From the IMG/VR virus record IMGVR_UViG_3300042520_001767, positions 96,001-160,000 of that record: a DNA stretch of 64,000 bases; one strand, given 5' to 3'. The translations under genes were made by a program, and so were the position numbers. The stretch comes from a virus. Below, in pieces: positions 1 to 64,000 of the stretch (positions within the stretch are counted from its first letter, which is position 1; every line of letters begins with the position of its first letter). The notes below the pieces were generated by a model. That model was not told the origin of the DNA. It saw nothing but the letters and a program-made list of their open reading frames with translations, and searched no databases.

Positions 1-189
1 AACACGTTAATATTAAATAAAAAAAACTACATTATGACATCAGCAGTTTGTTATCATCATGAAAGTGTTACTAGAAATAAAGATGAATATAAAAACAAAA
101 AAATGAGTGAAGATATGTCAATTAGATTATTACCACACTTAGAAAAAAATAAAGAAAAAATAAAGAAGTTTATTAATGTAATTGATTAA
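1..189 (+). CDS. partial (5'-truncated) GT2-family glycosyltransferase, C-terminus
   Basis: Frame 1 is open from base 1 to TAA at 187-189 (NTLILNKKNYIMTSAVCYHHESVTRNKDEY...). The YHHESVTR motif is typical of GT2 C-termini. TAATG overlap with the next gene. Confidence 0.5.
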   Translation, partial: NTLILNKKNYIMTSAVCYHHESVTRNKDEYKNKKMSEDMSIRLLPHLEKNKEKIKKFINVID

Positions 190-1064
190 TGGAAAAAATA
201 AATATTTTAATTGGCTGTTTATCGTTTAAGGAATTAACTGGTTCTGAATTATATGTTTTTGAATTGGCTAAAGGATTAAAAAAAATAGGACATAACGTTA
301 GTATAATATCACCAATTATTGGTAATCCTTTAATTGATATGGCTAATGAATTATACATCCCTGTTTATAATATTAATTACCCACCAAACGAAAAATTTGA
401 TTTAATCCATTGTCAACATAAAAGTGTTACAACAAATCTAATATCAATATACCCAGATATAAAAAAAATATGTAGTATACACTCTGAAGTAACAGTTGAA
501 GAATACCCAGTAATTCATGAATCTATTCATAAATATATTGCTATTCGACCATCTATTAAAGATATGTTAATAAATACCTTTAATATTAATGAAAAAATAA
601 TAGAATCTATATATAACCCAATTGATATTGATAGATTTAATTTAAATGATACTAAAAACTTAGGGTATGTTTTGTTTGTTGGTAGCTTAGAACATTTAAG
701 AGAAAAATCATTATTCGACATTAGTGAATATTGTATAGAAAACAATAAAGAATTATGGATTGTTGGTAAAAATCATAGTAATTATTTGCAACTTCTGTTA
801 TCGCAAAAACATGTTAAATATTTCACTGAAACTAATGAAATAGAAAAATTTGTTAAGGAGTGTGATGAAACAGCTGGTATACTTTTAGGTAGAACAACTA
901 TTGAAGGATGGATGTGTGGTAAAAAAGGTTGGATTTATAATGTTGATTCATCTGGTAATATTTTAAGTAAACAATTACACGATATTCCAGAAGACATTGA
1001 TAAATTTAAAAGTGATAATGTTGTTAAAGAAATCATACAACAATACATTTCAATTATAGAATAA
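189..1064 (+). CDS. GT4 (GT-B) glycosyltransferase
   Basis: TGSELYVFELAKGLKKIGHNV N-terminus, DLIHCQH, IYNPID and LFVGSL; EGWMCG resembles the EAMACG motif. Confidence 0.75.
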   Translation: MEKINILIGCLSFKELTGSELYVFELAKGLKKIGHNVSIISPIIGNPLIDMANELYIPVYNINYPPNEKFDLIHCQHKSVTTNLISIYPDIKKICSIHSEVTVEEYPVIHESIHKYIAIRPSIKDMLINTFNINEKIIESIYNPIDIDRFNLNDTKNLGYVLFVGSLEHLREKSLFDISEYCIENNKELWIVGKNHSNYLQLLLSQKHVKYFTETNEIEKFVKECDETAGILLGRTTIEGWMCGKKGWIYNVDSSGNILSKQLHDIPEDIDKFKSDNVVKEIIQQYISIIE

Positions 1065-1066
1065 CT

Positions 1067-2083
1067 ATGAGAAAAATAAAAAATTGGGTTACAAATAAAA
1101 TCGCTACTATTTCATTAGCCACGGCTAACGTTGAAAAAAATGCGTTAAGTCAAGTAGGTGAATCATTAGGTACTGATGTAAACCATTCACAAAGACACAC
1201 ACAAGGTCAACTAGCTGACTCTTTAATAAATGGTGAACTAACACAAGAGGTTCTTAACCTTCGTTGGAGAACATATAAAATAATGCGTGAATCTGAAGGT
1301 GTTACATCCGAAATTATTGGTTATGATGAAGAAAACAGACCGATAGTTGAAACTCGCAAAATAAACGTAAAAGCTGGTCTTGAAAAAATTAAATTAGATA
1401 CATTTGATTATTACCCTTTAGAAATGGTTATTGATAACTATGACATAACTCTAGGTGTTAATCAAGCGATGGATAATGATAATATAACTATATTTGATGA
1501 AGTAATTATAAACCAAAATACTGAACAAATAAGTATGACTGGACCAATTGGTCCAGATGGTCAAAAAGATATTGTTGTTGAACCAAGTAAAGTTGAATTT
1601 TCAGCATCTCATGGTTCAATCAGTGGTACTGATTATTTTACCACCAACAAATCTGAACGACCAATTATGATTATTAGGAATCAAATACCTAAATTTAGAT
1701 TGGAAACATATACAAAAAAACTAAACATTAGAAAAATAAACGAAACAGAACGTTTATTAGAATTTTATGTTAGTAAGTATGCAGACGAATACAATCGAAC
1801 CAGCAGATTATTCCTTAGTGATTTAAAGAAAGCTATGATTGAACCAGAAAAATCCACTATAATTGAATTTGAAGGTGTCAATTTCATCACATATAAATCA
1901 ATGGGTGCTAATGATTTTTTAGAATTTGAATATGATAATATATCATATGATAAAATTATTGAATACAATGGGTTTTATGTTGTTAAATTTATTGGAACAG
2001 TTAAAATTGACGGTAGAGATATTTTAGATGAACATAGAATGGTTGAGCTAGATAAAAAATATGAAAATAAAGAAAAAAAATGA
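1067..2083 (+). CDS. hypothetical protein
   Basis: 338-aa ORF tightly coupled to its neighbours; no motif recognised. Confidence 0.6.
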   Translation: MRKIKNWVTNKIATISLATANVEKNALSQVGESLGTDVNHSQRHTQGQLADSLINGELTQEVLNLRWRTYKIMRESEGVTSEIIGYDEENRPIVETRKINVKAGLEKIKLDTFDYYPLEMVIDNYDITLGVNQAMDNDNITIFDEVIINQNTEQISMTGPIGPDGQKDIVVEPSKVEFSASHGSISGTDYFTTNKSERPIMIIRNQIPKFRLETYTKKLNIRKINETERLLEFYVSKYADEYNRTSRLFLSDLKKAMIEPEKSTIIEFEGVNFITYKSMGANDFLEFEYDNISYDKIIEYNGFYVVKFIGTVKIDGRDILDEHRMVELDKKYENKEKK

Positions 2084-2715
2084 GTATATTAAGTAAATAT
2101 TTTGATAAGGTTTATTGTGTTAATCTTAATCGAAGACCAGATAGATGGCAGAAAGTAACTGAAGAATTTAAAAAATTAGGGTTTGATGAAGTTGAAAGAT
2201 ATGAAGCTATTGATGGTAAAGAATTTGATTGGTCAACAATAAAATATAACCCAACTTTATTGGTTGGTGAATTAGGTTTAATTGAAACTCATATCAACTT
2301 AATAAAAGAAGCTGCTGAAAATAAATATAAATCAGTTTTGATTATGGAAGATGATGTTTATTTCACTCCAGAAATACAAAAATTAGATGAGTATATGGAA
2401 GCATTACCCAAAGATTGGGATATAGTATATATTGGTGGAAACCATTCTTATGGTCAAACACCAACAAAAGTTAATGATAAGATTTTAAAGTTAAATAAAA
2501 CATATACAACACATTGTATTGTGATTAAAGATACTTTATTTGAAACAATCATTGCTATGACAGAAGGTCGTAAAAAACAAATAGATGTTTATTATGCTGA
2601 TTTACAAAATGTTTATAATGTTTATGGTTTTACACCAAATATGGCTTTACAAACAATTGATTTCAGTGATATTCAAAATAGACAAGTAAATTATAACGGT
2701 TATTTTAATCAGTAA
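2080..2715 (+). CDS. GT25 glycosyltransferase
   Basis: YCVNLNRRPDRW, EAIDG, LIMEDDV and WDIVYIG motifs. Confidence 0.8.
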   Translation: MSILSKYFDKVYCVNLNRRPDRWQKVTEEFKKLGFDEVERYEAIDGKEFDWSTIKYNPTLLVGELGLIETHINLIKEAAENKYKSVLIMEDDVYFTPEIQKLDEYMEALPKDWDIVYIGGNHSYGQTPTKVNDKILKLNKTYTTHCIVIKDTLFETIIAMTEGRKKQIDVYYADLQNVYNVYGFTPNMALQTIDFSDIQNRQVNYNGYFNQ

Positions 2716-2717
2716 TT

Positions 2718-3452
2718 ATGTTAGAAAATAAATTAATAATTGTTGTTACATCATACAATGTTGGTAAGTATATTGAAAGATGTTTAGAATCAATAAAAAA
2801 TCAAACATATGAAAATTTTAAATGTTACATCACAGATGATTTATCGACAGATGATAGTGTTGAAAAGATTAAAAAAATTATATCACAAGATAATAGATTC
2901 TTTCTTATAGAAAATAAAGAAAAAAGATATCAGTGTGGTAATTATGATTTAATTTGTCGTGAAACAGAAAAAATAGATGATGAAGATATTGTTATTGAAG
3001 TTGATGGTGATGATTACCTTTCATCAGACGATGTTTTTAACAGAATAGTTGATTATTACAAATACAATAACATTTGGATAGCTAATGGTAGTTTTATTTT
3101 TGAAAGTGGTGGTAAAGGTTTTACCAAAGAAATTACTGATTTAACAAAAATAAGAGTAGAACCATTCACCGCATCACATATTAGAACATGGAAAGTTTTT
3201 TTATGGAGAGCAATTGATGTTAATGATTTAAAAGATGAAAATGGAAATTGGTGGACCGCTGGTGGTGATTTAATCTTTATGTATGATATGTTGGAAATGG
3301 CTGGGTTAGAACATTACAAACATATGTATGAAGTTAATTACGTTTACAACGATTCAAATCCAATAAGTGATGGTAGAATACATTTAGAATACGTTAACAA
3401 GTTAAACACGTTAATAAATAATAAAAAACCTAAAGAAAGATTAATTAGATGA
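2718..3452 (+). CDS. GT2 glycosyltransferase
   Basis: YIERCLESIKNQTYENF, DDLSTDDS and a DGDD DxD motif. Confidence 0.8.
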   Translation: MLENKLIIVVTSYNVGKYIERCLESIKNQTYENFKCYITDDLSTDDSVEKIKKIISQDNRFFLIENKEKRYQCGNYDLICRETEKIDDEDIVIEVDGDDYLSSDDVFNRIVDYYKYNNIWIANGSFIFESGGKGFTKEITDLTKIRVEPFTASHIRTWKVFLWRAIDVNDLKDENGNWWTAGGDLIFMYDMLEMAGLEHYKHMYEVNYVYNDSNPISDGRIHLEYVNKLNTLINNKKPKERLIR

Positions 3453-4306
3453 ACGAACTTAAAGAAATAATTGAAAAAAACACAAAAGTTGATTTTTATT
3501 TTCCATTTTTGAAAAAAAAACAACCTAAAAAAAACTTCATATCTGTAATAATCCCAGTTATGGGTAGAACTAATTTTTTAAAGCCACTTATTAAAACAAT
3601 TAAAAAAGGAATTAAAAATACTGATAAAAAAATAAACATTACTATTGTAGAACATTCAGCTGAACCTTTATTTAAAAATGGTTGTGAAGAATTAAATATT
3701 GATTATTTTTGGATAGGTAAAAATATAGATGAACCATTCAATAAGTCACTTTGTCATAATATTGGGGCTATGTTAAATAGAAATAGTGATAATTATCTTT
3801 TTCATGATTTAGATTGTTTAGTTTTTGATGATTTTTTCATTAACATTATAAAAGAATTAGAATCTGGTTCAACAGCTCTACAAACATTTAGAGATAGAAG
3901 ATTATATTATTTACCAGATGAATTAACAGAAAAAATCGTTAAAAATGAAATAGATATTAGCGATATTGATATTACAGATGAAACAATTGTTTTAGGTGAC
4001 ACTGGTGCACCAGGTGGTTCAATATGTTTAAATAAAAATCTTTTTATTGAAATAGGTGGTTATGACCCAGAATTATTTCATGGTTATTCACCAGAAGATA
4101 TGTTTTTTTGGAAAAAAATGGAAACATTCACAAACATTATTTCAGTAAATAATGAAATATTACATATGTCACATGAACGTTTAAATAACACAAATAAATA
4201 TATTAAAGAAATGATAAAATACGTTCAAATATTTAATGGATTAGATAATCATAACAAGTTAGAATTTCTAAATTACAAGAAAGAAATAATAGAAAAAATT
4301 TTTTAA
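3449..4306 (+). CDS. GT2/GT7-type (galactosyltransferase-like) glycosyltransferase
   Basis: ISVIIPV, FNKSLCHNIG, HDLD and GGYDPELFHGYSPED (GT7 C-terminal GGxDExFxGWGxED-like). Confidence 0.7.
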   Translation: MNELKEIIEKNTKVDFYFPFLKKKQPKKNFISVIIPVMGRTNFLKPLIKTIKKGIKNTDKKINITIVEHSAEPLFKNGCEELNIDYFWIGKNIDEPFNKSLCHNIGAMLNRNSDNYLFHDLDCLVFDDFFINIIKELESGSTALQTFRDRRLYYLPDELTEKIVKNEIDISDIDITDETIVLGDTGAPGGSICLNKNLFIEIGGYDPELFHGYSPEDMFFWKKMETFTNIISVNNEILHMSHERLNNTNKYIKEMIKYVQIFNGLDNHNKLEFLNYKKEIIEKIF

Positions 4307-4307
4307 T

Positions 4308-5111
4308 ATGATATATTGTAAATTAAAAGGTGGTTTAGGTAATATGTTATTCCAAATAGCGGCAGCAAAATCTTTAGCTATTGATAATAATACTGATTGT
4401 TATTTCCCTAATTTATTAGAACATTTAAAATATTTGGATATTGATAAAACACATAACCCAGAACTTAATCATAGTAACGAATATATTCAAATATTAAAAA
4501 AATTAAAAGTTAATTCTTTACCACAAAATAGAACTAGTTTAATAACGTATCCTTTTGATTTTATTGAAACACCTACAATAAAAGAAAACACAATAATAGA
4601 TGGTTTTTTTCAAAGTGAAAAATATTTTTCACATAATAGAAATGAAATATTAAAATTTTTAAATTTTGATTTTATTGAAAAAGAATCAATCGAAAAAAAA
4701 TATGAATTTATTTTTTCAAAACGTTGTACATCAATACACATTAGAAGAGGTGACTATTTAAAATACCCAAATCATCATCCAGTTCAAACATCTAAGTATT
4801 ATTTAGATGCGATTGAAATTTTAAATAAAGATACTGATTTATTTATTGTTTTTAGTGATGATATAAATTGGTGTAAAGAAAACCTAAAACTAGATAACAT
4901 CATTTACATTGAAGGTGAAAAAGATTATATTGAACTATATTTGATGAAAAATTGTCATAATAATATCACATCAAACTCATCCTTTTCATGGTGGGGTGCT
5001 TGGTTAAATGAAAATCCAAGTAAAAAAGTTGTTGGACCATTAATATGGTTTGGTAATGCGATAAAACATAACACTGGGGATATATTACCCGAAAAATGGA
5101 TTAAAATTTAA
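4308..5111 (+). CDS. GT11 alpha-1,2-fucosyltransferase
   Basis: GGLGNMLFQ, GFFQSEKYF, SIHIRRGDY and NSSFSWWGAWL signature motifs. Confidence 0.9.
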   Translation: MIYCKLKGGLGNMLFQIAAAKSLAIDNNTDCYFPNLLEHLKYLDIDKTHNPELNHSNEYIQILKKLKVNSLPQNRTSLITYPFDFIETPTIKENTIIDGFFQSEKYFSHNRNEILKFLNFDFIEKESIEKKYEFIFSKRCTSIHIRRGDYLKYPNHHPVQTSKYYLDAIEILNKDTDLFIVFSDDINWCKENLKLDNIIYIEGEKDYIELYLMKNCHNNITSNSSFSWWGAWLNENPSKKVVGPLIWFGNAIKHNTGDILPEKWIKI

Positions 5112-5112
5112 T

Positions 5113-5523
5113 ATGGAAAAAATTTATTCAAAAGTAGAAGAAGGAAAACTATTACACATCATCAATAGATTAAGTGAAATAGAAGGTAGAACTGAAGCAG
5201 TTCCAGAAGATAACTTCATTCAATGTGCTACATTGAAAATGGAAAAAGGAAAAACATTCCCACCTCACAAACACATAACAAAAGATAGACACTACCCAGA
5301 ACAAATAGCCCAAGAATCATGGGTTGTAATCAAAGGAAGTGTTAAATGTATCTTTTACGATATTGACAACACAATCATCGCCACACCGATATTAGAAGCT
5401 GGTGATGCTAGTTTTACGCTTTATGGTGGTCATACCTATGAAATATTAGAAGATGATACTATTGTTTATGAATATAAAACTGGACCTTATGAAGGTCAAA
5501 AGTTAGACAAAACATTTTTATAA
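5113..5523 (+). CDS. WbuC-like cupin-fold protein
   Basis: FPPHKH, QESWVVIKG, GGHTYE and YEYKTGPY; located in a sugar cluster. Confidence 0.7.
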   Translation: MEKIYSKVEEGKLLHIINRLSEIEGRTEAVPEDNFIQCATLKMEKGKTFPPHKHITKDRHYPEQIAQESWVVIKGSVKCIFYDIDNTIIATPILEAGDASFTLYGGHTYEILEDDTIVYEYKTGPYEGQKLDKTFL

Positions 5524-5533
5524 CAAATACGAT

Positions 5534-6358
5534 ATGACTATTAACGATTACAAGTATGTAACGAATCAAATTTTCCCACATGGTGGTGGAACTAGGATTA
5601 GCTTTTTACTAAACGCCATCATGTTCTCAAAACTTGAAAACAAAGAATTTATAGTAACGCCTTTATCTTATGAGACAGAAAAAAAAGAATTCGATACAAA
5701 CCCAATAACAAAAACTTTTGATTACCCTAGTTACTGTAAAAGATGGGATAGTGTTTTAAATCTAGATGGTAAAAAAATATATGATTTACCCAAAGAAGAA
5801 TTTGAAAAAGTTTTACAGTTATGTTTTGCAACGTTTAATAATACACCACCATCGGACTCTATTATAAATGATAAAATCAGAGAATTAAAAACTGAAATTA
5901 AAAACGAATATTTTAAAATACCAAAAAAAGATAAAAATGGTAAACTTAAATTATCAGTACACATTAGACGCAGTGATGCGATATCATGGCCTCACAGATA
6001 TGTACCAAACGAGTATTATGTAAACACTATTAATATAGTTAAAGAATTCTTATCAAATCATAATATCGATTATGATTTAAAAATTTACACAGAAAGAATC
6101 GGCTTCAACAATAAAGGCTTTGAGGGGTATAAAATTTATTTTGATGATGAAGTGCTAGATACAGATGTTTGGGTTGATTTAATTAATTCTGACATAATAA
6201 TTGGTAGTAAAAGTGCGTTTAGCACTAGTGCTGGTATGTTAACAGATGGTATGTACATACACCCAGAAAAGGTAGACCAACTATTAGTAAGTGATTGGCT
6301 ATATAGTTGTGAATTAGATAACGACAAACTAAAAAAAAGATTCGATGAAATCAAATGA
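5534..6358 (+). CDS. divergent fucosyltransferase-like (GT11/O-FucT-like) protein
   Basis: SVHIRRSD and SDIIIGSKSAFS resemble fucosyltransferase motifs. Confidence 0.5.
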   Translation: MTINDYKYVTNQIFPHGGGTRISFLLNAIMFSKLENKEFIVTPLSYETEKKEFDTNPITKTFDYPSYCKRWDSVLNLDGKKIYDLPKEEFEKVLQLCFATFNNTPPSDSIINDKIRELKTEIKNEYFKIPKKDKNGKLKLSVHIRRSDAISWPHRYVPNEYYVNTINIVKEFLSNHNIDYDLKIYTERIGFNNKGFEGYKIYFDDEVLDTDVWVDLINSDIIIGSKSAFSTSAGMLTDGMYIHPEKVDQLLVSDWLYSCELDNDKLKKRFDEIK

Positions 6359-6956
6359 GGTAGAAATTAGAAAATGGTTTAGTGATAGAGGTGACTATAC
6401 ACATAATATAACATATGATTTAACAGAAGACTCTATAATCATTGATTTAGGTGGTTATACTGGTGTATGGGTTGAGCAAATGATAAACAAATACAATCCT
6501 AACGTTTACATAATAGAACCAATTGAACAATTTTATAACATTATTGTTGATAAATTTAAAAACAATGATAAGGTAAATGTTTTAAAGGTTGGTATTAGTA
6601 ATGAAGATAAAGACGGTGTGATTTATTTACATGGTGATGCGACATCCGCTAATTTATCTAACGGAACATCTGTAAGTGTTAAATTTAATAAAATGAAAAC
6701 ACTTCTAGATAAATGGAACCTAGAATCAGTTGATTTAATTCAAATCAACATAGAAGGTGACGAATACGAACTTTTAGAAGACATGTTAAAAACGGGCATC
6801 ATCAACACATTTAAAAATATTCAAGTACAATTTCACTATGGGATTGATGATGATATTAAAAGAAGAGAAAATATCCATAATGGGTTAAAAAGTAACGGTT
6901 ACGAAATAAAATTTAATTACCCATTTGTATGGGAGTCTTGGTATAAAAATAATTAA
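6345..6956 (+). CDS. FkbM-family methyltransferase
   Basis: IIDLGGYTG SAM motif, IIEP and DLIQINIEGDEY. Confidence 0.8.
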   Translation: MKSNEVEIRKWFSDRGDYTHNITYDLTEDSIIIDLGGYTGVWVEQMINKYNPNVYIIEPIEQFYNIIVDKFKNNDKVNVLKVGISNEDKDGVIYLHGDATSANLSNGTSVSVKFNKMKTLLDKWNLESVDLIQINIEGDEYELLEDMLKTGIINTFKNIQVQFHYGIDDDIKRRENIHNGLKSNGYEIKFNYPFVWESWYKNN

Positions 6957-6958
6957 TC

Positions 6959-7567
6959 ATGGTATATCTTATTGGTGATAGCCACACACAGTCTTTTGAT
7001 AGTAATTTTAAAACAATATGGTTAGAAGCACCTACTGCCTATCAAAATATAAAAAAAATAGGTCAAATTGATAGCAAATTAAACTTGTTAAATATTAACA
7101 AAGACACTGATTATTTGTTTTTTTCTTTTGGGGAAATAGATGTAAGATGTCATTTAGGTTTTATTTCCGATAATAATAACAGAAGCAACGAAGATGTCGT
7201 TTCCGAATGTTCAAATAGGTATTTATCATTCTTAGAATATTATATTAATTGTGGTTACAAAGTTGGTGTTTATGGTGCCGTACCATCTGGCCCCTACGAT
7301 GGGCTACAAGGTAACGGCATGGCTAGTTATAAAACACACGTTGAACGAAATAAACTAACCGAGATGTTCAACCAACAATTAAAAAATATATGTGAAAATA
7401 AAAACATATTATTCAAATCAATATTCTACGAAATTGTTGGTAAAGATAATTATTTTGATTATTTTAGCGTTGATGGGATTCATTTAAACGGTGGATTATT
7501 TAAAACAAAAAACGATGGCGTTAATTGTGAAGTTTTATTAAATGATTTATTTAAAGATTTGTTATGA
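6959..7567 (+). CDS. SGNH/GDSL hydrolase-like protein
   Basis: IGDSH (block I), FGEIDVR and the DGIH catalytic DxxH. Confidence 0.65.
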   Translation: MVYLIGDSHTQSFDSNFKTIWLEAPTAYQNIKKIGQIDSKLNLLNINKDTDYLFFSFGEIDVRCHLGFISDNNNRSNEDVVSECSNRYLSFLEYYINCGYKVGVYGAVPSGPYDGLQGNGMASYKTHVERNKLTEMFNQQLKNICENKNILFKSIFYEIVGKDNYFDYFSVDGIHLNGGLFKTKNDGVNCEVLLNDLFKDLL

Positions 7568-8094
7568 TAAAAGCATTAGGGAGTGATATAATTATTGATG
7601 AAGATGTTGTTGCTAAACAAGATTTAGTGATAAACGGTTCGCACGTTTCAATAGATAAAGGGTTTTATTGTACAACAAACACCACTATAGGTAATTATGT
7701 ACATATCGGACCTTATGTGACTATAATAGGTGGAAAAGAAGGAATGTTCACAGCAAAAGGTTTTAACAACATAATGGCTGGGGCAAGAATTGTATGTGGT
7801 TCAGATAGATTTGATGATAGCGGTTTATTTGGTGCTATGATTCCAAAAGAATTAAAAGGAACTCAAATAATCGAACCAGTAATCATGGAAGAATTTTCAA
7901 ACATTGGTACAAACGCCATTGTCTTACCAGGTTCAATACTTAGACGAGGTGTTTTACTAACTGCTGGAAGTTTATTAATAGGTGATACAGAAGAATGGGG
8001 GGTTTATAAAGGAAACCCAGCGGTGTTAATTAAAAAAATTGACCCAACAAAAATAATTGAAAATGCTAAAAAATTAGGTTATATTGAGAGCTAA
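7564..8094 (+). CDS. hexapeptide-repeat (left-handed beta-helix) acyltransferase
   Basis: IGNYVHIGPYVTIIGG, IGTNAIVLPG and WGVYKGNPA. Confidence 0.7.
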   Translation: MIKALGSDIIIDEDVVAKQDLVINGSHVSIDKGFYCTTNTTIGNYVHIGPYVTIIGGKEGMFTAKGFNNIMAGARIVCGSDRFDDSGLFGAMIPKELKGTQIIEPVIMEEFSNIGTNAIVLPGSILRRGVLLTAGSLLIGDTEEWGVYKGNPAVLIKKIDPTKIIENAKKLGYIES

Positions 8095-8884
8095 AATAAA
8101 TATGATAGGTGGTGGTTTTAACCACAGCGTATCAACCAACGACATGGAACCTAAATTTATCCAATGGGTTAAAGATGGTTCAGCACCGATTTCTATATAT
8201 ATTGACAATGGGTTACATATACCAACAAACCCAAAAACTAAAAATTATGGATGGTTATGTGAATCTAAAACAATAATACCAACACATTATGAATGGTGTA
8301 AAAGAAATATTAAAACTTTAAAAAATAAATTTATAAAGGTTTTTACACATGATGTTGAATTAGCAAAAATATCAGATATATTCCAACTCACTCAATGTAG
8401 TGCAAAGTCTTATTTTGCTCATGGTGAAATGTATCCAAAAAATAAATTGATTTCAATGATTGCTTCAAATAAAGTAAGATGTGTTGAACACGTTTATAGA
8501 CAAAAAATGATTCTAAAATTTTCTAATAAATGTGACCACTTTGGTCGAGGATTTAGACCAATAGCAAACAAAGAAGATGGATTAAAAGATTATTGTTTTT
8601 CTATTGTAATGGAAAATGCAACATACGCAAACATGTTTACTGAAAAAATTACAGACTGTTTTATGACTGGGACTATACCAATTTATTACGGTATTTCAAA
8701 TATTGGTGATTATTTTGATACAAATGGTATTATAATTTTAAATGATGATTTTAAAATTGAAGATTTATCATTTGAACTATATGAATCAAAAATTGAATCA
8801 GTTAAAAAAAATCTACAATTATCTATTGATTTATTGGTTGCAGAAGATTATATTTATAAAAACTTTATTGAAATAACAAAATAA
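8084..8884 (+). CDS. GT10 alpha-1,3-fucosyltransferase-like protein
   Basis: YCFSIVMENA...FTEKITDCFMTGTIPIYYG alpha-1,3-FucT motif. Confidence 0.8.
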   Translation: MRAKINMIGGGFNHSVSTNDMEPKFIQWVKDGSAPISIYIDNGLHIPTNPKTKNYGWLCESKTIIPTHYEWCKRNIKTLKNKFIKVFTHDVELAKISDIFQLTQCSAKSYFAHGEMYPKNKLISMIASNKVRCVEHVYRQKMILKFSNKCDHFGRGFRPIANKEDGLKDYCFSIVMENATYANMFTEKITDCFMTGTIPIYYGISNIGDYFDTNGIIILNDDFKIEDLSFELYESKIESVKKNLQLSIDLLVAEDYIYKNFIEITK

Positions 8885-8897
8885 TTAAATAAAAAAT

Positions 8898-9500
8898 ATG
8901 TCATTTGAAATTATTACTGAATTTGAACAATCAATAGCTAAATTTTTTGGTTCACCTTATGCTGTAGCTGTAGATAGTTGTACACACGGTATTGAATTAT
9001 GTTTAAGATATACCAAAGAAACAAAAATAAGTGTTCCCAAAAGAACATATTTGTCGGTACCATTTTTAGCTGAAAAAATGAATTTAGAAAGAGAATGGAG
9101 AGATGAAGAATGGGAAGATTATTATACGCTTAACTATGGTGATAAAAAAATAATCGATGCGGCTGTTCTTTGGAAAAAAGACAGCTATATACCAAACACT
9201 TTCATGTGTGTTAGTTTTCAATATCAAAAACACCTTTCATTAGGTAGGGGTGGTATTATTTTACTAGATAATGAAGAAGACTTTATAACACTAAAAAAAA
9301 TGTCTTATGATGGTAGATTACCAAATATACCTTGGAGGGAACAAGATATTGACACTGTTGGATTTCATTATTATATGACACCAGAAACAGCTAAATTAGG
9401 TTTAGAAAAATTACCTGAAGCTATAAAAACTGAGCCAAAGAAATGGGTTGTTACCGATTGGCCAGATTTAACAAAAATTAAAATATTTAGTGAAAAATAA
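8898..9500 (+). CDS. DegT/DnrJ/EryC1/StrS sugar aminotransferase (short form)
   Basis: YAVAVDSCTHGIEL, IDAA, SFQYQKHLSLGRGG (PLP lysine) and GFHYYM; only 200 aa. Confidence 0.75.
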   Translation: MSFEIITEFEQSIAKFFGSPYAVAVDSCTHGIELCLRYTKETKISVPKRTYLSVPFLAEKMNLEREWRDEEWEDYYTLNYGDKKIIDAAVLWKKDSYIPNTFMCVSFQYQKHLSLGRGGIILLDNEEDFITLKKMSYDGRLPNIPWREQDIDTVGFHYYMTPETAKLGLEKLPEAIKTEPKKWVVTDWPDLTKIKIFSEK

Positions 9501-9504
9501 TTAT

Positions 9505-10515
9505 ATGGAAAATAAAACAAAAAAAGGTATTTATGAAGGGCGTAAGGCTTTTCTTACAGGAATTAATGGACAGGACGGGAGTTACTTAGCAGAATATTTA
9601 TTAGACTTAGGTTACGAAGTACATGGAATTATAAGAAGAAACTCCAGCGTTGAATCGCAACAAAGTAGATTTTCAGATGAGGTAAGAAGCAAAGTTAATA
9701 TTCACTATGGTGATTTATTAGACCAAGGTGGTTTAGAAAAATTGTTAGACCAAATTCAACCAGATGAGATTTATAATCTTGCCGCTCAAAGCCACGTAAG
9801 GATTAGTTTTGATATACCACAATTTACAGTACAAACAAACGCTATTGGAATTCTAAATATTCTTGAAGCCTATAGACGTTCATGTCCAACAGCTAAGTTT
9901 TATCAAGCGTCTTCATCTGAAATGTTTGGTAACTCAGTAGATTCTGATGGTTTCCAAAGAGAAACAACACCAATGACTCCAGTAAGCCCTTACGGTTGTT
10001 CTAAAGTATTTGGTTATAATATTGTTAGGAACTATAGAAATGCTTATAAACTTCACGCATGTAATGGAATTTTATTCAATCACGAATCACCTAGACGAGC
10101 ATCTAACTTTGTAACTAATAAAGTTGTAAAAACAGCTGTTGAAATAAAATTAGGTTTAACTGATAAATTAGTTTTAGGTAATATGGATTCTTATAGAGAT
10201 TGGGGTCATTCAAAAGATTACGTAAAAGCTATGCACTTGATTCTAAATCATGACACACCAGATGATTTTGTTGTATCAACAATGACAACACACTCAGTTA
10301 GAGAAATGGTTGAATATGTGTTTAAAAAATTAGATTTAGATTACTCCAAGTATGTTTCACAAGATGCTAAATTTCTTAGAGCTGAAGAATTAAAATATTT
10401 AAAAGGAGATTCAACTAAAATTAGAGAAAAACTAGGTTGGAAACCAGAATATACTTTCGAAACGTTAATGGATGATATGATTGACGGTTGGTTAGATAAA
10501 TTAACTAATAAATAA
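9505..10515 (+). CDS. gmd: GDP-mannose 4,6-dehydratase
   Basis: TGINGQDGSYLAE, YNLAAQSHV, FYQASSSEMFG, SPYGCSK, GILFNHESPRR and RDWGH. ATG at 9505 preferred over GTG at 9490. Confidence 0.95.
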   Translation: MENKTKKGIYEGRKAFLTGINGQDGSYLAEYLLDLGYEVHGIIRRNSSVESQQSRFSDEVRSKVNIHYGDLLDQGGLEKLLDQIQPDEIYNLAAQSHVRISFDIPQFTVQTNAIGILNILEAYRRSCPTAKFYQASSSEMFGNSVDSDGFQRETTPMTPVSPYGCSKVFGYNIVRNYRNAYKLHACNGILFNHESPRRASNFVTNKVVKTAVEIKLGLTDKLVLGNMDSYRDWGHSKDYVKAMHLILNHDTPDDFVVSTMTTHSVREMVEYVFKKLDLDYSKYVSQDAKFLRAEELKYLKGDSTKIREKLGWKPEYTFETLMDDMIDGWLDKLTNK

Positions 10516-10518
10516 ACT

Positions 10519-11382
10519 ATGATAAAAAAACCCTTACCATCAGCGACTACTAGAAAACCTAGAGTTAAAAAAGCTACAACTAATGTAGCTGAAGAAAAAA
10601 ATCCTTCATCAGATTTATTATCCCAAATAAGGATAGATATTAAACATAAAAATGAAACACAAAAAAAATTAACACAAGCAATCAAACAAAATGATGTAAC
10701 TATTTGCACTGGTTCTGCTGGGACTGGTAAAACGTTATTAAGTGTTTCAGAAGCGTTATTATTATTGAAAAATAAAAGTGATGTTTACCATGAAATTAAA
10801 TTAGTTAAATCGATAACTGAATTAAAGGGTGAAAGTATAGGTACCTTACCTGGGGATGCTAACGAGAAAATGTTACATATAATGATGTCATATTTAGATG
10901 CTTTTTATAAACTTATAGGTGAAGAATTAACAACTAAATTAATTGAAGCTGGATATATTAAAATGGAAGTTTTTGCTGCAATTCGTGGTCGTTCATTTAG
11001 TAATTGTATTATATTAGTAGATGAATTCCAAAATATAACACACGATAACGCTAAAACACTTCTAACTAGATTTTCAGATAATACAAAATTAGTTATATTA
11101 GGTGATACAGGTCAAATAGATATTAGAAATAAAACAGAAAGCTCATTAGATAGCTTAGCTAATAATGTGAATGCAAATCCAATTGATGGAGTATCAGTTA
11201 TCAATTTTACAGATAAAGATATTGTAAGGCATCGTTTAACCAGCTATTTTATCGGTCTTTTTTCCGACAATCAAACAAAAACAACTAAACCTAAATTGTT
11301 ACTCGAAAATAAAATCGAAGAAAAACCAAAAGATAAAGAAGAAACAAATTTATTAGTCAAAAGGTTTTCTTTTTTCAGATAA
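10519..11382 (+). CDS. phoH: PhoH-family ATPase
   Basis: GSAGTGKT Walker A, IRGRSF, DEFQN, GDTGQID and DIVRH. Confidence 0.9.
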   Translation: MIKKPLPSATTRKPRVKKATTNVAEEKNPSSDLLSQIRIDIKHKNETQKKLTQAIKQNDVTICTGSAGTGKTLLSVSEALLLLKNKSDVYHEIKLVKSITELKGESIGTLPGDANEKMLHIMMSYLDAFYKLIGEELTTKLIEAGYIKMEVFAAIRGRSFSNCIILVDEFQNITHDNAKTLLTRFSDNTKLVILGDTGQIDIRNKTESSLDSLANNVNANPIDGVSVINFTDKDIVRHRLTSYFIGLFSDNQTKTTKPKLLLENKIEEKPKDKEETNLLVKRFSFFR

Positions 11383-11397
11383 AAATAGTAATTAATA

Positions 11398-11430
11398 AAA
11401 AACCGTTGATATATCAACGGTTTTTCTTTT
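11398..11430. terminator. rho-independent terminator
   Basis: AAAAACCGTTGAT-AT-ATCAACGGTTTTT plus T tail, directly after phoH. Confidence 0.7.
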
Positions 11431-11516
11431 TTATTATAGTTTATTATTTACAAATTAATTATATTAATTATAATTGTTTATAATAAAATATAACATAAAA
11501 ATATAATAATTAAATT

Positions 11517-12125
11517 ATGGCTAAAATTTCGATTTCCTTAAATGAAGTACTTAGGGATTATGTTAGTCAACTAGCTTACACTTACGACAAATACATGGGT
11601 GAAAGTGGTGTAAAAGAACATGATATAACAAACTTTAATCTAATTGAATTTTTTAAATTTGATGATATCAACAAATTTAATACGTTTCTTTATTTAGAAG
11701 CACCACTAGAGATATTTGGTCATGCTGACCAAATGTCAGACGGTTTAATGAATCATTTTAATACTTTTTTAATGGATATTAAAGATGATGAAGAACACGA
11801 AATTGAACTTGTTAGTCGTGAAGTTGATAAAAGTATACCATCAACGTATTTCTTTTTATCTAAGACTGGTTGTAGAGCAGATAAAGTAAGGTTCGTTAAG
11901 GATTATGTTAGTGAATGGGATGGTGCTGATATACTAATTACAGCTAACCCACAAGCACTAGAATCAAAACCATCTGGTAAAATTAGTGTTAAAGTTAAAA
12001 CAACTTACAATGAAAACACACCTTCAGATTATGAAATTGATTCAATATTAGATTTCATTAACGATGAAGAACTTAGAAATAAAATATTAAATACAAAAAT
12101 AACAACTTACGAAGAAATTGACTAA
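11517..12125 (+). CDS. HAD-like 5'(3')-nucleotidase homologue with degenerate motif I
   Basis: ISISLNEVLRD aligns with the IxIDxDGVLxD motif of phage HAD nucleotidases, but both Asp residues are missing. Confidence 0.45.
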   Translation: MAKISISLNEVLRDYVSQLAYTYDKYMGESGVKEHDITNFNLIEFFKFDDINKFNTFLYLEAPLEIFGHADQMSDGLMNHFNTFLMDIKDDEEHEIELVSREVDKSIPSTYFFLSKTGCRADKVRFVKDYVSEWDGADILITANPQALESKPSGKISVKVKTTYNENTPSDYEIDSILDFINDEELRNKILNTKITTYEEID

Positions 12126-12126
12126 T

Positions 12127-12486
12127 ATGATTGAATTCGGTGGAAGCATCTATTATATTGACTTAGATGCATTAGAAAAAACAATTTTACCAGTTGGAGT
12201 CAAACCAACAGATAAAATAATTGAACGTGAAGAAAAAATTCATGTTGACTCAGATAATAATGTTGTACATACAGATATTACTGAAGTTAGTAAAGAAAGA
12301 GGTAGAGAAATCGATGGAGCCAAATACGAAATGGTTAGACTAATGTTGGAAATATTAATGGATGATATGGAAGAAGCTGATGACGCAACTTTAGGTGCTG
12401 AGAGAGCTTTAGAAAAAACATCATTATCATATAAAATAGCATTCAATACATTATATCATTATGGTATATTAAAAGAACAAGAATAA
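12127..12486 (+). CDS. hypothetical protein
   Basis: ORF from the track; ATG at 12127 follows the upstream stop. Confidence 0.55.
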   Translation: MIEFGGSIYYIDLDALEKTILPVGVKPTDKIIEREEKIHVDSDNNVVHTDITEVSKERGREIDGAKYEMVRLMLEILMDDMEEADDATLGAERALEKTSLSYKIAFNTLYHYGILKEQE

Positions 12487-12510
12487 TATAAAAAATAAAA
12501 TAAAATAAAA

Positions 12511-13665
12511 ATGGAAGAACAAAAAAATCAAGTGGTAGAACAAATCAAACAAGTAAAAGAGGTTCTAGCTAAATTAGAATCTAAAGATTTTAACTTATAC
12601 TTTTTTACCTTAGACACTAAAGGTAACCCAACAGCTGGTATTGCTAATATTTACGAACATGTTAAAATTTTAAATGATTTAGGATATAGAGCGAGTATAT
12701 TACATGAAAAAAATGATTACAAATTAAGAGGTGACCAAGAAGGTAATGGTATCGCTGATTGGTTAGGTGAGGAATACGCTTTATTACCACATTCATCAAT
12801 TGAAGGGCAGCAATTAAATGTTAGTCCAGCTGATTTTATTATCATACCAGAAATATTCGCTAATATAATGGACCAAGTAAAAGGTTTCCCATGTAAAAAA
12901 GTTGTTTTCTCCCAAAGTTATGATTATTTACTAGAATTATTACCAATTGGTAAAAGATGGAATGTTGATTACGGTTTTACCGATGTAATCACGACAACTG
13001 AGAGACAATCAAATTACTTAAAGACAATGTTCCCATCAATCAAAACACATGTTATACCAGTATCTATACCATCTTATTTTAAAGATAGTGATAAACCAAA
13101 AATTCCAGTTGTAAGTATTTTAACTAGAAATCAAGGGGATGCTGCTAAAATCGCTAAATCTTTTTATCTTCAATACCCAATTTATAAATGGATTACATTT
13201 AAAGAATTAAGAGGTTTATCTAGAGAAGAATTCGCTACAGAATTAGGTAAATCATGTTTAGCTGTTTGGGTTGATGAACAATCTGGTTTTGGTACTTTCC
13301 CATTAGAAGCTATTGAGTGTAATACACCAGTAATTGGTAAAATACCAAATATGATTCCAGAATGGATGGAAAATGTTGATGAAGAAGGTAATATTTCTAT
13401 TAAACAAAACGGTATTTGGACAAATACAACACTTAATATCCCAGAATTAATCGCAACTTATTTAAAAGTCTGGTTAGAGGATTCAATCCCATCTGATTTA
13501 ACTGAAAATATTAATGAAACAAAAGGTTCTTATACTTCAGAAAAACAAGTATCTATAGCTAGTAAAGTTTACACAACATTACATGAAAATAGAATCTCTG
13601 AATTAAAAATAACTTTAGAAACATTGGAGAATACTGAAAAAGAATTAACTACAACTAACGCTTAA
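12511..13665 (+). CDS. GT4-like glycosyltransferase
   Basis: GIANIYEHVKILNDLGY, FIIIPE and GFGTFPLEAIECNTPVIG (ExxxxG). Confidence 0.6.
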   Translation: MEEQKNQVVEQIKQVKEVLAKLESKDFNLYFFTLDTKGNPTAGIANIYEHVKILNDLGYRASILHEKNDYKLRGDQEGNGIADWLGEEYALLPHSSIEGQQLNVSPADFIIIPEIFANIMDQVKGFPCKKVVFSQSYDYLLELLPIGKRWNVDYGFTDVITTTERQSNYLKTMFPSIKTHVIPVSIPSYFKDSDKPKIPVVSILTRNQGDAAKIAKSFYLQYPIYKWITFKELRGLSREEFATELGKSCLAVWVDEQSGFGTFPLEAIECNTPVIGKIPNMIPEWMENVDEEGNISIKQNGIWTNTTLNIPELIATYLKVWLEDSIPSDLTENINETKGSYTSEKQVSIASKVYTTLHENRISELKITLETLENTEKELTTTNA

Positions 13666-13679
13666 TAAAAACTATAAAT

Positions 13680-14477
13680 ATGAAAAATACAAATAATATT
13701 AGTGTTGTACTACCTGTGCACGAATTGAATGAAGAAACAAAAGTTTTATTTACAAACGCAGTACAAAGCGTTATAGACCAAACAATCAGACCAGACGAAT
13801 TAATTATTGTTGTTCCAAAAGGTAGCGATGTTGTTAAAACCGTTAAAAAAGTTGATTACGGTGATTATAAAAATTCAGTTAGAATTGTTGAAAATGATGG
13901 CGAAACTGATTTCGCATCACAAGTTAATTACGGGGTTTCAGTTTGTAAAACCGAATGGTTTTCAATCTTGGAATTGGATGATGAATACGCTAAAATTTGG
14001 TTCAAAAATGTTATTGAACATAGAGAAAAACACTCAAATGTTGATATCTTCATGCCAATTATCATTGATGTTGATAATGGTGGTCAATTTATTGGATTTA
14101 CAAATGAAGCAGTATGGGCTCAAAGTTTTTCAGATGAATTAGGTGTTTTAGACAATAATGCATTGTTAACATATCAAAACTTTAATATCGATGGAATGGT
14201 GATTAGAAAATCAGTTTATGATGATTTTGGTGGTTTTAAACCTAGTATCAAATTAACTTTTATCTATGAATTTTTACTACGTATGACTTTTAAAGATGCA
14301 AAGGTATTTGTTATTCCTAGATTTGGGTACAAACACTTAAACCAAAGGCCAGGTTCTCTATTCTCAACATATAAAGAAACCTTAGACCCAGTAGAAGCTA
14401 GATGGTGGTTATCAACAGCTAAAAAAGAATATTACTTCCCAGCTGATAGAAAAATAACATACGAAATTGAAAATTAA
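13680..14477 (+). CDS. GT2 glycosyltransferase
   Basis: ISVVLPV, SVIDQTIRPDELIIV, NYGVSVCKTEWFSILELDD and GGF. Confidence 0.7.
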   Translation: MKNTNNISVVLPVHELNEETKVLFTNAVQSVIDQTIRPDELIIVVPKGSDVVKTVKKVDYGDYKNSVRIVENDGETDFASQVNYGVSVCKTEWFSILELDDEYAKIWFKNVIEHREKHSNVDIFMPIIIDVDNGGQFIGFTNEAVWAQSFSDELGVLDNNALLTYQNFNIDGMVIRKSVYDDFGGFKPSIKLTFIYEFLLRMTFKDAKVFVIPRFGYKHLNQRPGSLFSTYKETLDPVEARWWLSTAKKEYYFPADRKITYEIEN

Positions 14478-14480
14478 TGA

Positions 14481-15209
14481 ATGGTAACTAAACGAGGACG
14501 CAAGAGAAAAAATGATATGTATTTTGGTCCAGAAGAAGAAGAAGCCGTTATTAATTTTTTAGAATCAACAAACGAAATAGAAAGGAACCTCATTTTTAAC
14601 GAGTGGTTGAAAGAACCACTCGATAAAATGATTGAATCCATAATTAGAAGGTATAAACTGTACAGAAAAGGAGAAACTTTTGAAGAGTTGCATAGCGACA
14701 CCGTATCTTTTCTAATGACAAAAGTACATAAGTTTGAAAGTGGTAGAGGGAAAAAAGCTTATTCATATTTTGGGACTATAAGTAAAAATTATATTCTTGG
14801 TTTGTTAATCAAGGATGAAAAAAACATAAAACAAATGGCTTCATACGAAGAGATGTCTGAAACTATTGAAGAACGTGAAGATTTAACATATATTATTGAT
14901 GATGATAATTTTTTAATGGATGAATTTATCAAAAAATTATCTAATGGTATTAAAGAAGAATTAAACAATGAAACACTACCTATTAAAAAAAGGTTAAACG
15001 AAAATGAAAAAAAAGTTGGTCTAGCTTTAATTGAAATTTTAGAGAATTGGGAAACAGCTTTTGAATCTATGGATGGTGGTTCTAAATATAATAAAAATTC
15101 AGTGTTAGAGACGATGAGAAATTATACCAACCTATCAACAAAAGATATTAGATTAGCAATGAAAAGATATAAAGAACTTTATGAATTATTAAAACATCAT
15201 GGGTTGTAA
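14481..15209 (+). CDS. late-transcription sigma factor (T4 gp55-like)
   Basis: KFESGRGKKAYSYFGTISKNY resembles sigma region 2 / gp55 FDPEK..AFSYFT.I..N; size and position before structural genes fit. Confidence 0.6.
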   Translation: MVTKRGRKRKNDMYFGPEEEEAVINFLESTNEIERNLIFNEWLKEPLDKMIESIIRRYKLYRKGETFEELHSDTVSFLMTKVHKFESGRGKKAYSYFGTISKNYILGLLIKDEKNIKQMASYEEMSETIEEREDLTYIIDDDNFLMDEFIKKLSNGIKEELNNETLPIKKRLNENEKKVGLALIEILENWETAFESMDGGSKYNKNSVLETMRNYTNLSTKDIRLAMKRYKELYELLKHHGL

Positions 15210-15277
15210 AAAATTGTTATAAAATTATTTTATTATCTATTTATATTAAATAACAATATAATTAAAACATAGAAATT

Positions 15278-15670
15278 TTGCCAAGAAAACAAAAACAAGT
15301 AATTAAAACAAATAGTGATGATTCATTATCTGGTCTTATGCAAGAAACGTATAATGATGCGTGTTTACAAATAAATGACGCACAAAAAACAATTAATGAA
15401 TTATCAGCTAGTGCAACACCAGCAGATGTTGATGATTTAACTAAAATCGCTAAAGAAAAAGGTGGTCTTTTAAAAATAAAAGACTCCGCAATCAGAATCA
15501 AATTAGAGTTAGCTAAATTACAAAGTGATATAATTAAAAATCGTGGAGATATTGAAACTACTATAAATGAAAGAAGTCATGGAACGGCATCAATATCTGA
15601 TTTTAAATCAATTAGAGAGATGCTAAAGAATGATAATAAAAATAATTTTTTAGGTGATGAAAACGAATAA
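15278..15670 (+). CDS. hypothetical helical protein (weak terminase small subunit candidate)
   Basis: TTG start, 130 aa, coiled-coil character; preceded by TATTTATA. Confidence 0.45.
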   Translation: MPRKQKQVIKTNSDDSLSGLMQETYNDACLQINDAQKTINELSASATPADVDDLTKIAKEKGGLLKIKDSAIRIKLELAKLQSDIIKNRGDIETTINERSHGTASISDFKSIREMLKNDNKNNFLGDENE

Positions 15671-15672
15671 CT

Positions 15673-17112
15673 ATGTCATTATTAGAAAAAAAACAAAAAG
15701 TTTTTGGTGAAATAGCAGCCGCTAGAACATTAACCGAAGGAATGCCAAAGATGTACAAAAATTCATCTTTCCCTTCGATTAATAATAAAGGTGACACTAT
15801 CACATTTTTAACTGATTTAATACAATCTTTAATTGGGTATATAGCTTTAATTAATGTTATTGTAGATATATTAACCCATCAGCTAGAAAAAATTGAAAGA
15901 GAAATTAAAAAAGCTCTTAAAACTGAATTAAAATCAATTGTAAGTTGTGGTGTTGACCCTAGTTTACCTAGCTTCATTAAATCTAAAGGTATAATAATCG
16001 AAGTTAAAAAAATTGATTTTTTAAATCTTTTTAAAATAGATGCAACAACTAAAGTTGGTGGTTTACTATATAATGACGTAACAACACCATTAGTTGATTC
16101 TTCTGATTTTAATACATTTCTTTACGGTGTAATACAAGGAGATGGGGCAACATATACTTGGAAAGATAAAAATGGTGTTGGATTATTTGATATAACTTTT
16201 AACTCTATCGGTGATTCTACTAGACCAAACAATTCTTTAACTATTAAATCAAATGCAGATTATAATTCAAAAACACTTAGCGATTTAAATAATAATTTTA
16301 TCGATTCACTTACATTGTTTAATTCAGCTAATATCCTAAGTAGAATTATCGACACCATTTTCGGTTCAATTTCTTTTCAAATTAAAAAACCTAGACTCCA
16401 ATTAGAAATGGAAGAAAAGGTAAATAAAATTGTTGATAAATTGGTAGATGAAGATATAAACGCAAAAGAAAGTGATTCTAATGATGACACTTTTTTTACT
16501 TTTAGTAATGACGAAATATCAATTATTGAAAGACGTTCTAGTGAAAGACAAAGAGGTGTTATCAAGATAAAAACATCAGAAACAATTGATGGTTCTATCC
16601 CAGTATCTACACTCACCAATTTTAATGATTCATTATCTACAACTACAACAATACAAGAAAAAAAATACGTAATATCAACTAGTCTAGATAACATGGCTAA
16701 TCAAAGTACCAGTAATGTTAAATTAAATGTAGATAAAGGTTCTGTTAAATTAAATTTTTTCCAATTAATTATTACGAATATTATTAAATCTATTGTGGGT
16801 GTTATCCTATCACCTAAAGTTGTTTTTATTTTTTTAATAAATTATAACATAATTTACGGACCAGATGTTAAATTTAATGATTCAGTTGATTTTATTAAAA
16901 AGTGTAAAAACTTATTCAAACAAATAATTAAAAGAATTTCTGGGTTGATAATTAAAATACTATTATCAATTGCTTTACAAAAAATAGCAAAACTAGTGGG
17001 TGATGCCGTAGCTAAAAAAAACACGGAAAAAATAAAAAATAAAAAATCTCAGTTATTAAGTCTTGTTGGTGTATCACAAGATATTTTGAGAACAATTAAA
17101 GGATTAACATAA
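15673..17112 (+). CDS. hypothetical, probably structural (baseplate/tail region) protein
   Basis: 479-aa ORF in an operon upstream of the gp5-like gene. Confidence 0.5.
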   Translation: MSLLEKKQKVFGEIAAARTLTEGMPKMYKNSSFPSINNKGDTITFLTDLIQSLIGYIALINVIVDILTHQLEKIEREIKKALKTELKSIVSCGVDPSLPSFIKSKGIIIEVKKIDFLNLFKIDATTKVGGLLYNDVTTPLVDSSDFNTFLYGVIQGDGATYTWKDKNGVGLFDITFNSIGDSTRPNNSLTIKSNADYNSKTLSDLNNNFIDSLTLFNSANILSRIIDTIFGSISFQIKKPRLQLEMEEKVNKIVDKLVDEDINAKESDSNDDTFFTFSNDEISIIERRSSERQRGVIKIKTSETIDGSIPVSTLTNFNDSLSTTTTIQEKKYVISTSLDNMANQSTSNVKLNVDKGSVKLNFFQLIITNIIKSIVGVILSPKVVFIFLINYNIIYGPDVKFNDSVDFIKKCKNLFKQIIKRISGLIIKILLSIALQKIAKLVGDAVAKKNTEKIKNKKSQLLSLVGVSQDILRTIKGLT

Positions 17113-17516
17113 TGTTAGAAATAAATACACTTAGTAATATATTAAATTTAATTTTATCAGCATTCGCAATCCCAGATGAACCAGTTGCACCACTACCACC
17201 ACCATTAATTGTTGTGGGGGCTCAACTAAGACCAGGCATGTCATCGCAAGCAATTGCAGCTAGAATTATTTCCAGACAATCAGAATCTGGTAGACAAGTT
17301 GGTGATGTATTTGCTGATGGACCAAATGTAGATGAAACTATGGAATTAATTAGAGTAGAAGAAATATTAAATTCGTTATTAACAGAATCGGTTGTTAATA
17401 TTGCAATACCACCTGGGATTTCAGTTACAACAGTAGGTGTTGGTAATTTAGGTGCACCAGTTATTTCACAAGGTGTTACAACAACTATTGCAGTTGGGAA
17501 TGGAATAATTAGATAA
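17112..17516 (+). CDS. hypothetical, possibly spike-associated protein
   Basis: G/V/P/T-rich beta-type C-terminus (PPGISVTTVGVGNLGAPVISQG); coupled to its neighbours. Confidence 0.45.
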   Translation: MLEINTLSNILNLILSAFAIPDEPVAPLPPPLIVVGAQLRPGMSSQAIAARIISRQSESGRQVGDVFADGPNVDETMELIRVEEILNSLLTESVVNIAIPPGISVTTVGVGNLGAPVISQGVTTTIAVGNGIIR

Positions 17517-17525
17517 ATTTTTATT

Positions 17526-17714
17526 ATGGAAGAAAAAAAAGATAATTTAGAGTCAAAAACAAACAATGAAATATTATTCCACATCAAACAATTAGAATCA
17601 GACCATGAAGCTATTAAATTGAGAATGATATTAGATTTTGACAAATTAGTTGAAATAGAAAAAAGCTTTGACCAAGCAAATAGAATAATTTTAAAAAGAT
17701 TAAAAGGAGAATAA
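17526..17714 (+). CDS. small coiled-coil hypothetical protein
   Basis: 62-aa ORF that fills the gap exactly. Confidence 0.5.
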   Translation: MEEKKDNLESKTNNEILFHIKQLESDHEAIKLRMILDFDKLVEIEKSFDQANRIILKRLKGE

Positions 17715-17715
17715 T

Positions 17716-18714
17716 ATGTATTTTATAGGAAACGGTACGAATAAAGTTTTCATGACAAACAGTGAATACAACCAAGACAATTTTAAATATTTAAAATATG
17801 GTGTTGTTGATTCGATTGAAGATGAAAATGGAATGGGTAGAATTAAAGTCAGAATCAACGGTTCACCAACTGTAGGTGGCGATGGTGATTTACCTACAAA
17901 AGAACTACCATGGGCTTTTCCGTTGTTACCAAAACACCTTTCAACAATCCCAAAAGTAGGTGAAGTTGTATGGATTTTTATAATGGGTAAAACTTCGCAA
18001 CACGCTGATAGACTTTATATCGGACCAATTATTTCTCAATTAGATAAATTAGAAAATGATAAAGCATCAGCTTTAACACCTTTAAGACCTTTTACGTTTG
18101 GACAACTAACATCTGGACCTCCAGTGTTAAGCGACAACACAACAAATAAAATTATACCAGAATTAATTGGTGTTTTCCCTAAATCTGATGAAATTTCAAT
18201 ACAAGGTAGATATAATACAGATATAACCCAAAAAAATAATGAAGTTGTAATTAGAGCTGGAAAATTTGAATCATCTAATTCCAATCAATTTAAAATTGCT
18301 TTTAATAGTAAAACACAGGGGTTTATTCAAATAAAAAATGGTGTTAAAATTCCAATATCAGATGATGATGAAACAACAGAAACTGGTACTGTTATTAATA
18401 TAGTTTCAAGTAAAATTAATTTATTAACACATAAAAACGGGTCACCAAATATAACCTTAAACCAAGAGAACCTTATTAGTGATGAGGAATTAACCAATAT
18501 TTTAAAAGATGCACACCAATTACCATTTGGTGATATTTTATTAGATTATTTACGATTACTTAAAGACGCAATTTGTTCACATGTACACAACGGAAATGGT
18601 AACCCAGCCACTGACTTAACAGCTTCTGGAAATATACAAGCGATAGCCGCTTTAAAATCAAAAGCTGAAGATTTAGAAAAAAGAATGTTAAGTAAGAATA
18701 TTCGTATTAATTAA
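17716..18714 (+). CDS. baseplate central spike, gp5/VgrG-like OB-fold protein
   Basis: YGVVDSIEDENGMGRIKVRI...WAFPLL...IPKVGEVVWIF OB fold, and a C-terminal HVH metal-binding tip motif (SHVHNG). Confidence 0.75.
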   Translation: MYFIGNGTNKVFMTNSEYNQDNFKYLKYGVVDSIEDENGMGRIKVRINGSPTVGGDGDLPTKELPWAFPLLPKHLSTIPKVGEVVWIFIMGKTSQHADRLYIGPIISQLDKLENDKASALTPLRPFTFGQLTSGPPVLSDNTTNKIIPELIGVFPKSDEISIQGRYNTDITQKNNEVVIRAGKFESSNSNQFKIAFNSKTQGFIQIKNGVKIPISDDDETTETGTVINIVSSKINLLTHKNGSPNITLNQENLISDEELTNILKDAHQLPFGDILLDYLRLLKDAICSHVHNGNGNPATDLTASGNIQAIAALKSKAEDLEKRMLSKNIRIN

Positions 18715-18752
18715 TATTTTTATATATAAGTTAACATTTCTATATTAAATGA

Positions 18753-18760
18753 TATTTATA
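18753..18760 (+). promoter_or_regulatory. putative phage late-promoter motif TATTTATA (representative copy)
   Basis: The same motif occurs on the sense strand upstream of more than 15 genes on both strands (see findings). Confidence 0.55.
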
Positions 18761-18775
18761 TATAAAATATAATCA

Positions 18776-20182
18776 ATGGTAATTAGAACCTTTTTCGATA
18801 AGAATAACACAATAGTTTACAATTCAAATGTAAATACTGGGTTAAACCCTATAACTGAACTATTTTATGGTGGTCCAGCTGGAAATAACAACTACAGTAG
18901 GTTTTTATTTTATTTTGATGAAACAAGAATTAAATCACTTTATAGTGGTGGTACATTCACTGATTTATCCAAACTAAAACATACTCTTAGAATGACAAAT
19001 ACAGGTTCTTTTGATAAGGAATTGTTAAATTCAACAATAGGTTCAAAAGACAGAACAGCATCATTTAATCTAATATTATTTAAAATCGACCAACCATGGG
19101 ATAATGGTGTTGGGTATGATTATGAAATCCCATTATTAACTTTTGGTGACTCAGCTTACTATGTGGGTGCGTCAAACTGGGTTAGAGCTCAAACTGGTAT
19201 TGAGTGGAATGGCGGAGCAGGTGTTTATTCTGGTTCACCAGCTTCTATCACTATAGCTTCACAACATTTTGATAAAGGTAATGAAAATATAGAAATGGAT
19301 ATTACTGATTATGTTAATGGTGTGTTAACTGGTGATACTAATTATGGTTTAGGTATAGCATATGATAGAAGTTATGAATTATTAAATACAACAGCACCAC
19401 AATATGTTGGTTTCTTCACAAATAACACACAAACATTCTACGAACCGTATATTGAAACAATATATGATAACCATATAAAAGATGATAGAAATAATTTTTA
19501 TTTAGATAAAAATAATAAATTATATCTGTATGTTAATTTAGGTGGTAACCCAACAAACTTAGATTCTATACCAATAGTTGAAATATACGACTATACCGAT
19601 ACATTGTTTTCATCATTCACTCAATCACAAGTAACACACGTAACAAAAGGTGTTTATTCTATTGATTTAATTATCCCATCAAATGGTTCAAATGATTGCG
19701 TTATGTATAATGATATTTGGAAAAATATAGTAATTAATGGAATAACTAGACCAGATATTTCTTTAGATTTTGCAATGAAAGATTCTACGGAATATTACAA
19801 TATAGGAACATCTGATAACCTACCTAAGAAAACTGCCGTAAGTGTTTCTGGTGTACAAAACAATGAGAAAATAAAACGTGGTGATGTTAGAAAAATAATT
19901 GTTTCTGCTAGAATACCCTATACGGTAGAACAATCTCAACTTATTGATGATATAAAATATAGGTTATATGTTACTGAAGGTAAATCAGAATTAACTGTAA
20001 TTGATTTTCAACAAATTGAAATGAGTAATAATCACTATTACTTATTATTAGATACTGCTAGTCTTATACCAAATACATATTATTTGGATATACTAGTTAC
20101 ATCTAATTTAGAGGTAACAACACTAAAAAATGTATTACAATTTGATATTATTAATCAAGTTGATATGCGTAAATCACAATAG
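18776..20182 (+). CDS. hypothetical virion-associated protein
   Basis: 468 aa, beta-rich, preceded by TATTTATA. Confidence 0.5.
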   Translation: MVIRTFFDKNNTIVYNSNVNTGLNPITELFYGGPAGNNNYSRFLFYFDETRIKSLYSGGTFTDLSKLKHTLRMTNTGSFDKELLNSTIGSKDRTASFNLILFKIDQPWDNGVGYDYEIPLLTFGDSAYYVGASNWVRAQTGIEWNGGAGVYSGSPASITIASQHFDKGNENIEMDITDYVNGVLTGDTNYGLGIAYDRSYELLNTTAPQYVGFFTNNTQTFYEPYIETIYDNHIKDDRNNFYLDKNNKLYLYVNLGGNPTNLDSIPIVEIYDYTDTLFSSFTQSQVTHVTKGVYSIDLIIPSNGSNDCVMYNDIWKNIVINGITRPDISLDFAMKDSTEYYNIGTSDNLPKKTAVSVSGVQNNEKIKRGDVRKIIVSARIPYTVEQSQLIDDIKYRLYVTEGKSELTVIDFQQIEMSNNHYYLLLDTASLIPNTYYLDILVTSNLEVTTLKNVLQFDIINQVDMRKSQ

Positions 20183-20191
20183 ATAGAAAAC

Positions 20192-20491
20192 ATGAAAAAT
20201 CTTTTAAATTTTACATTACCAATAATTCCACTAGATAAAGCAAATCATTTTATTTATGGTTTTATTATTTTTATAATCTCAAGTTTTATAATAACAATAG
20301 CAACAAATCAAAACTCTAATTATACCACTTTAAATACAAATGTAATTTCATTGTTAATAACAACGTTATTTGCATTATTTAAAGAAATTAAAGACCAAAT
20401 AATTTATAAAGGTTTTTGTTGGCCTGATTTATTAACAACTATTATTCCTAGTATTTTGATAACGTTATTGGATTACTTAAACATGGTTTAA
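20192..20491 (+). CDS. small membrane protein (VanZ-like)
   Basis: DKANHFIYG, FKEIKD and WPDLLTT with three hydrophobic segments. Confidence 0.5.
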   Translation: MKNLLNFTLPIIPLDKANHFIYGFIIFIISSFIITIATNQNSNYTTLNTNVISLLITTLFALFKEIKDQIIYKGFCWPDLLTTIIPSILITLLDYLNMV

Positions 20492-20493
20492 AT

Positions 20494-21336
20494 ATGAAAA
20501 AACTTATAAAAAAATTACTTAGAGAAGGTTATAATCATGTTAGTTTAGATTACGTTAAAAATAAAAAACCTAAATTAGATAGATATAAAAATTTTAAACA
20601 AAAAAATATTGGTGATTTTGTTTTAATTTCCGACATGTATAGTGAAGATGAAATTAAACGCTTTGGTCTTTTAGGTCAAATTTTAGTTTTTGATAAAAAC
20701 GATAATACCGAAATAGGTAATTCTTCTTTTGGGTTTAATGAAGAAGGTATCTTAAAAGCTAGTATTGATGTAAGACCAGATTTTAGACGAAAAGGTGTAG
20801 GTACTCAAATGTATTTATATATTGAAGAATTAACTGGACTAAAAATAACACCTTCACCTAAACATTCATCTGATGCTGAAAAATTCTGGAATCAATCAAA
20901 TAGACCATTTGGTTTAGATGAAGCCATTTCAGACCCCACATTCAACGAAAACTTCAATAGATGGTTTGATGGTAGTAAAGTTGTAGATGAAGCTGGAAAA
21001 CCTCTTATATGTTATCATGGTAGTAGTAAAAACATAACAACATTCAATACTAAACGTTCAGCTCAAGGTGTATTTTGGTTTACAACAGATAAAAATAAAA
21101 TATTATCTGGTGAATCTGGAGCCGCAGCCACCAATAAAATAATACCTGTATTTATCTCAGCAAAAAAAATAGCTGGTTGGGATGAATATGAGAAATTAGG
21201 TCTCGGTCAAATAGAAGATATGGGTTATGACGCAATAAAATTAGATAATGATTATATTGTTTTTGACCCAAGAAAAATAAAGTCAATAAAAAATAAAGGT
21301 GATTGGGGTATAAATAATAAAAATATTTTTAAATAG
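20494..21336 (+). CDS. GNAT + ADP-ribosyltransferase-like (ART-PolyVal type) fusion with IKKLLRE leader
   Basis: IDVRPDFRRKGVGT acetyl-CoA motif, then FNRWFDGSKVVDEAGKPLICYHGS...GVFWFT...YIVFDPRKIKS. Confidence 0.65.
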   Translation: MKKLIKKLLREGYNHVSLDYVKNKKPKLDRYKNFKQKNIGDFVLISDMYSEDEIKRFGLLGQILVFDKNDNTEIGNSSFGFNEEGILKASIDVRPDFRRKGVGTQMYLYIEELTGLKITPSPKHSSDAEKFWNQSNRPFGLDEAISDPTFNENFNRWFDGSKVVDEAGKPLICYHGSSKNITTFNTKRSAQGVFWFTTDKNKILSGESGAAATNKIIPVFISAKKIAGWDEYEKLGLGQIEDMGYDAIKLDNDYIVFDPRKIKSIKNKGDWGINNKNIFK

Positions 21337-21339
21337 ATT

Positions 21340-21678
21340 ATGAAAAGCTTTATAAAAAAATTACTTAGGGAGCAAATGATTGATGGACAAAACATGAATT
21401 CAGCTATGCAAACTATGTGTAATAAAATTAGTGTTAATTCTTATCAAGAAGTTTTAAATTATGTAGAAACAGCACTTAAAGACGTTAGTGAAGAAACTAG
21501 ACATAAAGTTATGCAAAAAATACATGTACCATTAGAAAATTTAAAGAACGAAGAAAATAAAATCACAGATGAAATTAAAACAACTCATATGTCTGGAGAT
21601 AGTATTCCAGATGAAGCCAACACGTATTGGCATCAGATTCAATCAACAATTTGTGAAATGGGTCCCGATTTTCAATAA
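21340..21678 (+). CDS. hypothetical protein with IKKLLRE leader
   Basis: Begins MKSFIKKLLREQ. Confidence 0.55.
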   Translation: MKSFIKKLLREQMIDGQNMNSAMQTMCNKISVNSYQEVLNYVETALKDVSEETRHKVMQKIHVPLENLKNEENKITDEIKTTHMSGDSIPDEANTYWHQIQSTICEMGPDFQ

Positions 21679-21775
21679 AAATTAAATATAGTTAAGTAAA
21701 TATATTTAATACATAATTACTAATCTCGTTTAACAAATTTCATCTAAGTAATTTTTTTATTCTATTTTTAATATT

Positions 21776-22786
21776 TTATATATCAAATAAAGTTGGGTGT
21801 AAATCAACTGAAACACCAGTTAACGCTCTAGGGTTTTTTAATGTTCCATCATCTATTAATTTAGGTAATGCTTTTCTAGTATCTTTAGATTGCAACCTAA
21901 TCGACACACTATCAATATTATTATTTTTTAATGTTTGAATTAAATTCCTTAAAAAACCACGTCTTTTTAAATTTTCATCGTAATTACCAATTGGTTGACT
22001 ATTCATTTGAGTTATTGAAGCAACTTTTTTATTATTAAGTATTTTAATATCACCAAATGCTCTACCACCGTAATTGTCGGTATATTCCCAACTATAATAT
22101 TTCTCTTCACCAATTTTTTCATCGGTGATATCATCTAATATATCTTTAACTTTTGGGTTAATAGTTAATTTATTTTCATTTATTATATTTTCATTTAATA
22201 AACTATATTTAATATAATTTTGTAGTTCTCTCCAATCTAAATCACTAATACCCTTATATCCTTTATCTTTAAATAATTTATTAAGTTCTTCTCTAGATAA
22301 ATCTTTAATGTTAGTAACATAATTATTCACAAAGTTATTGGATAAATCTTTAGTTATTTTAACAACTGGCATTATATTACAACCTAATTTCATAGCTGAT
22401 GATGCTCTATGTCTACCCTCTTGGTCAGATTTACCATCAACATAATAACCTATTGGTGCTTTACTACCATTCTTCATCATTAAACTATATTTTTCAGCTT
22501 TCTCATCACTATAAGCACCACCCAATACATCAGCATATGATAAACCAAAACCATTAGCTATCTTATAAAGATATTGTTTTGGTTTTAAATATTCAATTTC
22601 TTGTAACTCCCTTTTACTAATAATATAATAAAGTGGGTGTTCTAAACCACCATAATTTTCCAAACTTTTCATATCAAAATATCTACAACAATCACAATTT
22701 TGATTTGAATTAATTGAATTTAACATCACATCAATATCATGGATATTTAATTCTTCTCTTAATAATTTCTTAATTACCTTTTTCAT
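21776..22786 (-). CDS. hypothetical protein with IKKLLRE leader and ParB-like motif
   Basis: MKKVIKKLLREE; DQEGRHRA resembles the ParB DGxHR motif. Confidence 0.5.
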   Translation of the reverse strand: MKKVIKKLLREELNIHDIDVMLNSINSNQNCDCCRYFDMKSLENYGGLEHPLYYIISKRELQEIEYLKPKQYLYKIANGFGLSYADVLGGAYSDEKAEKYSLMMKNGSKAPIGYYVDGKSDQEGRHRASSAMKLGCNIMPVVKITKDLSNNFVNNYVTNIKDLSREELNKLFKDKGYKGISDLDWRELQNYIKYSLLNENIINENKLTINPKVKDILDDITDEKIGEEKYYSWEYTDNYGGRAFGDIKILNNKKVASITQMNSQPIGNYDENLKRRGFLRNLIQTLKNNNIDSVSIRLQSKDTRKALPKLIDDGTLKNPRALTGVSVDLHPTLFDI

Positions 22787-22806
22787 ATCTATAAATATCT
22801 ACAAAC

Positions 22807-23490
22807 CTATAAAAGTTTCGTACCCTTGCTTAAATTATCTGGTCCCCATAATGGTTGAAGATTGCTTAATTTCCAACAATCTTTAAATCCAATATCATCA
22901 GTACTCTCAAATTGAAAACTATTCATCGGTATCTTATGGTCAACATGCCATTCACCATAATTATCCCATGTCATTCCAACAGTAAATAACGCTTCCAAAT
23001 GTATCATCAGTTCTTCTATAGAATAACCTAATAAGATAAAAGTAGATGATTTTTTCTTAACGTTACGTTCTTTTAAACAAGTTGAAACTGATGTACGTGT
23101 CCTAGCGGTTAAACGATATTTTGGGTCTTCTCGTCTACGATTTCTTTCATAATCTCTAGCCCATTTTCTAACTTTATCTCTATTTTCATTACGCCATTCA
23201 GTATGTTTAGCTCTTAAAGTATCACGATTTGTAATTGACCAATCTTTATGGTATTCACTTAATTTTTCTTTATTTTTTTCAGCGTATTTTTTATCAGCAA
23301 CAGCTTTACCACCAATATTTCTTCTTCCAGATGGTCCAAATTCAACACCATTTTCTTTAAGTGTTCTAATAACAATTGTTTTATGTATTCCCATACGTTC
23401 ACTTATTGATGGTGAACCCATTAATTCTTCATTATATAACCTTAGACACTCTAAGGTTTGTTCCTGTGTTAATTCTATTTTCTTTGACAT
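22807..23490 (-). CDS. free-standing HNH homing endonuclease
   Basis: WHVDHKIP...CWKLSNLQPLWGPDNLSKG; N-terminal helix-turn-helix-like segment. Confidence 0.75.
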   Translation of the reverse strand: MSKKIELTQEQTLECLRLYNEELMGSPSISERMGIHKTIVIRTLKENGVEFGPSGRRNIGGKAVADKKYAEKNKEKLSEYHKDWSITNRDTLRAKHTEWRNENRDKVRKWARDYERNRRREDPKYRLTARTRTSVSTCLKERNVKKKSSTFILLGYSIEELMIHLEALFTVGMTWDNYGEWHVDHKIPMNSFQFESTDDIGFKDCWKLSNLQPLWGPDNLSKGTKLL

Positions 23491-23504
23491 GTTTATATTT
23501 TATA

Positions 23505-23535
23505 CAAAGATACGAAATATATCTCAATAAGTCAA
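23505..23535 (-). promoter_or_regulatory. Bacteroidota housekeeping-sigma promoter (-33 TTG / -7 TAnnTTTG)
   Basis: TTG-N20-TATCTTTG upstream of the HNH gene. Confidence 0.65.
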
Positions 23536-23559
23536 CCATAAAACCGATTATTTATAAAT

Positions 23560-23591
23560 AAAAAAGTCTAACCTTTCGATTAGACTTTTTT
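23560..23591. terminator. rho-independent terminator after the major capsid gene
   Basis: AAAAAAGTCTAA-8 nt-TTAGACTTTTTT. Confidence 0.75.
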
Positions 23592-23610
23592 ATTTATATA
23601 AGAAATTTGA

Positions 23611-25476
23611 TTATCTTAATTCATTAATGTTGAAAGTTGGAACACCATCAACCATTACATGGCCGTAAAATCTGTTGTTGACAACCTTTTTAGCATATCT
23701 CGTCATAATCCCCTTCACTGGAGCGAAGTTAAATGGGTTATACATAGTTGGAGTTAATTGCAACGGTACGTATGGAGCATAGATGTAACCAGTATCAAGC
23801 AATGATTTACCTTTGTGACCGATGATTACAGAGAAAGCTGGAGCATAAGGGTCACGGTACACTTGGTAACGTCCGCTTAAAGAACCGATTCTTTCAATAC
23901 CCATGTTGTATTGGTCTTGCTCTGGGTTAGCGTCACTTACGTGGAAGTATTCTAAATCGTCAAAAATAGCAGAGATTTCAGAAGAAACTACGATAAAGTT
24001 AGCACCACCTCTAAGAGTAGATTTATGGATTTGAGCAGAAACTTGGTTTAATTTAGTAATTAAAGTTTGGTTCCATTCTTTTTGAGTATATGGGTTAGCA
24101 GATGTAGCAGCTTTTCTCCATCCATTATAATCCCATCTCAATTGCCAAGCAGCAGCTTTACGGATATCTCTAAGGATTTCACGGTCAATCTCAGCAGCAA
24201 CTTGTTCAGATAACATTGCAGTTAACTCAGCTTCAGCATCGATGTTGTGGAATGCACTAACGTCTTGTGCTAACTCTGGAGACCATGTAGCTCTTAATTT
24301 TCTTTCTTCAACAGATACAACAACTTCGTCTAATCTGAAAGATACTTCTCCCATTTCAGTTTCAAGTTCTAATGAAGCGTATTCAGCCCATGCAGAAGTA
24401 AAAGTGAAAGCAGATACAGTTGTAGCAGATGCACCAACATAACCATCATAAGTAGCAGTACCAGGAGTTACAACAGCACCAGCAGCAGTTGTTCCAACAG
24501 GGTGACGTAAATCTAACTCTACATAACAAGTACCAGTACCATCAGTTAAATTACTAGAACTAGACGTAACGATACCTTTACCGTATTGTTGAGTAACCAA
24601 ACGGAAAGGAACTTCTTTACCAGCAGCGATAACAGCATTTCCATCTCTATCCAAGATAGCATTAGTAGTTACAACACGTAATGAAGCTAAGAAAGATTCA
24701 GTATCTGTATTGTTACCATTAGCACCAGTCATTTTTTCTCTACCATTTCCAATAACGTTTTTAGAGAAACCAGTGATTCCTAAGATAATACCTCTTAATG
24801 AACCATCAGTTGCAGTTGGTCCAGCAGACATTGCTCCAGTAGCTACAGTATAAACACCATCATTACCTAAAGTAAATACAGCATTACCACCAACTTGGAT
24901 TGTAAGAGTACCTTTAGAGTTATCAAATAAACCATCATTGTAGAATGCATCATAAAGATTTTTACCTACGAATGGTGTTACAACACAACCACCAGAATTA
25001 ATACAAGATGGTAAAGCAGCTCCAACTGGAGTACCGTTGTTAAGACCACCTAAACCAGTGTGTGCAGAGAATTGTTGGTTTGTTGTTAAACTACCATCAT
25101 TCGCATATGGAGAACCAGCGTTTCCAGCAGCATCAACACGAGAAGATGTTTGTGGAACGAAGAAGAACAATTTACCGATTGGCATGTTCATAGCTTGTAC
25201 AGATACGATATCGTTAGCTAATAATTTAGAGAAAACTCTACGTACAATTGGAAAAACTACAGTTTCGAAAGAACCAGAGTTAGTTGCAGTAGTTGCTTCA
25301 GTCAATAAAGAAGACGCTTGGTTTTCATATAATTGAGCAATGTTTTCTTTTACGTGTCCTCTAAGACCGTCTAGGAATCCTAATGAATCCCATTTTGTTT
25401 GAGTTTCCAAACGAATAGCTTTCATGTGGTTTAAACCGATGTTACCTACTTGTCCAGATGTTAATAAATGTGACAT
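23611..25476 (-). CDS. major capsid protein (T4 gp23-like)
   Basis: VFPIVRRVF, RKLRATWSPELAQDVSAFHNIDAEAEL, GYIYAPYVPL and GIMTRYA. Confidence 0.95.
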   Translation of the reverse strand: MSHLLTSGQVGNIGLNHMKAIRLETQTKWDSLGFLDGLRGHVKENIAQLYENQASSLLTEATTATNSGSFETVVFPIVRRVFSKLLANDIVSVQAMNMPIGKLFFFVPQTSSRVDAAGNAGSPYANDGSLTTNQQFSAHTGLGGLNNGTPVGAALPSCINSGGCVVTPFVGKNLYDAFYNDGLFDNSKGTLTIQVGGNAVFTLGNDGVYTVATGAMSAGPTATDGSLRGIILGITGFSKNVIGNGREKMTGANGNNTDTESFLASLRVVTTNAILDRDGNAVIAAGKEVPFRLVTQQYGKGIVTSSSSNLTDGTGTCYVELDLRHPVGTTAAGAVVTPGTATYDGYVGASATTVSAFTFTSAWAEYASLELETEMGEVSFRLDEVVVSVEERKLRATWSPELAQDVSAFHNIDAEAELTAMLSEQVAAEIDREILRDIRKAAAWQLRWDYNGWRKAATSANPYTQKEWNQTLITKLNQVSAQIHKSTLRGGANFIVVSSEISAIFDDLEYFHVSDANPEQDQYNMGIERIGSLSGRYQVYRDPYAPAFSVIIGHKGKSLLDTGYIYAPYVPLQLTPTMYNPFNFAPVKGIMTRYAKKVVNNRFYGHVMVDGVPTFNINELR

Positions 25477-25521
25477 AATTTGTTTTTTATTTTTTTGTTA
25501 GGGTTATTATTTTATTTTTTT

Positions 25522-26769
25522 TTATCTTTTTTCAACTCTGCTAATCAAATCCATGATTCTTTTTGTTGATGGGTCAACATATGCTGTACTTTCATTTAAT
25601 TGTTTTGAAGTACTAGTAGATGCTTCTTTAATAATTTTACGTTCTACTGATTCGTTGATTGGTTTTCTTGTTTCCAATTCATTAACAATATTTTTGTAAA
25701 GTTTTTTAGATTCAACAAGATTGGAAACCTCATCAAATCTTTTAATGATATTTTGTTTTTCAGATTTTGTTGTTGAATGTTCTTGTAAGATTCTTACAAC
25801 ATATGTAAGATTACTATTAAAAACAACAGTTTCAACTAATTTAGTTCTAAATTCTCTAAGAGCAGTTCTAAACTCATCATTCTCAGATTTTAATTTTTTA
25901 GCTTCAGTTAGTAGAGTATTGTATTTTTTAGCTGTTTCAGAAACGATTTGTCTAGCTTTAATGGTTTCATCAAGTTTTTCACCATCAACACTTTTTTTAC
26001 CGAAACCTAAATGAGATGAACCAGAACGTCTTTGTCCTTGGTGACCAGCTTTACCATTTACATTTGCAATATTTTCTTCAATTTCTTCTTCTTCAGTTTC
26101 TTCCTCATCACCAAATTCAGAATCACCTTCTTCAGATTCTACAGCTTCTTCGTCACCGAACTCACTTTCTTCTTCTTCAGTTTCTTCATCATCATCACCC
26201 ATTTCAATGTCATACTCAACATCAGTAGATTCCTCCTCATCATCACCCATTTCAATAGGTTCTTCATCAAAGTTTTCTTCATCAGCCAAATCAGTATCAC
26301 CTTGTAGTGAATCTAGTTTTACAACATATTCACCTGGTTCTGTAATGTTTAAGCGAAGTTCATCACCAACAATTTCGATTTCATCTTCACCACTCATTTT
26401 TTTGTAAATTGCGATTACGTCTTCATCACTTGCTCCAGTCATATCAAGTTCTTCAGATGATTCCTCATCTTCCATTCCCATTGCATCCATAGCTGGTAAT
26501 TCCATTTCTGAACCTCCCATTTCTGAATCTACATCTTCCATACCACCTTCTGCGTCAAATTCGTTTTCGTCTTCCTCTCCAGCTTCACCAGCTAAAGGGT
26601 CAACATCTTCTTCTTCATAAGTCATTTCTTCCAAGGACTCTTTCACTACACTATCAATTTCTTCTTTAGCTACGCTACGAAGTATTTCTTTTGTGTTTGC
26701 ATTGAGAGCTGATTGAATGTTTTTAATATCCAATAAAGCTTCTTCAAGTATTGATTTTTTTTCTGCCAT
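25522..26769 (-). CDS. prohead core scaffold protein (gp22-like)
   Basis: Highly acidic middle and coiled-coil C-terminus; lies between the protease and MCP genes; many L/I-x-E sites. Confidence 0.7.
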   Translation of the reverse strand: MAEKKSILEEALLDIKNIQSALNANTKEILRSVAKEEIDSVVKESLEEMTYEEEDVDPLAGEAGEEDENEFDAEGGMEDVDSEMGGSEMELPAMDAMGMEDEESSEELDMTGASDEDVIAIYKKMSGEDEIEIVGDELRLNITEPGEYVVKLDSLQGDTDLADEENFDEEPIEMGDDEEESTDVEYDIEMGDDDEETEEEESEFGDEEAVESEEGDSEFGDEEETEEEEIEENIANVNGKAGHQGQRRSGSSHLGFGKKSVDGEKLDETIKARQIVSETAKKYNTLLTEAKKLKSENDEFRTALREFRTKLVETVVFNSNLTYVVRILQEHSTTKSEKQNIIKRFDEVSNLVESKKLYKNIVNELETRKPINESVERKIIKEASTSTSKQLNESTAYVDPSTKRIMDLISRVEKR

Positions 26770-26889
26770 TTTATCTTTTTTTTATTTCTTCTTTTTATTA
26801 GATAAGCACGAGATGTTATCTCATTTGTTAATAAATATATGTGTTTTTAACAAAAAACATTTTTTATTTAAAAAAATATTATTTTTTTA

Positions 26890-27606
26890 TTATTCGAATA
26901 AAAATTTATCTAAATCATTTAATAAATTTTCTTTTATTAATGGTTTTTTAGTTTCCACGTTTTCCACATAAGGTGTCATTTCTTCTCTGCTACGACCTAT
27001 CCAAGCATCTGGAGTAGATGGTGCTGTAACAACATCCCAACAAATTATTTCAAAATCTTCTTGAACAATTTGCTCACCATTCTTACCTTCTTTAAGTGAA
27101 CCTACACCTCTAGAAGAAACACCAATCTTAATTCTATTTCTTAATAAGTTCGCTACTTCATCACCTTTTGTTGATACGATACCATAATTTATAAACCCAG
27201 GTGTCATTAATATTTCCATTTTACCCATAAGCGTATGACCTTCCCACCACGTTTCAACAATGTTATGTGAAATCCTATCACCAGCTATAACGCTTGATTC
27301 TGGGTGGTCTAATTCACCTACAGCTCTACGTTCACGTATAGCTTCTTGATATAACCTATCTTGTGATTTAAGAATTGATTCTGGGTATATTCTACCATTA
27401 CGATTAAGAATACCGTATTTTTGTAGTACAACATAAACGATAAGTGGCTCAACGATGCTGATTCTACTACCGCTATCTATTTTTTTTATTTCATTTATGA
27501 AAGGTTGGTTCCTAGGTTCATCAGGCGAAATAAATCCAGCGTCATGTTCAATTAGAACTCCTGTACCGCTACAACCTCTTTTAATTACTTTTATATCTTT
27601 ATCCAT
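26890..27606 (-). CDS. prohead core protease (T4 gp21-like)
   Basis: NRNGRIYP, GELDHP, GVSSRGVGS and DVVTAPSTPDA. Confidence 0.92.
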   Translation of the reverse strand: MDKDIKVIKRGCSGTGVLIEHDAGFISPDEPRNQPFINEIKKIDSGSRISIVEPLIVYVVLQKYGILNRNGRIYPESILKSQDRLYQEAIRERRAVGELDHPESSVIAGDRISHNIVETWWEGHTLMGKMEILMTPGFINYGIVSTKGDEVANLLRNRIKIGVSSRGVGSLKEGKNGEQIVQEDFEIICWDVVTAPSTPDAWIGRSREEMTPYVENVETKKPLIKENLLNDLDKFLFE

Positions 27607-27644
27607 AGTATTGTTTATAGATATAAATATGTTAATTAAACAAA

Positions 27645-27672
27645 AAAACCCTAATCAAATGATTAGGGTTTT
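27645..27672. terminator. rho-independent terminator-like hairpin
   Basis: AAAACCCTAATCA-AA-TGATTAGGGTTTT. Confidence 0.65.
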
Positions 27673-27676
27673 ATAT

Positions 27677-28120
27677 TTAATTTTTTTTATTCTTAAAATT
27701 AAAAAATTTATTATTTTCAAAATTATTATTTATAATTTTTTCGGTAAATAATTCTAACTTATTTTTTATATCATCAGAAGTTATCGATATTTCTGTGTGT
27801 AGAAATAGTGTTAATTCACAACACATAAAACTACTTTTACCATATCTAATACCAGATTCCCTAATATCTAAATCTACAATAGTCCTATATCCATCAAATA
27901 AAGAATCTTTATCATCTTTAAAAAGGTTGAATAAACTTTGTCTTACATTCTTATTCAAATTTCGTATTACTTGGTTATAATTTACATTTTCTTCTTCTAG
28001 AGGTTTAACCCATGAAGATATCGTTATATAAATCGCTTTTGGATTCTTATTATTCACACTACCAAAGACTACGTTATAGTTTTTAAATTTATTTGTTTTA
28101 ATTTCTTTCCCAGTTTTCAT
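27677..28120 (-). CDS. hypothetical protein
   Basis: ATG at 28120 preferred because a promoter overlaps the TTG at 28138. Confidence 0.55.
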   Translation of the reverse strand: MKTGKEIKTNKFKNYNVVFGSVNNKNPKAIYITISSWVKPLEEENVNYNQVIRNLNKNVRQSLFNLFKDDKDSLFDGYRTIVDLDIRESGIRYGKSSFMCCELTLFLHTEISITSDDIKNKLELFTEKIINNNFENNKFFNFKNKKN

Positions 28121-28135
28121 ATCTAATATTTTATT

Positions 28136-28166
28136 CAAATATAAATAAAATCCAGGAATTAGTCAA
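28136..28166 (-). promoter_or_regulatory. Bacteroidota housekeeping-sigma promoter
   Basis: TTG-N20-TATATTTG. Confidence 0.6.
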
Positions 28167-28182
28167 TAGGTTTAAATAGATA

Positions 28183-28977
28183 TTATTTTTTTAAAGAACT
28201 TCTTAATTCAACCAATTTAGAAATATTTTTAATGTAATCTTCATTTATTTCTTTTTTATCATTCAACAATTTATCTTTAACTCGTAATAATTTATCTTTA
28301 GCTTCTAAATTAGATTCCTCAAGTCGTTCATCGATTAAATCAATGCACTCTCTAAGTGTTTTTGAATAAACTTCTTTTTTCTTTGTGTCATCAGATTCAA
28401 TAAGCGTTTTTAACACTTCTTTGTCAGCCTCATTTAAATCAGCATACCTCTCATTATATTTATCAACCATAATTGCAGACAACATACTATTTGGTAGTTC
28501 AACGCTTTCACTTACTTCTTTTTCTTTGTTATTAATAATGTAATCAACAATAAATGATTTAGCCTCTAGAATTGCATCAATATTTCTAGGTGTTTTAGGT
28601 GTGAATATCAAAGTAGTTATATTCTCATGTAATTCTTTTTTATCATAATCATAGTCTTTTTCAAATACGATATTCTCAATTAATTTGTTATTAACAATTA
28701 AAATATCTTTTGTGTCATATTTTGAAATTATACTCATACATTCATCAACAAAACACTTTGCTTTTGATTCATTGATTTCTACTTTATTTTCAATGATATT
28801 ATAAACCAAGAATTGATTCTTCAAAGCTTCGTTTTCTTTGATTATTTTTACATAAGATTTAAATAAATCTTTTTTAACCTTGTTTTTAGTGACAACGCTT
28901 TCAACCAATATTTCGTTGTAAGCGTTTTTAATTTTACCAAAGTTTTGAACCGTTTTTGTAATATCTATTTTAGTCAT
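28183..28977 (-). CDS. hypothetical protein (head module)
   Basis: 264-aa helical ORF between portal and protease genes. Confidence 0.55.
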   Translation of the reverse strand: MTKIDITKTVQNFGKIKNAYNEILVESVVTKNKVKKDLFKSYVKIIKENEALKNQFLVYNIIENKVEINESKAKCFVDECMSIISKYDTKDILIVNNKLIENIVFEKDYDYDKKELHENITTLIFTPKTPRNIDAILEAKSFIVDYIINNKEKEVSESVELPNSMLSAIMVDKYNERYADLNEADKEVLKTLIESDDTKKKEVYSKTLRECIDLIDERLEESNLEAKDKLLRVKDKLLNDKKEINEDYIKNISKLVELRSSLKK

Positions 28978-29020
28978 TTTGTTTTTTAATTATAAATATC
29001 TTATTTTACATATAAAACTA

Positions 29021-32000
29021 TTATTCATCCAACATTTTATCAATATCACCAATCATACCATCGATGTCTTTGTTTATTTTTAAATTTTTATTGTAAATTT
29101 TAATATTAGAAACCTTTTTAGTTTTGTCTGGTTTAATTGTTTCAACTAAAGCATCAACAAATCTATTTTTATACTTATTTGTTCTTTTATTTAAATCCCC
29201 AACCAATACTTCTTTTCTTTCAGTTAATAATTTTTCTACTTTTTTTAGAGACTCAGCAACTGTTTCAGGTTCTGCATCTATATCTAAACCACCTTCAGTA
29301 TCTATCGCACCTTCTTCTGGTACACCTTCTTCACCTTCAGCATCAGATTCATCACCGAAATCTAGGTCTTCACCACCCATTCCTCCACCTCCGAAACCTC
29401 CACCACTACCACCAGCACCAGAATCACCGCCTTCTTCACCTTCACCAGAACCACCACCATTTAACGCAACATCAAAGTCGCCATAAATTCTATCAACACT
29501 ATCAAACATGCCAGTATGTTTAATAACAGCAGCAGTATTCGCCAATTCAGCAGAAGCAGCTTTCTCCATACGTTGTTCTAGTAAATCTTGTTTTATTTCA
29601 TCATCAGACCAACCCATAATTTCTCTGTGTGCTCGTGTCCATGACATAACACCAAACCCAGTTCCAATATCAGACACAGCATCTTTAAGAAGACTAACTT
29701 TAAGTTGTAAATGTTCAACTTTTAACATTTCAGCTTGTGTTGATGGATTGTTAAGTGTAAGTGTGAAATTATCTAAATCATCCTCAAAACCTAAAAGATA
29801 TAAGTGTATGATAGCTATCTTGTTTAATTCTTGAAGAATTGATTGTTGAATTCTATTTATTGTTCTAGAAAAACGAATATCTTGAATAGCTAAATTTTTA
29901 CCATCACCAGTAGCATCATCAAAACCTAAAAACGGTTTAGGGACACGTAATGCTGTAAATAAATTACTTCTTAGGTATTCAATATCAGCAATTTGGTCTA
30001 AGTTTGATGCACCTGGCAAAGTATCTATTGGATTCGGTGCATTTTCATCCCTTACTGGTATAAAGAAATCTTGGTCATTTGCTAATTGATTATAACGTAA
30101 ATCAATTTGACCAGTTTGCGGGTCAACGATAGGCATACGTTTGAATCTATCAGCAATAGCGTTCACATATGGTTCAACATCAGCATCATCAATATTACCT
30201 ACAAATATTTTATATACACGTCTTTCTGGGGCTCTAGTTACACGATAAACAAGCATACTATCCTCTGATAGCAATAACTGTTTCCAAATACGTCTAGCTT
30301 TCTCTAAAACACTGGTTCCATATGGTAACCTTCTATCATCACCTAGTAATCTAAAGTGAGCAATTTGCCATGAGTTGAATTCAACATCACGACCTCTCCA
30401 GAAGAATTTAACTTTATCACCAGAAGAAACTTCTTCATCTGGTAATTCTCTACCAGAAATCATATCAAATAATCCAGATTCTCTTCTTTCCATTTCGTAG
30501 TTAGGCATCTGTTTAGAACCAATAACACCATTGGTTGCGTCTATATTTAAATAAATGAAATTATCACCGTATTTGCATGTGTTCCTAGTCCACATTGGTC
30601 CAGAAGTATGGAAATCTAATCTATTGAAAAATAAATCTTCTAATATTGTTTTAACACGTTTACTATCAGAATAGATATTAAGCATTTTACCTTGGTCATT
30701 TAGAGTTGTACAATTATGTGATATAATCATACCCGATTCACATTTTATAGCAAAATTAGAATCTACCGATGAATTTAATAAATCATAAACTTTGTTTTTA
30801 CCTAAATATTCTACACTAACAACTCTATGGTTCCCAATTGTAGAAACCATATCAGTCCAATTTTTATAACCTTTTTTAATTAAAAATGATGTTAACTTAA
30901 ATGAATCAATATTATATTTTTTACAATATATTTTGACTGAACGCACTGGGTTGGTTTGTGTTGATATGAATTCTTTTATTGTTTTAATGTTAAAACCATT
31001 ATTAAATATAAAATCCAAATCTTCAATTCTTGTTAAATTATATTTTTTACATAATAATTTATTGTAAGATATTACAGTACTTTTATTTAAATTAAATTTT
31101 AACATCGCTAATTTTCGTCTATTACCTTTTTTATTAATTAAATAAGTAATATATTCACTCTCATTAATATCGTTAATGTGTTTAGTTGTGTTATCGTAAT
31201 TAGGGTTAGTTTCTCCAAATCTACTAACACCGTACATTGGGTTATTTTCCCCAGCATTATTAAAAAATTCTTTTCTCTCTAATTCAGTTAAATTTTTTAA
31301 TTTATTGTTAAGACCATCTTGTAATTGTTTTATTTTTAAATTTTTATCACAATTGTCCCATGTTTTTTTACCATTTTCGCTAAAAATTTTTTTCATCTTA
31401 TTTGAAAATTCAATATTACCCCAACGTTCTTTATTTAAATCTGTGTGTAATTTTTGATGGTCATCCCAAAACATATATTCTAACTGTGAAGGGTCATTAT
31501 TTAATTTATTAAATGATTTATGGTGAACAACTATTTTTTCAGTTCTAGCTCTATCGTTTAATAATAAATTTTCTTTATTCTTTATTAATTCACTTTCAGC
31601 GACAATAACGTGAGTTAGTTTTGACCCACCATTAAAATTTGTTAAACTAACTTTCTCGTATCCTTTATAATCTAATCGTTTAGTTATAGATTTTAATGAA
31701 TCGCCATAAATTAAATCTTTGGTTTCTACCCATTTATTATCATAAGACAACCATTTATGATTATCAGTACAAACTATTTCGCTACCATCATCTAAAGTTA
31801 TTTTATATGTGTCTTTAACACCTTTTAAAATAACTTTATCAACCATAGATGGTTTTATTTTATCACCATTAATATCAACAGCATATACCCAAAAATTAGT
31901 TATGTTGTTTTCATACAATGATTCAATTGTATGTTCAGTACCATTTAAAAGGGGTATTATAGTTTCGCCACCCAAACATTCTTCCATCATCACGTCTAAT

Positions 32001-32308
32001 GCGGCAGCAATTGTTGGGTAAAACTCCATAGCCTCAAAATCGGCATAAGAACCAATACGAGTTGTTTCATAGTTGATTGATTGTTGGAACAAACCGTTTT
32101 CAACTTTTTTCCAAACAGAACCTAAGTATTTGTTTTGTTGTGCTTGTAATTTAGCTGTTTCATATTCAGCTTTATTATCTGTTTTCAATAACTCACCACT
32201 ACCAATATTGTAACGTTGTGTTGATGGTTGTTGTTGTTTTGGTTTTATCCCGTCAGGACTAATAACTTGTCCTAATTTTTGAAATATAGTTAAATTTTTA
32301 TTTGCCAT
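29021..32308 (-). CDS. portal protein (T4 gp20-like) interrupted by one intein
   Basis: YGTSVLEKARRIWKQL, YRVTRAPERRVYKI, EDFF-like QDFFIP, IADIEY and LRVPKPFLG; mature length 673 aa after removing a 422-aa intein. Confidence 0.9.
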   Translation of the reverse strand: MANKNLTIFQKLGQVISPDGIKPKQQQPSTQRYNIGSGELLKTDNKAEYETAKLQAQQNKYLGSVWKKVENGLFQQSINYETTRIGSYADFEAMEFYPTIAAALDVMMEECLGGETIIPLLNGTEHTIESLYENNITNFWVYAVDINGDKIKPSMVDKVILKGVKDTYKITLDDGSEIVCTDNHKWLSYDNKWVETKDLIYGDSLKSITKRLDYKGYEKVSLTNFNGGSKLTHVIVAESELIKNKENLLLNDRARTEKIVVHHKSFNKLNNDPSQLEYMFWDDHQKLHTDLNKERWGNIEFSNKMKKIFSENGKKTWDNCDKNLKIKQLQDGLNNKLKNLTELERKEFFNNAGENNPMYGVSRFGETNPNYDNTTKHINDINESEYITYLINKKGNRRKLAMLKFNLNKSTVISYNKLLCKKYNLTRIEDLDFIFNNGFNIKTIKEFISTQTNPVRSVKIYCKKYNIDSFKLTSFLIKKGYKNWTDMVSTIGNHRVVSVEYLGKNKVYDLLNSSVDSNFAIKCESGMIISHNCTTLNDQGKMLNIYSDSKRVKTILEDLFFNRLDFHTSGPMWTRNTCKYGDNFIYLNIDATNGVIGSKQMPNYEMERRESGLFDMISGRELPDEEVSSGDKVKFFWRGRDVEFNSWQIAHFRLLGDDRRLPYGTSVLEKARRIWKQLLLSEDSMLVYRVTRAPERRVYKIFVGNIDDADVEPYVNAIADRFKRMPIVDPQTGQIDLRYNQLANDQDFFIPVRDENAPNPIDTLPGASNLDQIADIEYLRSNLFTALRVPKPFLGFDDATGDGKNLAIQDIRFSRTINRIQQSILQELNKIAIIHLYLLGFEDDLDNFTLTLNNPSTQAEMLKVEHLQLKVSLLKDAVSDIGTGFGVMSWTRAHREIMGWSDDEIKQDLLEQRMEKAASAELANTAAVIKHTGMFDSVDRIYGDFDVALNGGGSGEGEEGGDSGAGGSGGGFGGGGMGGEDLDFGDESDAEGEEGVPEEGAIDTEGGLDIDAEPETVAESLKKVEKLLTERKEVLVGDLNKRTNKYKNRFVDALVETIKPDKTKKVSNIKIYNKNLKINKDIDGMIGDIDKMLDE
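30713..31978 (-). mobile_element. intein (422 aa) with HNH endonuclease in the portal gene
   Basis: MMEE|CLGGET...CTDNHKW...VVHHKSFNKLNNDPSQLE...GMIISHN|CTT; GENNPMYG NUMOD3-like motif. Confidence 0.9.
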
Positions 32309-32352
32309 AATTTTTATTTTAAATATAATGTTTTGATTAATAAATTAAATAG

Positions 32353-32598
32353 TTATTCAACATAATCACACTCCACATATGCAAAATGAGTTTGTTGTGA
32401 ATTTACAACTTTTAAATCATATACATATGTAGTTATCCAATCTTGACCTTGCGAACCAGAAATTGCATCACAATAAAATGGTCGTGAATTTTGCTTGTTA
32501 TTTGATTTATTTTTTGAAAAAATATTAGGTGTTGGTGACCATTTATATAACAACCCACCAACACTTTTTTGTATAAATACTTTTTTACCTAATGCCAT
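32353..32598 (-). CDS. small hypothetical protein
   Basis: ATG at 32598 (MALGKK...) between the terminase and portal genes. Confidence 0.5.
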   Translation of the reverse strand: MALGKKVFIQKSVGGLLYKWSPTPNIFSKNKSNNKQNSRPFYCDAISGSQGQDWITTYVYDLKVVNSQQTHFAYVECDYVE

Positions 32599-32612
32599 TA
32601 TTTTATTTTTTT

Positions 32613-35600
32613 TTATCTTTTTCCAAACAACCAAGCATATTCACCCCTAGGGTCTTGAACATTTTTGTATGCACTATGATTTGGATTTATCTTTTTCTCA
32701 ACTTGCTTTGTTTCTGGGTTTATAGTTGTTACCGTTGATGATGGGTTTGATGTTGATAACCAACTAGACAATATTGCCTTTGTTTGTTTTTCTAATCTTT
32801 CTAAATTTTTAAAAGAATGTTCCATTACCCATAAAGCCATCCCCAACGACATAATTAAATCATCATGATAGCCTTCCATGTGGTCTGGTCTACCATTCTT
32901 ATATATAAATGTTTTCATTTCAGAAATCAATCTACTAGAACGTATCTTAATACCATTTGTTCTAATTTTATATTCTAGATTAGAAATCATTGGTAAACGT
33001 ACATTGGTCGCATGAAACCCAGGTATTTTATTTTGTTTATTATATGAAGTTAATTCTCTTTGTCTAGCAGAAAGAATTTTACCATTTGTGTCATCATAAT
33101 GCAAGTGTTTATATTCAAATTCAAGTAGTTTCAACACAGTAGAAACACCCATACCACCAGTAACATCGACTACTGAATAAGCTTTATATAAATTACCGTA
33201 CTCCTCAACTATCTGAGCTAATAAATCTGGTTGAATTTTACCTTGATATTCCATTACTTGTTCCATAGTAGTGAAATCCACAATAACAATAGTTGAAGAA
33301 TCTTCACCATCACCCCTTGAAACGTCAATTCCAGCAATGTACTGATGCCCCTCTTGCGGTTCTTCCCAAACCCATATCTCTTGTTCTAAACCAGCTGTAT
33401 ATTTAGGTTCTTTTACATTGTTCTTTTCGTGAAATTCAATATATTCTTCATTTATTACGTTACCCCCAGAACCAATAAACGATACGTCAAGCTCTTGAGC
33501 AATCATTTTGGCATCGTTATTCATACCCATACACATCTGTTCATACCATGTAGATGTAGGTTTCCAACCATCTTCAATTTTTTTAGTATAAGATTCGAAA
33601 GTAAATTCGTATTCTCTTTCTACTTGGTCGTCTTTTAACCAACTTAAATCTTTATTATAACGTAAATCTTCATACCATTTCATTTCAACAATGTTGAAGT
33701 TATTCTTTTTATTTTTAGCTTGGTCATAAGTTTTATAATACAAACTATCCATTCCATTTGGTGTTTGGTGACCTAAAATTCCATTATATATTACTGAATG
33801 ACACCAAAAATCAGTTTCATCATTTGGTAATGAGAAATCATACGTTTTATTTTTTGAGTGACTTATATTTTTTATTTTTTCCCATTTTCCATTTAATAAT
33901 AGTATTTTATCAATATTATATTGACTCAAATCAAGTAATAATACATTTTCAAAATAGTTGATAAACTTTATAAATTTATTTTTATTTAAATCATATGTTT
34001 TGTTTTTTAAAGATAAATGTAAATCATTAACTTTTAACCCAGTCCCAGATAATTTTCTAACTAAATTGAAATCGTCAATAATCTCTCTAATAATTCGTTT
34101 ACCATTTGGTATAAATTCAGATTGGTTATCATTATTAAAAATAGGTAGAGATAAACTTTTATTTTGTTTTCTCTTAAACCTAAAACCAATTAAATTGTAA
34201 TATTTTTTTGCATTATTTGATATAGCTGAAATCCTATAAAAATTACTAGTAACTTTAACTTTTTTAGTTATAGGTGTTACACCTTCATTATAATCTGTCA
34301 AAATACCAAAATTAAGGAATAACATTCTTATCTGCTCAACCAATCGTTTAGAAGACATATTAATACCTATCCTACCACGAACAGAATCACTATAACCATC
34401 GCCATCCATAATACCTTGTAACATAGCGATTATATTCTCTCTAGACATTTTTAATAATCTACTTGGTATTATTTTTTCATTTGCTTTTTTGGTTAAATCA
34501 AAACCTAAATGTTCTAACAAACTACCTAAATATTTTGAACCAATAGTGTAGTGTAAATTATCATGAGATGAATACTTAAAACCACAGTTAGTTATTGCTT
34601 CGCTAACATCGTCACCACAAGTTATTGTTATACTAGTACCTATATGGTTATTATTTTTATCTATTGTTTTATAAACAGAACCTTCAGAAATATATAACCC
34701 AATCAAATAAGCTAAATCAGTAGTTATTTTATTGAATTTATCCTTTGGTATATTGTGCTCTTTATTTGATTCTTTATATTCAAAACCAATTTCATCATAA
34801 TTACCCCATAACTCAAAACCAGATTGTATGTTAATGTAATCACCTTCATTTAACTGTGACATTTCATACCAATCAAATTTGTTATCAATTTTAGAATAAC
34901 ACCATAATTTATGTGTGTGTGTACCCTCTATACTACCAGAAGTTGATTCTAATTTAATAGTTTCTTGTAACCCATTATTAACAAATAAATTAGAAGTTCT
35001 TGTTTTAAATAACCCTTGAATTGAATAATCTTGAATATTATAACCTAAGTTTGGGTTATCACCCTTAGATTCATCAATGAATTCAGAAACTTCTTTAACA
35101 CCTTCATTAGTAAAAACAAACGTATCTTTTGTTACACATGAAATAAGAGTTGCTCGACCACCAGTATTATGGCTAACTACGCCATTTGATATGAATGAAT
35201 TAGTTTCTGGTACGTGTAAATCATACGTATAATCTTCCCCATTATTTATTTCAATTATTTCATCAATATAATATTTCTCGTTATTTTTTATTTGTTCATA
35301 CAATCCCAATAAATCCATATCGTTAGGTATTTCAATCATCAAACGATTCAATGATTCATAACTTAATCGCTCATATTTTGAAACCCAAAAACGCTCTAAG
35401 AATCTAAATTTAGATTTAGTTAACCCATTTTTATCTAAAATCTTTAGTATTGTTTTTTGAGGTACATCTATGAATCTACTATTTAATTTTTTACCAATTA
35501 AATATTGTTTATTTTTTTGTTTTCTATCTAATCTAAAACCTATCTCATCATAAAATTTAATAGCATGGTCAGAATAAATTTTTAAATTATATATCGTACA

Positions 35601-37058
35601 AACATGGTCTTTATTAGTTATTATTGACGACTCCGAAGTTTTTCGTATTTCTTTTTTTACGTGTGAAATAATTCCAAAATTTAAAAGTAATGTTTGTAAA
35701 GTTTTAATTAATTTTTTTGATGTACTAGAATATTTAATATCTTTTATTGTTGACATTCCATCCCCATCAAACATACCTTGTAAAAAATTAACGATAACTT
35801 CTTTAGACATTTTGAGTATTGATAGCGGTATCTCTTTATCTCTAGCGTTATGTTTTTTAAGTCCAAACTCTTCAAACCATTGTACCAATTCAGTTGAGTG
35901 ATACATATAATGCCTATCATCTACTTTCTTAAACCCATTACCTAATTTAGCTATATCATTTATTAAAAAATTAGTTATCTGCGCATCAACATTAGTTATC
36001 GTTATACCTCTACTGGTAAAATTACCCTCAGCAACAAATAAACCTAACAAATAACAAAAATCTAAATTATCTGATAAGTTTAATGGTATATTAATGTTTT
36101 TTTGGTTGTAATTAACTCTATCAAATGAAAAATCAAATTTACTATCTTGCCCAAAATAATTTTGGTTATAATTAATAATTGGTTTATCACCGACAACTAA
36201 TTCATTCATTCGTACCCAAACTTCTTCACCATTTCTATTAATTAATAACGGATGTTTCCAACTACCCTCTAACTCTATACCTAATTTTGTTTTTATTTTA
36301 AAGGTTTCACCATACTCACTTACAAATGTTTGAGTTGCTGGTGTTAAAACACCATCTTTATTACAAACCATGTGTGGTACGTCTAAATCAGTAAACCCTA
36401 ATTTATCTTTTTCAGTAACCAATTCATCCAACTCAACTAAACCGTTTTCGGTTAATATTAACGAGTCTTTAGTTAAACAACCTAACGCAGTAAGTGCAGC
36501 ACCAAATACTTCAGCACCATTATCAATATATGCAGCCTCATCCATGATAAGGAATGTAGGTGTAAATCCCCTCAAAGCATCTTTAGATGTTGCTACTGCT
36601 TTTACACGACTACCGTTAGGTAATTTAATCTCTTTCTTTGAATCTGTAAGGAAAATTGATTTACCTTCGTTTTTAGGGTTACCATAATATTCATGACCCC
36701 ATACCCATCTAGGTAATTGATTTAGAAAATCTTTAATCTTAGCCAAGAACTCAAAAGCTAACTCTTGTTTATTGGCAATAATCAGAATGTTTTCTGGGTT
36801 ATCAGAATCAGCAAAACCAACCTTTATTGACATATACGCAGCTGTTGTTGTTGATACCCCAGCCTGTCTAGGTTTTGTTACAATATTAAAACGGTTTTTT
36901 TCGTATGCTGTGATAATCTCTCTCTGTCTAGGGAATAATCTAAATGGTACAAAACCCTCTTGAGTTTTATCAAACGTTTCCAAATAGGTTTCAATTGCAT
37001 AAGTCGGTTGAGTTAGACATCTAGCGTATTCTTTAAATATCTCGTTAGTTGTAAGCAT
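32613..37058 (-). CDS. terminase large subunit (T4 gp17-like) with two inteins
   Basis: KPRQAGVST Walker A, RGFTPTFLIMDEAA, reconstituted ISTPNG, GIDVSRGDGEDSS and HDDLIMS; mature length about 585 aa from the ATG at 37058. Confidence 0.92.
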   Translation of the reverse strand: MLTTNEIFKEYARCLTQPTYAIETYLETFDKTQEGFVPFRLFPRQREIITAYEKNRFNIVTKPRQAGVSTTTAAYMSIKVGFADSDNPENILIIANKQELAFEFLAKIKDFLNQLPRWVWGHEYYGNPKNEGKSIFLTDSKKEIKLPNGSRVKAVATSKDALRGFTPTFLIMDEAAYIDNGAEVFGAALTALGCLTKDSLILTENGLVELDELVTEKDKLGFTDLDVPHMVCNKDGVLTPATQTFVSEYGETFKIKTKLGIELEGSWKHPLLINRNGEEVWVRMNELVVGDKPIINYNQNYFGQDSKFDFSFDRVNYNQKNINIPLNLSDNLDFCYLLGLFVAEGNFTSRGITITNVDAQITNFLINDIAKLGNGFKKVDDRHYMYHSTELVQWFEEFGLKKHNARDKEIPLSILKMSKEVIVNFLQGMFDGDGMSTIKDIKYSSTSKKLIKTLQTLLLNFGIISHVKKEIRKTSESSIITNKDHVCTIYNLKIYSDHAIKFYDEIGFRLDRKQKNKQYLIGKKLNSRFIDVPQKTILKILDKNGLTKSKFRFLERFWVSKYERLSYESLNRLMIEIPNDMDLLGLYEQIKNNEKYYIDEIIEINNGEDYTYDLHVPETNSFISNGVVSHNTGGRATLISCVTKDTFVFTNEGVKEVSEFIDESKGDNPNLGYNIQDYSIQGLFKTRTSNLFVNNGLQETIKLESTSGSIEGTHTHKLWCYSKIDNKFDWYEMSQLNEGDYINIQSGFELWGNYDEIGFEYKESNKEHNIPKDKFNKITTDLAYLIGLYISEGSVYKTIDKNNNHIGTSITITCGDDVSEAITNCGFKYSSHDNLHYTIGSKYLGSLLEHLGFDLTKKANEKIIPSRLLKMSRENIIAMLQGIMDGDGYSDSVRGRIGINMSSKRLVEQIRMLFLNFGILTDYNEGVTPITKKVKVTSNFYRISAISNNAKKYYNLIGFRFKRKQNKSLSLPIFNNDNQSEFIPNGKRIIREIIDDFNLVRKLSGTGLKVNDLHLSLKNKTYDLNKNKFIKFINYFENVLLLDLSQYNIDKILLLNGKWEKIKNISHSKNKTYDFSLPNDETDFWCHSVIYNGILGHQTPNGMDSLYYKTYDQAKNKKNNFNIVEMKWYEDLRYNKDLSWLKDDQVEREYEFTFESYTKKIEDGWKPTSTWYEQMCMGMNNDAKMIAQELDVSFIGSGGNVINEEYIEFHEKNNVKEPKYTAGLEQEIWVWEEPQEGHQYIAGIDVSRGDGEDSSTIVIVDFTTMEQVMEYQGKIQPDLLAQIVEEYGNLYKAYSVVDVTGGMGVSTVLKLLEFEYKHLHYDDTNGKILSARQRELTSYNKQNKIPGFHATNVRLPMISNLEYKIRTNGIKIRSSRLISEMKTFIYKNGRPDHMEGYHDDLIMSLGMALWVMEHSFKNLERLEKQTKAILSSWLSTSNPSSTVTTINPETKQVEKKINPNHSAYKNVQDPRGEYAWLFGKR
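33765..35138 (-). mobile_element. intein 2 of TerL (458 aa, LAGLIDADG, ends in His-Gln)
   Basis: LIS|CVTKDT...LIGLYISEG...MLQGIMDGDG...NGILGHQ|TPNG. Confidence 0.9.
35166..36479 (-). mobile_element. intein 1 of TerL (438 aa, LAGLIDADG)
   Basis: TALG|CLTKDS...LLGLFVAEG...FLQGMFDGDG...NGVVSHN|TGG. Confidence 0.92.
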
Positions 37059-37111
37059 ATTCTTTTTAGTAATAAATATGCAGAAATCAACTAAAAACAT
37101 TTAATCAAATA

Positions 37112-37137
37112 ATAAAGACCCCAAATGGGGCCTTTAT
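37112..37137. terminator. terminator-like hairpin
   Basis: ATAAAGACCCC-AAAT-GGGGCCTTTAT (one mismatch). Confidence 0.5.
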
Positions 37138-37158
37138 CTATTATTATGTTGTTTAAAA

Positions 37159-38472
37159 TTAAAATAATTCATCAATATCAAAACCATCTTCTTGGTCTTC
37201 ATTATCACTATGACTATCTGTGTTATCAATTGTTGTACCACCCATAAGTTCATCAAAATCAAAACCTAATTCATTTGAGACTTCTCCATCATTATATTTA
37301 GCACTTTTATTTATAGCTTCATTAAATTCTTCTGTTTTAATATCATTACTAACTTCATTTACAATATCTTTAATAATTTTCTTCCCTTCATTAGTGTTTG
37401 CCATTACTTCTCTCATTTTTACATTGAATTCGTCTACTGGTAATGCGGCCATCTCACTATAAATGTGGTGTTTCATATGGAAATCATCTGGTTCTATTGC
37501 ATTCGTGAATCTAGACCAAAGACCTGGACCCATACGCATATCCCATGGTTCAGCAGCTAAAAAGTCAGCTTTATTTATAACAAATTCACCAGTTTTTTTA
37601 TCTTTAGGTAAACCATGTGCTGACATTAATTCCATAACACCTTTTACTAATTCATGGATAAGAACTGGGAAAACCATAGCTTGTACATGAATAACAGCTT
37701 TTGGGTTATCCTTACATGGAAACATAACCCTAACAACACCACCATTTACACCATTTTCCATATTAGGTATAATATAGTACATGTAATCAGCTGCTGCCAT
37801 CATTTTAGAATATTTATTAGATAAACGAGGTTCAATGTCGGTTAATTCATCATCAACCATGTGAAACATATGATTACATTTTTTAGCTGCACCTTGTGTC
37901 ATTGCGTTAAGAAATCTTCTTTTATAAACTTCTTTATTTGCGTTCTCCATTGATTCATGACTATCAAATTCCATTTGAACCTCCATAGGTTTAGGGTTCT
38001 TTTTTGTTCCTTCCATATTTATTCTATCGGTTAGTTCTGCATGTATTTCAACAACATCTTCACCCATATCATATTCTTCACGAATCATTTTTATCGCCAA
38101 GTCAACTAATTTTTTTTTGTTTTTTGATTCTAATTCCATAGTTTCAATAACCAGTGGCATCATGTTACTCATAACTTCAGAATTATCAATTGAATCACAA
38201 TCAAAAGCTCGCTTATATCTTTTTGCTACTTCACTAAATCTTTCCCCCATGATTGTTTCCTCAAAACTATTTTCATGACCTTCTGGTAATACTGGACTAC
38301 CACTTAAAGAGTGTCTTTTCTCTCTCAAATCAGCTTCAAGTTCTGGGTTCATTCTTTCAGTTAAACCTTCTGGGTATAGAATACTTTCATTTAAAGGTTT
38401 AGACTTACTAACTTGTTTACCTAATTTAGACTTTCTTAGTGCTTCTTCAGCTATTTTTCTGTAATCACTCAT
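37159..38472 (-). CDS. hypothetical protein (head module)
   Basis: 437-aa ORF containing an HELVKG motif; LNES near the N-terminus. Confidence 0.55.
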   Translation of the reverse strand: MSDYRKIAEEALRKSKLGKQVSKSKPLNESILYPEGLTERMNPELEADLREKRHSLSGSPVLPEGHENSFEETIMGERFSEVAKRYKRAFDCDSIDNSEVMSNMMPLVIETMELESKNKKKLVDLAIKMIREEYDMGEDVVEIHAELTDRINMEGTKKNPKPMEVQMEFDSHESMENANKEVYKRRFLNAMTQGAAKKCNHMFHMVDDELTDIEPRLSNKYSKMMAAADYMYYIIPNMENGVNGGVVRVMFPCKDNPKAVIHVQAMVFPVLIHELVKGVMELMSAHGLPKDKKTGEFVINKADFLAAEPWDMRMGPGLWSRFTNAIEPDDFHMKHHIYSEMAALPVDEFNVKMREVMANTNEGKKIIKDIVNEVSNDIKTEEFNEAINKSAKYNDGEVSNELGFDFDELMGGTTIDNTDSHSDNEDQEDGFDIDELF

Positions 38473-39530
38473 TATTTTATGTCTTTTACTTTTAATATTT
38501 TTATTACATTTCTTTTTTTGTTTAACCCTCCAAATAGTTCTTTTTTCTTAATAATTCTACCCTCATTTGTTGGTGATGGTTTATCACCAGTTAAAGGTGC
38601 TTCTGATGGGTCATCTTTTGCTAAATCTTTATATGAAGAAATTATTTGCGGTAATTTTTCAATTGGTACGTTTATTAATTGTCCCATTTTTGCTAAAAAA
38701 ACCGATTGTTCCATTGGTGTATCTAATTTGGCAAAATATTTACCAAACATATTCGTCATCTTATCAACCAATATCTTTACATCACCTTTTAGTTTATCAA
38801 TGTTTATTTCTTCATCTAAACCACCTTCACTCTTTCTTTCAAAACCTTCTTTGAAATATTTACCAGCCCTAAAGGCTTTTAATTGTCTAATACCCATATA
38901 ATCCTCTTCTGGACCCAATTTACTACCAGACCTCATCATCTCTTTGTAGTTTTTGAATTTACCAACAACTTGACCAGAATTTATATTAACGAAGAAATGT
39001 TTATAACCACCCAAATCATTTAGATTTAAATGATTCATTAAACCTCCTTTATCAAAATCATTTTCTTCAACTGGTCGCTTATTAGATATTTCTTTTTCCA
39101 TAACTGGTTTAACTATATTTTCCTCAAAAAAATCGACAGAATATATAACGTTTTGACCATTATCATCTGTTTCATCATGTGAAAAAACAGCCATAACTAT
39201 CTGGTTATCAGAACCTAAACCTCTAACCATTTGATATTTTTGTACACCTATAGTAAAAGGTTGTGAAACTTTACCAGTTTTATCATCTTTTATATTTGAT
39301 AGATATTTTATAGTTTCTTTATCTTTAGGTGCTATAACTGCTTCTGGTTCCAACATATTTAATTCCTCATCAACAATGTTAATGTTAAAATTTTTACCTA
39401 ATTTTTTTAAATCATTAGAAACAGATGATAAATCTTGTTTTTTAACGTTAATACTTGATTTTGAATTTGAACTACTTGAACTATTAGAGCTACCAAACAT
39501 AGTTTCTTGTATTGTATTTTTATTTTTCAT
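38472..39530 (-). CDS. hypothetical protein
   Basis: 352-aa ORF coupled to the next gene. Confidence 0.55.
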   Translation of the reverse strand: MKNKNTIQETMFGSSNSSSSSNSKSSINVKKQDLSSVSNDLKKLGKNFNINIVDEELNMLEPEAVIAPKDKETIKYLSNIKDDKTGKVSQPFTIGVQKYQMVRGLGSDNQIVMAVFSHDETDDNGQNVIYSVDFFEENIVKPVMEKEISNKRPVEENDFDKGGLMNHLNLNDLGGYKHFFVNINSGQVVGKFKNYKEMMRSGSKLGPEEDYMGIRQLKAFRAGKYFKEGFERKSEGGLDEEINIDKLKGDVKILVDKMTNMFGKYFAKLDTPMEQSVFLAKMGQLINVPIEKLPQIISSYKDLAKDDPSEAPLTGDKPSPTNEGRIIKKKELFGGLNKKRNVIKILKVKDIK

Positions 39531-39534
39531 TGTT

Positions 39535-39927
39535 TTATTTTTTAAATTGCAATATTAGGTCGTTTTCATATAGTTTAGCTTCAACTGATTCACTAGTCTC
39601 ACCAAATTTAAAACAAAGTCTTTTTTCTGGGTAAGAGTCATAAGCATTTATATTCTCCCAAGCCAAAGCTATAACACCATCGATTGCATCCCAAACAGCA
39701 AATGTATCACTATCTTGGATTACATCTAAGTTTAATTCCGATTCTAGTCTACCTACTTTTTTTATAAAGTTATCGTGTGGTGGTGAAGGTCTTCCAGAAG
39801 CTGGAAAAGTATCCCAATCATCACCGTCAATATTTTTATTTGTATCTGAAAAGATAAATTCATAAATGAAATTACCCTTGTAATCTTTACCAACTCTATT
39901 TACATATATTAAAAACAATTCTTTCAT
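39535..39927 (-). CDS. hypothetical protein
   Basis: 130-aa acidic/aromatic ORF. Confidence 0.55.
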   Translation of the reverse strand: MKELFLIYVNRVGKDYKGNFIYEFIFSDTNKNIDGDDWDTFPASGRPSPPHDNFIKKVGRLESELNLDVIQDSDTFAVWDAIDGVIALAWENINAYDSYPEKRLCFKFGETSESVEAKLYENDLILQFKK

Positions 39928-41636
39928 TAGTTAATGTACATATTTAATTCATAATTACCACTATCCATACGATAGATTTGAGCGTGGAAACCTTTTCGTT
40001 GTGGTTTTCCGTTTAATGTAAGTTCTTTATTATATCTTTGTGTTTGACCATAAGCAACATGTTGAGGGTCAGATAATTCAAATTCGATTGGTTCGTATCC
40101 TCTTGTAATTACATATCTTTCAGCTTCAGAAAAACAACTAGCAAGTGTTTTATGATAAACCTCATAATCAAATTTACCCTCATTCATTGCTTTTGGGTCT
40201 GGTGTTACTTCTGGGCTTGGTAAAAAAGGTTTATTTTTTCTACTTGGCACTATATTAGGTTGTATTTTATCTGGTGCTGGTTTAATTTGTGGTTGAACTG
40301 TTGGTTCAACATCATGATTAAATGTTTCTTGTACTTTCATCTTTAAATAATTTTTATCAAAGGTACTGTTTTTTTTATCAGAAATCAAACCCTCACCAAC
40401 AATTTTAGAAACTGGTTTTGATGACCACATTTTACATGACCAATACTTAGGTGTTGTTTTATCTTTTGCTTGTGCACATTTATGTCTTGCTCTGAAAGAT
40501 TTTCTCCTCTCTGGGTTATCTCTTTTTATTTCCATATTAGGGTCACCAAAATTAACCTTTATAACATTACCTTTTTTATTTTTAACATAAACTTTGAATT
40601 TTTTTACATCACCAGAACTAGGTTTCCCTAATTTAACTTCTTTCCCATGATATTCAGCTTCATTTAAATTAACGTTTTCAACAGAACCATATTCATCAGT
40701 ATAACCACCTTCGGTTTCACCATCATACTCATTTAAATTACCTTCAAAAAAGTGGTACACTTCTTCAATATCATCAGCAGATGAACTTATATGGTCAACA
40801 GCCCATGCATGTCCATTTGCACACATTTCATCAATTTGTTGTCGGTTCATTTCTAATAACTCCCCAGATGCGTGGTGTATCGTTTTAAGGTTTTGCCAAA
40901 ACATATAATTAAGTGACTCATTATCGTTTATCACTTCATGGTTTTCGTTAATTGGGACACAATTAGGTACTTGTTTACCATTTTTTTCTTTCATACCTAT
41001 TTGTTTATAACCTTTCCAACATGACTCATTTAGTTTATCATTTGAACCTGGTTGGAACATGTTGTTTTTCTTAGGTTTATCCAAGAATAAATTATCCATT
41101 TCATATAATGAATATTCTTGTAAACCTTCTTCATCTCCAGATTCATCAGAACTTATTTCATCATTAGAAATATCACTAGTTTCATCACTAGAATTATCTT
41201 CACCATTATTACCAGCTGAATTAATTTTTTTAATTATATCTTTTTTATCGTTTTCGTCCATTTCAGAAGTGTGTGTTGCTGAAATTAAAGAGTTTATCGC
41301 AAATTTTTCTAAGTCAAAGTCAGGTTGACCTTGAGTTTCAGTGTATTTTCTTAAAGATTGACCCAGTTTACCTGTAAGTTGTTCAATAAATTTTTTAGGG
41401 TCTGTTTCTTCATCTGCATCAACACCAGCATCAAATGGTTCATCATCAAATGGTTTATCATCAGATACTGGTTCTTCACTACCACTTTCACTATCCCCAA
41501 AATCACCAAAACCAGCTTCATCAGCTGGTTCGGAAATAGGTTCCGCTGGGGCTGGTGCTGGAGCCGCTGGGGCTGGTGCATCAATCTTCAGCTTATATTT
41601 TACTTCGTTTACTTTTTCGTTACTACTTTTTTTTTT
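39927..41636 (-). CDS. downstream (-1 frame) part of a frameshift-fused modular protein
   Basis: The track ORF 39927-41261 stays open for about 125 more codons upstream (KKKSSNEKVNEVKYKLKIDAPAPAAPAP...) to the A10 run, with no ATG/GTG/TTG; contains a CWKGY..VPNCVP module and a DUF6321-like KFKVYV..VNFGD..RRKSFRARH module. Confidence 0.65.
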   Translation of the reverse strand, partial: KKKSSNEKVNEVKYKLKIDAPAPAAPAPAPAEPISEPADEAGFGDFGDSESGSEEPVSDDKPFDDEPFDAGVDADEETDPKKFIEQLTGKLGQSLRKYTETQGQPDFDLEKFAINSLISATHTSEMDENDKKDIIKKINSAGNNGEDNSSDETSDISNDEISSDESGDEEGLQEYSLYEMDNLFLDKPKKNNMFQPGSNDKLNESCWKGYKQIGMKEKNGKQVPNCVPINENHEVINDNESLNYMFWQNLKTIHHASGELLEMNRQQIDEMCANGHAWAVDHISSSADDIEEVYHFFEGNLNEYDGETEGGYTDEYGSVENVNLNEAEYHGKEVKLGKPSSGDVKKFKVYVKNKKGNVIKVNFGDPNMEIKRDNPERRKSFRARHKCAQAKDKTTPKYWSCKMWSSKPVSKIVGEGLISDKKNSTFDKNYLKMKVQETFNHDVEPTVQPQIKPAPDKIQPNIVPSRKNKPFLPSPEVTPDPKAMNEGKFDYEVYHKTLASCFSEAERYVITRGYEPIEFELSDPQHVAYGQTQRYNKELTLNGKPQRKGFHAQIYRMDSGNYELNMYIN

Positions 41637-42610
41637 ACAGTACCTTCAGTTAATGAAGTAATCATTTTATCTAATTTTTTCACACTTTCTTCCATAGCTC
41701 TCAAAGAAGCCAAATCCATTGCATCGATATCACCATCACCACCTTCTGGTTCAACATCTAATCTTTGTTGACCACCATGTAATTCTTCATTTGTTTGTGA
41801 TAAAATAGAAGAAATTTTTTCTAAGTCAGTTATTGTTCCACCTGGATACGCTAACGATACTATTGAAATATTCTCTGGTGTAACATCAACACCTCTTTCA
41901 ACTAATTTTGATTTTAAAAATTCAACTAAATCATATGCTTCATGGTCAACACCCTCAGAAGCATTTTCTGGAATATTTATTTCTCTTGGTGGGTTAGGTA
42001 ATTGATTAGGGTCGTTTTTTCTTCCCATTTGATAATCAACGTATTCTTCCTCTTCATTTCTAGCCATCATTTCTTCAATAGCTTGTTCAAATTCATTTAA
42101 TTCTTCTTCTAACGTTTCTTCTTCATACACTTCTTCTTTGTACATTTCTTCATTTCCATGTAAATTACCAGCACCAGAAAATCCGTTACTAGAACCACTA
42201 GAAAAACCAGCAATACCACTTTCAGATAACAAATTATCATCTTCAAATACATTTATATCACCACCTTTATTAAAAGCTTCAGCCAATGATTTAAACTTAA
42301 AATTTAATTGCTTTATTGCACGAGCATAAGATGGATACGCTTCTTCTTTTTTGTTTTGTAAACCACCGATATATTTGAAATCCTCTAACACTAAACCAGT
42401 TGTTTTAGTTGTTTTTTTGATATAATATTCATGGTTTTCTCTAACAATAGCATATGCACTACCATCTGGTCCAATTTTAGTTAATTCAACAGCTGAATTT
42501 GTTTTATTTTCATTTTCATTTATTGGTTTCATTCCCATAAGAGATAATTGACGTTCAAGAATTTCTTTACCTTTAAGACCAATCGGACTAATTAATTGTT
42601 TATTTTTCAT
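41609..42610 (-). CDS. hypothetical protein; upstream part of the putative frameshift fusion
   Basis: 333 aa, ends TVKKKVVTKK a few codons after the A10 run. Confidence 0.65.
   Translation of the reverse strand: MKNKQLISPIGLKGKEILERQLSLMGMKPINENENKTNSAVELTKIGPDGSAYAIVRENHEYYIKKTTKTTGLVLEDFKYIGGLQNKKEEAYPSYARAIKQLNFKFKSLAEAFNKGGDINVFEDDNLLSESGIAGFSSGSSNGFSGAGNLHGNEEMYKEEVYEEETLEEELNEFEQAIEEMMARNEEEEYVDYQMGRKNDPNQLPNPPREINIPENASEGVDHEAYDLVEFLKSKLVERGVDVTPENISIVSLAYPGGTITDLEKISSILSQTNEELHGGQQRLDVEPEGGDGDIDAMDLASLRAMEESVKKLDKMITSLTEGTVKKKVVTKK
41627..41636 (-). other. candidate -1 frameshift / slippage site (A10)
   Basis: GTA AAA AAA AAA GTA on the coding strand; the -1 frame opens three codons before the run (TGA AGG TAC TGT AAA). 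Confidence 0.6.
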
Positions 42611-42631
42611 AATTTATTACTTTTTATTTTG

Positions 42632-42874
42632 TTATAAGTTTGGGCTACCTAAATATACATCCCTATTTTCACCTAATAGGTAACACCCAGTACCACCAGA
42701 TACTGACCTTACCCATAATGAGATATTAGAAGACGGTGCAACGTTAATTGATACATTATTAACTAGAATTACACAACCAGCGGTTCCACCATATATTTCG
42801 CTATAAGTATGGGCTGTTAAATTAGCATTAGCTGCTAGTACTATAATACTATGTATATCATTTATTTTTGGCAT
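42632..42874 (-). CDS. small protein paralogous to the N-terminal module of the DUF285 protein
   Basis: YSEIYGGTAGC..VNNV..NVAP.S..SL.V.S.S..TGCYL.GE matches residues about 20-70 of ORF 43179-45419. Confidence 0.65.
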   Translation of the reverse strand: MPKINDIHSIIVLAANANLTAHTYSEIYGGTAGCVILVNNVSINVAPSSNISLWVRSVSGGTGCYLLGENRDVYLGSPNL

Positions 42875-42939
42875 AACTTTTTTGTTTTTATTATAAATAT
42901 GTTAATATTTTAATTTGTTCTAAATATGTATTTTTTTAT

Positions 42940-43179
42940 TTAATTTGGTAAATTAGATGCACAACAATCACCATCACAACCAAAACCACAAAAATCATTT
43001 GGTGTTAATTCAATATTGTTTTTACTAAAATATTGTCCAAAAAATATTAACCTCTCATTTAATTCAATTTCTGAATCAAAAAACTCTAAAAATGGTTGTC
43101 CACTTTCAATTATTTGATTATCTTTTAATTCCCCATAAAGGAAAACATCTAATTCATTATGTGTAAAAAAATATCTCAT
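42940..43179 (-). CDS. small hypothetical protein with Cys-rich tail
   Basis: ATG at 43179 overlapping the upstream stop; C-terminal FCGFGCDGDCC. Confidence 0.45.
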   Translation of the reverse strand: MRYFFTHNELDVFLYGELKDNQIIESGQPFLEFFDSEIELNERLIFFGQYFSKNNIELTPNDFCGFGCDGDCCASNLPN

Positions 43180-45419
43180 TATATTATCCCTCCATCTATT
43201 ATTGTCCAATTGTTAGGTGCTGATATTAAAACAGCTCTAGCTGATAACGCAGCGTTTGTGTATTTAATAGTTCCAAAATTAATAACTAAATTTGGTTTAA
43301 CTGGTCTAGATGCCCAACCTATTAATAAAGAATCATAATTTGTTGTTGAGTAATCGTTAAATGTTTTCCCTTCCATAAAATTAGTAGTAGTGGTTGAAAA
43401 CGAAGTTACTCCACTAACAACCCAATTATTAATTGGTTGGTCAAAACCAGTTGCGTAATAAAAACAACTTGACATACCAGAAACTGATTTTGTATCCCAT
43501 GAGTTTATTGGTTGGTTAAAATTATTTTGGTTAAAATAAATGGAATTTATGTTAGTCACCTTACTTGTATTCCAGTTTTTAATACTATCTGAACCACCAT
43601 TATTAAAACTACCATAATCAAATTTAACACCAAACATAAACGACATACTAGTAACATTTGAGGTACTCCACGCACTATATGTAACACCACTAATTGTAAC
43701 TAACTTAGTTCCAATATCTTGATTGAAATTATTACAACCATAAAACATTGTTTGCATTGTTGTCACCTTACTTGTATTCCAGTTTTTAATACTATCTGAA
43801 CCACCATTATTAAAACTACCAATCATATTAAGGTTATTACTAAACATAAACGACATACTAGTAACATTTGAGGTACTCCACGCACTATATGTAACACCAC
43901 TAATAGTAACCATCTTGGTTCCAATATCTTGATTGAAATTTGGTTGACTTTGGAACATCGTTTGCATTGTTGTTACTTTACTTGTATTCCAATTTTTAAT
44001 ACTATCTGAACCACCATTATTAAAACTACCATTAGTTGTAGACCCACCATTAAACATAGTTGACATATTAGTGACATTACCCACATCCCATGCACTATAT
44101 GTAACACCACTAATTGTAACTAACTTAGTTCCAATATCTTGATTGAATTTTGGTTGATTTTGAAACATTGTTTGTGTTGTTGTTACTTTACTTGTGTTCC
44201 AATTTCCAATATTTTGGTTAAAATTACCTATATTTGTTGTTGTATTAGCAAATATAAATGCCATACTAGTGACATTAGCCACATCCCAAGCAACATATGT
44301 TACATCATTTATACTAACTAATTTAGTTGATAAATCTTGATTGAAATTTACTTGATTTTGGAACATCGTTTGTATTGTTGTTACTTTACTTGTATTCCAA
44401 TTTCCAATATTTTGGTTAAAAGCACCAAAATTCGGTCCTATAATACCAAACACAAACGCCATACTAGTAACGTTAACAACATCCCAAGCAACATATGTCA
44501 TACCATTTATTGTAACTAATTTAGTTGATAAATCTTGATTGAAATTTACTTGATTATAAAAAGTACCGTACAGGGTCGTTACTTTAGTTGTGTTCCATTT
44601 ACTGATATCTTGGTTAAAAAGACCACGACCAGTTGTTATAAAAAAAGTAGCGTTAAGTGTTATAACATTACTTATATTCCAATTACTTATATCTGAATTA
44701 AAACTAATACTATCAGAAAATGTTGCGTCTAAACTTGTTATGTTTGAAACATCCCATTCATTACTTCTATTTATTGTAGTTATGGCTAAACAACCTCTAA
44801 ATGAACCAGCTAGTGTTGTTGTATCAGTTAAATTTAAAACATCACTAACATTATTTAATGTTAAATTAGCACAACCATAAAAATGTTGGTCTGTTGCACC
44901 TAATCTAAAACTATTTCCCCATTGAGTTATCGCTATTAATTTTAACCTATCACCAGTGTTAGCAAATCTCCATCCATTACATACCCCAGTTATTTTTATT
45001 TGATAAATACCAGGTAAACTATAAGTATGTGTGGTTTCAGCTTGATTCCATGAAGTTATTTTACTACTGGTTCCATCACCCCATTCAACAATAAATCTAT
45101 AAGTACCTGTCGATATTAATGGTAATCTTATTTGTGTTGCGGTTGAACTACCAGCACTGGTGTTATTAGTTAACCATGTTGATATAAAACTTTTTCCAGA
45201 TTCAAACCATGGTCTTTCACCACCTAAATAACAACCAGTAGTTGCACTTATTGATTTAACAATAAGTGAAAAACTAGAATATGGTGAAACATTAACTAAA
45301 ACGTTATTCACGTTCATTGTACAACCAGACGAACCTCCAAGTATTTCAGTGTAATTTAAATCGTATAATTCACCATCTTCAGCTGGAACAACGAAACTAT
45401 GTGCATTTATATTTGGCAT
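43179..45419 (-). CDS. PKD-like domain + DUF285/BspA-type repeat protein (probable virion surface or adhesion protein)
   Basis: VEWGDG...THTY..PG.Y PKD motif; repeated FNQDI..WNTSKVT.M..MF units; NYDSLLIGWA cap. Confidence 0.75.
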   Translation of the reverse strand: MPNINAHSFVVPAEDGELYDLNYTEILGGSSGCTMNVNNVLVNVSPYSSFSLIVKSISATTGCYLGGERPWFESGKSFISTWLTNNTSAGSSTATQIRLPLISTGTYRFIVEWGDGTSSKITSWNQAETTHTYSLPGIYQIKITGVCNGWRFANTGDRLKLIAITQWGNSFRLGATDQHFYGCANLTLNNVSDVLNLTDTTTLAGSFRGCLAITTINRSNEWDVSNITSLDATFSDSISFNSDISNWNISNVITLNATFFITTGRGLFNQDISKWNTTKVTTLYGTFYNQVNFNQDLSTKLVTINGMTYVAWDVVNVTSMAFVFGIIGPNFGAFNQNIGNWNTSKVTTIQTMFQNQVNFNQDLSTKLVSINDVTYVAWDVANVTSMAFIFANTTTNIGNFNQNIGNWNTSKVTTTQTMFQNQPKFNQDIGTKLVTISGVTYSAWDVGNVTNMSTMFNGGSTTNGSFNNGGSDSIKNWNTSKVTTMQTMFQSQPNFNQDIGTKMVTISGVTYSAWSTSNVTSMSFMFSNNLNMIGSFNNGGSDSIKNWNTSKVTTMQTMFYGCNNFNQDIGTKLVTISGVTYSAWSTSNVTSMSFMFGVKFDYGSFNNGGSDSIKNWNTSKVTNINSIYFNQNNFNQPINSWDTKSVSGMSSCFYYATGFDQPINNWVVSGVTSFSTTTTNFMEGKTFNDYSTTNYDSLLIGWASRPVKPNLVINFGTIKYTNAALSARAVLISAPNNWTIIDGGII
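43530..44620 (-). repeat. tandem coding repeats of about 198-210 bp
   Basis: The WNTS/TKVT anchor recurs at 43561, 43768, 43978, 44188, 44386 and 44584 (spacings 207, 210, 210, 198, 198) with near-identical DNA. Confidence 0.85.
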
Positions 45420-45454
45420 TAATTTATCTTTTATAATAAATATTATAATAAAAT

Positions 45455-45484
45455 AATAAAAGCACTCAATTGAGTGCTTTTATT
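45455..45484. terminator. 30-bp perfect palindrome, probable terminator
   Basis: AATAAAAGCACTCAATTGAGTGCTTTTATT. Confidence 0.65.
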
Positions 45485-45494
45485 TAATTGTTGT

Positions 45495-45698
45495 TTATAT
45501 TAGTTGATACCTAACCCAAATTTCTGGTTGTTCGGGTAATGTAAATATGGAATGAATAAATAATTTGGTTTTACCTAATTTACCCTTTCTTTCCAAGTAA
45601 TTTTGGAAATCATTAAAATCTATAAACCTTCGGGTAAATATACTGTATTTTACGCCATCGTGTTCAAAAATGTCAGAAGTTATTTGGTTTATTTCCAT
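45495..45698 (-). CDS. small hypothetical protein
   Basis: 67-aa ORF in the thyA operon. Confidence 0.5.
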   Translation of the reverse strand: MEINQITSDIFEHDGVKYSIFTRRFIDFNDFQNYLERKGKLGKTKLFIHSIFTLPEQPEIWVRYQLI

Positions 45699-45699
45699 A

Positions 45700-45873
45700 T
45701 TAATTTATAGTATCAATTACATAAGCCTCCGCTTTGGTTAACATATACTTAACACCATCTATTTCAACTAAAAACCTATGATAACTTGGTGAATTTTGAA
45801 CATCAACATTTGATAGTTCAATTATCACATCTTCAATACCTGTTGGGTCTAATTTTTTTATACTTATTTTCAT
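45700..45873 (-). CDS. small hypothetical protein (not in the ORF track)
   Basis: MKISIKKLDPTGIEDV...VIDTIN, 57 aa; fills the gap between thyA and the next ORF. Confidence 0.5.
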   Translation of the reverse strand: MKISIKKLDPTGIEDVIIELSNVDVQNSPSYHRFLVEIDGVKYMLTKAEAYVIDTIN

Positions 45874-45875
45874 AA

Positions 45876-47120
45876 CTAGTTACTTAAAGGTGCCTTTATT
45901 GTCGGATGTGATTGATAACCTTCAATTTTAAAATCATCATTATCTAAATGACCAATCAAAGATAAATCATTACCTAACTCTTTAAAGAACTCATCAGTTT
46001 TCATAAATACCAGTTTTGGTAATGGAAAAGGTTCTCTTGTTCTTTTTGGTATTTTCAAGGTATCATCAATATAACTCATACCAATACTTGTTTGATGTTT
46101 AAGGTTACCATTAATTTCTTCAGCTAAACGTACTCTTTCACTTAGCGTATACTCTCTTCCAATCTGTTCTTTTGCTTGTTCAATATGGTTTGAATACAAA
46201 TGAACATCACCCAAATTACCAATCAATTCATCTGGAATCATATTAACTGATTTTGCAATGATTTCTAATAACAATCCATAAGATGCAATATTGAATGGTA
46301 AACCTAAGAATGTATCTACTGAACGTTGATTCCACATTAATGAGATTGCTCTGGTTGGAATGTTTGCTTCATCAAAATGAAATTGTTTAAAGTTTATTGC
46401 TGTTATATGATTTTGTAATACTCTACCTCCAATATTTGAATTTTTATAAATCTCAAATCTTTCATCGTGACTTAACTCTCTTGTATAAACTTGAAACGAA
46501 AAATGGCATGGCGGCAACGTCATTTGGTCTAATTCTCCAACATTCCAAGCATTAACCATCAAACGTCTTGAGTCTGGATTTGTTTTAAGTTCGTTGATTA
46601 GGTTTTGGATTTGGTCTATTTGTGTTTCATCATATACACCATGAAGATATTTGTGTGGTTTTATGTTTTTCACCTTTCTCCATTGCTTACCATACACGGG
46701 ACCAAGTTCACCCCACTTCTTAGCAAACTCATCATCTGTTTTGATTTTGTTGATGAACTCTTCTTGCCCCGTTAAAGCAAACTTATAGAGTCTATTTGGA
46801 TATTTTTCTTTAAGTTTTTTAAACTCAGACATTTCATGCTTATGATAAGCTTTCAGAGCATCACCATTCCAAATATGACAATTATTATCAACCAAATACT
46901 TAATATTTGTATCACCTCGTAAGAACCAAAGAAGTTCTGTTACGATTGTTTTGAATGGCATTTTTTTGGTGGTGAGTAATGGAAAATTATTACCATTAAA
47001 CTTAAACCTAATAGTTCTACCAAATACTGATAGTACCTTGCCGTTTCTAGTTTCCTTCTCAATCCCATTTTCTAATATATCCTTTAATAGGTTTGTGTAA
47101 TCCTTATCTAGTTTATTCAT
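45876..47120 (-). CDS. thyA: thymidylate synthase
   Basis: FPLLTTKK, ELLWFLRG, LGPVYGKQWR, PDSRR, LPPCH, QRSVDTFLGLPFNIASY and DVHLYSNH. Confidence 0.95.
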   Translation of the reverse strand: MNKLDKDYTNLLKDILENGIEKETRNGKVLSVFGRTIRFKFNGNNFPLLTTKKMPFKTIVTELLWFLRGDTNIKYLVDNNCHIWNGDALKAYHKHEMSEFKKLKEKYPNRLYKFALTGQEEFINKIKTDDEFAKKWGELGPVYGKQWRKVKNIKPHKYLHGVYDETQIDQIQNLINELKTNPDSRRLMVNAWNVGELDQMTLPPCHFSFQVYTRELSHDERFEIYKNSNIGGRVLQNHITAINFKQFHFDEANIPTRAISLMWNQRSVDTFLGLPFNIASYGLLLEIIAKSVNMIPDELIGNLGDVHLYSNHIEQAKEQIGREYTLSERVRLAEEINGNLKHQTSIGMSYIDDTLKIPKRTREPFPLPKLVFMKTDEFFKELGNDLSLIGHLDNDDFKIEGYQSHPTIKAPLSN

Positions 47121-47580
47121 TTACAATTTCTGTTTTTTTAGTTGTTATTTTTTCAAATGTTGAAATCTTGCCTTTCAATTCACTCAATGAAGTTGTAGTT
47201 ATGTTACCATTTTTAAAATAGTCACTGATGATATCGCTCATCGTTTGTAGTATTTCTTTTGTTGCAGAATCTGGTGTGATTTCATCTTCAGTTTCAACTT
47301 TCAAATCAGCAACTTCTTTTAAAATTTCAGTTGTGTCAATTTTATCCAATTTACTACTAGTATATTTTTTAATGTTTGTGTTTAATACAGAACCTTGACT
47401 ATCAGCAGTTTCAAAACGCATGTAATCAGTTTTTGCGACATCAGTATATTTGTACTGACCACCATGGTTAAAGATAATTGTTAATTCGTTTGTAATATTG
47501 TTGTACACTGAAGCACAAATGTTTGATGAAGAATAAATCGCTTTAATTATACCATCCTTTTCTTTTCTTTTTAAAATCAT
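47113..47580 (-). CDS. KTSC domain protein
   Basis: SSNICASVYNNITNELTIIFNHGGQYKYTDV...ADSQGS. Confidence 0.75.
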   Translation of the reverse strand: MILKRKEKDGIIKAIYSSSNICASVYNNITNELTIIFNHGGQYKYTDVAKTDYMRFETADSQGSVLNTNIKKYTSSKLDKIDTTEILKEVADLKVETEDEITPDSATKEILQTMSDIISDYFKNGNITTTSLSELKGKISTFEKITTKKTEIVNE

Positions 47581-47601
47581 TTTTCTTTTTTATTTATGTT
47601 A

Positions 47602-47844
47602 TTATAATTTACTATAAGTTTTATAAGCACTTATTTCACTTAAATGAAATATTTCACCAATTTCATTAACGTGTTCCAGTGTTTTACCGTATCGTTTAGT
47701 TGTTATCACAAAATAATCACCAGTAATAACTAAACTAGCATCTAAAAATTGCAATTTAGTCAAAGAAGGTGATTGTGTATCGTTAATTCTATTTTTAAAT
47801 AATACTTCAATCTTTGCAAATATTGTTTCGTCATTTGTTTTCAT
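47602..47844 (-). CDS. hypothetical protein
   Basis: 80-aa ORF with an upstream promoter. Confidence 0.5.
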   Translation of the reverse strand: MKTNDETIFAKIEVLFKNRINDTQSPSLTKLQFLDASLVITGDYFVITTKRYGKTLEHVNEIGEIFHLSEISAYKTYSKL

Positions 47845-47860
47845 ACTTTACTTTTTTATT

Positions 47861-47891
47861 CAAAAATACTAATATTTATTTTAAAAATCAA
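47861..47891 (-). promoter_or_regulatory. Bacteroidota housekeeping-sigma promoter (leftward)
   Basis: TTG-N20-TATTTTTG. Confidence 0.6.
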
Positions 47892-47893
47892 TG

Positions 47894-47924
47894 TTGCATT
47901 GATAAATAATTTTTAGTACATTTG
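47894..47924 (+). promoter_or_regulatory. Bacteroidota housekeeping-sigma promoter (rightward, clpC-N)
   Basis: TTG-N20-TACATTTG. Confidence 0.65.
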
Positions 47925-47950
47925 CTAAATAAACTTTAAAACAAAATTAT

Positions 47951-48769
47951 ATGAATAGAGAGATTTATCCAAAAGTTAAAATAATTATGACGAATTCAAT
48001 TAAAGAAGCCAAAAACTTTGATGATGTAAAAGTTAGACCAGAACATATTATTTTATCTATGTTATTAGATGACGATAATGAATGTGTGAAAACACTTAAA
48101 AAACTAAAAATAGATACTACAGAACTTTATGATAAATTATCTGATTACGTTAGAAAAAATGATTTAACACCTAGAGCGTATACCTCAGTAAAACGAACAC
48201 TACCTTTTTCTGAAGAAACCAAATCAATAATAGCTAAAGGTGTTGATAAAGAATGTGAAGGGTTAAATGATACCATGATTGACACAACACATATCATGTT
48301 AGCTATTTTAATAACTAAACAACCAGTTGTTGATTTTTTAAATTCTGTAGGGGTGAATTATAATTTATTTAAAATAACTATGATAGGAAACAAACCAGAA
48401 GACATCAAAAACGGTGCATTAGGTGATGACATGAATGAAGAAAATGATTCATTCAAAAAGAAACAAAAACCAATCGACCCAAAAAGTAAAACACCAGTTC
48501 TGGATAATTTCTGTAGAGACGTGTCTAAAGCTGTTGAAAAAGGGGAGATTGACCCAGTTGTTGGTAGAACTACCGAAATAAAACGTGTTTCTCAAATCCT
48601 TTCTAGAAGAAAGAAAAATAACCCAATCCTTATCGGTGAACCAGGTGTTGGTAAATGTTTTATTGGTGATACTCAGGTAGTTATGAGGAATGATTTAACT
48701 GGTGAAGTTTTTAAAGCTACTATAAATGAATTCCTAAAAACGTTTACCGATACCGAAACAACAAATTAA
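47951..48769 (+). CDS. clpC: ClpC/ClpB AAA+ chaperone, N-terminal fragment fused to split intein IntN
   Basis: Clp N-domain repeats (PEHIILS, TTHIMLA), LDNFCRD, DPVVGR, RRKKNNPILIGEPGVGK, then C-F-I-G-D-T-Q-V. Confidence 0.9.
   Translation: MNREIYPKVKIIMTNSIKEAKNFDDVKVRPEHIILSMLLDDDNECVKTLKKLKIDTTELYDKLSDYVRKNDLTPRAYTSVKRTLPFSEETKSIIAKGVDKECEGLNDTMIDTTHIMLAILITKQPVVDFLNSVGVNYNLFKITMIGNKPEDIKNGALGDDMNEENDSFKKKQKPIDPKSKTPVLDNFCRDVSKAVEKGEIDPVVGRTTEIKRVSQILSRRKKNNPILIGEPGVGKCFIGDTQVVMRNDLTGEVFKATINEFLKTFTDTETTN
48656..48766 (+). mobile_element. split intein N-fragment (37 aa)
   Basis: CFIGDTQVVMRNDLTGEVFKATINEFLKTFTDTETTN-stop, directly after the Walker A Lys. Confidence 0.85.
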
Positions 48770-48778
48770 ACAATTATT

Positions 48779-48823
48779 ATTTATCTTTCTTGTAAATTCT
48801 TTATATTTATAAGAAAGATAAAT
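48779..48823 (+). promoter_or_regulatory. 13-bp hairpin enclosing TATTTATA and covering the endonuclease translation-initiation region
   Basis: ATTTATCTTTCTT (48779-48791) pairs with AAGAAAGATAAAT (48811-48823); ATG at 48831. Confidence 0.6.
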
Positions 48824-48830
48824 TTAAAAT

Positions 48831-50264
48831 ATGAAAATAAAATATAAAAAAAATGGTAATTTTGAAATAGAGTTTACTGATTATTTCAAAACTATTGATG
48901 ATTTAAAAGAATTTATTAAAAAAAATAATAAGTTTGTTAATGTTGAAAACATAGAATTAAAAATAATAAATGTATATAACGAATTAGCTAATTTAGATGT
49001 TAGTATTAAATCTAGTATTTTAGGTTGGACAGTTATTAAACAATTTAAATTTAAATATGTTAGACCAAACAATATTAATTTCTGGTTAGAAAGGGGTTAT
49101 GGTATTGATGAATTTAATCAATATAATAATTCATTAATTAATGAATTATGCGATATAAATAACAATAAATTCAAATTTAATAATTTTAAATTTGAAATGA
49201 TTGGTATACCTAAATGTAAACTTTGTGGGTCTAATTTAAAAATAGAACCATCTATTGGTCGTTATAATATTATTTGTTGTTTGAACAGTGAGTGTGATAC
49301 TAATAAACATAAAGAAATTGAATCAATTAGTCATTTAAGTTTTTTACCTATTGATATGTTTTTGAATAAAAATAAACGAATAAATATAACTAGCAAAATT
49401 AATAAAGAATATTGGTTATTGAATGGTTATACATATCTTGATTCAATCAATAAAGTTAAGGAAATAAAGAATAATTTAAAATTAGTAAATGTTAATAGTT
49501 TTGAGTATTACAAAACAACAACAGATAAAACAGATGATGAGATAAGAAAAACAATCAAAGAGATGTCATCATTATGTGTTGAATATTGGTTAGAAAAAGA
49601 TATAACATTAGAAGAGGCTAAAAATAAAATATCTAACTTACAAAAAATAAATTCAAATAAAATAATCAAAAAAAGAAAAGAAAATCCAGAACAATATTCA
49701 GCAACAACTCAAACACAAATTGGTTATTGGTTGAATAAGGGTTTTAGTGAAGAAGAAAGTAAAATAAAATTATCTGAAAGACAAACAACTTTTAGTCTTG
49801 AAAAATGTATTCAAAAATATGGTGAAACAAATGGTTTAAAAAGATTTAATGAAAGACAAAAAAAATGGTTATTGAACAATAAAAGAAACAATTTCTCTAA
49901 AATATCACAAGATTTATTTTGGGATATTTTAGAATCGGATAAATCAATAAGTGATAATGAGATATATTTTGCGACATATAATAATGGTGAAAAAAACAAT
50001 AGTGGGAAAAATCATGAATATCGATTAGACGTAATTGAAAGTTATATACTACCAGATTTTTTTGATAAAACAACTGGGAGAATAATCGAATTTGATGGAA
50101 CTTATTATCATAGGTTAACTCCAGAAAATTCATTAAGAGAGGAAAAAAGAGATAAAATGATAATTAAATCTGGTTATGAAGTGTTACATATTAGTGAATT
50201 AGATTATAAAAATAATAAACAAGAAATAATAGACAAATGTGTTGCGTTTCTAAATAAAAAATAA
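48831..50264 (+). CDS. free-standing Vsr/DUF559-like putative homing endonuclease
   Basis: C-terminal PDFFDK...IIEFDGTYYH...KRD...GYEVLHISE; four (F/Y)WLxxG-like repeats; CKLCG..C..C zinc-binding motif. Confidence 0.75.
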   Translation: MKIKYKKNGNFEIEFTDYFKTIDDLKEFIKKNNKFVNVENIELKIINVYNELANLDVSIKSSILGWTVIKQFKFKYVRPNNINFWLERGYGIDEFNQYNNSLINELCDINNNKFKFNNFKFEMIGIPKCKLCGSNLKIEPSIGRYNIICCLNSECDTNKHKEIESISHLSFLPIDMFLNKNKRINITSKINKEYWLLNGYTYLDSINKVKEIKNNLKLVNVNSFEYYKTTTDKTDDEIRKTIKEMSSLCVEYWLEKDITLEEAKNKISNLQKINSNKIIKKRKENPEQYSATTQTQIGYWLNKGFSEEESKIKLSERQTTFSLEKCIQKYGETNGLKRFNERQKKWLLNNKRNNFSKISQDLFWDILESDKSISDNEIYFATYNNGEKNNSGKNHEYRLDVIESYILPDFFDKTTGRIIEFDGTYYHRLTPENSLREEKRDKMIIKSGYEVLHISELDYKNNKQEIIDKCVAFLNKK

Positions 50265-50295
50265 TAACTTTACAAAAATAAAAATAAAAATAAAT

Positions 50296-50700
50296 ATGAT
50301 TAACGAATTTAAAAAAATAACAAAATCATTTGATATGAGTGATTTTAGTATCTTAACTGATACTGGTTTTGAAAAATTAGAAAAATTACATGAAACAATT
50401 CCATATGATGTATATCATCTTAAATTGGCTGATGGTAAAGAATTAAAATGTGCTGATAATCATATCGTATTTATTCAAGAATATGATGAATCAACAATGG
50501 AACCAATCTTTTTAAAAGAAATTTTTGTTAAAGATTTACCTAAACATTCATTTATTATGGTGTCTGATGATAATGGTAATTTAAGTGAATCTGAAGTTGT
50601 TGAAATAACCAATTTAGGTTATGAAGAAATCATGTATGATTTTGAATTAACTGAATCATCAAATAGACGTTATTTCACAAACGGAATTTTATCACATAAT
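50296..50700 (+). mobile_element. split intein C-fragment (135 aa)
   Basis: ILTDTGF, block B KCADNH, block F MYDFEL and block G YFTNGILSHN, followed by the +1 Thr. Confidence 0.88.
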
Positions 50701-52506
50701 ACATCTATCGTTGAAGGTTTGGCTCAAATAATACACGAAGGTAACGCACCTAGAACACTTATTGGTAAACGTATCTATGCGTTAGACTTATCTAGCATTG
50801 TTGCTGGTACAAAATACCGTGGACAATTTGAAGAAAGAATGAAAGCAATTCTAGAAGAATGTAAAGCTAACCCAGATATCGTATTATTTATCGATGAATT
50901 ACATACAATCATTGGTGCTGGTAACGCTTCTGGTTCTCTGGATGCTGCAAACATCTTCAAACCAGCATTGGCTCGTGGAGAACTTCAAGTAATTGGTGCA
51001 ACAACACTTGATGAATACAGAGAAAATATTGAAAAAGATGGTGCTCTAGTTAGACGTTTTCAACAAGTGCTTATTGAAGAACCAACATTAGACGAAACAA
51101 AAATTATTCTTAATAATATCAAAGAAAAATACGAGAAACATCATAGAGTTAAATATACTGACGAAGCTATTGAAGAATGTGTTAAATTATCAGCTAGATA
51201 TATAATGGATAGAAGTATGCCAGATAAAGCTATTGATGTTTTAGATGAAGCTGGTGCAACAACTAATATTAGTGTTGAAAAACCAGATAATATCAAAGAA
51301 TTAGAGAATAAAAGAACTGAAATTAATGAAAAGAAAAAAGAAGTAGTTGTTAAACAGAAATACGAAGAAGCAGCAAAGCTTCGTGATGAAGAGAAAAAGG
51401 TTACAATTGAGTTAGAAAAAGCGATGACTGATTGGCAATCTAAATTAGATAATAACGTTACTACCGTAGGTGTTGAAATAATTTCAGAGGTTGTATCTAT
51501 GATGACTGGAATCCCTCTAACGAAAATATCTACTCAAGAGACAAAAAGACTTATGAGTTTGGATAAAGAACTCATGGGTAAAGTTATTGGACAAGACGAT
51601 GCAGTTGCCAAGGTTGTAAAAGCAATAAAACGTAATCGTATTGGAATCAAAGATAAAAATAAACCTGTAGGTAGCTTTATTTTCCTAGGTCAAACAGGTG
51701 TGGGTAAAACGCTGTTAGCCAAGCTTTTAGCTGAACAAGTATATGGAGATTCTGATTCATTAGTAAGAATGGACATGTCTGAATATATGGAGAAACATTC
51801 TGTATCAAGACTTATTGGTCCACCTCCTGGGTATGTTGGGTATGACCAAGGTGGTCAATTAACTGAGAAAGTTAGACGTAAACCACATTGTGTTATTTTA
51901 TTTGATGAGATTGAAAAAGCACATGACGATGTATTTAACTTGTTATTACAGTTATTAGATGAAGGTATGCTTACAGATGGTCTGGGTCGTAAAGTTAATT
52001 TCAAAAACACTCTTATCATTCTAACATCAAATATTGGTGTTAGAGAAGTTAACACTTTTGGTAAAACTATGGGTTTCGAAACAGCTGAAAGTATTGTAAA
52101 TGAAGAAAACAGAGCTCGTTCAATTATTGAAAAAGCTTTGAAGAAAAAATTCAAACCAGAATTCCTAAACCGTATTGATGAAGCAATTGTATTTAGAAGT
52201 TTAACTGAAGAAGATATACATAAAATCATCTATTTAGAAATTGAAAGCTTACAAAAACGTGTAATTGAAATGGGGTATAACCTAACAGTAACAAAAGAAG
52301 CTATTGAATTTTTAGGTAAACAAGGTTATGATGAAGCTTATGGTGCTAGACCACTAGCCAGAGCTATCCAACATTATGTTGAAGATAAAGTAGCTGATGA
52401 GATACTAAACGAAAACATAAAAGAAGGTGAAACGATAGAAGTTTCATTCGATACTAAAAACGAAGAATTGGTTATTAAACCAATTAAAACTAAAAAAATT
52501 AAATAA
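50296..52506 (+). CDS. clpC: split intein IntC fused to the ClpC/ClpB C-terminal fragment
   Basis: After SHN: TSIVEG, GTKYRGQFEER, LFIDELH, KPALARG, PDKAIDVLDEAG, second Walker A GQTGVGKT, GYVGY, LFDEIEKAH and GARPLAR. Confidence 0.92.
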   Translation: MINEFKKITKSFDMSDFSILTDTGFEKLEKLHETIPYDVYHLKLADGKELKCADNHIVFIQEYDESTMEPIFLKEIFVKDLPKHSFIMVSDDNGNLSESEVVEITNLGYEEIMYDFELTESSNRRYFTNGILSHNTSIVEGLAQIIHEGNAPRTLIGKRIYALDLSSIVAGTKYRGQFEERMKAILEECKANPDIVLFIDELHTIIGAGNASGSLDAANIFKPALARGELQVIGATTLDEYRENIEKDGALVRRFQQVLIEEPTLDETKIILNNIKEKYEKHHRVKYTDEAIEECVKLSARYIMDRSMPDKAIDVLDEAGATTNISVEKPDNIKELENKRTEINEKKKEVVVKQKYEEAAKLRDEEKKVTIELEKAMTDWQSKLDNNVTTVGVEIISEVVSMMTGIPLTKISTQETKRLMSLDKELMGKVIGQDDAVAKVVKAIKRNRIGIKDKNKPVGSFIFLGQTGVGKTLLAKLLAEQVYGDSDSLVRMDMSEYMEKHSVSRLIGPPPGYVGYDQGGQLTEKVRRKPHCVILFDEIEKAHDDVFNLLLQLLDEGMLTDGLGRKVNFKNTLIILTSNIGVREVNTFGKTMGFETAESIVNEENRARSIIEKALKKKFKPEFLNRIDEAIVFRSLTEEDIHKIIYLEIESLQKRVIEMGYNLTVTKEAIEFLGKQGYDEAYGARPLARAIQHYVEDKVADEILNENIKEGETIEVSFDTKNEELVIKPIKTKKIK

Positions 52507-52508
52507 AT

Positions 52509-52540
52509 AAAAAATCCCACAATTTTTGTGGGATTTTTTT
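52509..52540. terminator. rho-independent terminator after clpC
   Basis: AAAAAATCCCACAA-TTT-TTGTGGGATTTTTT. Confidence 0.75.
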
Positions 52541-52553
52541 ATATTTATAATAT

Positions 52554-53447
52554 ATGATAAAGAAACAATTATTAGAAAAATATGGTGAATATTTGGACCA
52601 ATTAGATATTAGTGAAAATAAAACTAGTATAAAATTATCTATGATTAAAGTTAAACAAGAATATAGGTACAATAAAAATAATTATGGTAATAACCTTAAA
52701 ATAGGTTCTAAAATTATGTTTGATTTAATCAATTATGCTGATGATAATAAACAAATAGTTACTTTAACACCAGATAATGTAGATGGTGTTGGTGTAAATA
52801 CATTAATACAATTTTATAAAAAATTTGGTTTTAAAATGAATAAAGGTTATAATAAAAATTTTGAATATAGTGATACAATGATTCGCTACCCAAAATTACA
52901 AGGCATGCGTGAAAATATGAAAATAAGAATAAAATCACTTCTTAGGGAAGCGTTAGATAAAACAATTACATGTAATAAATGTGGTTGGAAATGGAAACTT
53001 AAAGATGGTGGCGATGACCCTTACGTTTGTCATAAATGTCACCCTGAGAATATAACAAAAGAATCGATTAATGAGGCTTTACTAACTAGGGATAAAAAAC
53101 ACATTAAATCTGTTGCTGATTTTGTAAATTTTGCAAAAGAAAATTTAGGTATTGATGATGATATTAAAGTTGAATTGGCTTTTGAAAGAACCTCAGACTT
53201 AAAAACAACAGCTTATTATGACGCTGCTAATAACAAAGTAAAGGTTTATGTTAAAAATAGAGCTATTGTTGATATAATCAGAAGTTTGGCGCACGAACTT
53301 GTCCATCACAAACAAAATATAGAAGGGAGAATAACAAACACAGAAATCGATGGAGCTGATGGTAGCGATATAGAAAACGAAGCGAATGCAGTTGCGGGTA
53401 TACTAATAAGAAAATGGGGTAGACTCCACACAGAAATATATGATTAA
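52554..53447 (+). CDS. modular protein: GNAT-like + zinc ribbon + HExxH metallopeptidase
   Basis: TLIQFYKKFGF (GNAT C-terminal motif), internal MKIRIKSLLRE, CNKCG...CHKC and RSLAHELVHHKQ. Confidence 0.6.
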   Translation: MIKKQLLEKYGEYLDQLDISENKTSIKLSMIKVKQEYRYNKNNYGNNLKIGSKIMFDLINYADDNKQIVTLTPDNVDGVGVNTLIQFYKKFGFKMNKGYNKNFEYSDTMIRYPKLQGMRENMKIRIKSLLREALDKTITCNKCGWKWKLKDGGDDPYVCHKCHPENITKESINEALLTRDKKHIKSVADFVNFAKENLGIDDDIKVELAFERTSDLKTTAYYDAANNKVKVYVKNRAIVDIIRSLAHELVHHKQNIEGRITNTEIDGADGSDIENEANAVAGILIRKWGRLHTEIYD

Positions 53448-53751
53448 TATGAAAAATAACTTAAAAGGTGGAAAAGCAGATGAAATGACACCTAAAAAAA
53501 TTTCGGATAAATTCGATGTTTCAGTGAAAGATGTCAATAAACAAATTGAAAAAGGAAAGAAAGTTGAATCAGAACATACTGATGATGAAGAAAAACAATT
53601 AGAAATTGCCTCTGACCATTTAACTGAATTTCCAGATTATTATGATAGAATAGAAAAAATGGAAAAAGAAGCCAAAAAACACTGGGCTAATAAAAAAATA
53701 ACAAACGAAAGTAAAAAATTTATTAAAAAATTACTTAGAGAAAACTTATAA
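53440..53751 (+). CDS. DUF5661-like protein
   Basis: GKKVESEHTDD...IASDHLTEFPDYYDRI; ends KKFIKKLLRENL. Confidence 0.6.
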   Translation: MINMKNNLKGGKADEMTPKKISDKFDVSVKDVNKQIEKGKKVESEHTDDEEKQLEIASDHLTEFPDYYDRIEKMEKEAKKHWANKKITNESKKFIKKLLRENL

Positions 53752-53779
53752 AAAAAGGACCTATTTTTGGTCCTTTTTT
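53751..53779. terminator. bidirectional terminator between convergent genes
   Basis: AAAAAAGGACC-7 nt-GGTCCTTTTTT. Confidence 0.75.
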
Positions 53780-54255
53780 ATTTCACCTATAAACTCATAA
53801 CTCCCACATAATCTTTTATTGTCATAAATATGATTTTTGTATGTATTTTTTTCATTAACATCATACCTATTTTTTTTATGTTTACTAGTATGTTTCCATA
53901 ATGGTGATTTATCTCTGTAATTAATTAATCTAGGGTGACTAGTTCTAGAGAAAAATCTATGGTCTTGGTTAATATGTATTTGTGCAATTGCGTCAGAAAA
54001 CCTTACTCCCAACCCCATTCCTTGATAATCTGGAAGTATACAAATACGATGACCACGCCACGCATTTTTAAGCGTACCACTAGGCATTGTTATAGCGGCA
54101 CCAAATGCAACCACATTACCTTCCCATACCCCAATATAACATCTGGAAGCTTTGTTTATATTTCCATCTAAATAGTGATGGTCTTTAAACATTCCCCAAC
54201 TATCATAGTTTGTGCGATATATGTCAATTTTGATTTCTGGTCGGGCAAAAAAAAA
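53761..54255 (-). CDS. GNAT acetyltransferase domain, -1 frame continuation of the ABC ATPase
   Basis: The frame is open from the T9 run: FFFARPEIKIDIYRTNYDSWGMFKDHHYL...RICILPDYQGMGLG. Confidence 0.7.
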   Translation of the reverse strand, partial: FFFARPEIKIDIYRTNYDSWGMFKDHHYLDGNINKASRCYIGVWEGNVVAFGAAITMPSGTLKNAWRGHRICILPDYQGMGLGVRFSDAIAQIHINQDHRFFSRTSHPRLINYRDKSPLWKHTSKHKKNRYDVNEKNTYKNHIYDNKRLCGSYEFIGEIKKDQK

Positions 54256-54857
54256 CCGTCCAAGAATTCTCCCGTATCAGTATTTATAACCCAATCTGGT
54301 TCTAACCATTCTAAAATGTCACTATGACATGTAGATATGACAATATTTTTTAAATCATTATTATTTATGTACCTAGCTAAAGCCATAGAAGCCGATTTAG
54401 CGACAATTCTATCAACGACTGAGGTATACTCATCTATCACCACATTTGATTTAATCTTACGAGCTAAATCAGCTCTAAATTTCTCACCGTTGGATAATAC
54501 ATGATAAGGTTTATACCATGATGGTATAGAATTGAAACCAACTGAACTTAATCTGTTAATCCCATCTTCTGGATTATCAAAATGTGATATTACTGATTTA
54601 TTTGAATTCCATTCTGGTTGTTCTTCAATACCAAATTGTTTAAGTATTGTAGATTTACCACTACCAGAACTACCGACAATTACACCAATTTTAAAATCTT
54701 TAGGTAATTTAGTGGGTAAAGCCCATGGATAAAATGTTGACGTTCCATCGAATATACAATCGAATGCTGTTTCACTTGCTTCTATAAATTCATCACGCTC
54801 AACTGACGAGGTTAAAGGTTTTTTTTCTCTTTGTAATTTTTCTATAATTTTTCCCAT
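54168..54857 (-). CDS. soluble ABC-type ATPase
   Basis: GSSGSGKS, LSNGE, VVIDE and STCH; ATG at 54857 (MGKIIEK) follows the TATTTATA motif. Confidence 0.85.
   Translation of the reverse strand: MGKIIEKLQREKKPLTSSVERDEFIEASETAFDCIFDGTSTFYPWALPTKLPKDFKIGVIVGSSGSGKSTILKQFGIEEQPEWNSNKSVISHFDNPEDGINRLSSVGFNSIPSWYKPYHVLSNGEKFRADLARKIKSNVVIDEYTSVVDRIVAKSASMALARYINNNDLKNIVISTCHSDILEWLEPDWVINTDTGEFLDGFFLPDQKSKLTYIAQTMIVGECLKTITI
54247..54255 (-). other. candidate -1 frameshift site (U9)
   Basis: GGT TTT TTT TTG on the coding strand, an X XXY YYZ heptamer; the -1 frame has a TGA a few codons upstream. Confidence 0.6.
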
Positions 54858-54894
54858 CTGATATTTATTATAAATATCAGAAAAAAAACAAAAA

Positions 54895-54934
54895 AAAAAG
54901 TTAGGTTGATAAAATTTTATCAACCTAACTTTTT
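54895..54934. terminator. 40-bp perfect palindrome, probable terminator
   Basis: AAAAAGTTAGGTTGATAAAA|TTTTATCAACCTAACTTTTT. Confidence 0.6.
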
Positions 54935-54955
54935 AATATCTTTAAGATAAAAATA

Positions 54956-55174
54956 TTATTTTTTACCTTCAGTTAATGTTTTGAATTTAGCCTCTAACGC
55001 AGCAATTTTACCTTCTAAAACAGATGTTTTATTAGTTTGTTTTTTTGCTTGTTCATTAAGCCATTCTTGTTTTTTAACCGCAACAGCTTCATTTACAATG
55101 TTATCGATTAAATCTACTAAGTCAGATTCTTTAATTTTAACTGTTTTTTTTGCAACTGGTTTCATGTTTGACAT
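54956..55174 (-). CDS. small protein with KIKESDL..LIDNIVNEA leader-type motif
   Basis: 72-aa coiled-coil ORF preceded by the TATTTATA motif. Confidence 0.55.
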   Translation of the reverse strand: MSNMKPVAKKTVKIKESDLVDLIDNIVNEAVAVKKQEWLNEQAKKQTNKTSVLEGKIAALEAKFKTLTEGKK

Positions 55175-55245
55175 ATTTTTAAATTTTATATAAAAGCTTA
55201 TTTATATATAAATATAGAATAAAATAGAAAAAGTTTATATGTTTA

Positions 55246-55410
55246 TTATTTTTTTGTTGTTTCCACTTTAATTACGTCAAATAAATGTAATAATGTATAC
55301 CTATCAAAGTTTTTTTTAAAACAAAAAATGTTAATTGCGTCTTCAAAACTATTAGCTGAAATAGTTGTTATCGGTTCCCCCGATTTGTTTAATAATGAAA
55401 ATTTACTCAT
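55246..55410 (-). CDS. small hypothetical protein (not in the ORF track)
   Basis: MSKFSLLNKSGEPITT...KVETTKK, 54 aa. Confidence 0.4.
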   Translation of the reverse strand: MSKFSLLNKSGEPITTISANSFEDAINIFCFKKNFDRYTLLHLFDVIKVETTKK

Positions 55411-55437
55411 GGTTGATTATTATTTAAATTTGTTATT

Positions 55438-56844
55438 TTATATAAAAGTACTCGGTAATAATTGTTTTAATTTTTTATAGTTTTCAATACCTATATCCTC
55501 TTCTTTAATAGCGATTCTATCTAAAGAACCACCGTTTGATTTATCCAAATAAGTGATATCATTAGGTATATCCTTAATTGGGTTACCAATAAGATTCAAA
55601 AACTTTAAGTTTTTTAGTAACCCAATCTCTTTTGGTAAAGAGATAATGTCATTTTCAGGTAATGATACCATCTCAAGATTAGTTAACTTACCAATTGAAG
55701 GGTGAATTTCAGCCATTTTAGCTTTACAAATAATTAGTTGGTCTAGTTTACTAAACTTACTAATATCTGGCATTTTTGGTATTTCTCGCTTCATAAATAT
55801 TATTGTTGGTGTTTCCTCATCTATCAAATCAAATAAGCTATCGGTAAAACCAAATTTAATTAAATAATCTAGATATTTGTTGTTATCTAAACCTTTTTTA
55901 TTTTCTTTAGCCATACCAATTAATTCCTCATAAAAAAAATTGCTGATACCCTCACTTTTAGATAATACCTCATCAATAATGTTAACATTATTACCGTTTT
56001 GTTTATTCTTTAATTGGTTTGTCTCAAAGTGAATCTGATATAACTCTTGTGTTTCACCTAAAAATAATTTATTTGGTATTATTATATAAATATCAGATTT
56101 TTTTCCGTTTGGTTTTCTATTATCAGTATAACTTTTAAACATACCGTTACCTTTTCTAGCTGTACACCAGTTAGCAAAGTTTTCGAAAATAACACTTGCT
56201 TCTGTTGTCTTAGGTATAAATAACGTAAAATTTCTATCCCTAACTGGTATTTCAGCTTGCCCAATATCAACAAATCTACGTAATGTTCTCTCCAAAGCAC
56301 TTGGTTCCTTTTCAATAAAAGGGTCAACCGAATCAAACAACTGAGATAAAGATTTGTATTGGTTGATATCTGTTGGGTCGGTTACGTCTTTTAAAATGTA
56401 ACTACCCTTACACAACTCTTTGAATTTTCTTTTTCTTTTATTATCTTCAAAAATAGTCAAGTATTTATTTGCTTGCGGTAAATCTTCAACCACTAATCTA
56501 GTTGCTATCTCAATACTATTTTCATCTTTGTTTTTTAATAAACGAACGAATAAGTTTAACATCCATTGAATATACATTTTATTATCACTTGGGTCAGCAG
56601 AAATAATATCAGAAAAAACACCAGAACAAATGCTAATCATTTGTAAAACACGTTCCTTTTCATTTACCTTTTCAGACAAAATAGCTAACACAACACCAGT
56701 ACCAGAGGTTATCACTTTTGGTGAATAACCATTCTCAACTAATGATGATAATTTACTGTCAACATTATTTTCACTATCACATTCAAATACATCGAATGTT
56801 TTAGCTAAAAATGTTAACCTATCTTTAATGTTTATTTTCCCCAT
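55438..56844 (-). CDS. leucine-rich-repeat protein with N-terminal WCT-motif domain
   Basis: LTNLEMVSLPENDIISLPKEIGLLKNLKFLNLIGNPIKDIP (LxxLxLxxNxLxxLP); ANWCTA...YQIHFE domain. Confidence 0.7.
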   Translation of the reverse strand: MGKINIKDRLTFLAKTFDVFECDSENNVDSKLSSLVENGYSPKVITSGTGVVLAILSEKVNEKERVLQMISICSGVFSDIISADPSDNKMYIQWMLNLFVRLLKNKDENSIEIATRLVVEDLPQANKYLTIFEDNKRKRKFKELCKGSYILKDVTDPTDINQYKSLSQLFDSVDPFIEKEPSALERTLRRFVDIGQAEIPVRDRNFTLFIPKTTEASVIFENFANWCTARKGNGMFKSYTDNRKPNGKKSDIYIIIPNKLFLGETQELYQIHFETNQLKNKQNGNNVNIIDEVLSKSEGISNFFYEELIGMAKENKKGLDNNKYLDYLIKFGFTDSLFDLIDEETPTIIFMKREIPKMPDISKFSKLDQLIICKAKMAEIHPSIGKLTNLEMVSLPENDIISLPKEIGLLKNLKFLNLIGNPIKDIPNDITYLDKSNGGSLDRIAIKEEDIGIENYKKLKQLLPSTFI

Positions 56845-56857
56845 ATTATTTTTGTTA

Positions 56858-56888
56858 CAAATATACTTAAAAAATAACAGTTTATCAA
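56858..56888 (-). promoter_or_regulatory. Bacteroidota housekeeping-sigma promoter
   Basis: TTG-N20-TATATTTG upstream of the LRR gene. Confidence 0.65.
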
Positions 56889-56891
56889 TGA

Positions 56892-57233
56892 CTAAATAAA
56901 AAATCTATCGAAAAAATCCTCATCAACATACTCTTCAATTCTTTTCTTTAAAAACAATACCAAACCGTCAAGATTATCGCTTTCTCGTTCAATTATATCC
57001 AACATAATATAATTTGGGTCTTCACCATCAGTTATCCTATATTTTATCTCTGTTATATAATCAATTTTAGAATCTTCAGTTAATTCTTCAACAACAAGGT
57101 TATACGTCTCCCATCTAGATTGTTTCTCTTCATCTAATGTTTCAATCACATTTATAATATGTTTATTATATGCTTTATCTAAAATTGTACGTTTATTATT
57201 CGTATGTTTGAATAATATATTTTTAGCTTCCAT
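56892..57233 (-). CDS. hypothetical protein, paralogue of 57364-57684
   Basis: Shared E(I/L)xY(R/K)(I/L)TDxxDPNxxxxxII motif. Confidence 0.55.
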   Translation of the reverse strand: MEAKNILFKHTNNKRTILDKAYNKHIINVIETLDEEKQSRWETYNLVVEELTEDSKIDYITEIKYRITDGEDPNYIMLDIIERESDNLDGLVLFLKKRIEEYVDEDFFDRFFI

Positions 57234-57363
57234 AGATATAAAATTTATTAAAGTTATCTAACTATAAATATCTGGTTTTCACCCAATATCTACTATTTTT
57301 GTTAACTTATTTTAACCATTTAAAATATTGATATTTAATAACTTACTTATAAAATATAGGTAT

Positions 57364-57684
57364 TTAAAAATTAATAATTTTATTATATAACCTTTCTAAT
57401 TCTGGTGTTTTGGTTTTTAGTGTTTCTATAACCTCGATACAAACTATATTTGGGTCTAAATCGTCTGTTAATTTATATTGCAGTTCTTTAACTTTCAACA
57501 TATCTTTTAAGTTATTTTTTAATTCTAAAATAACTTGGTTATAAGTTAACCAAGCTCTCTTATTGTCCATATTACCAATAACAAGTTTTTCAGTTAGTTT
57601 AATTTCATATTCGTGTTCTAGATTAGTATTAAAGTCACCATAATATTCCTTTAACACTAACTTTATTTTAGTATTTAACTCCAT
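57364..57684 (-). CDS. hypothetical protein, paralogue of 56892-57233
   Basis: ELQYKLTDDLDPNIVCIEVI; N-terminal IKLVLKE. Confidence 0.55.
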   Translation of the reverse strand: MELNTKIKLVLKEYYGDFNTNLEHEYEIKLTEKLVIGNMDNKRAWLTYNQVILELKNNLKDMLKVKELQYKLTDDLDPNIVCIEVIETLKTKTPELERLYNKIINF

Positions 57685-57694
57685 TTTTTTTTAC

Positions 57695-58027
57695 TTAGTT
57701 CAACGAAACATTTTTAGATAATGAATAATTATCAGTAATTTTATTAAACATCCAATCTTTTATTACTTGTTTAGTAAAGTCATCACCAGTTTTAAATTTG
57801 TATTTCATATATTCATATAAGTCTTTAGGTGAAATAATTTCTTCATCAGCCTTAACCATAATCATAGGTTTTTCAAAATATTCACCACCCTCACGAACAA
57901 ATTTTTCAGCTGGTTCATAATTATTGTCTAAAAATTCTTTCATTTGTTTTACAATACCACTATAGATATTAGTTTCAGCTATTATTCTTTTGTATTGAGA
58001 TTCTGTAATAATAAGTTTCTTTTTCAT
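57695..58027 (-). CDS. hypothetical protein with KKLIITESQY leader
   Basis: 110 aa; TATTTATA 3 nt before the ATG. Confidence 0.55.
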   Translation of the reverse strand: MKKKLIITESQYKRIIAETNIYSGIVKQMKEFLDNNYEPAEKFVREGGEYFEKPMIMVKADEEIISPKDLYEYMKYKFKTGDDFTKQVIKDWMFNKITDNYSLSKNVSLN

Positions 58028-58051
58028 ATTTATAAATATCTAAGAACACAA

Positions 58052-58077
58052 AAAAAGGTCCCAAATAGGACCTTTTT
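58052..58077. terminator. rho-independent terminator after thioredoxin
   Basis: AAAAAGGTCC-6 nt-GGACCTTTTT. Confidence 0.7.
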
Positions 58078-58100
58078 ATTTTTTAACATTAGTTGTTAAA

Positions 58101-58424
58101 CTATAATTCATTAATCATTTTCTGTAATTCTTCCTTTGATTTGAAACCTACAAATTTAGCACCATTAACCTCTTTACCATCTTTAAAGAATATTACGGTT
58201 GGAATACCCCTAACACCGTATTTTTGTGCTAATTCTTGATTTCCATCTACATTTACCTTACCAATAGTTATATCACTATTTTGTTCATCCGTTGATAATG
58301 ATTCCATTACTGGTGTCAACATTTTGCAAGGTCCACACCAATCTGCGCTAAATTGTAATACACCTATTTTTGATTGAATAACCTCATTAACATTATTTTC
58401 TGTAATTTGTTTTACTTTGCTCAT
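58101..58424 (-). CDS. trxA: thioredoxin
   Basis: FSADWCGPCK, KVNVD and YGVRGIPT. Confidence 0.92.
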   Translation of the reverse strand: MSKVKQITENNVNEVIQSKIGVLQFSADWCGPCKMLTPVMESLSTDEQNSDITIGKVNVDGNQELAQKYGVRGIPTVIFFKDGKEVNGAKFVGFKSKEELQKMINEL

Positions 58425-58545
58425 CTTTTTTTTTTTATTATTTTATTATTATTTTATTATTATAAGTATAGTGTTTAAATTTTTAAAATCAATAAAGTTA
58501 ATTAGTAATTTTAGTAAAACTTTTAAATTGATATTGTAGGTTAAG

Positions 58546-58851
58546 TTAAAAATTAAAAAATGTTCTAGTCGCAATAACAATTTTTTGAAAATCGACATAT
58601 CTGTCAGAATCAAAATACTCAGCTATATATTTACCGCATGTTTTATCGTCAAAACCATATATCAAAATTAAATCATTTGTTATCTTTATTACATCATCGA
58701 TTTCTTTTTTATCTAAATTACCAGATTTTAATGATAAATTTAATGTTCTACAATAACCATAATACGTTGAATATTGTGAAAATTTAAATCTATCTAAAGA
58801 AGATTCACAAATAGTTAAAAAAACATAATTATCAAATTTTACCATATTCAC
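58546..58851 (-). CDS. hypothetical protein
   Basis: 101-aa ORF. Confidence 0.45.
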   Translation of the reverse strand: MNMVKFDNYVFLTICESSLDRFKFSQYSTYYGYCRTLNLSLKSGNLDKKEIDDVIKITNDLILIYGFDDKTCGKYIAEYFDSDRYVDFQKIVIATRTFFNF

Positions 58852-58891
58852 TCATATTAATATATTTATAAAACAAGAAACAAAAAAAAAT

Positions 58892-59134
58892 ATGGATAAA
58901 AATGAAACAAATATGATGATTAAATTTATAGAAAGAAAATATCCAGTATCCAGAATAAAAGATAATATGCGTTTCAAAAGGGCTATAATTTTAGATAACG
59001 ATACCCATTATTTTTTAGGTAATGAAAATTCCCATAATCAAATAATCTTGCATCTTTGTCAAACTCTTAAAATAATTTTTTATTGTGAGGAAAAAAAGTG
59101 TATAGAGATTATAAAAAAATACTTAAATATTTAA
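58892..59134 (+). CDS. hypothetical protein
   Basis: 80-aa ORF preceded by TATTTATA. Confidence 0.55.
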   Translation: MDKNETNMMIKFIERKYPVSRIKDNMRFKRAIILDNDTHYFLGNENSHNQIILHLCQTLKIIFYCEEKKCIEIIKKYLNI

Positions 59135-59716
59135 CTACCACTCCTCAATCTTTTGTAATGTTAATTGTGTCCAATATCTACAGTTAGCACCATTAATACT
59201 TCCATACATTTCTTGAATTTGCATATAAACTAATTTGTTGTTATAGTCTAATATTTGACCACTAAAAGGTCTACTACTTCCACCTAATAATTGAGTTGTT
59301 GATAAAGGGTGTTCGGTTATCTTACCACCTGAGATATAATATGTTTTTGACATATCCCCGTTTAATATGAAATTACCGTTTCTATAAAATGAATATGTTG
59401 TTTCATCTTTAACGATTATTTCGATATCAAATTTATAACCACCATATAATAAACTAGAATTAGTTTTATTATAACCAAAATGTCTATACTTTATTTTTTC
59501 ACCAGTTTCTTTATTTTCAACATACATTACAGCATCTCTAACTATAAACTTACCAAATAAAGAAATAGATTGTGTTTTATCATTCTCCCATAGATAATAG
59601 GATTCTGGGTTACCTTTAGGGTAATCATCACTAGGATAAATAGAATCTTTTTCACAAGAGGTTAGATTTAATAAAATAACCGTAACTATAGATAACTTTA
59701 TAAGTAAATTTTTCAT
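59135..59716 (-). CDS. lipoprotein (SPII signal peptide)
   Basis: MKNLLIKLSIVTVILLNLTS|CEKDSIYPSDD lipobox with an acidic post-Cys segment. Confidence 0.75.
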   Translation of the reverse strand: MKNLLIKLSIVTVILLNLTSCEKDSIYPSDDYPKGNPESYYLWENDKTQSISLFGKFIVRDAVMYVENKETGEKIKYRHFGYNKTNSSLLYGGYKFDIEIIVKDETTYSFYRNGNFILNGDMSKTYYISGGKITEHPLSTTQLLGGSSRPFSGQILDYNNKLVYMQIQEMYGSINGANCRYWTQLTLQKIEEW

Positions 59717-59736
59717 ACTATTTGTTTTTATTTATA

Positions 59737-59768
59737 CAAATTTAGTGAATTTATTTTAATATAACAAA
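59737..59768 (-). promoter_or_regulatory. Bacteroidota housekeeping-sigma promoter
   Basis: TTTG-N20-TAAATTTG upstream of the lipoprotein gene. Confidence 0.65.
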
Positions 59769-59772
59769 TTTT

Positions 59773-60189
59773 TTAAATATTTTTTGTTTGTATGTCTGAA
59801 AATAAATTAGAAATCTTCTTATCTTCTGCTTCTTCATCCCTATCGACAATTCTTTTTATATCATACAACATAGCGTCTAACACACTTACCTTATTATCCA
59901 ATAAACGTACATTATTCGGCATATCTTGCCAATCATCCCCTAACAAATCATTTAATTTACTTTCAATTTTATAATTAATATTATTAATGTTTTCTAATTC
60001 ATTTCTATATTTTTCAATTAAAGAGTAATCCATTAATTCTTCCAAGGTTGATGAAATAACAATATTATACATACCATTAACTTTGTTTATTAATTGATTT
60101 ATGTTTTGAGTTAACGATTCAATATTAACATCTTCTGTTAATATATGCTTTAACATTTTTATTTGTCCTTCTGTTAATTTTATTTTCAT
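59773..60189 (-). CDS. hypothetical protein with KIKLTEGQ..ILTE leader
   Basis: 138-aa helical ORF preceded by the TATTTATA motif. Confidence 0.55.
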   Translation of the reverse strand: MKIKLTEGQIKMLKHILTEDVNIESLTQNINQLINKVNGMYNIVISSTLEELMDYSLIEKYRNELENINNINYKIESKLNDLLGDDWQDMPNNVRLLDNKVSVLDAMLYDIKRIVDRDEEAEDKKISNLFSDIQTKNI

Positions 60190-60244
60190 ATCTTTTTATT
60201 ATAAATATACTTGATTATTTAAAAATATTTAACTATATTTTTAA

Positions 60245-60697
60245 ATGGCAAATTTAGACTTTATAAGTGATTTAAAACTAGGTAATGAAGGGGAAGAAAC
60301 CATCATAAAATACCTATTAGATAATGGTTGTAAATACGTTGACTCTAACAATGATAACAAATATGACCTAAAAATGATTAAAAAAGACGTGGAGACAACT
60401 TACGAAATAAAAACTGACGTAAAATGTGCACCACTTTTTGATACTGGAAATATTTTTATTGAATTTGAATCCAGAGGTAAAGCATCTGGTATATCAGTAA
60501 CACAAGCTGATTGGTTTGTAACATATTTTAAATACCTAAAAGAAGCGTGGTTTATTAAATCAGATAAATTAAAAAAATTAATAAATGAAAACGATTTCCA
60601 AACATTTAAAGACGCTGGTGATGTCGGAAGTGCAACTCATGGATATTTAATAAAAAGAAAAGACTTTAAAGAATATTTCTATGTGTATAAATTATAA
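60245..60697 (+). CDS. PD-(D/E)xK nuclease-like protein
   Basis: GNEGE, YDLKM, YEIKTD and GNIFIEFESRGKASGI. Confidence 0.65.
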   Translation: MANLDFISDLKLGNEGEETIIKYLLDNGCKYVDSNNDNKYDLKMIKKDVETTYEIKTDVKCAPLFDTGNIFIEFESRGKASGISVTQADWFVTYFKYLKEAWFIKSDKLKKLINENDFQTFKDAGDVGSATHGYLIKRKDFKEYFYVYKL

Positions 60698-61307
60698 CAA
60701 ACAACTATTAATCGAATTAGTCCCAAAAACATGTCATTTTTCAAACGCAAGAACAATGGTACCCACTAAAGATTGGGATAAAATACGAAGATTATCATAC
60801 GCTTCAGCAAATAATAAATGTGAAATTTGTGGAGATTCTGGTAAAAATCAAGGTTTTAAACACGCTGTAGAATGTCATGAAATATGGGAATATAACGATG
60901 AAAACCATATCCAAAAATTAATCGGTTTAATTTCATTATGTCCTTATTGTCATTTAACCAAACATATAGGTAGAGCGATAGCTATGGGTAAAGAAAAGAT
61001 TTGTCATGTACAAATGGCAAAGGTGAATAAGTGGACACAACAACAAATACGAGAACACATTCTAACCTCATTTGAACAACATAAAGAACGTTCTAAATAT
61101 CAATGGGAATTAGATATCACTATATTAGAAAAAGAACCTTACAACATAAAATTAAAAGACTTTGATAAAAGAATATTCGAGGTTAAAAAATATAAGAAAA
61201 AGAAGAAAAAGAAAGTTCTTGGTGCACCTAAAAAGATTCACCCAAAAGCTAAGATGGCCGCTGCGTTAAAACCAAAAACAACAAATAAACGACCACCTAA
61301 AAGTTAA
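60681..61307 (+). CDS. HNH-like zinc-binding endonuclease with basic tail
   Basis: WDKIR, CEICG, ECHEIWEY and LCPYCH; Lys-rich C-terminus. Confidence 0.65.
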   Translation: MCINYNKQLLIELVPKTCHFSNARTMVPTKDWDKIRRLSYASANNKCEICGDSGKNQGFKHAVECHEIWEYNDENHIQKLIGLISLCPYCHLTKHIGRAIAMGKEKICHVQMAKVNKWTQQQIREHILTSFEQHKERSKYQWELDITILEKEPYNIKLKDFDKRIFEVKKYKKKKKKKVLGAPKKIHPKAKMAAALKPKTTNKRPPKS

Positions 61308-62023
61308 TAATGTATTAATGACCAATTTCCGTCATAATCCTCAACCAACGCTGTGTTCGATTCAACCCAATCACCAGAATTCATATATTCAATTCCATCT
61401 ATATTTCTAATCTCAGCTTTATGTATATGTCCGCAAATTACACCATCAAAACCTAAAGACTTAGAATGTGACACCATGTGGTTTTCAAAATTACCAATAA
61501 AGTTTGTTGCTTCTTTAACACTGGCTTTTATTTTTTGCGATAATGAAAAATATTCTTTACCCATAAATGCTCTATAATTATTATACCATTTATTTAACCA
61601 AAGAGCCATATCATAACAAATAGAACCAACCTTAGCCAACCATTTTATTTCATTAATAAAAATATCAAAAATATCTCCATGTAGAACCAAATATTTTTTA
61701 CCGTTTAAACCATATAGCTCGTGATTTTCCACTATTTCTATATTACCTAAACTAATCGGGATGAAATCATATAAAAAGTCATCATGGTTCCCTCTAACCC
61801 ATATTACTTTAGTCTTATAAGCTTTTTTCATTATTTTCCTAACACATTTCATATGTTCCCCTGACCAAGAGTTACCCCTTTTTAATGCCCAACCATCAAT
61901 AATATCCCCATTCAATATTAGTGTTTCACATTTAATTTCACTTAAAAATTTATAGATGTCTTTTGACCTAGAATAAGTCGAACCTAAATGCAAATCTGAA
62001 ATTATAACTGTTTTGTAATTCAT
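61304..62023 (-). CDS. UDP-2,3-diacylglucosamine diphosphatase-like (LpxH/LpxI2-type) metallophosphoesterase
   Basis: ISDLHLG, LNGDIIDGW, GNHD, HGD, GHIH and NSGDWVES. Confidence 0.8.
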   Translation of the reverse strand: MNYKTVIISDLHLGSTYSRSKDIYKFLSEIKCETLILNGDIIDGWALKRGNSWSGEHMKCVRKIMKKAYKTKVIWVRGNHDDFLYDFIPISLGNIEIVENHELYGLNGKKYLVLHGDIFDIFINEIKWLAKVGSICYDMALWLNKWYNNYRAFMGKEYFSLSQKIKASVKEATNFIGNFENHMVSHSKSLGFDGVICGHIHKAEIRNIDGIEYMNSGDWVESNTALVEDYDGNWSLIHY

Positions 62024-62724
62024 AACCAATAACCAATGTCTTTTTTAAAATATTCTTTATTATTCCTATTTATTGTGTTTTTGATAAAATATTTTATCAT
62101 TTGTAAAGTACCTAATTTTTTAAAACGTCTATCATCAGTATAAGTGTACTCATTTAAAATAACATACTTTTTAGTATCAATACTTTTACTCAAAAAATAA
62201 TCCTCACAATGCATTAGTGATTCATCAAAACCACCAATATTTAAAAACGCTCCTTTATTTATCATCATATAAGAACCAACAACAAAAGGTTTATCTAATT
62301 TTGATAAATAAAAAATTATATTACAAAAAAAATAAATAATTTTTACCCTTAGATTATTTTCAATGTTTAATAAACAACCCAATAACTCAGCCTTCTTCTC
62401 ATTGAACATCTCAAAAGAATCTAAAATTAATGTTGTGTTTTTAAAATAAACATCCGAATCCAAAAATAATAAAACATCACCTTCAGCCTCCAAAGCACCC
62501 CTGTTTCTACCAACCGAAGGTAAACCACCTTTAATTACTTTTAAATTAGGTAGCAAATTAGTGTAATTACTTATTATTTGTAGTGTGTTGTCTGTTGACT
62601 CAGCATCCGCTATTATTATCTCTACATATTTTGGTAATCCCTGTTCAATTAAACAGTCCAACAGAACACCTATATAATTTTCTTCGTTTTTACACGGTAT
62701 TATAATCGATAGTTTTTTTCTCAT
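62020..62724 (-). CDS. GT2 glycosyltransferase
   Basis: LSIIIPCKNEE, DAESTDNT, RNRGA, FLDSD, GGFDE, EDY and DRRF. Confidence 0.85.
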   Translation of the reverse strand: MRKKLSIIIPCKNEENYIGVLLDCLIEQGLPKYVEIIIADAESTDNTLQIISNYTNLLPNLKVIKGGLPSVGRNRGALEAEGDVLLFLDSDVYFKNTTLILDSFEMFNEKKAELLGCLLNIENNLRVKIIYFFCNIIFYLSKLDKPFVVGSYMMINKGAFLNIGGFDESLMHCEDYFLSKSIDTKKYVILNEYTYTDDRRFKKLGTLQMIKYFIKNTINRNNKEYFKKDIGYWL

Positions 62725-62811
62725 AATTATAAATAGATAAAAACCATGTTATACCATGTTAAGAAATTATTATTTTTTTTATTTAATACCATATTTATTA
62801 AATAAAAACCA

Positions 62812-63132
62812 ATGAATATAGTACATGTGAAGACTAATAACCAAGAAATAGAATCTTGGTTAGCCTTATTAGATAATGAAGTTATCGGACATATTTTTAT
62901 GAAAATAGAAAATAATAATAAAATTAAGTTTTTAGATGCTTGGATACATGATGAACATAGAAGAAAAGGTATATATAGAAAACTATGGGAAACTAGATGG
63001 AAATATGTAAATGAAAACTATAAAGACTATATAATATACGCTTGGTGTAAAGAAAATAGCTTACCGCTATTATTAGAAAAAGGATTCGTTTCTGGTGAAA
63101 CTTGTACTTATGTTGAATTTAACAACAATTAA
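62812..63132 (+). CDS. GNAT acetyltransferase
   Basis: AWIHDEHRRKGIYRKL and SLPLLLEKGF. Confidence 0.75.
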   Translation: MNIVHVKTNNQEIESWLALLDNEVIGHIFMKIENNNKIKFLDAWIHDEHRRKGIYRKLWETRWKYVNENYKDYIIYAWCKENSLPLLLEKGFVSGETCTYVEFNNN

Positions 63133-63156
63133 TAATATTTATTATAAAAATATATC

Positions 63157-64000
63157 ATGAAATTATTTTTAAATGAAAATACTAAAATAGAAAACTATTC
63201 CGAACCATCGACAAAACAATCAATAGATGAAATAGATGATATAGCAAATAGTATTTCTGACAATATATCAAAAGAAATTAAAATACCATCCGATGTGTTA
63301 AATAGTTTCACTATAAAATCAGAACTTAACCCTAAAATTTGGGAAAATGATAAAATAAACCCAAGTGTTCGAACAAAATTAGTTAAAATAGCAAACGACT
63401 TCTTTAAAGAACTTAACTTACCATCTGAAGTTAAAATGAAAGATATCATATTCACTGGTAGTCTTGCAAATTTTAATTGGTCAAAATATTCCGATATAGA
63501 TTTACATATAGTATTAGACTTCAGCCAAATAGAAGCAGAAGACCAATTTAAAGAAGATTTTTTCTACGCACAAAAAACACTATGGAACCAAGCACATGAT
63601 ATTACGGTATTTAATTACCCAATAGAATTATATGCCCAAGATATAAAAGCTAAATTGGTCGCATCAGCAGTTTATTCACTAAAAACAGATAAATGGATAC
63701 TTAAACCTTCTAAAGAAGATTTTAAAGTAAATAAAAAAGTTATCAAACAAAAAGCAGATAGGTTTATAGATAAACTTAAAGATATTAGAAAAGACTACCA
63801 AGATAACGAATTACAATCAGTTATCGATAAAGTTAAAAACCTAAAAGATAAAATAAAAAACTATAGAACAAGTGGTCTAGAAGATGGTGGCGAATTCGCA
63901 ATAGAAAATCTAGTATTCAAAACCCTTAGAAGAACACCTTTTATGGATATACTAGATAGTTACAAAGCTAAAGCTTACGATAAACTTATGTCAGTAAAAG
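63157..64000 (+). CDS. Pol-beta-superfamily nucleotidyltransferase (3'-truncated; not in the ORF track)
   Basis: Open from ATG 63157 to the window end: MKLFLNE...FTGSLANFNWSKYSDIDLHI...PIELYAQD...GEFAIENLVFKTLRR. Confidence 0.75.
   Translation, partial: MKLFLNENTKIENYSEPSTKQSIDEIDDIANSISDNISKEIKIPSDVLNSFTIKSELNPKIWENDKINPSVRTKLVKIANDFFKELNLPSEVKMKDIIFTGSLANFNWSKYSDIDLHIVLDFSQIEAEDQFKEDFFYAQKTLWNQAHDITVFNYPIELYAQDIKAKLVASAVYSLKTDKWILKPSKEDFKVNKKVIKQKADRFIDKLKDIRKDYQDNELQSVIDKVKNLKDKIKNYRTSGLEDGGEFAIENLVFKTLRRTPFMDILDSYKAKAYDKLMSVK

Follow-up and report, generated by a model that had tools for sequence, protein, structure and literature searches.

Layout of the junction

The question raised by this locus is whether a run of ten A's near the 3' end of one open reading frame (ORF1) joins it to the −1 frame behind it (ORF2), so that one gene gives a short and a long protein, or whether the two frames are kept apart for some other reason. 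Both frames lie on the minus strand of the window, i.e. the whole stretch of 64,000 nucleotides of viral DNA analysed here, and their coordinates are collected in Table 1 together with the other features of the locus. The 3' end of ORF1 reads GTA AAA AAA AAA GTA GTA ACG AAA AAG TAA, with the stop five codons past the run, where the preliminary description had placed it a few codons on. The open stretch of the −1 frame extends over 572 codons, 41645 to 39927, and its first ATG stands at 41261, 128 codons in, in agreement with the stretch of about 125 codons without a start that had been reported; the Pro/Ala linker and the motifs quoted from its translation are present as well. The recomputed length of the long fusion, 328 + 566 = 894 residues, equals the earlier estimate, and the first 328 residues are common to both products. 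The earlier placing of the −1 opening at three codons (9 nt) ahead of the run holds for this window and does not extend to relatives, in which the opening lies anywhere between 2 nt inside the run and 36 nt ahead of it. In a window of 28% GC, runs of nine or more A's are not rare (14 matches, with about 30 expected from shuffling), so that the A10 run alone proves nothing and its weight has to come from conservation.

Table 1. Positions of the recoding junction, the RNA structures and the candidate protease sites in the window
Feature	Position	Strand	Remark
ORF1	41609..42610	minus	333 aa, short product by standard decoding
Zero-frame/−1 frame overlap	41609..41645	minus	37 nt, where the shift must occur
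A10 run	41627..41636	minus	probable slippage site; invariant in relatives as A9-A11
−1 frame part of long product	39927..41627	minus	566 aa past the run
V-N-E	41604..41612	minus	candidate protease site directly past the junction, just before KYKLK
K-Y-K-L-K codons	41586..41600	minus	family-wide motif K[YF]KLK just past the junction; 5' foot of hairpin 1
mRNA hairpin 1	41545..41592	minus	35 nt past the run; moderate here, strong in most relatives
mRNA hairpin 2	41495..41540	minus	terminator-like, 9-bp stem then U-rich tail, within ORF2 coding sequence
L-N-E	41025..41033	minus	linker/module border
I-N-E	40944..40952	minus	module border
L-N-E	40728..40736	minus	end of helical-bundle module
L-N-E	40659..40667	minus	start of small beta module (phrog_7595)
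M-N-E	40179..40187	minus	start of C-terminal module
gp21-like prohead maturation protease	26890..27606	minus	phrog_207, E 1e-38; candidate enzyme for x-N-E, outside the recoding site

Conservation of the frame break

We compared the junction with those of 80 related IMG/VR loci, which were picked by ORF1 similarity alone and contain 61 distinct junction sequences. With the frame of the ORF1 homologue taken as zero, the ORF2 homologue is in −1 in every one of the 80 loci. The run has ten A's in 50 of the distinct junctions, nine in 9 and eleven in 2, and is never shorter than nine. The comparison with related phages that the preliminary description had proposed thus finds both the −1 break and a run of A9 to A11 kept throughout. 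The overlap of the two frames is 13-73 nt long in the relatives with the run inside it every time, and apart from the run no block is invariant in a nucleotide alignment of 42 junctions. Sorted by zero-frame codon position, the variation within the overlap peaks at third positions (1.31 bits vs 0.66 and 0.46), which shows that the tail of the short product is selected. On the whole, the ORF1 family is large: 789 cluster representatives, from clusters defined at 50% identity and contigs of up to 362 kb, match at E<=1e-3, and the most conserved part is the N-terminal domain of ORF1 (about residues 38-125).

These data bear on a homopolymer assembly or sequencing error in what would be a single in-frame gene. 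A single-base error between A10 and A11 would look alike in one genome, as had been cautioned, but the 61 distinct junctions come from many contigs and samples and each requires an identical −1 shift, whether its run is of 9, 10 or 11, and 108 of the best 150 cluster representatives stop 0-9 residues past KKK. Such an error is therefore excluded for practical purposes, its probability being minute.

The relatives are equally informative on whether the locus holds two separate genes, with translation of ORF2 beginning by itself at a non-canonical codon and the fusion never made. Gene callers do annotate the two parts separately, and in some relatives an ATG lies 13-30 codons into the −1 frame. 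However, the junctions of the relatives have no start codon position in the −1 frame common to the whole family, the conservation of the −1 frame protein begins directly past the run and upstream of any ATG, and in many cases no more than 0-9 nt of open −1 frame precede the run. In addition, in-frame fusions of both halves are found in 25 of the best 150 family representatives, some of them without any A run, and in the three of these with visible neighbours the genes on the upstream side of TerL follow the same order. Since distant relatives encode the two halves together, in frame and at the corresponding genomic position, the fusion is probably a real product, and we regard two independent genes as very improbable. 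The programmed production of 333-aa and about 894-aa forms, as proposed from the window, thus gains support from the 80 out-of-frame loci and from the in-frame distant relatives.

Some of the in-frame fusions are also what would be expected if replication slippage toggled A10 and A11 in the DNA of the population, with one form per genome. Six of the best 150 representatives are in-frame fusions that retain KKK just before the KYKLK motif, and the one of these examined at the DNA level together with its neighbours (L082) has an A10 run in frame with both halves and an unchanged gene order. Against such switching, all 80 loci selected by ORF1 are out of frame, where free switching would give a sizeable in-frame share, and the selected zero-frame tail fits a stable out-of-frame state; phase variation of the DNA is accordingly improbable. 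Judged from the sequences, the junction is very probably a genuine conserved recoding site.

Polymerase or ribosome

Under standard decoding the A10 template would lead to the stop behind the run and the 333-aa protein, while part of the expression would change into −1 at the run and yield the 894-aa protein, both products presumably being used. Which machinery makes the shift had been left undecided between ribosome and RNA polymerase, and the sequence data lean to the latter. RNA polymerase slipping on the T10 template would add one A to the transcript, from which ribosomes would translate the fusion in the ordinary way; a contribution from ribosomal −1 slippage on A_AAA_AAA is possible. That polymerase slippage may well be the main route is suggested by a run that is never below nine, by a phase that varies among the 61 junctions, and by the lack of structure within 25 nt downstream. 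Efficient slippage has been reported at 9 A/T, and the RNA-DNA hybrid of 9-10 bp matches the minimum run (PMC5009743). A point on the other side is that two further A9 runs lie within coding sequence of the window (3512-3520 on the plus strand and 38110-38118 on the minus strand), which would mean either that slippage at A9 is modest in the host or that some loss is tolerated.

Programmed −1 ribosomal frameshifting, in which the transcript is uniformly A10 and some ribosomes slip back by one base on the Lys codons, is a possible but doubtful main route. All junctions contain an A_AAA_AAA heptamer in phase; this is trivial for any run of at least nine, so that the ribosomal route stays compatible with the sequence. 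Tailed phages also use unstimulated low-level shifts (PMC5009743), and a GAAGGTGA-like stretch lies 5' of the run in some subgroups. But a heptamer would be enough for the ribosome, yet none of the junctions has fewer than nine A's, and the run occurs in more than one phase. The SD-like stretch, GAAGGT(GA), is not universal, being found upstream of the run in some subgroups only, and it also encodes a conserved E-G.

The conserved downstream hairpin is a further point for the ribosome. In the family it has a mean z of −2.73 against codon shuffles (control −0.21) with covariation, and in the window hairpin 1 has −15.1 kcal/mol and a z of −1.8. RNAalifold on the 42 junctions predicted no pairs in a consensus structure, which is a problem of the alignment; per-sequence folding and a covariance model found the hairpin. 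Per-sequence folding of the relatives shows no stable structure in the first 40 nt past the run (mean z −0.59); the earliest hairpins start 25-30 nt past it, most loci having the start at 25-48 nt and others at 82-179 nt, and the position tracks the KYKLK motif rather than the run. In ribosomal frameshifting the usual spacing of a stimulator is 5-9 nt. Lying far beyond this, at 25-179 nt from the run, and following KYKLK, the hairpin was rejected as a classical frameshift stimulator. Its role is accounted for by neither polymerase nor ribosomal slippage, which counts against the polymerase route too. Hairpin 2 (−18.3 kcal/mol, z −3.75) is the only terminator-like site in 39500-43300 and is present in many relatives as well.

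Modules and candidate protease sites in the predicted long product

The −1 part consists, in order, of a linker, a conserved helical domain and then small variable modules. The AF2 model of ORF2 has the appearance of beads on a string, with folded modules at 66-137, 207-225, 241-298, 323-360 and 488-565, and the long form would be a series of small folded modules with disordered linkers between them. The motif [LIM]NE occurs five times in ORF2 with 0.53 expected, the outlier among the 65 ORFs of the window, and 109 times family-wide with 27.5 expected, about four-fold, where the counts across relatives are not independent events. In the AF2 model each of these sites is placed at the border of a disordered linker and a folded module, and the sites coincide with the borders of tblastn matches to relatives. 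A pattern [LIV]-x-E-x-K is found past the run in most junctions. For proteases of the T4 type, cleavage follows the Glu of short x-x-E motifs (PMC5694885), and the capsid protein of this phage carries L-T-E|A at the expected propeptide position. The chain of modules separated by [LIM]-N-E fits cutting by the phage's own gp21-like prohead protease. The long form might be a late protein associated with the head, which this protease would split into its modules at [LIM]-N-E, and the ORF1 part the common and abundant partner.

Function searches and gene context

Neither half had a match in Pfam; PHROG gave no match for ORF1 and only function-unknown PHROGs for ORF2, and a PDB sequence search with ORF2 was negative. 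Among 50,697 GenBank phage records, tblastn of ORF1 gave no match, and ORF2 matches only via single small modules. The AF2 models have a pLDDT of 72 for ORF1 (>90 for residues 40-130) and 61 for ORF2. Searched by fold, the two models gave no PDB match at E<=0.001 (best VIA Z 5.3), BFVD returned uncharacterised phage proteins only, and the ESM Atlas only hypothetical viral clusters, below 0.9. With thyA and a DUF285 gene on its upstream side, the gene stands three genes upstream of the large terminase. As there is no Pfam family or informative fold match, gene order is the sole ground for calling the product a head protein; the identity as a head-module protein is plausible from this context. 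Literature searches found no description of the gene family: the slippage mechanism is already known, and the gene family is undescribed.

Comparison with known systems

The junction is like dnaX of Thermus thermophilus, which makes tau and gamma by transcriptional slippage on a run of 9 A/T, in having a homopolymer run of at least nine within coding sequence and two products with a common N-terminus, with stops close by in the other frames and an RNA stimulator not needed (PMC5009743). Unlike here, the dnaX template encodes the long form and slippage leads to the short one, whereas the template in nearly all relatives of the phage encodes the short form; moreover the phage gene belongs to a different, viral family, and its slippage is what we infer. 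Closer in this respect are Shigella spa13, mxiE and others, in which the template encodes the short form and an added base gives a C-terminally extended functional protein, the slippage product of spa13 being a minority of 25-30% (PMC5009743). The Shigella sites are in bacterial type III secretion genes, however, and lack a modular cargo chain. With E. coli dnaX and IS elements (A_AAA_AAG) the phage site has in common the slippery Lys codons, the −1 direction and the two products; in those systems the heptamer keeps one phase, with an SD-like element 5' of it and a hairpin following within a few nt, while the phage run is of 9-11 nt and variable phase, with the conserved structure never <25 nt away.

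Among phages, lambda G/GT and T7 gene 10A/10B are also late genes whose overlapping frames yield a major short form and, in smaller amount, an extended one. Here, in contrast, a 333-aa protein has an extension of 566 aa, the run of A's is long, and the gene is upstream of the terminase and not of the tape measure; the searches run gave no sequence or fold similarity to either. A tail-chaperone frameshift of the lambda G/GT type was rejected on gene position and on product size (333 and 894 aa). The internal proteins of T4 with capsid-targeting sequences, and the inner-head proteins of giant phages with long propeptides, resemble the long form in the gp21-like protease encoded, the repeated hydrophobic-x-Glu at module borders and the gene in the late head/packaging region. 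For the phage long form, however, packaging and cleavage are predictions, and no known internal head protein made by frameshifting or as a multi-cargo chain was found. As a functional analogy, retroviral Gag and Gag-Pol pair a short product made in abundance with a scarce frameshift fusion that bears extra domains, later cut apart by a viral protease; there is no homology, the virus type is another, and the analogy hangs on the unproven polyprotein reading.

Significance for large phages

By this analogy we put forward, quite tentatively, a packaging device of tailed phages. ORF1 would be an abundant protein of the prohead core or of targeting, and the minor slippage fusion would carry swappable cargo modules into the prohead, where the gp21-like protease would free them at [LIM]-N-E. 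The hairpin at the cargo start, terminator-like in some clades, would couple expression of the cargo frame to the arrival of ribosomes in that frame.

The group affected is a very widespread one of uncultured T4-like large phages, the 789 clusters given above, and since gene callers split the gene in two, the long protein is missing from annotations. The relatives, with runs of 9-11, varied phases and in-frame or run-less versions, are a natural test bed for polymerase against ribosomal slippage. If the polyprotein reading is true, the locus would give these phages a route by which a varying assortment of small proteins could be loaded into the head at a set proportion, and it would predict the motif at which their prohead protease cuts.

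Frame break at the A run and its conservation

ORF1, the zero-frame gene of the 333-aa short product, stops five codons past an A10 run, and the -1 frame, whose earliest ATG is 128 codons in, stays open between 41645 and 39927. One extra A or a one-base backward slip gives a fusion of 328 + 566 = 894 aa, so the recomputed coordinates agree with the preliminary description, which had joined the end of ORF1 at this run to the open -1 frame in an ~894-aa protein. The run by itself means little, since A runs of length nine and above are common enough in a window so rich in AT (28% GC; 14 matches against about 30 expected).

Table. Coordinates of the features discussed in the window
Feature	Position	Strand
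A9 run in ORF 3449-4306	3512-3520	+
gp23-type major capsid protein	23611-25476	-
Scaffold-like protein, very acidic	25522-26769	-
gp21-like prohead protease	26890-27606	-
T4-type portal with intein	29021-32308	-
Large terminase with two inteins	32613-37100	-
437-aa ORF	37159-38472	-
A9 run in 437-aa ORF	38110-38118	-
ORF2, -1 frame part of the long product	39927-41627	-
ORF2 modules	39927-41261	-
Hairpin 2 (mRNA)	41495-41540	-
Hairpin 1 (mRNA)	41545-41592	-
ORF1	41609-42610	-
A10 run	41627-41636	

The frame break itself recurs widely in relatives, as the proposed frameshift would have it. With ORF1 as query, a scan of IMG/VR returned 80 loci whose best-matching segments are 43-88% identical to it, on contigs of up to 362 kb; the N-terminal part of ORF2 is matched in 79 of them, and in all 79 it lies downstream of ORF1 in the -1 frame relative to it. 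Among 61 distinct junction sequences the frames overlap by just 13-73 nt, and every overlap holds an A run (A9 in 9, A10 in 50 and A11 in 2), with the codon phase at the run start varying among junctions. When 42 junctions are aligned as nucleotides, the run is the sole invariant block, and conservation of the -1 frame protein starts directly 3' of it, typically as S-L-x-E-x-K-[YF]-K-L-K and then a Pro/Ala-rich stretch. No start codon common to the -1 frames was found in the junctions of these loci. On this comparative evidence, namely the conserved -1 break, the run, the protein conservation after it and the missing shared start, the homopolymer assembly error that the preliminary description had offered as an alternative is excluded, and independent initiation of ORF2 is very unlikely.

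Short and long products

The short product appears to be under selection too. Among 21 distinct junctions whose tail has five codons, the 15 nt that follow the run vary most at zero-frame third positions (1.31 bits vs 0.66 and 0.46), and the V-Y-T-L-K tail is kept through synonymous changes which alter the -1 frame residues.

As for the long product, an exhaustive HMMER search gave 789 cluster representatives at E<=1e-3. Among the best 150 of these 789, 108 have the split form, in which KKK is followed by 0-9 residues before the end; 25 combine the ORF1 domain and the ORF2 start in one in-frame protein; and 19 are neither. Some in-frame fusions lack any A run (e.g. representatives P0136, P0146, P0151 and P0115), six keep KKK just 5' of the KYKLK motif, and the related locus L082 is in frame with an A10 run present. 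Where neighbours of fused loci are visible (L082, L083, L084), the gene position is the same, three small genes before the terminase. These relatives indicate that the fusion is a real protein. Another in-frame relative (L081:638-2899, 753 aa) has two A runs with about 160 extra residues between them: the first, A11 at codon 253, follows the usual pre-run motif, and the second, A10 at codon 416, precedes KYKLK.

Route of slippage

The slippage mechanism is of a known kind. Any run of nine A's contains an in-phase A_AAA_AAA, which is what speaks for ribosomal slippage and also why sequence cannot tell it from the polymerase route. However, seven A's would do for the ribosome, yet the run is never shorter than nine; its phase is not fixed, and per-sequence folding of the 40 nt directly downstream reveals no stable structure (mean z -0.59). 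Nine A's correspond to an RNA-DNA hybrid of 9-10 bp and to the length for efficient slippage of bacterial polymerase in vivo (PMC5009743). Run length, phase and lack of structure thus favour RNA polymerase slippage, which we consider somewhat probable as the main route, while ribosomal slippage in that role seems rather improbable and minor rivals share the remainder. Two other A9 runs lie on the coding strand inside ORFs of the window, one of them in the 437-aa ORF upstream of the terminase, so that slippage at nine A's would not be very costly in this host.

mRNA hairpins after the junction

Per-sequence folding predicts a strong stem-loop that begins within the K[YF]KLK motif, at the codons for K-L-K, with a mean z of -2.73 against codon-keeping shuffles (75% of 57 sequences below -2); segments 400 nt further downstream, taken as a control, give -0.21. 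The sequence is conserved at the foot of the stem-loop; higher up, the stem varies by clade with pairing maintained, in about ten different solutions. A covariance model from eight sequences recovered 34 matches, including two reverse-strand overlaps of forward hits; in its alignment, which is fitted to the model and hence biased towards structure, 86% of cells pair vs 29-43% with partners slid, and seven pairs are changed on both sides vs 3.2 in shuffles. The hairpin lies 25-48 nt from the run in most loci and 82-179 nt where an extra segment is inserted; it therefore tracks the motif rather than the run, and was rejected as a classical frameshift stimulator. In a small sample of related sequences, it is present in two in-frame relatives retaining the run and absent from four relatives that have the motif and lack an A run (z +0.6 to -1.3).

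Hairpin 1 is of moderate strength in the window (-15.1 kcal/mol, z -1.8), and hairpin 2 is strong and terminator-like (9-bp stem then U-rich tail, z -3.75). The latter lies within ORF2 coding sequence about 96 nt past the run, where it overlaps a conserved stretch, E-P-A-D-E-A-G-F-G-D-F-G, and many relatives have it too. Hairpin 2 could be a translation-sensitive attenuator; possibly the hairpins halt or destabilise transcripts in which the cargo frame goes untranslated.

Genomic setting

The window comes from a large T4-like phage. ORF1/ORF2 share the strand of the capsid, portal, terminase, protease and scaffold-like genes and lie upstream of them, in the order thyA, DUF285 repeat protein, two small ORFs, ORF1/ORF2, ORFs of 130, 352 and 437 aa, terminase. 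The 621-aa capsid protein matches Pfam mainly over residues 340-609, which leaves a long Gly/Thr/Ala-rich insertion or an additional domain ahead of its core fold. The T4 late-promoter octamer, given here as its reverse complement TATTTATA, occurs 34 times vs 22.6 expected. Copies stand 2-23 nt 5' of the starts of several genes on either strand (42892-42899 in minus-strand reading; others e.g. 27622, 28991, 48804, 52542), and one of these genes is the 80-aa ORF heading the ORF1/ORF2 transcription unit.

Protein modules and possible role

The literature searched gives no description of this gene family, GenBank phage records contain no ORF1 homologue, and family or fold matches gave no function for either product. 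Individual ORF2 modules, e.g. residues 327-407 (phrog_7595), are also found as small genes of their own or in different surroundings; the viruses concerned are Pelagibacter, Roseobacter, Flavobacterium and Methylophilales phages, one Nitrosopumilaceae virus and an uncultured phage of 642 kb. Such single modules in varied settings suggest a widely shuffled pool. K-P-[IL]-N-E lies close to the N-terminus in ORF1 (residues 28-32) and in the 437-aa protein (residues 25-29), and close to the C-terminus in the scaffold-like protein (residues 369-373). It may be a signal that the three have in common, for the protease or for targeting.

In the AF2 model the ORF2 part consists of small folded modules strung on disordered linkers. 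It contains five (L/I/M)-N-E sites vs 0.53 expected, the clearest outlier among 65 window ORFs, with about four-fold enrichment across relatives, which are not independent. In the model each site falls where a linker meets a module, and it is also there that tblastn matches to the shuffled modules of other phages end; a similar [LIV]-x-E trails the junction, and the capsid protein has L-T-E|A at the position of T4 gp23 propeptide loss. T4-type prohead proteases cleave after Glu within short motifs (PMC5694885), and giant phages target inner-head proteins via long N-terminal propeptides (PMC5694885; PMC9026906). On the modular model, the border sites, the capsid L-T-E|A and this known cleavage, we tentatively infer, as a reading still on the unlikely side, that the long product would be a polyprotein inside the head, with slippage setting its amount.

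Follow-up and report, generated by a model that had tools for sequence, protein, structure and literature searches.

A clpC gene of a T4-like phage divided by an atypically split intein, with a probable Vsr-like nuclease gene between its halves

Fractured genes of phages were described by Dassa, London, Stoddard, Schueler-Furman & Pietrokovski (2009; PMC2677866). In these loci the two halves of a split intein flank a free-standing Vsr-like endonuclease. The hosts are enzymes of DNA synthesis and repair, together with terminase, and the word Clp is absent from the text. In 15 of 16 loci a hairpin immediately precedes the endonuclease start, and the 3′ end of the endonuclease overlaps the downstream gene in 15 loci, which is common but not universal. 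There are also alleles that lack the endonuclease yet are still split. A break after block A of the intein was seen once only, in terminase (PMC2677866).

Two other systems are relevant. A group I intron of recA encodes I-Bth0305I, an EDxHD (Vsr-like) homing endonuclease with NUMOD motifs (Taylor et al., 2011, PMC3239194). The P-loop inteins of RFC small subunit, DnaB and MCM are contiguous and occur in cellular replication proteins, and the main text of the paper that treats them does not have Clp unfoldases among the hosts (Novikova et al., 2016, PMC4760082).

The DNA analysed here (the window, 64,000 nucleotides) comes from a T4-like phage, 195 kb or more in size. Its clpC gene occupies two open reading frames separated by a third, and the features of the locus are as follows.

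47951-48769, + strand: ORF1, 272 aa, ClpC N-extein and IntN, with its own ATG and stop
47951-48655, + strand: ClpC N-extein, 235 aa, comprising Clp_N and the first part of AAA+ module D1, as far as Walker A GEPGVGK
48656-48769, + strand: IntN, 37 aa from Cys1, containing block A only, plus the stop codon
48779-48823, + strand: hairpin with a perfect 19-bp stem, in the gap from the ORF1 stop to the nuclease ATG
48791-50246, + strand: nuclease cassette as an indel, missing in the sister contig L018, with TTTCT (5 nt) at both edges
48831-50264, + strand: ORF2, 477 aa, free-standing nuclease between the clpC halves and on the same strand
50296-52506, + strand: ORF3, 736 aa, IntC and ClpC C-extein
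50296-50700, + strand: IntC, 135 aa, holding blocks B (KCADNH), F (MYDFEL...RRYFTNG) and G (ILSHN)
50701-52506, + strand: ClpC C-extein, 601 aa, with Thr+1 (TSIVEG), the rest of D1, a UVR-like middle region, D2 and D2-small
51688-51711, + strand: D2 Walker A GQTGVGK/T, an empty site with its junction at 51708/51709

The starts of ORF1, ORF2 and ORF3 are 2, 0 and 1 modulo 3, so that each occupies a different frame, with a separate ATG and stop. The first gap is 61 nt and the second 31 nt (50264 to 50296). The motif GEPGVGK forms residues 229-235 of ORF1, after which comes a tail of 37 aa with Cys as its first residue, while ORF3 has 135 residues up to GILSHN and then Thr, giving 235 + 601 = 836 aa for the joined exteins. 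These coordinates and residue counts agree with a preliminary description of the locus, and the motifs on which it placed the split at GK/T of the D1 Walker A, with block A only in IntN and blocks B, F and G in IntC, were all located.

We consider, with a probability of roughly 85%, that this clpC belongs with the fractured genes of Dassa et al. (2009), its product being trans-spliced by an atypically split class-1 intein, and that the interposed nuclease is a Vsr-like homing endonuclease. Anatomy, conservation, purifying selection, presence/absence polymorphism and fold likeness are direct observations.

The host protein was identified with Pfam and NCBIfam. ORF1 matches Clp_N and the beginning of D1, and NCBIfam models of intein-bearing RFC match it over the P-loop and the start of the intein. 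ORF3 gives a weak match to Intein_splicing (E 3.5e-5), followed by AAA_lid_9, AAA_2 and ClpB_D2-small. The hallmarks of a ClpC are present, namely Clp_N, a pair of AAA+ modules containing Walker A and B, and D2-small, except that the Walker A of D1 is whole only after splicing. The Walker B motifs are DELH (in D1) and FDEIEK. The match to the UVR middle domain is under the Pfam cut-off (19.3 vs 21.5 bits). An MGF tripeptide is found at the position of the ClpA/ClpC docking loop ([LIV]-G-[FL]), and may be the counterpart of the ClpP-docking loop.

The N-extein of ORF1 is 97.9% identical in amino acids to that of L018. Intein-free alleles at the D1 site were sought, and are present in three related phage ClpC genes: L009 reads GAPGVGKTSIVEGLA without interruption, and the sites of L008 and L001 resemble it. 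All three are colinear with the junction that splicing is predicted to produce. The junction peptide that had been proposed for detection of the product, GVGK-TSIVEG, would be cut by trypsin at the junction Lys, and a different protease is therefore needed for it.

The class-1 intein interrupts the D1 Walker A at Lys/Thr and is itself split after its first 37 residues. In the proposed mechanism, ORF1 and ORF3 would be translated separately. IntN (37 aa) would dock as β-strands on IntC (135 aa), completing the HINT fold, and trans-splicing would make use of Cys1, the block B His, the block F Asp, the block G His-Asn and Thr+1. The result would be restoration of GEPGVGK-TSIVEG in an 836-aa ClpC. 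We infer this splicing activity from the features of the two fragments, which are set out below.

The break lies between blocks A and B, leaving 37 aa of IntN and 135 aa of IntC in separate ORFs, and it is shared by relatives. Among 37 N-halves at the D1 site, IntN is 28-42 aa long and its first residue, which in the window directly follows GEPGVGK, is Cys in all 37. The IntC region is matched by 386 database clusters at E ≤ 1e-3, many more than chance would give. Across 121 sequences, namely the window and the best 120 of these 386 clusters, conservation is at least 98% for KCADNH, YD, TNG and LSHN, and HN/T is present in every one. Blocks F and G of the window, with the terminal His-Asn and Thr+1, read MYDFEL...RRYFTNGILSHN followed by T. 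In block B the His is invariant, and the Thr of TxxH is replaced by Ala (C-A-D-N-H); the family has this Ala without exception, at a position where CatC and gp41-1 have Ser. Of the D1-site sequences among the 121, 15 out of 16 fall in one clade and the other lies among the D2-site sequences.

The Pfam intein match of IntC is under the gathering score (24.1 vs 35.8 bits). Among solved sequences, IntC is closest to CatC, the consensus atypically split intein (6DSL_B, E 4.4e-6), with an alignment that is in register from residue 13 of both, and gp41-1 ranks second. The preliminary description had likened the locus to fractured phage genes and to atypically split inteins of the TerL type, and this comparison holds. 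IntN by itself gave no match to PDB sequences.

Structures of the IntN-IntC complex were predicted, and the predictions were consistent. The ipSAE was 0.77 in all three runs, the best of three controls being 0.02, with contact agreement of at least 69% and partner pLDDT of at least 68. The ipSAE mark is reached by 58 of 80 solved complexes and by 2 of 110 mismatched pairs, and is only rough here (own alignments). In the model, IntN residues near Cys1 contact blocks B, F and G. Since similar complexes have already been solved (6DSL, gp41-1), the model passing the mark indicates likeness and not binding by this particular copy, and may reflect memory of 6DSL or gp41-1.

It could be argued that the halves bind through their intein fragments without splicing, or only cleave, so that ClpC would be a non-covalent two-chain protein or only its halves would be functional. 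The replacement of the block B Thr by Ala fits such a protein, and the complex model speaks to docking only. But the P-loop would then keep 172 residues between its Lys and its Thr, and D1 should be unable to bind nucleotide; and Cys1, the penultimate His, the terminal Asn and Thr+1, which matter only for splicing, are invariant in 121 IntC and 37 IntN sequences. We regard a ClpC that binds or cleaves without splicing as improbable.

Selection on the locus is consistent with trans-splicing of a functional ClpC. Compared with L018, dN/dS is 0.10 for IntC, 0.23 for IntN and 0.02-0.11 for the exteins. These values bear on the suggestion that insertion of the nuclease broke a contiguous intein and left a decaying pseudogene in non-functional pieces. 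Genes can indeed be inactivated by insertion of selfish nucleases, and a contiguous allele of the D1 intein is absent among the best 120 IntC matches. Against this, all three ORFs are intact, the low dN/dS extends from the exteins (0.02-0.11) to the intein fragments (0.10-0.23), and hundreds of diverged clusters, some having the nuclease and others lacking it, retain the split. Decay is thus very unlikely.

Less likely still is that the break is an assembly or sequencing artefact, in which frameshift errors interrupt one gene, or that the pieces are joined at the RNA level by a self-splicing intron; beyond general possibility, nothing favours either. The ORF1 sequence of the window was found on 11 contigs, independent contigs have the same stops and starts, and the break is flanked by intein motifs at the protein level. 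Neither a group I nor a group II intron turned up in the Rfam search of 47500-53000, which gave only two rows, both at chance level, and splicing of RNA was rejected on this basis.

The nuclease encoded between the halves has 477 aa. Its N-terminal part contains a CxxC motif resembling a zinc ribbon and four YWLxxG helical repeats, for which no Pfam family was matched, and its C-terminal part is a predicted Vsr-like (EDxHD-type) catalytic domain at approximately residues 396-477 (window 50016-50261). It matches DUF559 in Pfam with 22.0 bits, against a cut-off of 20.6. A profile search of the PDB gave only three matches, all of them E. coli Vsr, with E of about 0.4 and the catalytic motifs in register: D409, E420, Y425/Y426 and H427 are spaced (11 and 7 residues) as D51, position 62, F67/W68 and H69 of Vsr, and D441 is aligned with Vsr D97. 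As a single sequence it gave only chance-level rows against the PDB, and no family was found for it in PHROGs.

The model of the nuclease has a pLDDT of 63 as a whole and approximately 80-90 in the C-terminal domain. The best Foldseek match is the catalytic domain of I-Bth0305I (3R3P; probability 1.00, TM by target 0.68, E 0.029), followed by the Vsr structures 1CW0 and 1VSR. Taken singly, the E values of the Vsr profile and Foldseek matches and the pLDDT of the whole model are weak. DUF559, the Vsr profile alignment and this structural match agree with the earlier assignment of a Vsr-like nuclease between the halves. Compared with the nuclease of L003 its dN/dS is 0.32.

The nuclease would have no role in splicing. 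It would most likely cut alleles that lack it, whereby the cassette would spread by recombination, and it would be gained and lost independently of the split intein. Its activity and its target we infer; the candidate substrates are the nuclease-free split allele of L018 and the intein-free D1 site of L009.

The hairpin at 48779-48823 has a folding energy of -18.5 kcal/mol (z -5.98), and none of 200 shuffled sequences folds as well. In L008 a similar hairpin (z -6.4) lies at the start of the nuclease or across it, and L003 has another (z -4.3) at its second nuclease. Those upstream of the L010 nuclease and of the first L003 nuclease are no better than shuffles, and the hairpin is therefore a frequent feature, though one that some loci lack. 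The T4-type late promoter box TATAAATA in the hairpin is on the minus strand only, and for this reason the promoter-in-hairpin feature of Dassa et al. (2009) is not claimed.

Alleles of the locus differ in their content. In L002, L004, L006 and L018 the ClpC halves are adjacent without a nuclease, and in L011 only a relic of the nuclease N-terminus is left. L018 is the sister contig, 91-95% identical to the window; it keeps the split intein, and 48791-50246 is precisely missing. The difference could be either a deletion in L018 at the TTTCT microhomology or a gain in the window, two genomes being compared. L018 also carries a second split-intein cassette, of approximately 1.9 kb, placed precisely at the D2 P-loop (51708/51709), where the site in the window is empty.

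Between the window and L018, dS is 0.55-0.62 in the intein and 0.11-0.20 in the exteins. Divergence is also raised next to the break, which could be due to co-conversion or to relaxed constraint on the tails of the fragments. The contrast in dS is the stronger argument.

Short-IntN split inteins are found here in ClpC D1, ClpC D2, gp44 clamp loader, SbcC/gp46-like and RecA/UvsX-like genes, and relatives of the nuclease lie between short-IntN and long-IntC halves of ClpC D2 and of the last three. We suggest tentatively, and at less than even odds, that one family of short-IntN split inteins with an EDxHD-type nuclease hops between the P-loops of unrelated phage ATPases, with the conserved DNA coding for GK[T/S] as a generic landing site. 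One phage gene might then bear the element at neither, either or both of its sites. If such hopping occurs, the window, with D1 occupied, D2 empty and a synonymous divergence in the intein 3-5 times that of the host gene, would be a snapshot of ongoing lateral replacement.

The preliminary description had suggested that the element was novel, which holds only narrowly. No publication on a Clp split intein was found, and a literature search for inteins in ClpB, ClpC or ClpA gave only Clp papers in which inteins are unmentioned. The kind of element is known, however, and the family is abundant in metagenomes. It appears to be a known kind of element in an apparently unpublished host protein.

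Fractured genes and natural atypically split inteins are thereby extended from enzymes of DNA metabolism and terminase to a motor of protein quality control. The natural family is large, with hundreds of clusters sharing an IntN of 28-42 aa, Cys1 and Thr+1, and could be screened for semi-synthetic protein ligation tools because the short IntN can be a synthetic peptide. L018 and the window are natural substrates without and with the nuclease, suited to asking what it cuts, and whether nuclease and intein move jointly or apart.

Compared with the loci of Dassa et al. (2009), the window has the same arrangement of two adjacent ORFs on one strand with intein halves, a Vsr-like nuclease between them and a hairpin upstream, and its nuclease-free alleles remain split (L002, L004, L006, L018). 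It differs in that the host is a ClpC/Hsp100 unfoldase, in that the break follows block A, as in the terminase locus alone among them, and in that the nuclease does not overlap the downstream gene as in 15 of those loci, there being a gap of 31 nt. The nuclease appears, by alignment and model, to share with I-Bth0305I a Vsr-like C-terminal catalytic domain with D/E/H/D residues and a putative N-terminal DNA-binding region of repeated modules, but it is free-standing inside a split intein and has 477 aa with CxxC and four YWLxxG repeats. Like the P-loop inteins of RFC, DnaB and MCM, the ClpC intein is inside Walker A; unlike them, it is split and in a phage unfoldase.

The intein itself most resembles the atypically split inteins of the TerL type (GOS-TerL, AceL-TerL, Cat, 6DSL), with a short IntN that contains block A and a long IntC that contains blocks B, F and G. 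Block B C(S/A)DNH and block G TNGI(V/L)SH are shared. The IntN of AceL-TerL has 25 aa and that of GOS-TerL 37 aa, compared with 37 aa in the window and 28-42 aa in the ClpC D1 family. The differences are the ClpC host, the AAA+ P-loop site GK/T, Thr+1, and Ala at the Ser/Thr position of block B.

The clpC gene is divided, between positions 47951 and 52506, into three plus-strand ORFs, each in a different frame:

Within 47951-52506, plus strand: ORF1, 272 aa, Clp_N domain and the first AAA+ module (D1) from its start to GEPGVGK, then 37 residues with Cys first (IntN)
Within 47951-52506, plus strand: ORF2, 477 aa, free-standing nuclease with a DUF559 match at its C-terminus
Within 47951-52506, plus strand: ORF3, 736 aa, residues 1-135 (IntC) ending in GILSHN, then Thr and the complete rest of ClpC

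The preliminary description was exact on this locus, in the nuclease size, the three frames, GEPGVGK followed by 37 aa, the 135 aa followed by Thr, and the predicted size of the spliced ClpC (235 + 601 = 836 aa). The first 135 residues of ORF3 match the intein splicing domain weakly, and its ClpC part matches AAA_lid_9, AAA_2 and ClpB_D2-small. At the D1 site, the GK|T of the Walker A motif, the clpC genes of related phages run on without a break: contig L009 reads GAPGVGK-TSIVEGLA, and L008 and L001 (megaphage record LR745206.1) read GVGK-SSI(V/A)EG. Without the 37 and 135 residues the Walker A motif would thus be normal again, and we read the break in clpC as an intein insertion site. Joining of the parts by RNA splicing is unlikely, since an Rfam search found no intron, and an assembly error is made unlikely by the identical stops and starts found on many independent contigs.

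Among the sequences of solved structures, the top match to IntC is 6DSL chain B (E 4.4e-6), the C-fragment of Cat, an engineered consensus atypically split intein; gp41-1 is next. The alignment with 6DSL chain B begins at residue 13 in each protein, and the break point is therefore the same. Blocks B (KCADNH), F (MYDFEL...RRYFTNG) and G (ILSHN) can all be recognized, and the sole atypical catalytic position is in block B, where Ala occupies the Thr position of the usual TxxH. A search with the IntC region gave 386 clusters at E<=1e-3. In the best 120 of these, G(I/V)LSHN|T is kept throughout, and conservation of KCADNH, YD, TNG and LSHN is 98% or higher. When the window's own IntC is added to these 120, 16 of the 121 sequences are inserted at the D1 site, like the window's, and 105 at the equivalent Walker A GK|T of the second AAA+ module (D2); the IntC of the latter are about 72% identical to that of the window. 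One clade of a FastTree tree of IntC (support 0.85) holds 15 of the 16 D1-site sequences, the other being placed among the D2-site sequences. Cys is the first intein residue in all of 37 D1 N-halves, in which the length of IntN ranges from 28 to 42 aa (median 33).

Between the window and its sister contig, dN/dS is 0.10 for IntC and 0.23 for IntN; the N-extein gives 0.11 and the C-extein 0.02. A pseudogene is unlikely, given that every frame is intact and under purifying selection; judged from these alignments, the split-intein family of ClpC is conserved and under selection. Less probably, the two halves associate non-covalently, without splicing, but the P-loop would then stay interrupted, and there would be no explanation for why residues required for splicing alone are invariant. 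The element in the window is a real, well-formed and probably active split intein.

IntN and IntC were also modelled as two chains from our own small alignments, in three runs with three controls. The model score was 0.77 in the three runs, compared to 0.02 for the best control; 58 of 80 solved complexes attain this mark, as do 2 of 110 mismatched pairs, counts that are a rough guide here because our own small alignments were supplied. Contacts agreed by at least 69% across runs, with a partner pLDDT of at least 68, and the IntN residues near Cys1 contact blocks B, F and G in the model. Similar split-intein complexes have already been solved, and the score therefore measures likeness to those complexes and is not proof of binding: the predicted pair resembles them.

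Ten relatives of the nuclease could be aligned, and have in common an ERQTTFS...KYGE...FNERQKKW module, repeated YWLxxG(Y/F)SxEEA helices and a C-terminal catalytic domain. In the window's nuclease, D409, E420, Y425/Y426 and H427 are spaced like Vsr Asp51, position 62, Phe67/Trp68 and His69, and D441 aligns with Vsr Asp97. An invariant Glu at position 62 has been noted for Vsr-like homing enzymes (Dassa et al. 2009, PMC2677866). The nuclease profile found only three matches among PDB sequences, all of them E. coli Vsr structures (E ~0.4). By structure, the nuclease model comes closest to the I-Bth0305I catalytic domain (3R3P; probability 1.00, E 0.029, TM 0.68 by target), and Vsr is next; I-Bth0305I is the prototype enzyme of the EDxHD family of homing endonucleases (PMC3239194). 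Each of these is weak singly, but motifs, profile and structural matches concord in suggesting a Vsr-like nuclease. The gap separating the ORF1 stop from the nuclease ATG contains a perfect 19-bp hairpin (48779-48823, z -5.98), and similar hairpins cover the start codons of the L008 nuclease and of the second nuclease of contig L003. Dassa et al. 2009 (PMC2677866) describe hairpins of this kind at 15 of 16 loci.

Two sister contigs, L018 and L019, share 91-95% identity with the window across 46860-56877. They lack 48791-50246, which is the nuclease with most of its hairpin, and TTTCT stands at each edge of this indel. Their D1 intein is still split, with the halves 72 nt apart. They also hold about 1.9 kb more than the window, placed exactly at 51708|51709 (L018 5200-7121): a D2 IntN and a D2 IntC flank a 261-aa passenger ORF for which Pfam gives no match. 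The D2 Walker A site (51688-51711) is therefore empty in the window. The first 30 nt past the junction have 10 mismatches, compared to 0-3 in stretches farther on, a pattern that resembles a co-conversion tract or divergence of the target site. Synonymous divergence is 0.55-0.62 for the intein fragments and 0.11-0.20 for the exteins, which suggests a history for the two phages' intein alleles that differs from the host gene's. Elsewhere, D1 is split and the nuclease missing in L002, L004 and L006; L011 has a 424-nt gap with a relic of the nuclease N-terminus; and in L003 both sites are split, with one nuclease at each.

In some D2 alleles (P0038, P0052, P0062, P0074 and P0091) a passenger of 240-330 aa runs on in frame into IntC, which would then bear a large N-terminal appendage; in L005 the same passenger is a separate ORF. 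P0001, a close relative with a 91% identical IntC, has a third, contiguous intein of LAGLIDADG type in D2 (SRLIG|C...VHN|SPPGYVGY), which brings the intein insertion sites in ClpC of these phages to at least three.

The window is AT-rich (G+C ~27%) and derives from a T4-like phage. The window's ORF1 protein is present on 11 contigs of up to 194,624 bases. The structural and packaging genes are:

23611-25476: Gp23 capsid protein
29021-32308, minus strand: Gp20 portal, T4-type, 1094 aa
32613-37100, minus strand: large terminase, T4-type, 1494 aa

Between the Terminase_6N domain and the C-terminal parts of the terminase, Pfam finds two stretches each of Intein_splicing and LAGLIDADG_3 and one Hom_end match, and the protein appears to contain two contiguous inteins. 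Residues 117-531 of Gp20 are an intein splicing domain, with an HNH-endonuclease PHROG match within it. A 25-kb span of this phage would therefore hold four or more inteins. Thymidylate synthase (45876-47120, minus strand, 414 aa) is about 100 residues longer than the Pfam model, and is 581 aa in L018 (332-2077), a contig otherwise 91-95% identical; window DNA 45610-46860 matches L018 in one patch only, at 76%. This difference looks like a further polymorphic insertion. A 745-aa protein with six stretches of DUF285 repeats (43179-45419, minus strand) and a 467-aa leucine-rich-repeat protein (55438-56844, minus strand) are unusual cargo for a T4-like phage. Within 47885-47950, about 30 nt 5' of the ORF1 ATG, is TACATTTG, which agrees with the Bacteroidota -7 promoter consensus, TAnnTTTG. 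None of the three ORFs has a Shine-Dalgarno-like sequence before it, and the NCBI name of one related protein gives a Flavobacteriales MAG as its origin. These three features may hint at the host of the phage.

Three further genes have short-IntN and long-IntC halves with a nuclease relative between them: those for a gp44 clamp loader (L010), an SbcC/gp46-like protein (L012) and a RecA/UvsX-like protein (L016). Each is broken inside its P-loop or at it. The layout in the window is the fractured-gene layout of Dassa et al. 2009 (PMC2677866), in which the hosts are DNA synthesis and repair enzymes and terminase, the break point seen here occurs at the terminase locus only, and Clp is absent from the text. 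The literature on atypically split inteins concerns those of TerL and PolB. We found no report of Clp inteins in the open-access literature, and an earlier report elsewhere is possible. ClpC is a new host protein for an element of a kind that is itself already known.
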